Below, piece by piece: positions 1 to 23,411 of a stretch of 23,411 nucleotides of DNA. A program made the position numbers and the translations under genes. The stretch spans positions 1-23,411 of the forward strand of contig CAVPNL010000023.1 of NCBI GenBank assembly GCA_963706575.1. Reading direction: 5' to 3'. Numbering within the stretch: position 1 is the stretch's first letter; each line of letters opens with the position of its first letter. Origin of the DNA: an uncultured delta proteobacterium (GTDB lineage Bacteria > Desulfobacterota > Desulfobacteria > Desulfobacterales > JAHEIW01). The notes beneath the pieces are model-generated. The model was not told the DNA's origin. It searched no databases and was given only the letters and a program-made list of their open reading frames with translations.

Positions 1-1
1 G

Positions 2-439
2 AACGATGCGATGGTAACCCGTACAGCGGCAGAGGTTTCCTTTGATATGTTCTCTAATTTGATCTTCCGATGGCGAAGGATATTTATTTAAAAGATCTTT
101 GGCCATCAGAACCATTCCGGGCGTACAATAGCCGCACTGAATGGCGGCCGTGTCTAAAAATGCCTCCTGGATCGGGTCAAGGGTCCCATCCGGCGCAGCC
201 ACGCCTTCAATGGTCAGAATATCCGCACCGTCAACCGCCAGGGCCAGGGTCAGGCAGCTTAGAACCGGCTCCCCGTTGACGAGCACCGTACAGCCGCCGC
301 ATTGGCCGGTGCCGCAGCCGTATTTGGTGCCGGTCAGCTCGACCTCGTTTCTCAACAGATTCATCAGCAGTGTATTGGGCGCCACTAAAAATTCGCAGGG
401 CTCGCCATTGACCCTCAGCTGTATGCGCTGTTTTTGCAT
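2..439 (-). CDS. (2Fe-2S)-binding small subunit of xanthine dehydrogenase/CoxS family, 3' end runs off the window
   Basis: Not in the ORF track; translated by hand from ATG at 439: MQKQRIQLRVNGE...GTKYGCGTGQCGGCTV...SC...QCGYCTPG...GNLCRCTGY, the two canonical [2Fe-2S] motifs. The ATG overlaps the TAA of the upstream FAD subunit (TAATG). Confidence 0.93.
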   Translation of the reverse strand, partial: MQKQRIQLRVNGEPCEFLVAPNTLLMNLLRNEVELTGTKYGCGTGQCGGCTVLVNGEPVLSCLTLALAVDGADILTIEGVAAPDGTLDPIQEAFLDTAAIQCGYCTPGMVLMAKDLLNKYPSPSEDQIREHIKGNLCRCTGYHRIV

Positions 440-1326
440 TATCTCTTCCCTCCGGCCCGCTGCCAGGCCATATCGAAAACATCTTTAAATATTACCGCTG
501 CCACCTGTCTGCGATAGGTCTCGCTGGAGCGCACATCGCTGATAGGCCGAATTTCAGCTGAAACGCTTGCGGCGGCTTCATCCAGTAAGGTAGAATCAAT
601 TTGCTTGCCGCTTAATAATTCTTCCGCCCCCTTCACTCGCATAGGCACCGGGGCAACGGCCCCAAGGGCAATCCGGCAAGAGACACACCGGTCGGCATCA
701 CGCTGCAGGGCCACCGCACAGCTCAATTTTGAAATATCGGCTGCCACGCGAGCGACCTTCAAAAAAGCGCTGCCCTGATGATCCTCGCCCGGCGTAATGT
801 GGATTTCAGTCATGATTTCGTTGGCAGTCATAACCGCCGCATAGGGGCCGGTGATAAAATCCTCAACGTCCAGGGTGCGGCTGCCCTCCGGGCTTGCCAG
901 GGTAACGCGCCCATTTAAAACCAGCAGCGGCGGCACCGAATCGGCGGCCGGAGAAGCGGTGCAAAGGTTTCCGCCGAGGGTGCCCATATTCATGACCTGA
1001 ACTTTGCCGATCGAACGCAGGGCATCATGCAGAGCCGCATACCTTGGGTCCCGGGCGCAGGCCTGCTTTACGTCGCGCAGCCGGGCGCATGCGCCGATGT
1101 TCAGGCCGTCGTTGTCTTCATTGATATCGCTCAACCCTGAAATTTTCATCAGGGTGACCAAATGATTCGGAGCAATCTTTTCGTATTTGAGCTGCGGCAC
1201 CACATCGGTCCCACCGGCGATCACTTTGGCAGCATCGCCGTATTCAGCCAGCAACTCAAATGCCGCTGCCAGGCTGGCCGGCCGGTGGTAATCAAACTCC
1301 TGTGTCAGGATTTTCGTGTTTACCAT
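439..1326 (-). CDS. FAD-binding medium subunit of xanthine dehydrogenase/CoxM family
   Basis: Motifs FDYHRP, IAGGTD, GTLGGNL..ASPAAD, PISDVRSS..YR. Start moved from 1374 to ATG 1326 (MVNTKILTQEFDY), which fits the family length. Overlaps the large subunit 3' end by 35 nt. Confidence 0.9.
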   Translation of the reverse strand: MVNTKILTQEFDYHRPASLAAAFELLAEYGDAAKVIAGGTDVVPQLKYEKIAPNHLVTLMKISGLSDINEDNDGLNIGACARLRDVKQACARDPRYAALHDALRSIGKVQVMNMGTLGGNLCTASPAADSVPPLLVLNGRVTLASPEGSRTLDVEDFITGPYAAVMTANEIMTEIHITPGEDHQGSAFLKVARVAADISKLSCAVALQRDADRCVSCRIALGAVAPVPMRVKGAEELLSGKQIDSTLLDEAAASVSAEIRPISDVRSSETYRRQVAAVIFKDVFDMAWQRAGGKR

Positions 1327-3685
1327 GATCGTCTTCTTCAATTTGGGATTTCTGTTTAAGTGCCGCAAGGACACGTTCAGGCGTTATCGGCGCCGCTTTA
1401 AAGCGAATGCCCACCGCGTTGTAGACCGCATTGGCCACCGCTCCTGCGGTGGCGTTGTTGGCAGCCTCGCCGATTCCCTTGGCGCCGAAGGGGCCTGAGG
1501 GCTCATAGGTGTTGGCAAAAAAGGTGGAGATATCTTCAAGCGACGGCATATCTTGAGAGGTAAACATCTTATAATCGGTAAAAAATCCACCGCAGGTCAG
1601 TTCACCGGTTTGCGGATCGTAATCGGTGTCTTCCAGTAAGGCCAGCCCGACCCCGCGGCAAAGTCCGCCCTCCAGCTGGCCGGCGGCAAGATCGGGGTTG
1701 ATCACCGTACCGGCATCAACAGCGGCAACCGCTCTGGTGGGCCGGATTCGACCGGTCAGCGTATCGACTTCGACTTCAATAAAATTGGTCACAAAACACG
1801 GCGGGCAGTTGACCTGGCGATGGCTGACCACGCCGAGAATCGTGCCCCAGCCTTTAAGTTGAGCCATTTTGGCCACTTCACCAATGGAAATGTTTTTCGC
1901 CAGTGTGCCGGGTAAATAAATGATGCCCTGACCGCTGCCCTCTTCGGGATAAATTCTAAGTGCCTCCGGATTCACTTCAATTAAGCGTGAGGCAAATTCA
2001 AACAACTTTTTTTTGGCTTTTTGGGCGGCTCTCTGCAGGCTGGCGCCGCCGCAATATACGCCCCGGGTCGCATGGGTACACACATCGTAACCGGTCGAAC
2101 GGGTGTCGGAAGGCGAAATACCGACGTTGTCCAGCGGCACGCCCAGTTCTTCGGCAACGATTTTGGCTCCGGCCTCAAGGGTTCCACCGCCATGACACAT
2201 TAAAGCCGTTGAGCAATCAACGGATCCGTCTTCGTTGATTTTAACCATTGCGGTAGAGTAGTCGATGACCTCTCCGGGGGTGGGCGCACCGGTTCCGGAA
2301 GTATGAAAACCGCGACCCACACCGATGCCCCGTCGAAATCTCTGGGTCTTAAGCTGAGGGATTAAGCGTTTTTCCCAGCCGATTATTTCTTTGCCCCGCA
2401 GCAGCATTTCCTCTACACCGCAACTGCGTATGACCGAACGGACCGTTGGCCCCTGCCCCCAGAATGTCTCACCGAGTCCCACGTAATTTTTCAAACGGAT
2501 ATCGATGGGATCGATCCCCAATTTTCCGGCGATGATATCCATCTGGGATTCAACTGCGAAAGAAACCTGCGGGTTGCCATAGCCTTGCATGGCGCAGGCC
2601 GGCGCCTTGTTGGTATAGACCGCGTTGCCCTCGAATTTTAAATGCGGCATGCGGTAGAGGGACACAAACCATCCTGCCATGCAGCCGAGCAGCGGGTATG
2701 CCTGTATATTGTGTCCTCCGATATCAACGACTGTTTTCAAATAGCCCGCCGTCAGAGTACCGTCGCGCTTGACGCCATATTTAAGACGTATAATGGTGGG
2801 ATACTTGCAATGATCATACATATCCTCTTCGCGTGTCAGCACCAGTTTGACCGGTTTCTGGGCCTTGAGGGCCAGCGCCACGCAGATCGCAACGGGTGTG
2901 TTCATCTGAATGCTGGAGCCGAAAGCGCCCCCAATGGGAACCCGGTGCACATTAACCTTGCTCAACGGGATGTTGAAAATGCGGCCCAGCAGCTGGCGGG
3001 TGTTGTGAATGGACTGGGTTGTGGGCCAGACCGTGATGCCGCCGTCCGCTTCCGGCCGGCATACCACCGCCTTGCTCTCCATCTGGCCGTGGTAAACCCG
3101 TCCGGTCTTAAATTCATTTTCCACCACCAGATCGGCCTCGGCAAAACCTTTCGCCACATCGCCTTCACCGACCTCTCTGAAACAGGCAATATTTTGTTGA
3201 ATGGGAAGGACTTTATCACCCAGCATGATGTCTTCATACAACACCGGTGCACTTTCTTTCATCGCTTCATAAGGATCGAAGACGGCGGGCAGTGGTTCAA
3301 ATTTTACGACAATACGCTTAAGTGCCTTATCGACCAGGGCTTCTGTTTTAGCGGCAACGGCAACAACCCCCTCTCCAACATGGCGTACCTTATCAGGTAA
3401 GACAGTGCGATCGCGATAGGTCTTTTCCGGGATACTGACCTGGCGCTCGTTGTATTTGATTTGGGGGATATCCTTATAGCTAATACATACGGCACCCAGT
3501 TTTTCCGCTTCACGCGTATCGATGGAGACAATTTTCGCATGGGGATAGGGGCTCCTGAGGACTCTGGCATGGAGCATATTGGGCAGGCTCACATCGGATA
3601 CGTATCGTTCTCTGCCGGTAACCCTTGCATAACCTTCTTTTCGCGGGGAAATCCGACCAATTGCATGAAAATTATTGTCATCCAT
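1292..3685 (-). CDS. Molybdopterin-binding large subunit, xanthine dehydrogenase/aldehyde oxidoreductase family
   Basis: 797 aa with LRSPYPHA, GGAFG, MQGYGNPQ, EVEVD..TG, DAG.VINP...GQ.EGG and GPFGAKGIGE (catalytic Glu). GGAG RBS upstream. Confidence 0.93.
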   Translation of the reverse strand: MDDNNFHAIGRISPRKEGYARVTGRERYVSDVSLPNMLHARVLRSPYPHAKIVSIDTREAEKLGAVCISYKDIPQIKYNERQVSIPEKTYRDRTVLPDKVRHVGEGVVAVAAKTEALVDKALKRIVVKFEPLPAVFDPYEAMKESAPVLYEDIMLGDKVLPIQQNIACFREVGEGDVAKGFAEADLVVENEFKTGRVYHGQMESKAVVCRPEADGGITVWPTTQSIHNTRQLLGRIFNIPLSKVNVHRVPIGGAFGSSIQMNTPVAICVALALKAQKPVKLVLTREEDMYDHCKYPTIIRLKYGVKRDGTLTAGYLKTVVDIGGHNIQAYPLLGCMAGWFVSLYRMPHLKFEGNAVYTNKAPACAMQGYGNPQVSFAVESQMDIIAGKLGIDPIDIRLKNYVGLGETFWGQGPTVRSVIRSCGVEEMLLRGKEIIGWEKRLIPQLKTQRFRRGIGVGRGFHTSGTGAPTPGEVIDYSTAMVKINEDGSVDCSTALMCHGGGTLEAGAKIVAEELGVPLDNVGISPSDTRSTGYDVCTHATRGVYCGGASLQRAAQKAKKKLFEFASRLIEVNPEALRIYPEEGSGQGIIYLPGTLAKNISIGEVAKMAQLKGWGTILGVVSHRQVNCPPCFVTNFIEVEVDTLTGRIRPTRAVAAVDAGTVINPDLAAGQLEGGLCRGVGLALLEDTDYDPQTGELTCGGFFTDYKMFTSQDMPSLEDISTFFANTYEPSGPFGAKGIGEAANNATAGAVANAVYNAVGIRFKAAPITPERVLAALKQKSQIEEDDHGKHENPDTGV

Positions 3686-3710
3686 AACAAACTTTCTCCA
3701 TTATACTTCT

Positions 3711-4277
3711 CTACCAAACCGGCGGCGTCCATACAAACAGGACTTCTGCGGTTTCTTTCCCGGTGTTGACCCAATGATGAGGAATGTCGCCATTAAAATA
3801 GAGCGTGTCGCCTTCCTGGAGGAGAAGACGTTCCGTACCGATTTCAAATTCGACCTCCCCTTTTAGCACCAGCACAAATTCCTCTGAGCCTTTCGGGTGC
3901 TCCATGGTCCCGGACTTATCCAGCATCCCTCCCGGTTTGATCACGGATAGGAGCGGCTGCATCTTTTTCTGGAATACACCTTTTGTCAGGAGCTGACTGA
4001 CAACTTCCCCATCCGGGTAATGAATGGTTCGACGATCTGTTTTTCGCAGACACCAGTTGCCCTGTTCCCCCCGGTTATTCCCCCGAAACAGATCGACAAC
4101 ATGCACTTCCAATGCATCGGCAAGACGTCCGAGCATCGATACCGATGGCGCACCGGTCCCTTTCTCAAGTTGAGATATATAGGACTTGGTGCATCCGGCA
4201 ATCCGGGCAAGTTGCTCCAGAGTAAACCGTTTTTGTTGTCTCAGCTCCTTGAGTCTTTTGGGGAATTCGTCATCCAT
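3711..4277 (-). CDS. XRE-family HTH transcriptional regulator with C-terminal cupin domain (PuuR-like)
   Basis: N-terminal RLKELRQQKRFTLEQLA...KSYISQLEKG...PS helix-turn-helix; C-terminal H..SEEFVLVLKG...GDTLYF....PH cupin. Confidence 0.92.
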   Translation of the reverse strand: MDDEFPKRLKELRQQKRFTLEQLARIAGCTKSYISQLEKGTGAPSVSMLGRLADALEVHVVDLFRGNNRGEQGNWCLRKTDRRTIHYPDGEVVSQLLTKGVFQKKMQPLLSVIKPGGMLDKSGTMEHPKGSEEFVLVLKGEVEFEIGTERLLLQEGDTLYFNGDIPHHWVNTGKETAEVLFVWTPPVW

Positions 4278-4347
4278 TAAATTTCAGCACCTATTCAGAA
4301 ATCAATGTCAGAAGGAAGGGTAATCAGCCTATAGCAGCTAGCAAAAT

Positions 4348-4373
4348 CCCAATTGGGTTAAAAACCAATTGGG
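4348..4373. promoter_or_regulatory. Twin CCAATTGG palindromes in the regulator 5' region, candidate operator or hairpin
   Basis: cccaattggg-ttaaaaa-ccaattggg: two self-complementary boxes that also pair with each other. Confidence 0.3.
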
Positions 4374-4442
4374 CGTTATCTGTTATTCGTTATTTTTTAA
4401 TCATTAAAAGTGTATTATAAGTAAACTTGTATAATATTAGTT

Positions 4443-4472
4443 AACCTACACGATCGGTTTCAATTCTGTCAA
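4443..4472 (-). promoter_or_regulatory. Putative sigma70 promoter for the regulator/Mo-hydroxylase operon
   Basis: Minus strand TTGACA-N18-TAGGTT in an AT-rich spacer. An imperfect palindrome tattataagtaaacttgtataata (4413-4436) lies just downstream. Confidence 0.45.
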
Positions 4473-4782
4473 TAAAAATTTAAAATCGGATTCATATCTA
4501 ATATCACCACTTAATTATATTTAAAAACAAATAGTTAGTTAAAAGCGGCAACTTATATCATAATACCTGAAATTGTTTTGCGGCTTTAATCAATAACCGG
4601 GTTTATCAAATACCCGGATTTGGGTTAAATATATGTTGACTCCCGAATATTGCATTGTTAGGTATTTTCAGCTATTGCAGAATATGGATTTTTACTCCGT
4701 TCGGTTCCGATGGCTTTCAGGCAAAAAATCCGAACATCGGGTGTCCATTATGCATTAACCTCAAAATAAAAAGGAGATGAAA

Positions 4783-4989
4783 ATGTCAGATTGGTTTCCG
4801 TTGGATTTGAAGATTGCAAAACCGCATCCCGGGCATGAAGCACACCTGTGTATGGCCCACAGTGTCGGGTTTGTTGAACATAATCTTCAGGAATATAAAA
4901 AGTTTGTTCGCAATGCCAAATTTGTCTGCAAAAATTGCGGCCGCGTCGCCGCCAAAGCGGAAAATCTATGCCAACCTGAAACGTTGTGA
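4783..4989 (+). CDS. Small Cys/His-rich hypothetical protein, probable metal binder
   Basis: AAGGAG RBS at 4771-4776, 6 nt before ATG 4783 (ATG 4777 abuts the RBS). Sequence has HPGHEAHLCMAH and CKNCGRVA....LCQP. Confidence 0.75.
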   Translation: MSDWFPLDLKIAKPHPGHEAHLCMAHSVGFVEHNLQEYKKFVRNAKFVCKNCGRVAAKAENLCQPETL

Positions 4990-5021
4990 TTCGTAACCGA
5001 ACACGGCCTTGAAAGGATATT

Positions 5022-6311
5022 ATGCGCGAAAATGCCCTTAGCGATATAAAAGCCTATGAAATCATTGATAACCGTGGAATGCCGACCATACGGGTGGCGG
5101 TTTGTATTGACAACCAATTCTGGGGTCACGCCGATGTGCCCAGTGGATCCTCTACCGGCTCTTATGAGGCCGTGGAATTGAGAGACGGGGATGCCCGCTA
5201 CCGCGGCAAAGGCGTCCTCAAGGCCATTCAGAACATTCATGACATTATCCTGCCCGAACTCCGCGGCAAAGATGCCGGCAATCTACACGCCATCGACACC
5301 CGGATGCTTGAGCTGGATGGGACCGAAAACAAATCAAATCTGGGCGGAAACGCCATCCTGGGTGTCTCTCTCGCCGTTGCCCAGGCAGCGGCAAATGCCT
5401 GTGGTAAACCCCTTTATAAATATCTGAATGCGGATGCCCGTGTGTTACCGGTCCCGCAGGCCTGTCTGTTAAATGGCGGTGTACACGCCGGCAACGACCT
5501 CGACATTCAGGAATTCTGCGTGATGCCGACCGGTGCCCGAACATTTGCAGAGTCCGTTCAGATTCTTTGCGAAACCTTTTATAGCCTCAAAGACATTTTA
5601 CTTGATAAGTTGGGAAAGTCCGCCACCAACAGCGGTGAGGACGGTGGATTTGCCCCGCCGATATCCTCTACCCGCCAGGCAATGGACCTTTTATGTGAAG
5701 CCATCCAACGCTCCGGTTATACGGACAAAGTCGTTTATGGGCTGGATTTCGCGGCAAGCGGATACTACCATTCAGAAACGGACACCTATGCGTTTGAGGG
5801 TTCCCAAAAAACACAGGATGAAATGATTGCGTTCATAAAAGAGCTTCTAGCCGAATACCCATCCATCGTATCCATTGAAGACCCCCTGCATGAAAATGAT
5901 TTAAAAGGCATGCAGATATTAACCGATGCATTCAGCAAACACCTCATCATTGGCGATGACATGTTCGCCACCAACATAAAGCGCATTCAAAAAGGCCTGG
6001 AGCAAGGGGCGGGTAACGCCACGCTTTGCAAGGTCAATCAGATTGGAACCTTGACGGAAGCTTCGGAGACCGTCGATTTTGCGCGCCGGAACAATTTTGC
6101 GGTGGTCATGTCCGAGCGATCCGGCGAGACCGAGGACAGTGTGCTGTCCGATATCAGTGTTGCCTTTAATGCGGGGCTGTTTAAAACCGGCGGTATCCGC
6201 GGCTCCGACAGGGGAGCGAACTACAACCGCTTCATAGAGATCGAACGCGAGCTGGGTCCTTCCGCTGATTATGCCGGGACCCGATATGGCGAGGTAACGA
6301 TTTCCGGGTGA
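5022..6311 (+). CDS. Enolase (phosphopyruvate hydratase) family protein, divergent paralogue
   Basis: VPSGSSTG, EAVELRDGD.RY.GKGV, NGGVHA, QEF, SIEDP, GDD, KVNQIGTLTE, RSGETED, KTG. GAAAGGA RBS. Catalytic motifs are altered (see findings), so the eno symbol is withheld. Confidence 0.93.
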   Translation: MRENALSDIKAYEIIDNRGMPTIRVAVCIDNQFWGHADVPSGSSTGSYEAVELRDGDARYRGKGVLKAIQNIHDIILPELRGKDAGNLHAIDTRMLELDGTENKSNLGGNAILGVSLAVAQAAANACGKPLYKYLNADARVLPVPQACLLNGGVHAGNDLDIQEFCVMPTGARTFAESVQILCETFYSLKDILLDKLGKSATNSGEDGGFAPPISSTRQAMDLLCEAIQRSGYTDKVVYGLDFAASGYYHSETDTYAFEGSQKTQDEMIAFIKELLAEYPSIVSIEDPLHENDLKGMQILTDAFSKHLIIGDDMFATNIKRIQKGLEQGAGNATLCKVNQIGTLTEASETVDFARRNNFAVVMSERSGETEDSVLSDISVAFNAGLFKTGGIRGSDRGANYNRFIEIERELGPSADYAGTRYGEVTISG

Positions 6312-6346
6312 AATTTGTATGGACTGATTTCAAAGGAGACATACAG

Positions 6347-7717
6347 TTGATCAAAAATCGTGCTGAATTACTTTCCCATGGATTTGTCGAAGGCCGGCAG
6401 AAGGTATTAGACATTGCCGAACATACCCTAAAGCATGTCGATCCGCTGGCTGCGGTAAAAAACCATGTAAAATTAGACGGCAGCAGACTTCAGGTCGGCG
6501 AAGATGATTTTGATCTGAATAAGGTCAATAAGATTTATGCAATTGGGGGCGGCAAGGCAACCTATCCCCTGGCAATTGGATTAGAAGAAATTTTGGGCGA
6601 TCGCATCAGCGACGGGTTTATTGCCGTCAAAAAAGGGCAGAAGCAGCCCTTTTGCGAAACCATGGGGACCCTATCAAGAATACAGGTGGCCGAATCCGCG
6701 CACCCCATACCGGATGAAACCAGCCTGGAAGCCGGTAAGGCCGTATGGCAGATTGCTGAAAAGGCCGGTCGGAACGATATGGTTTTTTGTTTGATGTCCG
6801 GCGGCGTTTCGGCCCAGTGCATCTATCCGGTTGAGGGCATCTCCTTAAATGACAAGGTCAGCATTAATCAATTGCTGGTACACAGCGGCGCAGATGTCAC
6901 TGAAATCATGACGGTCAGGGGACACCTTTCGCGCATCAAAGGTGGCCGACTGGCGCCGCAGATGCTCCCGGCGACCGTCGTCAGCCTGACGGTTTCGGAT
7001 GAAAAGACCGACTCCATGAAATGGAATACCGATTGGGCCAGCCCGGATTCCACCACCCTGGCGGATGCTGAAAGGGTTCTTAAAAAATATGGTTTGTGGC
7101 AAAAGGTATCCGAGCAGGTACGTGATTATCTTTCCCATCCGACGCCGGATAAAGAGACGCCCAAATCATTTTCAAATCAACCTTTATATTACTGTATGGT
7201 GGTAAAGACACGCGCGCTCTGGGAAGGGGCCGCGCAAAGGGCGAAAGCGCTCGGTTTAACCCCGCTGTTACTGACAACCCTGCTAAACGGCGAAAGCCGG
7301 GAAGTCGGACGCACGATCGCTTCGATTGCAAACGAAATTAAATTGTCCGGCAATCCGGCCCGCCCACCGTGTGCGCTGATCGCCACCGGTGAAACCGCCG
7401 TGCGAATCCGGGGGGCTGTTCGTGGCCAGGGTGGTGCAAACCAGGAACTGGCAGCTGGCGCCTGTCTGGATTTAAACGAAACAAGTCCTATCGCGATCTG
7501 CGCATTGGATACGGACGGCACCGATGGCCCGACGTCACTGGCCGGTGCGCTTACGGATGGGTCAACGCCAAAAGCGGCGGCCCAAAAGGGATACGATTTG
7601 TTTCAAAATCTCATGGAACACGATGTCGCAACCGTGCTGAAGGCCACCGGAGATGCGGTCATCACCGGCCCGACCGGCACAAACGTAAACGATCTGGTGA
7701 TTTGCGTAATTTTATAG
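6347..7717 (+). CDS. Glycerate 2-kinase-like protein (DUF4147 + MOFRL domains)
   Basis: GGGKA, HPIPD, SGG.SA, HLS.IKGG.L, GESRE, NQE, DTDGTDGPT, TGTNVND. TTG start at 6347 preferred (AAAGGAG at 6332-6338, MIKNRAELL); GTG 6308 is the alternative. Confidence 0.88.
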   Translation: MIKNRAELLSHGFVEGRQKVLDIAEHTLKHVDPLAAVKNHVKLDGSRLQVGEDDFDLNKVNKIYAIGGGKATYPLAIGLEEILGDRISDGFIAVKKGQKQPFCETMGTLSRIQVAESAHPIPDETSLEAGKAVWQIAEKAGRNDMVFCLMSGGVSAQCIYPVEGISLNDKVSINQLLVHSGADVTEIMTVRGHLSRIKGGRLAPQMLPATVVSLTVSDEKTDSMKWNTDWASPDSTTLADAERVLKKYGLWQKVSEQVRDYLSHPTPDKETPKSFSNQPLYYCMVVKTRALWEGAAQRAKALGLTPLLLTTLLNGESREVGRTIASIANEIKLSGNPARPPCALIATGETAVRIRGAVRGQGGANQELAAGACLDLNETSPIAICALDTDGTDGPTSLAGALTDGSTPKAAAQKGYDLFQNLMEHDVATVLKATGDAVITGPTGTNVNDLVICVIL

Positions 7718-7744
7718 GTGTATATATTGAAAGGCAAAACATCG

Positions 7745-9010
7745 ATGATGGATTTTCCGCACATGATGCGTATCAGACAAAGGTTTGATGATAGCGCTCT
7801 AGACGATATCCCCGGGGAAATTGCCAGGCAACTGGCGAACTTAAAGCTGGAATCTTCTGTTAAAAAAGGGCAGACGGTTGCGGTAGCCTGCAGCAGTCGC
7901 GGGCTAGCCAATTATGCTGTTATCGTCAAGGCCGTCGTCTCTTTTCTCAAACAATTAAAATTGGAACCCTTTCTCATTCCGGCAATGGGAAGCCATGGCG
8001 CTGCGACGGCCGCCGGACAAAAGCGTGTACTCGAACATTTGGGAATTGATGAAAAAGAAATCGCTGCGCCGATTCGATCCTCCCTTGAAATCGTGCAGAT
8101 TGGTGAGACCGAGGACCACATCCCGGTCTATCTTGACCGGCTGGCATCTGAAGCAGATTATATCGTTCTGATTAACCGCATTAAGAAGCACACCGAGTTC
8201 GAACACGAATTTGAAAGCGGCTTGCTCAAAATGATGGCCATCGGCCTGGGCAAGCAAGAAGGCGCCGCCACCTATCACGAGGCCATGCTGACCTATGGTT
8301 ACCCCGGCGTCATCCTGGCCGTCGCCCGTAAAGTGATGCAGCATGCGAATCTGTTATTCGGCGTGGGAACTGTGGAAAACGGGTATGGGCAAACCGCCCG
8401 TATCGGTGTCGGGCTGAAAGAAAACATTGAAGAAATGGAAAAAGAATTGCTCACATCCGCCAAAGCCTACGCACCGTCCCTGCCTTTTGACGAAGCCGAC
8501 ATTATCCTGATCGATGAAATGGGAAAAGAAATCAGTGGTACCGGCTTTGACACGAAGGTGGTTGGACGGATTGGCCTGCCGCTGGTGACGCCAGAACCGG
8601 AACGCCCCAGAATAAAACGCATTGTCGTAAGTGATTTAACGGAAAGCTCGGAGGGAAATGCCGTGGGGGTCGGTATCGCCGATATCATTACCCGGCGCCT
8701 GTTCGACAAAATTGACATGGATGCACTCAACATGAACACCATCACCGGTGTTTGCCCGGAAATGGGCAAAATCCCGCTGACCGTCAAAAATGATTATGAG
8801 GCCATTGAAATTGCCATAAAATGTGTCGGTTTGATCCCCAGGGAAAAATTGAAGATCATGCGTATCAAGAACACAGCGCTGTTAAGTGAAGTTGAAATCT
8901 CACAGGCTTACGAAGAGGAAGTCGTAAAGCGCGATGATCTTGAGGTGGTTACCCCCAAAAAAGAGATGGATTTTGATCCTGCCGGTTATCTGAAACCCTT
9001 TCTCGGATGA
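7745..9010 (+). CDS. LarA-like (lactate racemase N-terminal domain / DUF2088-type) putative 2-hydroxy-acid racemase/epimerase
   Basis: SRGLAN, PAMGSHG.AT..GQ, NRIK.HT.F, ESGL.KM..IGLGK..GA, GK.ISG.G.D, GNA.G.G.AD. Start at ATG 7745 or 7748 after a GAAAGG RBS. Confidence 0.75.
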   Translation: MMDFPHMMRIRQRFDDSALDDIPGEIARQLANLKLESSVKKGQTVAVACSSRGLANYAVIVKAVVSFLKQLKLEPFLIPAMGSHGAATAAGQKRVLEHLGIDEKEIAAPIRSSLEIVQIGETEDHIPVYLDRLASEADYIVLINRIKKHTEFEHEFESGLLKMMAIGLGKQEGAATYHEAMLTYGYPGVILAVARKVMQHANLLFGVGTVENGYGQTARIGVGLKENIEEMEKELLTSAKAYAPSLPFDEADIILIDEMGKEISGTGFDTKVVGRIGLPLVTPEPERPRIKRIVVSDLTESSEGNAVGVGIADIITRRLFDKIDMDALNMNTITGVCPEMGKIPLTVKNDYEAIEIAIKCVGLIPREKLKIMRIKNTALLSEVEISQAYEEEVVKRDDLEVVTPKKEMDFDPAGYLKPFLG

Positions 9011-9034
9011 AGTCAACATCATTCCATCGCATAG

Positions 9035-9188
9035 CTGTGTCACAATTCAAAAACACATCTGATTTCTAACCGTCCTGCCGGACTTGATCCGGCATCCAGA
9101 ACTGTAAAACTTTGAAAAATCAATGGATTCCGGGTCAAGCCCGGAATGACAAAAGGCTCATTTATGTCGCTTGCGAAATCCGACACAG
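9035..9188. repeat. REP/MITE-like element: two inverted hairpin units inside short terminal inverted repeats
   Basis: ctgtgtc (9035-9041) ... gacacag (9182-9188) enclose gtcctgccggacttgatccggcatccag (9072-9099) and tggattccgggtcaagcccggaatgac (9124-9150), which are imperfect reverse complements of each other. Confidence 0.75.
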
Positions 9189-9222
9189 TCTGATCACGCC
9201 TAGATCAGACGCAATACCGGGA

Positions 9223-10360
9223 TTAATAGGCCCGATCGAGGCGCAGAATGTCGATCTTCTGGGTTACCGCGCCCCGACCGAACGTGGCATAATAGACGGC
9301 GATCTCGCGCCCCGTGGGACTCCAGGCGTAATCCGAAGTAAGAACGCGCTCGCGGTTTGCTGAGTTGTTTGTTGAAATCGGTAAGTCGGAAAATATTCCC
9401 CGTCCGCGTCTCGCGGGCCCACAACTCCAATCGCAGCGTTTTTGCCGTATCCGGCGGGTTTTTCCAATCGAAGCTGCGGCTTGAATTGAACGCTACAAAA
9501 GAACCCTTTGGCGAGGGCTCTCCGTGTTCCTCCCAGGTGGCGGGTGATTTTGTAATGTTGACACGCTGGGTTCCATCCCAACGAGCCCGGTAGATATCAT
9601 CGACTAGAGGGCGCCCGCTTTTGGTGTGGGAAAACCAAATCACATCTGACTTGAGCGCATGAGATTCGAAAAAGCCGCCTTCCCCGCGGTAGAGATCAAT
9701 ACGATTTGTAAGTTTTGCTTTTCCCGAAACGTCGCGTTTGAAGTTCGCAATAGCGAGATGCCAACCGTCCCACGGGTTTTCCTTGCCGGGCGTTTTATGA
9801 AAAAGCCGCTGACGGATCTTTCTACCGGTTGATTTGCGCACGGTCCAAAAGAGGCGGTCCCCGCTATCTGAAAAATGTGGATGCAGGCACGCACCTAAAT
9901 ATTCGGTTTCGATAAGCCGTTGCGCCCATTTCCCGTTTGCAGCGATGAGCCATAAATCGTTGTGGATCCCCCAGGAAACAAACTCAAACCGGCTACCTTT
10001 ATAATATTTCCCTTGTACCTGGATTACCAAAAATTCGCCACTCGGGTGCCAGGCAGGCTGCCCTCGAATTCCTTTCGGCAGGCCCGGTATATTGCAGGTG
10101 ATGCATCGCTCTCCGCTTCCGTCCGGCCGAATTGCAAAGACCTCGCTGCTGTCGGCGCCCGTCATGCGATCAAATGCAATTAGATTGTTTGCAGCACACC
10201 AATCGACGCGGCCGCCGTGCACTGTCAACGCCCGGCGAGAAACCACAATGTTTCCGAGCTCGTCTTCAGCAGCGCTGTTTGTCACAGACCCTTGATTTGA
10301 TAGACACCCGATGACAATGGCGGCAATTAAGCCGAACGCAAAAGGTAACCGCTTCACCAT
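9223..10360 (-). pseudogene. Secreted/lipoprotein TolB-like (PD40/WD40-like) beta-propeller protein, frameshifted near the 3' end
   Basis: Signal peptide with VIGC lipobox-like motif; repeats VDWCA, PAWHPSG, PHFSDSG, EPSPKG. The last repeat (RVLTSDYAWSPTGREIAVYY...IDILRLDRAY*) is in another frame beyond ~9357, with its stop at 9223. May be a sequence error. Confidence 0.7.
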
Positions 10361-10411
10361 TCCGCTCCTCCAAATTCACCGTCCCATGATGTAACCAAAA
10401 GATTCCAACGG

Positions 10412-10840
10412 TTATTTAATAAAATAACCAGAGACTCGCCACTCGCCATCATTATCCAACATCGGGGTGATGGTTTCAATTGCAGGTTTCTTATTTTCGA
10501 ATGATGTCGCAAATTGGATAACCACATACTCTCCATCCGGTGCGCCGGGCAAAGATTGCATGTCGGTTTTTGAACCGAGTTCTCTGGAAACCAGCCCGCC
10601 CAACGGATTCCTCACGGCAGTCAGCATTTGCACCCATTTTTCTTTGGTTATGGCACTTTTGAAATACGCCGCAGCGGTTTCCCAACTATCACCATATTTT
10701 CCTTCATCAACAAGTGCTAACCATGTTCTTGCTGCCTCCAGAGCTTGCTCTTCTTTTTCCGCACTTGCTATTGAACTGGATGAAAAACAAAGCCCCAAAA
10801 TAGCGATTCCAATTATCGTATATATCTTTGCATGCTTCAT
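10412..10840 (-). CDS. DUF4019-domain secreted protein
   Basis: Signal peptide; AARTWLALVD.G.Y..SW, R.PLG, LPGAPDGEYVVIQF.TSF.NK, G.WRVSGYFIK. AAGGAG RBS. Confidence 0.85.
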   Translation of the reverse strand: MKHAKIYTIIGIAILGLCFSSSSIASAEKEEQALEAARTWLALVDEGKYGDSWETAAAYFKSAITKEKWVQMLTAVRNPLGGLVSRELGSKTDMQSLPGAPDGEYVVIQFATSFENKKPAIETITPMLDNDGEWRVSGYFIK

Positions 10841-10866
10841 TGAATCTCCTTTGTTTTACTTTTTGC

Positions 10867-10962
10867 ACATAACGCCAATCTTAACAGCAGAAAGGCAAAA
10901 AAGACTTCTCGCTTGGCATGGCCGTCCCCGGCCCGGCTTTCTGCTATAATGAAAGGTTCGAC
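10867..10962 (-). mobile_element. attC-like imperfect palindrome (possible degenerate integron cassette recombination site)
   Basis: Minus strand GTCGAAC-CTTTC-ATTATAGCAGAAAG ... CTTTCTGCTGTTAAGATTGGC-GTTATGT, 96 bp, between two co-oriented short genes. Confidence 0.4.
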
Positions 10963-11603
10963 TTTCCGTCAAATGCGGTGACCAACTCACCAGGAGTTTT
11001 GAAAAAAGCGTGTGCGCCTGAATTCTCTAACTCATCTTTGGTTCCGTACCCCCAAAGAACGCCAAAACCATATATGCCATTCTCAATCGCACCGATAATA
11101 TCATGCTCGCGATCCCCGATCATCGATGTCTCAGACGGTGCAATCAATTCTCTTTGCAGAATATGGGATATCAGGCTTGTCTTGTCGCTGCGGGTTCCAT
11201 CGAGGTCGCTTCCAAAGATACGTTTGAAATAGTGGTGTAAACCAAAATGGTCGATAATCCGCTCGGCAAAAACGGCTGGTTTCGATGTGGCAACATAGAG
11301 CGTATGGCCATTTTCCTGCAGGACTTCCAGCACTTCAGGAATACCGCCATAGACCTCGTTTTCAAATAATCCAACGGTGCCGAATCTTTCACGATAAAAC
11401 GCGACGGCCTTTTCGATAAGTGCATCGTCACCAGGGGTAAGCAGCTTCGCGAAGCTGTCTTTCAAGGGCGGGCCTATACACCAGCCCAAACTCTCCCTGG
11501 GCGGTAATCTCCTGCCTAACATATCTAACGCATACGAAATGCATTTTGTAATACCTGTAAAAGGGTCAGTCAGTGTGCCATCTAAATCAAATAATAGATT
11601 CAT
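10944..11603 (-). CDS. HAD-superfamily hydrolase (phosphoglycolate phosphatase / 5'-nucleotidase-like)
   Basis: LLFDLDGTLTD, IGPPL, VATSK, K, MIGDREHD, GVLWGYG. Confidence 0.92.
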   Translation of the reverse strand: MNLLFDLDGTLTDPFTGITKCISYALDMLGRRLPPRESLGWCIGPPLKDSFAKLLTPGDDALIEKAVAFYRERFGTVGLFENEVYGGIPEVLEVLQENGHTLYVATSKPAVFAERIIDHFGLHHYFKRIFGSDLDGTRSDKTSLISHILQRELIAPSETSMIGDREHDIIGAIENGIYGFGVLWGYGTKDELENSGAHAFFKTPGELVTAFDGKSNLSL

Positions 11604-11691
11604 TGTCTTTCAGCGGAGTATTCAACAGGGTGAATGTTCTCCGGGAAAAATAATTTTGGGGTGTGGTAACTTCATCTTGCCTGAATTGAGC

Positions 11692-11791
11692 GATTGTCGA
11701 GGTTGCCGCAGATGCAAGGAAAATGTCGTTCCGCTATAGTTCTCTATGCGGGACGGCATTTGACACAGCAGGTGCGGTAAGATCGGCAATC
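11692..11791 (+). other. Long imperfect hairpin (structured RNA or repeat element)
   Basis: Nested stems gattgtcga/tcggcaatc, ttgccgca/tgcggtaa and aaatgtcgttccgc/gcgggacggcattt; all non-Watson-Crick pairs in these stems are G-U on the + strand. Confidence 0.6.
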
Positions 11792-11798
11792 CCGAAGG

Positions 11799-11872
11799 GT
11801 TTTAAATTTTAAAAATGAAAACCGATAGAATTCCTTAAGAATGAAGAATTTTCCCTTTTTAAAATTTAAAAC
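11799..11872. repeat. Perfect 17-bp AT-rich inverted repeat
   Basis: gttttaaattttaaaaa (11799-11815) and tttttaaaatttaaaac (11856-11872). Confidence 0.65.
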
Positions 11873-11886
11873 GCTCAATTTAGGAC

Positions 11887-13467
11887 TTATTTGACTTCAA
11901 CCGACTCGCCATATTTGGGCACCACCACAGAAAAGCCTTCCTCTTTCAAAAACTCGGCAAATGAAAGGATCTGATCTTCTTCGCCGTGGACGAGAGCGAT
12001 TTTTTTTATTTTTAAATTGGACTTCTTAAGAAAACGCAGCATCTCATTTTTGTCGGCATGGGCGCTGAATCCACCCAGTCTGACAACATGCGCTTTCAAG
12101 GGGTACTCTTTGTTTAAGATCCTCACCAGCGGCGCGGCACCTTTACGACCGGATTCTTCATATTTTAGACCCAGGTCAAGAATTCGCCGGCCCAGGGTAT
12201 TCTGGGCCTGGAAGCCGACCATCAGAACCGTATTTTTATCATTGTGAATTTTGTAACGCAGGTGATGCAGGATGCGCCCGGCTTCACACATGCCGGATGC
12301 CGAAAGCACAATGTGCGGTTTGGTTTCGTGGTTGAGTGCGATGGATTCTTCTACCGAACCCACAAAATGGATCTTGTCCATTGAAAACGGATTTTTACCT
12401 TTCTTCAGAAAGGCATTGTGGGTTTCCTCATCATAAACTTCCGGATGTTCCCCAAAAACCTGGGTAATTTTGGTCGCCAGCGGGCTGTCCACATAAATCG
12501 GCACGCGCGGCACCGAGCGGTCATCGTATAGTTCATGCAGCGTGTACAGTAACTCCTGGGTGCGGCCATATGCGAAGGCCGGAATGATAACGGTACCACC
12601 GCGTTCATGGGTTTCAGTGAGCACCTTTTGCAACTGCGGTTTCAAGTCTTGAACCGGCTCATGCAACCGATCTCCATAGGTGCTTTCCATAATCAGCAGA
12701 TCAATCTGCTGGTCTTCTTCACTAAAATCCAGGGTCGGATCCTCGATAATCGGTTTATCAAAGCGACCGATGTCACCGGTATAGCATACCTGTAAATCAC
12801 GGCCATTTTGCCGGGCGCGGATCAGCGCAAAGGCCGATCCGAGAATGTGGCCGGCATCATAAAAGGTACAGGTCAGATCCTTGCCGATGGAAATGGGATG
12901 CCGGTAGGGATATCCGTCAAACAACTCCAGGGCCTTATCCGCATCAGCGATCCGGTACAGCGGATCGACTCTTTCAAGATGATGGGTTTCGATCAGCTCA
13001 TCGATCATATCCGTGTTCAGGTCGTGACGGTTTTTCTTTAAAATTTTTTTTATTTCCTTGCTTTTGCGATTGCTGATTCTCGTGCCGCCCTTGGAGCTGT
13101 GCCGCTTGCTCAAAGCATTGCGGACGGTCTTATAATTCAAATAGTTTGCATCGGATTCCTGAATATGAGCGGAATCGCGTAAAAGGTATTCACTGGCCGC
13201 AGCAGTGGCACGTGTGCAGATAATCCGGCCGCTAAATTCGTGCTTGACCAGCAAGGGTATTCGGCCGGAGTGATCGATATGCGCATGGGAAAGCACAATA
13301 TTTGTAAGCATTCTCGGGTCAAAGGGGATGACTTTGTTTTTTTCGGCAGCTTCTTTACGGCGGCCCTGAAACAATCCAGCGTCCAAGATGACCCGGTCTT
13401 CATCTGTTGCCAAAAGGTGCATGGATCCCGTTACTTCCCTTACCGCGCCATAAAAGGTTACGTACAT
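11887..13467 (-). CDS. Metallo-beta-lactamase / beta-CASP ribonuclease (YSH1/TTHA0252-like)
   Basis: GAVREVTGS, SHAHIDHSG, AGHILGS, GDIG, MESTYG, SASGM..GRI.HH, FSAHAD, VHGE. Start at ATG 13467 after GAGGAG. Confidence 0.92.
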   Translation of the reverse strand: MYVTFYGAVREVTGSMHLLATDEDRVILDAGLFQGRRKEAAEKNKVIPFDPRMLTNIVLSHAHIDHSGRIPLLVKHEFSGRIICTRATAAASEYLLRDSAHIQESDANYLNYKTVRNALSKRHSSKGGTRISNRKSKEIKKILKKNRHDLNTDMIDELIETHHLERVDPLYRIADADKALELFDGYPYRHPISIGKDLTCTFYDAGHILGSAFALIRARQNGRDLQVCYTGDIGRFDKPIIEDPTLDFSEEDQQIDLLIMESTYGDRLHEPVQDLKPQLQKVLTETHERGGTVIIPAFAYGRTQELLYTLHELYDDRSVPRVPIYVDSPLATKITQVFGEHPEVYDEETHNAFLKKGKNPFSMDKIHFVGSVEESIALNHETKPHIVLSASGMCEAGRILHHLRYKIHNDKNTVLMVGFQAQNTLGRRILDLGLKYEESGRKGAAPLVRILNKEYPLKAHVVRLGGFSAHADKNEMLRFLKKSNLKIKKIALVHGEEDQILSFAEFLKEEGFSVVVPKYGESVEVK

Positions 13468-13489
13468 GTTCAACTCCTCTTCTTTCGTA

Positions 13490-13585
13490 GGTTCTGGGTT
13501 CAGAGGTTCAAAGGTTCAGGGTTGCTGGTTGCTCGCTGCCTCAAGATTTTTGCCATTCCGCAATCCGCAATCCGAATTCCGCATT
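13490..13585. repeat. Two short tandem arrays (GGTTCAG-like 7-8-mers; CAATCCG-like heptamers)
   Basis: ggttctg ggttcaga ggttcaaa ggttcag ggttgct ggttgct (13490-13533); cattccg caatccg caatccg aattccg (13554-13581). Confidence 0.75.
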
Positions 13586-13971
13586 TAAATAATTTCGTGC
13601 CCTTCGGCGGTTAAGGCATCGATCGCTTTTGCAAGATCTTTTTCTTTAACCATGAAATAGTCTGTATCAAACGTCGATATGACAAATACCGAAACGCCGT
13701 TTTTGGCCAGCGGTTGGGTTAAGGAGAAAATAATGCCAATTTCAGAAAAGTCTAATAGCCCCTGAACCTTAAAACATCGCCAGCCGGTTTCGCTGGTTGT
13801 TCCCGGGGCAAGGCGGGCCTCCGGGCAAACAAGGGTCAATTCCGCTTCGGTGCGGGTGAGCGAATAGAAGCCGACCTCACCAATCCAGTCCGGAAGCGGT
13901 GCCGTGGGTTCGAAGCGGCAAACGGCCATCCGTTCGGGGAGTATTTTCAGTGAACGCTTTTTGAGCTTCAT
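13585..13971 (-). CDS. Small ACT-domain protein (ACT_7-like)
   Basis: SLTRTEAELTLVC, GWRCFKV.G.LDF...GI, PLA..GVSVFVISTFDTDY..VK. Confidence 0.88.
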   Translation of the reverse strand: MKLKKRSLKILPERMAVCRFEPTAPLPDWIGEVGFYSLTRTEAELTLVCPEARLAPGTTSETGWRCFKVQGLLDFSEIGIIFSLTQPLAKNGVSVFVISTFDTDYFMVKEKDLAKAIDALTAEGHEII

Positions 13972-14020
13972 ATTATATTTCAGTGAATTTGTTAAAGACG
14001 GCGTTCAGTGGGATTGCGAA

Positions 14021-14067
14021 TCTATATATGTTGTATTTGATTAAAAAAAACATACAATATATAGTAA
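14021..14067. promoter_or_regulatory. Tandem NrdR-box-like sites
   Basis: Cores ATATATGTTG (14024-14033) and CAATATATAG (14055-14064) versus consensus CwAyATrTwG; starts are 31 bp apart. Confidence 0.55.
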
Positions 14068-14085
14068 CAAATATCAAAGGCGAAA

Positions 14086-15666
14086 ATGAATATAATGAAA
14101 TCCGCTAGAATAAATATGCTGCTGGGGGCATTAAGCGGCCTGCTGTTGACCGGCGCATTTCCCAAAATCGGGCTGGACTGGCTGGTTTGGTTTGCGCTGG
14201 TACCGCTGCTGGTGGCAATTGCGAATCTTTCTATTAAACAAAGCTTTCGGATCGGTTTTATCGCCGGCCTGGTTCATTATCTGACACTGCTCTACTGGGT
14301 GGTACCCGTCATGCGAACATACGGGTATCTTCCCCTGTACCTGAGTGTTGTGATTCTGTTTCTCTTTGCAGCGGTTCTGGCATTTTTCCCGGCTGTTTTT
14401 TCGATGACCCTTGCCGCGGTCGGCATCACGCCTTTGCGGTGTCTGATCACAATGCCCTTGCTATGGGTGGCGCTGGAATATATTCGAACCTTTATTTTCA
14501 CCGGGTTTCCATGGGCATTGCTGGGGCACTCGCAATATCTGCGGCACCATTTGATTCAAATCGCCGATCTGTTTGGCGCATATGGGGTTTCCTTTTTAAT
14601 TGTCCTGGGTAATACGGCTGTTTTTCTGGTCATCACGTATATCAGCCGAAAAACGTGGCACAGCAGACCCATTTCAAAGCCGCTGGTGCTTGGCGCAACC
14701 GCGCTGTTTGCCATAGGATTCCTTCTCAGCTGGATCTATGGCGCCTGGCGCATTAAGGCAACCGACCATCTGATTGCCGCAGCACCAACTGCGCGGGTTG
14801 CCGTCATCCAGGGCAATATCGATCAGTCGGAAAAATGGGACCCTGTGTTTCAAGGCGCGACCATCAAGACCTACCACCGGTTATCGCTTGCAGCAAAATC
14901 AGAAAATCCCGATCTGATCGTCTGGCCCGAATCCGCCACACCGTTTTTTTTGTTTTACGACAAGCGTCCGACGGAAAATGTGCTGGCCGGTATTGAACAG
15001 GCAAACAAGGATTTTCTCATCGGAAGCCCATCCTTTGTGCGTCAGAATAAAAAGGTCACCTATCACAACAGCGCCTACCTGATTATTCCCGGAACCAAAA
15101 ACATCAGCAAATACGACAAAGCCCACCTGGTCCCTTATGGCGAATATGTGCCCTTTAAACGCTGGCTGCCCTTTTTAGGCAAGCTTGTCGCCCAGGTGGG
15201 TGATTTCCGCCCGGGAACACCCGGCAAGACCCTGCCCTGGAAAGAGTATGCCCTGGGCGTGCAAATCTGTTACGAAATTATTTTTCCCGGTCTTTCCCGG
15301 GCGATGGTAAAAAACGATGCCGTCTTGCTGATCAACATCACCAACGATGCGTGGTTCGGCACCACCAGCGGGCCTTACCAGCATTTTTCCATGGCCATAT
15401 TTCGCGCGGTGGAAAACCGGCGGGCACTCGCGCGGGCAGCCAATACGGGCATCAGCGGCTTCATCGACCCCGTCGGCCGGATTTTAACCTCTACTCCGCT
15501 GCTCGAGGAAGCCGCGGTCACCCGGACGCTGCCGTTGATTCACAAAAAAACATTTTACACCCGTTTCGGGGATCTGATGGCGCTGGCTTGCCTGGCAGGC
15601 ACAATTTTTGTTATACTATTTGAGTTTGGCAAATCCGCGCTTAAATTTCAAAAAAAGCCCCGGTAG
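14086..15666 (+). CDS. lnt: Apolipoprotein N-acyltransferase
   Basis: Hydrophobic N-terminal region, FTGFPW, QGNI, nitrilase-fold triad WPE / YDK.HLVPYGE / ICYE, TNDAWFG, RAVE.RR...RAANTGIS. Confidence 0.96.
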   Translation: MNIMKSARINMLLGALSGLLLTGAFPKIGLDWLVWFALVPLLVAIANLSIKQSFRIGFIAGLVHYLTLLYWVVPVMRTYGYLPLYLSVVILFLFAAVLAFFPAVFSMTLAAVGITPLRCLITMPLLWVALEYIRTFIFTGFPWALLGHSQYLRHHLIQIADLFGAYGVSFLIVLGNTAVFLVITYISRKTWHSRPISKPLVLGATALFAIGFLLSWIYGAWRIKATDHLIAAAPTARVAVIQGNIDQSEKWDPVFQGATIKTYHRLSLAAKSENPDLIVWPESATPFFLFYDKRPTENVLAGIEQANKDFLIGSPSFVRQNKKVTYHNSAYLIIPGTKNISKYDKAHLVPYGEYVPFKRWLPFLGKLVAQVGDFRPGTPGKTLPWKEYALGVQICYEIIFPGLSRAMVKNDAVLLINITNDAWFGTTSGPYQHFSMAIFRAVENRRALARAANTGISGFIDPVGRILTSTPLLEEAAVTRTLPLIHKKTFYTRFGDLMALACLAGTIFVILFEFGKSALKFQKKPR

Positions 15667-15757
15667 ATTTATCCTAAGGGGTTTTGGGGCAGCAACAAAA
15701 GAGATGGGACGCACTCGAGTTTATTGAAATATGCTTTTTTTGAAGGAGGTAAATAAA

Positions 15758-16859
15758 ATGTCTGTGGAACTTAAACAAAACTTAAAGGATCTTCAACAAA
15801 AACTGGTAGACCTGCGGGGCTATCTTTGACCTTGCGGGTAAAGAAAACCGCCTGGCTGAAATCGAACAGGTTATCGCCAAAGATGCATTCTGGGACAATC
15901 CGGAAGAAACCAAACCCATCCTGCAAGAGCGCACGTCACTTTCAAATAAAATTGAAAAATTCAAAAAGCTGACGGACGATCTGGAAGAAAATGAAATTCT
16001 GCTGGATCTGGCAGTTGATGAATCTGATGAAGAAACCCTTGCCGAAGTCACAAAGCAAATTGCCGGCCTGGATCAGAAAATTGCAGCCCTATCGCTGGAG
16101 CTGATGCTCGACGGTGAAGACGATGGTAAAAACGCCATCGTATCCATCAATGCCGGCGCCGGCGGAACCGAAGCCCAGGATTGGGCTGAAATGTTATTTC
16201 GGATGTATACCCGCTGGGTGGAGCGCCGCGGTTATCAAATCGAGCTGATTGATTTCCAGCCCGGAGATGAGGCCGGGATAAAAAGTGTGACCTTCACCGC
16301 CGGCGGCGAAAATGCGTACGGGTATCTAAAATCGGAAATCGGGGTGCACCGCTTGGTCAGAATATCACCGTTCAACGCCAGCGGAAAACGCCATACCTCT
16401 TTTGCGTCCGTATTCGTCTATCCCGAAGTGGACCAGGAAATCGTGGTGGACATTGAAGACAAAGACCTGCGAATCGACGTATTCCGGGCCAGTGGCGCCG
16501 GCGGTCAGCATGTCAACAAAACCAGCAGCGCCGTGCGCATCACCCATCTTCCCAGCGGTATCGTTGTGCAATGCCAGCAGGAAAAATCCCAGCACCGTAA
16601 TAAAGATATGGCTTTAAAGGTATTGAAAGCCCGGCTTTACCAGACTGAAAAACAAAAGCAGGAGGATAAGCTGCAGGAGGTTCACGACGGCAAAGATGAC
16701 ATTGCCTGGGGCAGTCAGATCCGCTCCTATGTCCTGCATCCCTATCAGATGGTAAAGGATCACCGCATCAATATGGATATCGGAAACGTCAATGATGTGC
16801 TGGACGGCGGTATCGATCCATTTATCGAGGGGGTGCTGCTGGCCAAAAAGCACAAATAA
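15758..16859 (+). CDS. prfB: Peptide chain release factor 2, programmed +1 frameshift at codon 23/24
   Basis: AAGGAGGT RBS and ATG 15758; CGG GGC TAT CTT TGA C at 15815-15830; the +1 frame (GAC 15828) is continuous with the track ORF containing SPF and GGQ motifs; about 366 aa. Confidence 0.97.
15815..15830 (+). promoter_or_regulatory. RF2 autoregulatory frameshift site
   Basis: Internal SD-like CGGGG followed by TAT CTT TGA C. Confidence 0.93.
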
Positions 16860-16879
16860 TTTCACTTCGTTCAATGATC

Positions 16880-16902
16880 GTGCGGCCTGTCAGCCGCACT
16901 TT
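16880..16902 (+). terminator. GC hairpin after prfB, possible weak intrinsic terminator
   Basis: gtgcggc-ctgtca-gccgcac followed by only ttt. Confidence 0.35.
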
Positions 16903-16977
16903 AAGAGCGGTCTTTCAGACCTCGAGGAGCGTTGCTTCGGAACTTGAAGCGCTAAAACTAAACTCATCCGAACCAAT

Positions 16978-17040
16978 ATGGCGGCAAAATGCCGCTCCCA
17001 TTCTCAAAATATTATGTGGGAGTGGCTTGCAGCCACGAAT
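16978..17040. repeat. Inverted pair of GTRG-type REP-like palindromes
   Basis: Minus strand ATGGGAGCGGCATTTTGCCGCCAT (16978-17001) and plus strand GTGGGAGTGGCTTGCAGCCACGAAT (17016-17040); the stems covary (GCGGC/GCCGC vs GTGGC/GCCAC). Confidence 0.65.
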
Positions 17041-17100
17041 CAAAAACGCGATCTGCTAAGCGGATAACTTTTTTTCCAAAAAAGCAGCAACGGCCAGCCC

Positions 17101-17172
17101 GTCATGACGTGTCGTTTTCCGCCATGAATTGTCCTCTTAGAGCCATGAAGGGTCGTTTGCCGCCATGAACTG
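17101..17172. repeat. Degenerate tandem repeat of ~20.5-bp period
   Basis: G(T/C)CATGA at 17101, 17121, 17142, 17162; gtcgttttccgccatgaattg vs gtcgtttgccgccatgaactg. Confidence 0.6.
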
Positions 17173-17230
17173 GCAACACACAAAGTCGCCGCAGCGCATA
17201 GTTCATAGCGCATAGCCATTATACAAAAGT

Positions 17231-17270
17231 AAAAAGCCGGACAGATAACAAGCCTGTCCGGCTTTCATTT
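17231..17270 (-). terminator. Intrinsic terminator of nfnAB, probably bidirectional
   Basis: aaagccggacag (17233-17244) / ctgtccggcttt (17254-17265) 12-bp stem with A/T tracts on both sides, between convergent transcription units. Confidence 0.8.
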
Positions 17271-17329
17271 GTTTATTGATTTAGACAAAAAGTGATTGCG
17301 CAAAAGGGTCGTTTCTGAACAGAAACCGA

Positions 17330-18751
17330 CTACCAGCCGAGCGTCAGAAAATCATGCATCGAATTGGCCGCTATTCTCCCGGCGCCCATTGCCAGTATGA
17401 CAGTTGCCGAACCGGTTACAATGTCGCCGCCGGCCCACACCCCTTTTTTGGTGGTTTTGGCAGTCTTGTCATCCACATCGATGTAGCCCCATTTATTTAA
17501 ACTCAAGCCCTCGGTGGATTGGGTCAGGATGGGATTGGCCCCGGTGCCCACAGCCACAATCACCAGATCACACTCCAGTTCAAATTCTGAGCCCTCAATC
17601 GGAACGGGTCGACGCCGCCCGGAGGCATCCGGTTCGCCCAGTTCCATTTTCAGGCATTGCATCCCGATCACGCGGCCTTTATCATCTCCAATAAATTTCG
17701 TTGGCGCCGCCAGAAAAAAGAACTCGACCCCTTCTTCCTCGGCGTGGTGAACTTCTGCGCCCCTTGCCGGCACCTCAGCCCTTGAACGTCGATAAACGAT
17801 GCGGGAGTTCTCCGCGCCCAAACGCAAAGCGGTGCGGGCGGAGTCCATCGCCACATTTCCGGCACCGAGGGTAACCACATTTTTCCCCTTAATAATGGGC
17901 GTATCATACTCAGGGAAGAGGTAAGCCTTCATCAGATTCGAGCGCGTCAGGTATTCATTGGCAGAATAGATGCCGATAAGATTTTTCCCGGGAACATCCA
18001 ACAGGACCGGTAGGCCGGCGCCAACCCCGATAAAAACGGCCTCATATCCTTCCTCAAAAAGCTCTTCGATCGTGACGGTTCTCCCGACCACCTGATTGCA
18101 TTCAACCTTAACACCCAGTCTTTCAAGAAAATTGACTTCCTGCGCCACAATATCTTTCGGGAGCCGAAATTCGGGAATACCATATACCAGCACGCCGCCC
18201 GACTTGTGAAATGCTTCAAAAACCGTTACCTCATGCCCTTTGGCAATCAAATCACCGGCAACGGTCAAGCCGGCTGGCCCGGAACCCACCACGGCCACTT
18301 TTTTGCCGGTGGGATCCGCTTTCGGCGGTAAGGCACCGGTGCCGTTTTCTCTTTCCCAATCGGCGACAAATCGTTCCAGATTGCCGATAGCGACCGGCTC
18401 CCCTTTTTTGCCGACGATACACAGGCCTTCGCACTGGATTTCCTGGGGGCACACCCGTCCGCAAACCGCCGGCAGGCTATTTTTCTGCCAGATATGTCGA
18501 ATGGATTCGGTAAATTTTTCTTCTTTTATCAGTTGGATAAAGCCCGGTATATCAATCTCGACGGGGCAGCCGGCCACACACCCCGGCTTTTTGCATTGCA
18601 GACACCTTTGGGCCTCTTTAATCGCTGTTTCCGGACTATAGCCGAGCGGAACCTCATCAAAATTTTTCGCTCGAACCTTGGGTTCCTGCTCCGCCATGGG
18701 CTGCCGGGGAATCTTTTCTCTTTTCTCTTTTTTCGTCTCTTTTTCCGCCAT
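17330..18751 (-). CDS. nfnB: NADH-dependent reduced ferredoxin:NADP+ oxidoreductase large subunit (GltD-like)
   Basis: RCLQCKKPGCVAGCP, CGRVCPQEIQCE, GSGPAG, YGIPEFRLP, GAGNVAMD, YRRS, AGGDIVTG.ATVILA. Follows nfnA; GGAGGA RBS before ATG 18751. Confidence 0.88.
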   Translation of the reverse strand: MAEKETKKEKREKIPRQPMAEQEPKVRAKNFDEVPLGYSPETAIKEAQRCLQCKKPGCVAGCPVEIDIPGFIQLIKEEKFTESIRHIWQKNSLPAVCGRVCPQEIQCEGLCIVGKKGEPVAIGNLERFVADWERENGTGALPPKADPTGKKVAVVGSGPAGLTVAGDLIAKGHEVTVFEAFHKSGGVLVYGIPEFRLPKDIVAQEVNFLERLGVKVECNQVVGRTVTIEELFEEGYEAVFIGVGAGLPVLLDVPGKNLIGIYSANEYLTRSNLMKAYLFPEYDTPIIKGKNVVTLGAGNVAMDSARTALRLGAENSRIVYRRSRAEVPARGAEVHHAEEEGVEFFFLAAPTKFIGDDKGRVIGMQCLKMELGEPDASGRRRPVPIEGSEFELECDLVIVAVGTGANPILTQSTEGLSLNKWGYIDVDDKTAKTTKKGVWAGGDIVTGSATVILAMGAGRIAANSMHDFLTLGW

Positions 18752-18860
18752 ATTATCCTCCGCAAACAAAATTAAACTTGAGTAATTCAGTCCAACCGAT
18801 GATCGTGTGATTGTGTGATTAGGTGAAAAATTTTGCCTGTCAAAAAATTTTTTCAGAAAT

Positions 18861-19691
18861 TTATGAATCCATTATACAAAATTCTTCATAGCACTGTTTC
18901 TCATTTTCACAATAGGACTGTAAACGGAGCATGAGTTCGTCATAATCTACCTTGTGCCCATCAAATTCAGGCCCGTCAACACAGGCAAACTTGGTCTGCC
19001 CGCCGACGGAGACACGGCATCCGCCGCACATGCCGGTGCCATCCACCATAATCGGATTGAGGCTGACCAGCGTGGGCACATCATATTCTTTGGTCATTAA
19101 GGACACGAATTTCATCATCGGAACCGGTCCGATGGCCACGGCTTGCTGAGTTTCTCCTTTTTCCAGCACCTCCTTTAAGACATCGGTTACGAAACCGTGG
19201 TGTCCGTAAGAGCCGTCGTCGGTACAGACATGCAGTTCATGGGATGCAGCCTTCATGCGATCTTCAAGAATCAGCAGGTCTTTGGTCCGCGCTCCAATAA
19301 TACAGGTCACATGGTTGCCGATTTCCTTCAGTGCCCGGGTGATTGGATGCAACACCGCGATTCCGGTACCGCCACCCACACAGACTACATTGCCGACTTT
19401 TTCAATATGGGTTGCCTTCCCTAAGGGACCGATCACATCCTGATAGCCGTCACCGACCTGCAGGGTCTTAAAAAGCGCGGTCGACTTGCCAACCACCTGA
19501 TAGATGACGGTGACGGTTCCTTTTTCAGCGTCCGTTTCGGCCATGGTCAACGGTATGCGTTCACCGGTTTCATTGGCCTTCAGGATCACAAATTGACCGG
19601 GCTTGGCCTTGCGGGCGATCTTGGGTGCTTCAATATCGTTTAGCACCACAGTTCCATCCGACATCTCTTCTCTTTTCACAATTTTAAACAT
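18861..19691 (-). CDS. nfnA: NADH-dependent reduced ferredoxin:NADP+ oxidoreductase small subunit (PyrK-like)
   Basis: PGQFVI, GERIPLT, GPLG, GGGTG, IGPVPMM, DGTGMCGGCRV...CVDGPEFD [2Fe-2S] motif. GGAGG RBS before ATG 19691 (MFKIV). Confidence 0.88.
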   Translation of the reverse strand: MFKIVKREEMSDGTVVLNDIEAPKIARKAKPGQFVILKANETGERIPLTMAETDAEKGTVTVIYQVVGKSTALFKTLQVGDGYQDVIGPLGKATHIEKVGNVVCVGGGTGIAVLHPITRALKEIGNHVTCIIGARTKDLLILEDRMKAASHELHVCTDDGSYGHHGFVTDVLKEVLEKGETQQAVAIGPVPMMKFVSLMTKEYDVPTLVSLNPIMVDGTGMCGGCRVSVGGQTKFACVDGPEFDGHKVDYDELMLRLQSYCENEKQCYEEFCIMDS

Positions 19692-19905
19692 GGAAAACCT
19701 CCAGACCGTTATTTCGCCGGCGTGATCGTTCACCGACGATTCGGCTAATTCGAGCCGAAGGGAGTTATATTGTCAGAAACAGGGCTTGAAATCAAGGTAA
19801 AATCTTGATCATTTAATGGTTCATTGATATAGCTTTGCGGCTAAACAAGTTGATGTTTGAACCCGAATTGATCGTTCAATATTAAGCCTGTCAGGGAGTC
19901 CATCA

Positions 19906-20685
19906 ATGAAAATATTCGACAGCCACTGTCATCTGGATGATAAGACTTATCGGAAAGATATTGCCCGGGTGATTGAGCGCGCCCATCAAAACGGTGTAGC
20001 GCGAATGATGACGGTGGGGGTAAACAAAAAAACAGCAGTTCGGGCAGTGTCCCTGGCAGAATCCCATTCGGAGCTATATGCCTCGGTGGGATTTCATCCG
20101 CACGATGCCAGCCGGTGCAGTGCAGCGAAACTTGATTTTCTGGTAACAGCGGCTGAAAACCCGAAGGTCAGGGCCTGGGGGGAAATCGGGTTGGATTACA
20201 ACCGCATGTACTCGCCTCGCGAGGATCAGGAAAGATGGTTTATTCGGCAGCTGCAAATTGCCGCTGAACTGAACCTTCCCGTCATTTTCCATGAACGGGA
20301 TACCAATGGACGTTTTCTTGAGATTCTTAAAACCGATTTCAAAAGCGAAAGCGCCGGTGTCGTTCATTGTTTCAGCGGCACGGCACCGGAACTGGAACAT
20401 TATCTTGATCTGGGTCTGTACATCGGGATTACCGGTATCCTGACCCTGAGGACACGAGGCGCGGACCTGTGTGAAATGGTCCGCCAAATTCCAGCGAATC
20501 GAATGGTTGTGGAGACCGATGCGCCCTATCTGACGCCCGCTCCCGAAAAATACCACACGCGCCGCAACGAACCCGCCTTTGTCAAATCAGTCCTGCTGAA
20601 GCTGGCCGAAGTCCGTGAGGAAGATCCCGCTCAGCTGGCGCAGACCATCTGGGACAACACGAACCGATTGTATCGGATCGATTAG
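19906..20685 (+). CDS. tatD: TatD-family metal-dependent hydrolase/DNase
   Basis: DSHCH, GFHPH, GEIGLDY, IFH.R, VVHCF, ETDAPYL, RNEP. Confidence 0.93.
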   Translation: MKIFDSHCHLDDKTYRKDIARVIERAHQNGVARMMTVGVNKKTAVRAVSLAESHSELYASVGFHPHDASRCSAAKLDFLVTAAENPKVRAWGEIGLDYNRMYSPREDQERWFIRQLQIAAELNLPVIFHERDTNGRFLEILKTDFKSESAGVVHCFSGTAPELEHYLDLGLYIGITGILTLRTRGADLCEMVRQIPANRMVVETDAPYLTPAPEKYHTRRNEPAFVKSVLLKLAEVREEDPAQLAQTIWDNTNRLYRID

Positions 20686-20716
20686 CCACATACCACAGAA
20701 AAATAAAGCCAATGTA

Positions 20717-20816
20717 ATTAGCCACGGACCCACACAGACCGATACGGACAGCATTTTTCCTCGGAAGGGTCGTCCGAAAAAAAGTTAGTGTGAGTCCGTG
20801 TGGGTCTGTGGCTAAT
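20717..20816. mobile_element. 100-bp MITE-like element, copy 1
   Basis: Terminal inverted repeats attagccacggacccacacagac / gtccgtgtgggtctgtggctaat built of ~10-bp units; central hairpin tcgga-agggtcg-tccga; 90/100 identical by hand alignment to the reverse complement of 23128-23227. Confidence 0.8.
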
Positions 20817-20851
20817 TTAATAAATTCAAAGAATTCTGCCTAAGCTGTAAT

Positions 20852-22042
20852 TTATTTCTGCATTAAGTGGGAGACAGCTTGCTCGAGGCCGTCGATGGTC
20901 AGCTCAAACATGGGAAATATCTCGCGGATAACGGTAATGGTACGGGTATAGTCCCACATGGAAGCGGATACCGGGTTTAACCACACCGCATGGGGAAATG
21001 TGGCGGCAAGCAATTTAAGGCACTCGATGCTTGGCAGGCCACTGCGATCCTCGAGATGAATGGAACCGTCGGTGGCCATAAGCTCATAGGGCGCCATGCT
21101 GGCATCGCCCACAATAACCAAGCGGGTTTCGGGGCCAAGACGCACAAGTTGATCAATCGGTTGGGGTTTTTTGTATCGCGCCGTGTCTTTCCAGAGCGTG
21201 CCGTAAATGGAGTTGTGAAAAAAATAGGTTTGAACATCCTTAAATTGAGCGCGGGCATAATCGAAGAGGGTCTGCACGATCGGCACATAGGGATCCATGG
21301 ACCAGCCGCCGTTATCAATGGCCAGAATCACCTTCAGCCGATCTTTGAGCGAGCGGTCAAACACGATTTCGATCTCACCGCCGTTTTTCATGGTCTGATA
21401 GATGGTCTCATCAATATTGACCTGATCTTTAGGACCGAAGGGCACCAGGTTGCGCAGTCGCTTTAAGGCTTCACCCATCAGAGCGCTTGTCAGCGGACCG
21501 CTCAGGGAATAATCTTTATATCTCCTATCCATTGCCACCTTAACCGCCGACTTGTTGCCGGAGACCCCTCCCACTCGCATGCCGCCGGGATGGTAGCCCG
21601 AATGACCCACCGGAGAATAACCGCCGGTGCCGATCCACTTGTTCCCTCCGTGATGCGCTTCGTTCTGTTCCTTGAGTCGCTCTTTGAAATATTGGATTAA
21701 CTCCTCCGGGGTCAGTTTCATGAGGGCGGATTCATCCATGCCCAGTATTTCAGCCAGCCCCTCGGGATTCTTCAGCCAGCTCTCCAGCATTATCCGGGCC
21801 ACTTCATCGAGCTCAAGCCCTTCAGGATCCGGCATTTCAGCTCCCTGAAAGCTGTGGGCAAATACCTGATCATAAATATCGAAATAGCGCTCACTTTTAA
21901 CAAGGATGGCGCGCGCAGCCGTATAAAAGTCCTCTAACGAATTCACCAGCCCGCTGCCCAGGGCTTTGTGAAGGGTTAAAAAGGACGTAGGGCTGACCGG
22001 TATCCCGACATCTTTTAATTTGTAGAAAAAATCGACGAACAT
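20852..22042 (-). CDS. VWA-domain (CoxE-like) partner of MoxR ATPase
   Basis: GGNKWIGTGG.SP.GH.G, SAVKV...R.Y.DY, degenerate MIDAS D.GG.SM, YFFHN, VGDASMAPYE, WLNP; adjacent to MoxR. Confidence 0.85.
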   Translation of the reverse strand: MFVDFFYKLKDVGIPVSPTSFLTLHKALGSGLVNSLEDFYTAARAILVKSERYFDIYDQVFAHSFQGAEMPDPEGLELDEVARIMLESWLKNPEGLAEILGMDESALMKLTPEELIQYFKERLKEQNEAHHGGNKWIGTGGYSPVGHSGYHPGGMRVGGVSGNKSAVKVAMDRRYKDYSLSGPLTSALMGEALKRLRNLVPFGPKDQVNIDETIYQTMKNGGEIEIVFDRSLKDRLKVILAIDNGGWSMDPYVPIVQTLFDYARAQFKDVQTYFFHNSIYGTLWKDTARYKKPQPIDQLVRLGPETRLVIVGDASMAPYELMATDGSIHLEDRSGLPSIECLKLLAATFPHAVWLNPVSASMWDYTRTITVIREIFPMFELTIDGLEQAVSHLMQK

Positions 22043-22047
22043 TTTTC

Positions 22048-22176
22048 AAATGAGCTAAAATTTAAAATGCCTAAAATGAGCTAAAATCAGAAGTTCTTTT
22101 CTCGCTCGCTGTTTATAAAATGTTATAATTCCTTAATTTTAGGCATTTTAGATCAATTTAAGCATTTTAGGCATTT
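22048..22176. repeat. Inverted arrays of AAAATGCCT/AAAATGAGCT units
   Basis: aaatgagctaaaatttaaaatgcctaaaatgagctaaaat (22048-22087) and attttaggcattttagatcaatttaagcattttaggcattt (22136-22176). Confidence 0.75.
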
Positions 22177-22247
22177 GTAAACAGCACCCATATTTTGATC
22201 ATTGCCATAGTCTTTTTGATGCTTTTTCCACCGCTATGGGATAGCGT

Positions 22248-23099
22248 CTAATTGGCCCTTCGGCGACCAATCGTGCTTTGGGCCTTATGAAAATCCTGGC
22301 TTTTTTTAAACAGCACACCCAGGTAGGGCAAATCACCCTTTTCCAGTTGTTTGGGGTTAAAATCAGGGTCAGCTTTAAGAGCCCGAATCCAGTTGATCAA
22401 TTCCCGGGTGGCCGGCCGCTTTTCGATATCATTGAAATCCCGCACGCCATAAAAAGCGGTAATCGCAGTTTCCAGCAGGTTGGAATCGATCTGCGGAAAG
22501 TGCACCGTGATAATTTTACGCATCATCTCGGGTTCCGGAAAGGCAATATGGTGAAAATTGCAGCGCCCTAAAAACGGGTCGGAAAGGTCTTTTTTGGCGT
22601 TTGAGGTAATAATAATGACCGGGCGGTGCACTGTCGTAATGGTTTTATCGATTTCAATGATGTCAAATTCCATCTGATCCAGAACATCCAGCATGTCGTC
22701 TTGAAAATCGGTGTCGGCCTTGTCGATTTCATCGATCAGCAGAACCGTGCGAACATCTGAAGTAAACGCCTGCCCGATTTTACCCATCCGGATATAATCT
22801 TCTATGTTGCTGACATCTCGGCTTGAATCGCCAAAGCGGCTGTCGTTGAGCCGGGTCAGGGTGTCGTACTGGTACAGTGCCTCGATCAGCTTCATGCTGG
22901 ATTTAACATTCAGTACGATCAAGGGCATTTTCAGGCTTTCGGCGATCGCATGGGCCAGCATGGTTTTGCCGGTGCCGGGTTCTCCTTTCAGCAGCAGCGG
23001 CATTTCCAGGGCTATTGAAATATTTACGATCTGGGCCAGTTCTTCATCCAGGACGTAGCGGGTCGCACCCGTAAAAGATTCATTCGCATTTTCAGTCAT
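22248..23099 (-). CDS. MoxR-family AAA+ ATPase
   Basis: Walker A GEPGTGKT, LYQYD...RL.DS, Walker B LLIDEIDKAD, IIITSN...L.D.FL.RC; GGAGAGG RBS. Confidence 0.92.
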   Translation of the reverse strand: MTENANESFTGATRYVLDEELAQIVNISIALEMPLLLKGEPGTGKTMLAHAIAESLKMPLIVLNVKSSMKLIEALYQYDTLTRLNDSRFGDSSRDVSNIEDYIRMGKIGQAFTSDVRTVLLIDEIDKADTDFQDDMLDVLDQMEFDIIEIDKTITTVHRPVIIITSNAKKDLSDPFLGRCNFHHIAFPEPEMMRKIITVHFPQIDSNLLETAITAFYGVRDFNDIEKRPATRELINWIRALKADPDFNPKQLEKGDLPYLGVLFKKSQDFHKAQSTIGRRRAN

Positions 23100-23127
23100 T
23101 CGCTACCTCTCCATATTGATTTATTAT

Positions 23128-23227
23128 ATTAGCCACAGACCCACACGGACTCACACTAACTTTTGCTCGGCCGACCCTTCCGAGGAAAGATGTTGTCCGT
23201 GTAAGTCTGTGTGTGTCAGTGGCTAAT
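23128..23227. mobile_element. 100-bp MITE-like element, copy 2 (inverted relative to copy 1)
   Basis: attagccacagacccacacggac ... gtctgtgtgtgtcagtggctaat; ungapped match to copy 1. Confidence 0.8.
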
Positions 23228-23288
23228 CGACCCTATACAATCGGTTCGAATTGTTGCAGATGATCTGTTCCAACTGGTCGGGATCTTC
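23223..23288 (-). pseudogene. Diverged duplicate of the last 22 codons of tatD
   Basis: Reads EDPDQLEQIICNNSNRLYRVD* versus TatD EDPAQLAQTIWDNTNRLYRID*; 54/66 nt identical to 20620-20685 by hand count. Confidence 0.8.
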
Positions 23289-23292
23289 CCTG

Positions 23293-23409
23293 CTACTTTC
23301 GTCGTATCCGCTCCGAAACCTCCCGTGTCAATCTCAACGCCTTAATTGCCAGCCCGGTACTTAACGACCCGGCACCGCAGCTGGGAGTGATCAAAGATTG
23401 GGATATCAG
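23293..23409 (-). CDS. 3' end of a cobalamin-independent methionine synthase (MetE core)-like protein, 5' part outside the window
   Basis: Hand translation LISQSLITPSCGAGSLSTGLAIKALRLTREVSERIRRK*; ITPSCG resembles the C-terminal Zn-ligand Cys motif of this family. Confidence 0.6.
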   Translation of the reverse strand: MISQSLITPSCGAGSLSTGLAIKALRLTREVSERIRRK

Positions 23410-23411
23410 TT

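Follow-up and report, generated by a model that had tools for sequence, protein, structure and literature searches.

The window, a 23,411-nt stretch of DNA from a sediment bacterium, represents the entire contig C23; the region analysed here is positions 1-9,010. The genes of this region are all real, and domain and profile searches bore out the gene set and the arrangement in two divergent arms that had been described before (Table 1). The left operon is cut by the contig end. For the FAD subunit, an ATG at 1326 is the likely start, and the ORF list opens at position 1374. The control region between the arms is indeed AT-rich, with a GC content of 0.39-0.42 at positions 4001-5000 versus 0.48-0.58 in the flanking genes. 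A palindrome starting at position 4348 is a dispersed repeat which is missing in relatives. The small ORF between the arms yielded no match in Pfam or NCBIfam; it has a paralogue on contig C15 and falls in unnamed clusters. As originally stated, neither a transporter nor larBCE genes were detected in the window, and the same applied to methyltransferases.

Table 1 Features of positions 1-9,010 of the window
Feature	Position	Strand	Remarks
[2Fe-2S] subunit of Mo enzyme 1	2..439	-	Domains Fer2 and Fer2_2; 3' end lost at contig end
FAD subunit of Mo enzyme 1	439..1326	-	Domains FAD_binding_5 and CO_deh_flav_C
Mo subunit (Mo1), xanthine-oxidase family	1292..3685	-	Profile searches, motifs and partner genes in relatives
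XRE-cupin regulator	3711..4277	-	Domain search; companion of Mo1, not of eno*
Predicted XRE operator GTAAAC-N13-GTTAAC	4419..4447	.	Just downstream of a leftward TTGACA
Hypothetical protein, 70 aa, Cys/His-rich	4777..4989	+	Between both arms; at most a candidate member of the pathway
Enolase paralogue eno*, clade A	5022..6311	+	Predicted 2-phospho-3-amino-lactate lyase
MOFRL kinase	6308..7717	+	Predicted 2-kinase of a 3-substituted lactate
LarA homologue, group 22	7718..9010	+	Start codon probably the ATG at 7745; predicted to racemise C2 of the kinase substrate

The right arm starts with an enolase paralogue, eno*. In a FastTree phylogeny, 78 eno* sequences grouped separately from 73 canonical enolases (support 0.996), and the window copy belongs to clade A within this group (support 1.0). 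The group has members in Desulfobacterota, Chloroflexota, Bacillota, Actinomycetes and Archaeoglobi. The fold is that of enolase (TM 0.95 and 50% identity to the closest structure, M. jannaschii 2pa6), and the TIGR01060 score of 503 bits exceeds the cut-off of 300. The alignment indicated that the general base K337 and the Mg ligands D242, E286 and D312 are retained together with Glu164, His155, Arg366, Ser367 and Lys388. In contrast, the leaving-group side is changed. Glu211 is replaced by Asp and His373 by Glu (yeast numbering), and the motifs carrying the general acid Glu (GDEGG) and the His (SHRSG), two positions 100% conserved in the 73 canonical copies, read GEDGG and SERSG. Further replacements at nearly invariant positions are Asn to Cys148, Arg to Gly394 and Lys to Asn400, so that E206-D207, E365, C148, G394 and N400 form the signature of the window copy. 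His373 was replaced in every eno* sequence aligned, with the base and the Mg ligands kept. Val instead of Glu occupies this position in 16 of the 36 clade-A copies of near-full or partial length (18 loci in another count), which a fixed ion pair leaves unexplained. A separate canonical eno is present in this genome and in 5/5 other genomes tested; eno* is a second copy, distinct from the housekeeping enolase and tied to a kinase. The databases label eno* proteins plainly as 'enolase', suggesting that the entire clade may be misannotated.

A MOFRL kinase was located within 1.2 kb downstream of eno* in 70 of 80 related loci, but no MOFRL match was found near canonical enolase in 69 loci. The predicted conserved pairing of kinase and enolase paralogue, often accompanied by a LarA enzyme, thus held, the compared eno* loci being those of related MAGs and not independent draws. 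The two protein trees are congruent (patristic r 0.89; of 44 supported splits, 29 are common to both), a congruence which can also arise from shared descent. The kinase shares the domains DUF4147 and MOFRL with glycerate 2-kinases of the TM1585 type (NF041176). The presumed active site of T. maritima TM1585 consists of K47, D189, E312, R325, D351 and N407 (PMC1079889). Five of these six residues are kept in the window kinase, but Arg325 is replaced by Ala377, Asp401 is gained, and the motifs SGGGS and IASGP are changed to SGGVS and NTDW. Nearly all eno*-linked kinases have lost the Arg and gained the Asp. The other MOFRL protein of the genome adjoins a pyruvate kinase and has kept the Arg, as a canonical glycerate kinase. 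Scores against the glycerate-kinase equivalogs (202/550 and 150/670) were below both cut-offs, a weak test as these models are archaeal. Altered active-site motifs, previously noticed in three enzymes, were confirmed for the enolase, the kinase and the Mo subunit, and these changes speak against plain glycerate as the substrate.

The third protein of the right arm is a group 22 member of the LarA homologues (NF052515, 488 bits with a cut-off of 400). In an alignment against canonical-type homologues, R61, H93, H158, K171 and H187 map to R75, H108, H174, K184 and H200 of LarA at low similarity (26% over 131 residues), as putative counterparts of the Arg, both catalytic His, the Lys and the Ni-binding His of the nickel-pincer racemases. 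The position of LarA Asp72 is missing due to a two-residue deletion. The genes larB, larC and larE are encoded elsewhere in the genome, on contigs C2, C3 and C6, all with scores above cut-off; two further LarA homologues could also make use of them. Group 22 has been listed without assigned function, with SDR, dihydroxy-acid dehydratase, TRAP and sugar kinase genes as neighbours, but not enolase or MOFRL (PMC7583248). The window locus differs from this listing in its enolase and MOFRL neighbours. Two distinct LarA lineages are represented near eno* (18 of 36 loci in clade A, 7 of 42 in clade B), a finding in favour of a 2-hydroxy acid as substrate. An ordinary glycerate route, with conversion of L- to D-glycerate by the LarA homologue, phosphorylation to 2-phosphoglycerate and PEP formation by a redundant enolase, would agree with the TIGR01060 score and fold of eno* and with glycerate racemisation by some LarA homologues (PMC11770544), none of those being of group 22. 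Such a route is nevertheless improbable, as the genome already possesses a canonical enolase and kinase, residues invariant in canonical enolases are altered throughout the eno* clade, the kinase has lost Arg325, and the amine-related neighbours described below would be unexplained.

Amine methyltransferases (methylamine/betaine) occurred in 15 of the 36 clade-A loci, compared with a rate of 3% in windows drawn at random from this genome, and in four close loci MttB or MtbB contains an in-frame TAG at the pyrrolysine position. Among single clade-A loci, L040 encodes a GDSL lipase and MttB along with a BCCT betaine transporter, L020 encodes proteins resembling anaerobic glycerol-3-phosphate dehydrogenase, and L036 an aldehyde:ferredoxin oxidoreductase; URO-D-type methyltransferases were present in 9/37 clade-A loci. 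Clade B has a pyrimidine context. PreA was found in 7 of 42 clade-B loci (versus 0.45%) and in 0/36 clade-A loci, and this context therefore bears on the window copy only by homology. One locus (L086) unites eno*, the kinase and pyruvate kinase with an NCS1 permease, a demethylase trio, PreA, dihydropyrimidinase, a carbamoyltransferase and carbamate kinase, the gene set expected for a conversion of 5-hydroxyuracil via N-carbamoyl-isoserine and isoserine to PEP. The clade-B carbamoyltransferase scores below the YgeW cut-off. UxaA-type dehydratases in 13/42 clade-B loci, some also with a lactonase-like protein and IlvD, suggest other substrates within the eno* family; UxaA was found in 0/36 clade-A loci.

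In our preferred reading of the right arm, to which we give about an even chance, the substrate is isoserine (3-amino-2-hydroxypropanoate) or an N-methylated derivative, and its racemisation and 2-phosphorylation are followed by deamination to PEP. The nickel-pincer LarA homologue would invert C2 and thereby make both enantiomers usable, and the MOFRL kinase would phosphorylate the 2-hydroxyl group. In eno*, as in enolase, Lys337 and two Mg ions would serve to take the proton from C2, but the group expelled would be NH3 or mono-, di- or trimethylamine in place of water, with Glu365, the replacement of His, holding the cationic group. For clade A, including the window copy, the amine would most likely be a methylated one, handed on to pyrrolysine methyltransferases. 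In a bolder and less probable reading, eno* is a C-N lyase that arose straight from glycolytic enolase. Together with its kinase, it would complete the reductive degradation of 5-hydroxy- or 5-methoxyuracil via isoserine in clade B, and in clade A it would free trimethylamine or dimethylamine from a so far unrecognised betaine of isoserine. The candidate substrates of the original prediction already included isoserine and N-substituted lactates. A literature search retrieved no description of the right-arm module. We know of no abundant natural source of N-methylated isoserine, and a literature search for one was negative.

The leaving group could also be an ether-bound alcohol. In this case, oxidation of a deacylated betaine lipid (glyceryl-trimethylhomoserine from DGTS, or its DGTA equivalent) would yield a 3-O-substituted glycerate. 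Once this is phosphorylated, eno* would split it into PEP and a free betaine, the latter being demethylated by MttB. Betaine lipids are abundant in algae, the exchanges Glu211 to Asp and His373 to Val or Glu would widen the leaving-group pocket, and the genes of L040, L020 and L036 would fit this route. We consider it unlikely, since the lipase and glycerol genes each occur in single loci, a large substituent fits poorly with the active site of enolase, which closes over its substrate, and the pyrimidine clusters of clade B would be unexplained.

The left arm encodes a three-subunit enzyme with Mo, FAD and two [2Fe-2S] domains and the catalytic Glu motif GAKGIGE of the xanthine-oxidase family, of which about ten other members are encoded in the genome. 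The altered motifs of Mo1 are kept in 74-88% orthologues. Mo1 was above no NCBIfam cut-off, and scores against the glyceraldehyde-dehydrogenase models NF041018/19/20 stayed below the cut-offs (392/790, far short of it; 214/350; and, for a truncated subunit, 189/290). The proposed role of Mo1 as an aldehyde oxidoreductase that supplies the right arm was not supported. In relatives the left operon extends past the position of the contig end and includes a second Mo enzyme (Mo2), cyclic amidohydrolases, AroM and aspartate carbamoyltransferase; further partners are dihydropyrimidinase-like and other amidohydrolases, carbamate kinase, an Asp-type racemase and PyrE. Mo2 was present in only 4 of 400 genomes, the four order-level genomes with a Mo1 of at least 74%. 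Mo2 and the amidohydrolase and carbamoyltransferase partners suggest N-heterocycle catabolism, and Mo1 likely heads a separate operon of this function. With less confidence than for the right arm, the two Mo enzymes may hydroxylate an N-heterocycle to a hydantoin-type ring, which would be opened to N-carbamoyl-aspartate and converted to aspartate. Imidazole-4-acetate is a possible substrate and our best guess.

These nine kilobases most probably comprise two modules and not the single island that had been predicted. The XRE gene lies upstream of Mo1 also in genomes G005, G014, G026, G132, G161 and G399. Its predicted operator, the best site of the genome (24.8 bits versus 15.1 for the next), is at the left promoter only, with the TTGACA at 4467-4472, and no further XRE site above the shuffle null was found at 4480-5021; the notion of one regulator shared by both arms was not sustained. 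The genes also failed to co-occur across genomes, as Mo1 adjoins eno* in only 1 of 80 loci, that one in the same genus. Both observations make a single aldehyde-to-PEP pathway unlikely. Such a pathway would begin with the oxidation of a 3-substituted lactaldehyde by Mo1, or draw its substrate from the left operon in some other way, and would continue with racemisation, phosphorylation and elimination by the right arm. It could explain the identical divergent layout in G005 (intergenic identity 89%), the absence in this genus of the GntR that the left operon carries in close relatives, and the presence of eno* in 4/5 order-level Mo1 genomes versus 17/395 others (Fisher p 3e-5; loci from related MAGs). 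The latter two points weigh against two modules. We still hold one pathway to be a minor possibility: neither eno* nor the kinase nor the group 22 LarA was found in any of 10 Mo1 neighbourhoods outside the genus, 6/10 of them with long flanks, and the usual partners of Mo1 are Mo2 and amidohydrolases. The eno* copies in Mo1 genomes are of mixed subtypes, and at phylum level only 1/5 has eno*. The joint reading, with the right arm converting an isoserine-type compound to PEP and a free amine and the left Mo enzyme in a separate N-heterocycle operon, has in our estimate slightly less than an even chance.

Least probable is a sulfur leaving group, in which case 3-methylthio-, 3-dimethylsulfonio- or 3-sulfolactate would release methanethiol, dimethylsulfide or sulfite (phosphosulfolactate synthase in reverse). 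The URO-D-type methyltransferases and clade-B Dehalococcoidia loci (SDR, lactonase-like, IlvD, UxaA-family) that resemble sulfo-Entner-Doudoroff clusters would support it, and a sulfonium group would suit the altered charges just as an amine does, but UxaA was found in 0/36 clade-A loci, the adjoining pyrrolysine methyltransferases are amine-specific families, and the more acidic sites of eno* and kinase (Glu365, Asp401, loss of Arg) disfavour a sulfonate.

If the isoserine-type reading is correct, amine elimination would be added to the true enolases and a new specificity to the MOFRL kinases, and LarA group 22, an orphan nickel-pincer group, would gain its first substrate. The module would provide a widespread anaerobic exit for 3-amino-lactates, explain the disposal of 5-oxygenated pyrimidines by anaerobes and constitute a new source of methylamine in sediments, pointing to an unrecognised betaine behind the turnover of methylamines. 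The left arm is a candidate for a second uncharacterised anaerobic N-heterocycle pathway and merits a separate study.

The chemistry proposed for eno* has a precedent in 3-methylaspartate ammonia-lyase, an enolase superfamily member which eliminates ammonia from the β-position after proton loss alpha to a Mg-bound carboxylate. Eno* differs in belonging to another subgroup, as a derivative of true enolases with a proposed phosphorylated C3 substrate and PEP as product. With the non-phosphorylative Entner-Doudoroff branch of Sulfolobales, the window shares the families of glyceraldehyde oxidoreductase, glycerate kinase and enolase, but Mo1 is not a glyceraldehyde dehydrogenase by score and context, the kinase and enolase sites are altered, and the window contains no dehydratase or aldolase. 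The reductive urate pathway of E. coli involves XdhD, YgfK, carbamoyl removal and YgeX and ends in 2,3-diaminopropionate, which a PLP lyase converts to pyruvate (PMC12507026). The proposed route would follow a similar logic, in which the ring is reduced or hydroxylated and then opened, the carbamoyl group is removed, and an amine is finally lost from a C3 acid by β-elimination; in the clade-B loci, the kinase and eno* would replace the final PLP-lyase step.

The window is the entire contig C23 of a 5.67 Mb genome (G000), and Desulfobacterales MAGs were the closest named relatives among the matches listed in a search that took a single genome for each species. Gene content and layout agreed with the original prediction, with both gene arms and the AT-rich spacer between them present as claimed. 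The right arm consists of eno* (an enolase paralogue), a MOFRL kinase and a LarA homologue, the left arm of an XRE-cupin regulator and the operon of a xanthine-oxidase-family enzyme, here called Mo1.

Features of the two gene arms in the window
Feature	Position (nt)	Strand
[2Fe-2S] subunit, cut by contig end	2-439	-
FAD subunit	439-1326	-
Mo subunit, xanthine-oxidase-family enzyme (Mo1)	1292-3685	-
XRE-cupin regulator	3711-4277	-
70-aa ORF, Cys/His-rich	4777-4989	+
Enolase paralogue eno*	5022-6311	+
MOFRL kinase	6308-7717	+
LarA homologue, group 22	7718-9010	+

A paralogue of the 70-aa ORF (C15:143787-143990) adjoins the reductive pyrimidine cluster of the window's genome, and in genome G026 the ORF is likewise found upstream of XRE (L106, about 13600-13800). 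A dispersed inverted repeat (9062-9154; 15 further genome matches, very high contig depth) separates the LarA homologue from the convergent gene. The gene set of 9200-23099 looks ordinary (DUF4019, HAD hydrolase, beta-CASP nuclease, ACT protein, lnt, an RF-1/PCRF release factor ORF, an NfnAB-like pair, TatD, AAA ATPase), and a Pfam search gave no match in 9200-10360 nor in 20852-22042.

The original prediction had proposed looking elsewhere in the genome for a separate canonical enolase and for larB, larC and larE. The enolase was found on contig C4 with 47% identity to eno*, larB, larC and larE are all encoded, and a canonical enolase was present too in 5/5 other eno* carriers tested. Placed in a tree together with 73 canonical enolases, the 78 paralogues grouped as a single clade (support 0.996), which splits into two branches. 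Clade A (36 sequences, including the window copy) has ED at the GDEGG motif and Glu, Val or Pro in place of His373, while clade B (42 sequences) keeps DE and has Glu at this position. The signature GEDGG/SEDGG was common to 119 of the 120 best eno* homologues. The search with a single genome for each species gave 379 matching stretches; the 80 listed were inspected as eno* loci, and His373 was absent in all of them. The AlphaFold model of eno* has the enolase fold (pLDDT 89.8; TM 0.95 to 2pa6). In yeast enolase numbering, Lys345 takes the C2 proton, and Glu211 and His373 handle the C3 hydroxyl. In the window's eno* no change was seen at the base Lys337, at the Mg ligands or at the residues that bind phosphate; the changed residues were Glu211, His373, one Asn, one Arg and one Lys, each 99-100% conserved in canonical copies. 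On this combination the first half-reaction seems preserved and the leaving group altered, and the predicted active site is not that of a canonical enolase. A third subtype, SPRSG, was seen in L045, L046 and L049, where the kinase is absent and two of the loci are divergent from a nucleoside phosphorylase. Four other loci (L247, L248, L250 and L251; genomes G734 and G621) hold divergent enolase-like genes of 36-42% identity with SSRSG or no standard motif.

A MOFRL kinase lay within 1.2 kb downstream of eno* in 70 of the 80 listed loci. Among the ten loci without it, fewer than 900 bases of contig were left in four, and three were of the Pro subtype. Near canonical enolases no MOFRL match was found in any of 69 control loci, 60 of which offered at least 300 bases downstream. 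These controls were taken from the matches listed in a metagenome scan (80 loci, mostly canonical enolases), among which no close eno* relatives occurred; 7/80 loci with an untyped or ambiguous motif were left out. Kinase and eno* trees agreed (63 pairs, r 0.89, 29/44 splits shared), an agreement to which shared descent could also give rise. The accessible text of PMC1079889 names six presumed active-site residues for the T. maritima kinase, and the window kinase retains five of them, with Arg325 replaced by Ala377; by its residues it would not be classed as a glycerate 2-kinase. Nearly all kinases linked to eno* have Ala, Pro or Ser at the Arg325 position, with Arg retained in two Val-type loci, and most have gained an Asp two residues before Asp351. 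The other MOFRL protein of the genome adjoins pyruvate kinase and keeps the canonical motifs. The kinase is thus a constant partner of eno* and has changed in the same direction: with the loss of Arg325, the gained Asp and the changes in eno*, both enzymes lose basic and gain acidic groups, as would be expected for a cationic substituent.

The LarA homologue scored above the group-22 cut-off. In the LarA alignment, in which similarity is low and Asp72 is lost, counterparts of both catalytic His residues, of the Lys and of the Ni-binding His can be placed. A structure search found no solved relative. In the available part of PMC7583248, group 22 is listed with function unknown and neighbours of sugar-acid type; the accessible portions of PMC12611868 and PMC11770544 do not treat it. 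Group-22 LarA occurred in 16 of the 80 listed eno* loci, and LarA of either lineage (group 22 or canonical-type) in 18/36 clade-A and 7/42 clade-B loci. Such repeated recruitment of 2-hydroxy-acid racemases argues for a 2-hydroxy acid as substrate of the eno* pathway. The LarA homologue would racemise C2, the kinase would phosphorylate a 3-substituted lactate at position 2, and eno* would eliminate the substituent to yield PEP. The substrate is most likely other than glycerate.

An amine is the slightly favoured leaving group. Counted over loci from related MAGs, so that independence is overstated, methyltransferases of the MttB/MtbB/MtmB families adjoined 15/36 clade-A loci compared with 3% of stretches of equal size drawn at random from this genome, and PreA 7/42 clade-B loci compared with 0.45%. 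In four close loci (L013, L015, L016 and L018; 65-81% identity), MttB or MtbB genes have an in-frame TAG where pyrrolysine is expected, as in the enzymes specific for tri- and dimethylamine. The L040 operon includes a BCCT transporter, and the window's genome encodes such amine methyltransferases on other contigs. In clade A the leaving amine is probably methylated. Full-length MtmB-family genes lacking an in-frame TAG were observed in L032, L053, L078, L080 and L238, adjoining corrinoid proteins and eno* or the Mo operon. We know of no natural source of N-methylated isoserine, which is the weakest point of the amine reading; the main chemical rival is a betaine attached by an ether link and originating from the betaine lipids of algae. 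Another candidate, 2-(hydroxymethyl)-beta-alanine, which 5-hydroxymethyluracil or the head group of DGTA could supply, was set aside because the LarA and pyruvate kinase/PEPCK neighbours point to a 2-hydroxy acid and PEP. Sulfolactate was disfavoured on charge and gene context.

For clade B, the amine reading would have a uracil with a C5 oxygen reduced and opened to N-carbamoyl-isoserine and then isoserine, from which kinase and eno* would form PEP and ammonia. Locus L086 combines a nucleobase permease, a corrinoid demethylase trio, PreA, dihydropyrimidinase, carbamoyltransferase, carbamate kinase, eno*, the kinase and pyruvate kinase. Its carbamoyltransferase was below all family cut-offs; assignment as YgeW was ruled out on this score. 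The stretch (3145-20737, Syntrophomonadaceae MAG) represents a complete candidate pathway for a methylated 5-oxy-pyrimidine. A Dehalococcoidia context (13/42 clade-B loci) differs in its several UxaA-type dehydratases and in the loss of His159, which makes it probable that different family members act on different substrates. Around clade-B eno* without His159 (L052-L072, L085) up to five UxaA-family dehydratase genes were seen, together with a phosphotriesterase-like protein, IlvD, SDRs and TRAP transporters.

The kinase-enolase pairing of the original prediction was borne out, and its single five-enzyme pathway is unlikely. Mo1, proposed there as the aldehyde step, scored under every NCBIfam cut-off, glyceraldehyde dehydrogenase included, and adjoined eno* in only one of the 80 listed loci, in G005 of the same genus; in genome G014 both lie at contig ends. 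The G005 operon continues past the point of the window's contig end with a second Mo enzyme (Mo2), AroM, a dihydropyrimidinase-like protein and another amidohydrolase. Among 400 genomes of the order, with two candidates scored per genome, the four with a 74-80% Mo1 were exactly the four with Mo2. Further Mo1 partners were an Asp-type racemase, aspartate carbamoyltransferase, carbamate kinase, PyrE, a class-III aminotransferase and transporters. A Desulforhopalus homologue of the Mo enzymes was also found. Right-arm genes occurred in 0/10 Mo1 neighbourhoods outside the genus, six of which had long flanks. This uncharacterised two-Mo-enzyme operon (L122 7018-12151 on G005 C59, L105-L108, L237, L239, L241) ends in AroM, amidohydrolase and racemase, or in aspartate carbamoyltransferase, carbamate kinase and PyrE. 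The gene set of the left operon suggests that an N-heterocycle is hydroxylated and then opened to N-carbamoyl-aspartate. Our best guess for the substrate would be imidazole-4-acetate, via hydantoin-5-acetate, which needs no reductase; alternatively, the substrate could be a pyrimidine carboxylate, with orotate as intermediate.

An operator matrix trained on XRE-upstream DNA of five other genomes ranked 4419-4447 first in the genome (24.8 bits vs 15.1), a rank that is partly circular because the consensus used to choose the training sites was first seen in the window. The right-arm side gave nothing above the shuffle null, an absence less affected by this. A promoter scan gave no site on the plus strand and did no better than on shuffled sequence, and contigs from RNA-labelled public runs had low depth, with genes and spacers covered alike. 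The short palindromic repeat at 4348-4401 (five further genome matches) probably represents a small insert of mobile or REP-like type, since contigs from two public runs lack 4279-4387; its palindrome (4348-4373) was ruled out as operator or terminator, being a dispersed repeat missing in relatives. The idea of a single island with a single regulator was rejected from the gene neighbours of Mo1 and eno* together with the operator scan. A link of the arms in one pathway is improbable, even though a GntR gene separates kinase and LarA in close relatives from other genera and is absent in the window's genus, so that the right arm is here without its own regulator, and eno* occurred in 21/400 order genomes but in 4/5 with Mo1 (p 3e-5). 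The eno* copies of Mo1 genomes belong to various subtypes and lie on other contigs, only 1/5 phylum-level Mo1 genomes has eno*, and a shared amine-scavenging lifestyle explains the co-occurrence. The left operon is most likely independent of the right arm.

A literature search, conducted largely without subscription papers, found nothing on a kinase and eno* module or on kinase-based isoserine catabolism; the accessible text of PMC8154272 mentions isoserine solely as a non-substrate of a PLP lyase. The right arm is a kinase-lyase module that is widespread and apparently undescribed. It would work as enolase does, on a substituted substrate. Amine loss has a precedent in the enolase superfamily, 3-methylaspartate ammonia-lyase. 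The isoserine route proposed for clade B would parallel the end of the reductive urate pathway, as far as the accessible part of its description goes (PMC12507026).

Follow-up and report, generated by a model that had tools for sequence, protein, structure and literature searches.

An enolase paralogue with a remodelled active site, encoded in a kinase-racemase cassette, is a predicted 2-phospho-3-X-lactate lyase

The stretch of DNA analysed here (the window, 23,411 nucleotides from an uncultured delta proteobacterium) encodes at 5022..6311 (+) a 429-amino-acid enolase paralogue, whose product is a predicted 2-phospho-3-X-lactate lyase. The two genes that follow encode a paralogue of class II (MOFRL) glycerate 2-kinases and a LarA-family protein that its sequence predicts to be a 2-hydroxy-acid racemase. 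The simplest reading of a racemase and a 2-kinase beside an enolase whose base and phosphate site are intact and whose C3 site is rebuilt is a pathway that converts a 3-substituted lactate to phosphoenolpyruvate (PEP). We consider it quite likely that 2-phosphoglycerate is not the main substrate of the paralogue. Our leading and still tentative reading, with a probability of roughly one in three, is that the three enzymes together convert an N-methylated 3-aminolactate to PEP and a methylamine.

Family assignment of the paralogue

In a profile search the paralogue scored 503 bits against TIGR01060, for which the curated cut-off is 300. Its only Pfam matches at E <= 0.001 were Enolase_N, Enolase_C and a weak MR_MLE_C; at the same threshold the Pfam profile of the methylaspartate ammonia-lyase (MAAL) family gave no match. 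The AF2 model (pLDDT 91) superposed on M. jannaschii MJ0232 (2pa6), the nearest solved structure at 50% identity, with a TM score of 0.95 and an rmsd of 1.5 Å, and a fold search with this model returned enolases only. Names were equally uniform, an ESM Atlas look-up of the paralogue giving generic enolase names only and the databases calling the proteins of its clade "enolase" or "phosphopyruvate hydratase". The host carries a second, canonical enolase on contig C4, 47% identical to the paralogue, with the motifs GDEGGFAP, SHRSGETED and KTGSLSRSDRVAKYNQ; the solved enolases that we aligned show the same canonical motifs. Since the general-acid Glu and the His of SHRS are both missing from the product of 5022..6311, we filed it as an enolase-family paralogue, set apart from canonical enolase, in what the clade alignment defines as the "ED" clade.

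Remodelled active site

A codon check bore out the substitutions read in the initial annotation. GEDGGFAP stands in place of GDEGGFAP at 5637..5642 (+), where Asp (D207, codon 5640) replaces the general-acid Glu and Glu (E206, codon 5637) the Asp that precedes it. SERSGE stands in place of SHRSGE, with E365 at 6114..6116 (+) replacing the conserved His, a position that we take to be yeast His373, to which an active-site role is ascribed. The GSxxRSxRxAKYN segment is replaced by KTGGIRGSDRGANYN (K388-N402, 6183..6227, +), as the clade alignment also shows, and DNRGMPT is found for DSRGNPT (N17, M20). The residues listed there as retained, H155, E164, D242, E286-D287, D312-D313, K337 and R366-S367, are all present. 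With base Lys, Mg ligands and phosphate residues intact, the machinery for C2 deprotonation appears to be kept, as that annotation had argued.

The accessible part of a study of M. tuberculosis enolase assigns Lys335 as the base, Glu204 as acting on the C3 hydroxyl and Asp241/Glu283/Asp310 with Ser42 to Mg, and further names His154, Glu163, Arg364 and Lys386 (PMC10619443). When this catalytic set, as given there, is matched by motif, every residue is kept in the paralogue except Glu204, which corresponds to D207.

Conservation and distribution of the clade

E206/D207 is present in 119 of the 120 best homologues (60-96% identity), the sole exception being a 703-amino-acid canonical match at 45% identity. 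The D/E swap is therefore not private to this genome and defines a conserved clade. Beside this alignment we used a set of 121 loci (40 from genomes, 80 retained from 132 metagenome matches, and the window), many of them short or near-duplicate. E206/D207 occurs in 121/121 of these, a biased count, as one search pattern included the ED motif, and the unbiased figure is the 119/120 of the homologue alignment. The His of SHRS is missing in all 118 loci readable at position 365, which holds Glu in 68, Val in 43 and Pro in 7 (3 unread), Glu marking the basal branches of a quick tree. The proposal that an H-to-E change defines the clade thus stands for the loss of His (118/118) and falls for the gain of Glu (68/121); Glu365 as a fixed acidic counter-charge had to be abandoned, the residue being Val or Pro in 50/118 readable loci.

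The rest of the site is more constant. H155, E164, D242, E286, D312 and K337 are kept in 120-121 of the 121 loci, and no alternative to S44, R366 or K388 was seen in the 115-118 loci that extend over these positions. Within the KTGGIRGSDRGANYN segment K388 is kept, G391, G394 and G398 are near-invariant, and R393 and N400 are mostly kept, R393 being His in at least 14 loci. Elsewhere the clade has fixed further differences from the C4 copy (M147A, N148C/S, R394G, V398G, K400N), which mostly introduce smaller residues and presumably face the C3 side of the pocket.

The dN/dS of the paralogue is 0.07-0.11 (10 pairs, against 10 relatives), and the two diagnostic codons vary silently (E206, GAA 61/GAG 60; D207, GAC 83/GAT 38). 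The clade is held under purifying selection. It is also rare: a scan covering 185,579 species yielded 40 distinct loci. All named carriers are metagenome-assembled genomes (MAGs) of uncultured anaerobes, labelled Thermodesulfobacteriota, Chloroflexota (Dehalococcoidia), Myxococcota, Spirochaetota and, once, Pseudomonadota; no cultured carrier was found among the named members listed in a cluster look-up. In a quick tree of 67 rows (midpoint root, no bootstrap) the 60 clade rows form one group with an SH-aLRT of 99. The gene is accessory, being present in 3/40 relatives, and in a search of plasmids nothing matched at more than 60% identity. In 36/39 carrier genomes there is another enolase with a far higher score, recognised by score and not by its motifs, and glycolysis is therefore covered there. 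In the wider family, represented by 150 cluster representatives and locus L005, the base Lys is kept in all 151 sequences; 104 have the canonical DE/H/K residues, 29 lack the His, and only one, from this clade, has ED.

Kinase and racemase partners

The kinase gene (6308..7717, +; Pfam DUF4147 and MOFRL) begins where the enolase gene ends, the enolase stop codon overlapping or lying just before its start; its likely true start is TTG at 6347, after AGGAGA. Next comes the LarA gene (7718..9010, +), a nickel-pincer isomerase of group 22 with a likely start at ATG 7745 or 7748. A MOFRL kinase is found in 101/121 loci, in agreement with the earlier suggestion that the clade is tied to a dedicated kinase; LarA group 22 is found in 55/121 and a GntR regulator in 40/121.

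Both kinase domains, DUF4147 and MOFRL, are present, and the protein agrees with the D-x-D-G-x-D-G consensus given in the accessible part of PMC2063504. It scores below the cut-offs of two NCBIfam glycerate-kinase models, both archaeal (202 vs 550 and 150 vs 670 bits). When aligned to 1x3l and 2b8n, it shows a WNxDW motif (7022-7036, +), that is, two Trp and an Asp, where the solved kinases show IASGP; all 85 clade kinases of nearly full length have N240, D242 and W243, and 83 of them have W239. From this motif we infer a cation-binding role. The Arg of GGRNQE, which we take to be Arg325 of T. maritima and important, is lost in 80/85 clade kinases, becoming Ala (as in the window) or Pro. P. 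horikoshii 1x3l has Pro there, and we dropped this loss as proof of a new substrate because 1x3l likewise lacks the Arg. A second MOFRL kinase of the host has canonical motifs and belongs to what looks like a sugar-phosphate gene cluster.

The LarA protein matches NF052515 with 487.9 bits (cut-off 400), and larB, larC and larE were found in the genome; a sequence search found no solved relative of it. According to the accessible part of PMC11770544, LarA homologues racemise many 2-hydroxy acids, glycerate included, and LarA enzymes epimerise 2,3-dihydroxybutyrates; the label "Group 22" does not occur in the main text of that paper, as far as accessible.

Other features of the window

Upstream of the paralogue lie a 70-amino-acid Cys/His-rich protein (4777..4989, +; 7/121 loci, nearest relatives only), a divergent XRE-cupin regulator (3711..4277, -; 9/121) and a xanthine-dehydrogenase (XDH)-family complex with a molybdenum subunit (1292..3685, -; Pfam/NCBIfam; 11/121), an FAD subunit (439..1374, -; profile matches) and a 2Fe-2S subunit, which comes next at about 2-442 and is cut by the contig end. 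All three were considered as core parts of the system and rejected, being accessory and confined to the sub-lineage of the window. The 70-amino-acid protein has HxxHLC and CxxCGR-type motifs and a second copy on contig C15; Pfam and NCBIfam gave no match to it, and its Atlas look-alikes are unnamed clusters. In close relatives (L054, L056, L057; compare window 1-3685) two different XDH-family complexes stand in tandem upstream of the cassette; a search of genome G000 did not find the second complex (best matches about 34%), which was perhaps lost at the contig end.

A palindrome occupies 4348-4373 upstream of the operon, and the intergenic repeats at 9035-9192 and 11680-11885 have copies on several contigs. 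A promoter and terminator scan stayed at chance level. In 3/4 RNA runs the three genes are covered by contigs from relatives (mostly 85-99% alike), although such contigs cannot show transcription. Window 13688-23411 corresponds to C15:1-9723 at 98.9% over 9.7 kb with small gaps; the two are probably unmerged strain variants, and several other contig ends look duplicated.

Genomic neighbourhood

Genes of methylamine metabolism recur around the paralogue. MttB lies near it in 34 of the 121 loci, and in 29 of the 65 with at least 8 kb of flank; URO-D/MtaA-type methyltransferases occur in 22 and 3 loci, corrinoid proteins in 11, MtbB in 6, GcvT-domain oxidoreductases in 6, MtmB in 2 and BCCT transporters in 2. 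Other recurrent neighbours are XDH-family subunits (11 loci), IlvD (8), 2-hydroxyacid dehydrogenases (3) and AFOR (2). A background of 3.3% taken from the genome of the window understates MttB-rich hosts, and the expectation was instead derived from per-genome MttB counts: MttB occurs in 14/41 genome loci against 2.26 expected, an enrichment that is overstated because the loci are related and many are near-duplicate. Many Desulfobacterales-type MAGs hold from 20 to over 29 MttB-family genes, and all 21 genomes of the same genus hold at least one.

An in-frame TAG was found in the MttB of 10 loci, all of one sub-lineage; the other MttB matches at E <= 1e-20 have no stop, and non-pyrrolysine MttB are the commonest methyl neighbours. 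At L063 (8144-9619, -) an MttB divergent to the enolase and ahead of two TAG-containing copies scores 585 against a cut-off of 525 for pyrrolysine trimethylamine methyltransferase, yet is open without TAG. Consumers of free amines occupy separate branches of the tree, namely TAG-containing MttB (10 loci), MtbB (6), MtmB (2) and a dehydrogenase at L097 that scores 558 bits as histamine dehydrogenase and 468 as trimethylamine dehydrogenase. No methylamine gene was recognised beside the paralogue in the Dehalococcoidia loci, at L039/L040 and L045 or within the window, and 3/39 carrier genomes gave no MttB match.

Given the overlap with C15, some 25 kb separate the cassette in the host from a methylamine island of about 100 kb with MttB copies, MtbB and pylS, the genes in between being housekeeping ones. 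This island (G000:C15:16000-122500) also holds sarcosine-oxidase-like genes, seven MttB in all (one with TAG), pyl genes, two GcvT-domain dehydrogenases and a glycyl-radical-type enzyme, several of these labels coming from sequence starts only.

Proposed pathway and alternatives

From these genes we infer the substrate and catalytic steps as follows. The substrate would be an N-methylated 3-aminolactate, either isoserine betaine or a form of it that has lost some of its methyl groups. Its C2 configuration would be set by the LarA racemase and its 2-hydroxyl phosphorylated by the kinase, after which the paralogue would abstract the C2 proton and expel a methylamine, leaving PEP. K337 would act as the base, two Mg ions would stabilise the enediolate, and E164, E206 and D207 could pair with the cationic C3 nitrogen in the room left by loss of the His and by the shorter side chain of the acid. 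Mono-, di- or trimethylamine released in this way would pass to the adjacent corrinoid methyltransferases; before this, non-pyrrolysine MttB copies may remove methyl groups from the substrate.

We prefer C-N cleavage because the site is acidic, the kinase has gained two Trp and an Asp, and genes for the consumption of mono-, di- and trimethylamine are found in separate branches. The amine-type leaving group of the initial annotation gains from the MttB, MtbB, MtmB, corrinoid protein, amine dehydrogenase and BCCT neighbours and loses the constancy of Glu365. Several points tell against amine release. We know of no natural source of isoserine betaine, which is the weak point of this reading; position 365 is neutral in the 50/118 loci with Val or Pro; MttB islands gather many unrelated catabolic genes; the methylamine link is missing in the loci named above and in the carriers with no MttB match; the L097 dehydrogenase resembles histamine dehydrogenase more closely than trimethylamine dehydrogenase; and the invariant acid at 207 would suit a leaving group that needs a proton, an alcohol or water, at least equally well.

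The leaving group would be an alcohol if the substrate were a 3-O-substituted glycerate that derives from a betaine-lipid head group (DGTS, DGTA or DGCC) after deacylation: D207 would protonate the alkoxide, PEP and a betaine alcohol would be released, and MttB would demethylate the latter. Such ether cleavage fits the acid kept at 207 (121/121 loci, the biased count), the many clade-fixed changes to smaller residues, the prevalence of non-pyrrolysine MttB, the BCCT transporters in 2 loci and the aldehyde-oxidoreductase-type genes that flank some loci (XDH 11, AFOR 2). Oxidation of an sn-3 glycerol ether at sn-1 yields the L-acid, which would explain the racemase, and the kept acid and the racemase are accounted for better here than by amine release. 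However, neither an alcohol or aldehyde dehydrogenase nor an esterase is a constant neighbour, the clade is rare for so common a lipid (40 distinct loci in 185,579 species), a large head group would need a channel, and our literature search found no paper on such a route. We regard this alternative as possible but unlikely, and speak with the same reserve of its broader form, in which racemase, kinase and enolase would break the glycerol ether of marine betaine lipids independently of oxygen, within a wider radiation of kinase-coupled 2-phospho-3-X-lactate lyases.

Water would be lost if the paralogue were a dehydratase acting on a 2-phospho-2,3-dihydroxy acid of greater size (at least C4, perhaps N-methylated) to give a substituted phosphoenol-oxo acid, which we hold to be rather unlikely. 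Acid and base are both kept, and loss of the His would give room for a C3 substituent. IlvD-family dehydratases (8 loci), 2-hydroxyacid dehydrogenases (3 loci) and the UxaA/GarD-type dehydratases beside a sister module (L135) point the same way, as does the epimerisation of 2,3-dihydroxybutyrates by LarA enzymes described in the accessible part of PMC11770544. Nevertheless, no recurrent gene for using a substituted PEP accompanies the paralogue, IlvD is limited to two related branches, and with the acid shortened, hydroxide would leave poorly.

An ordinary enolase isozyme seems to us rather unlikely as well. In this reading glycerate, formed for instance from betaine by way of glycine and serine, would undergo racemisation by LarA and phosphorylation by the kinase and be converted to PEP, E206 perhaps reaching the C3 hydroxyl as the original Glu did. 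The reading would agree with a score far above the enolase equivalog cut-off, the nearly identical fold and the racemisation of glycerate by LarA homologues (PMC11770544, accessible part), and the Lys and DTDG motifs of the kinase are intact, its lost Arg also being Pro in 1x3l. Yet the host has a canonical enolase, as do 36/39 relatives judged by score, and a canonical-motif glycerate kinase besides; both cassette enzymes bear clade-fixed active-site changes; and the Glu204Ala mutant of the M. tuberculosis enzyme is non-functional, according to the accessible part of PMC10619443. One Dehalococcoidia genome (G062; L135, L136, L137) moreover holds three different kinase-plus-paralogue pairs, pointing to different substrates, together with a canonical-scoring enolase.

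Cleavage of 2-phospho-3-sulfolactate to PEP and sulfite, the reverse of ComA, which would feed sulfite respiration, appears improbable. Sulfite needs no acid catalyst as a leaving group, dsrA is present in the host and in 21/39 carrier genomes, and R393 is new in most members. Against this, the pocket gained acids, and a search of 8 Dehalococcoidia carriers found no dsrA. The catabolic markers of sulfolactate are SuyAB, TauE, HpsN, Xsc and ComA, and no such sulfonate gene was recognised among the 199 neighbour proteins scanned (cluster representatives and singletons near the gene), the sole TPP enzyme scoring 250-259 bits against Xsc cut-offs of 620-676. R393 as a sulfonate anchor was set aside as weak, the residue being His in at least 14 loci. 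Finally, a decaying or non-catalytic copy, to which the loss of two canonical catalytic-site residues might point, was rejected as most improbable given the dN/dS of 0.07-0.11, ED in 119/120 homologues, the invariant base and metal ligands and carriers under at least four phylum labels. The remaining probability belongs to substrates not listed here.

Related modules and known systems

The cassette is not the only pairing of its kind. The sister paralogues L131, L135, L136, L138 and L139 adjoin a kinase, while L140 does not; as in the cassette, an enolase with Lys and metal ligands stands beside a kinase, and L131 and L138 share LarA group 22 with it. Unlike the clade, these modules lack the ED swap and the WNxDW of the kinase, and the first His is also lost or changed. 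At L131 (7091-11054) and L138 the order reads enolase, kinase, LarA group 22 and IclR, with GDEGG kept, SERSG present and the first His missing. All 8 Dehalococcoidia carriers have four enolase matches each. Together, the sister modules suggest a larger set of mis-annotated lyases.

In a full-text literature search, with most subscription journals outside its scope, the cassette was undescribed, and an amine-releasing reaction was not found for any enolase in the literature searched; the chemistry of the paralogue is probably new. The enolase family is regarded as having a single reaction, and a cassette that expels an amine or an alcohol would be a new catabolic entry to PEP. If true, it would give sediment sulfate reducers a route to free methylamines or betaines, compounds for which they are reported to contend with methanogens (PMC8318568, accessible part).

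The kinase shares with the class II (MOFRL/GckA/TtuD) glycerate 2-kinases (2b8n, 1x3l) its domains, conserved Lys and DTDG motifs, and differs from them in WNxDW for IASGP, in Ala or Pro for the GGRNQE Arg (80/85) and in scores below the NCBIfam cut-offs. By analogy, the reaction class proposed for the paralogue is that of phosphosulfolactate synthase (ComA), which interconverts PEP plus a nucleophile with 2-phospho-3-X-lactate, X being sulfite; ComA belongs to another family and works in the biosynthetic direction with sulfite as X, whereas the cassette has no sulfonate context. Methylaspartate ammonia-lyase, also of the enolase superfamily, eliminates an amine, and its logic would be the same as that predicted here, a metal-assisted abstraction of the alpha proton followed by loss of the amine from the beta carbon, although the paralogue falls in the enolase subgroup, keeps the 2-phosphate site and does not match the MAAL profile. 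The closest comparison is with canonical enolase (EC 4.2.1.11; TIGR01060), with which the paralogue has in common the fold, the base Lys, the Mg ligands, the loop Ser, the equivalents of His159 and Glu168, the second Lys and the phosphate Arg-Ser. It differs in Asp for the general-acid Glu, in Glu, Val or Pro for the His of SHRS and in the rebuilt segment after KTG; and whereas canonical enolase is a glycolytic gene, the paralogue is an accessory gene in a kinase-racemase cassette.
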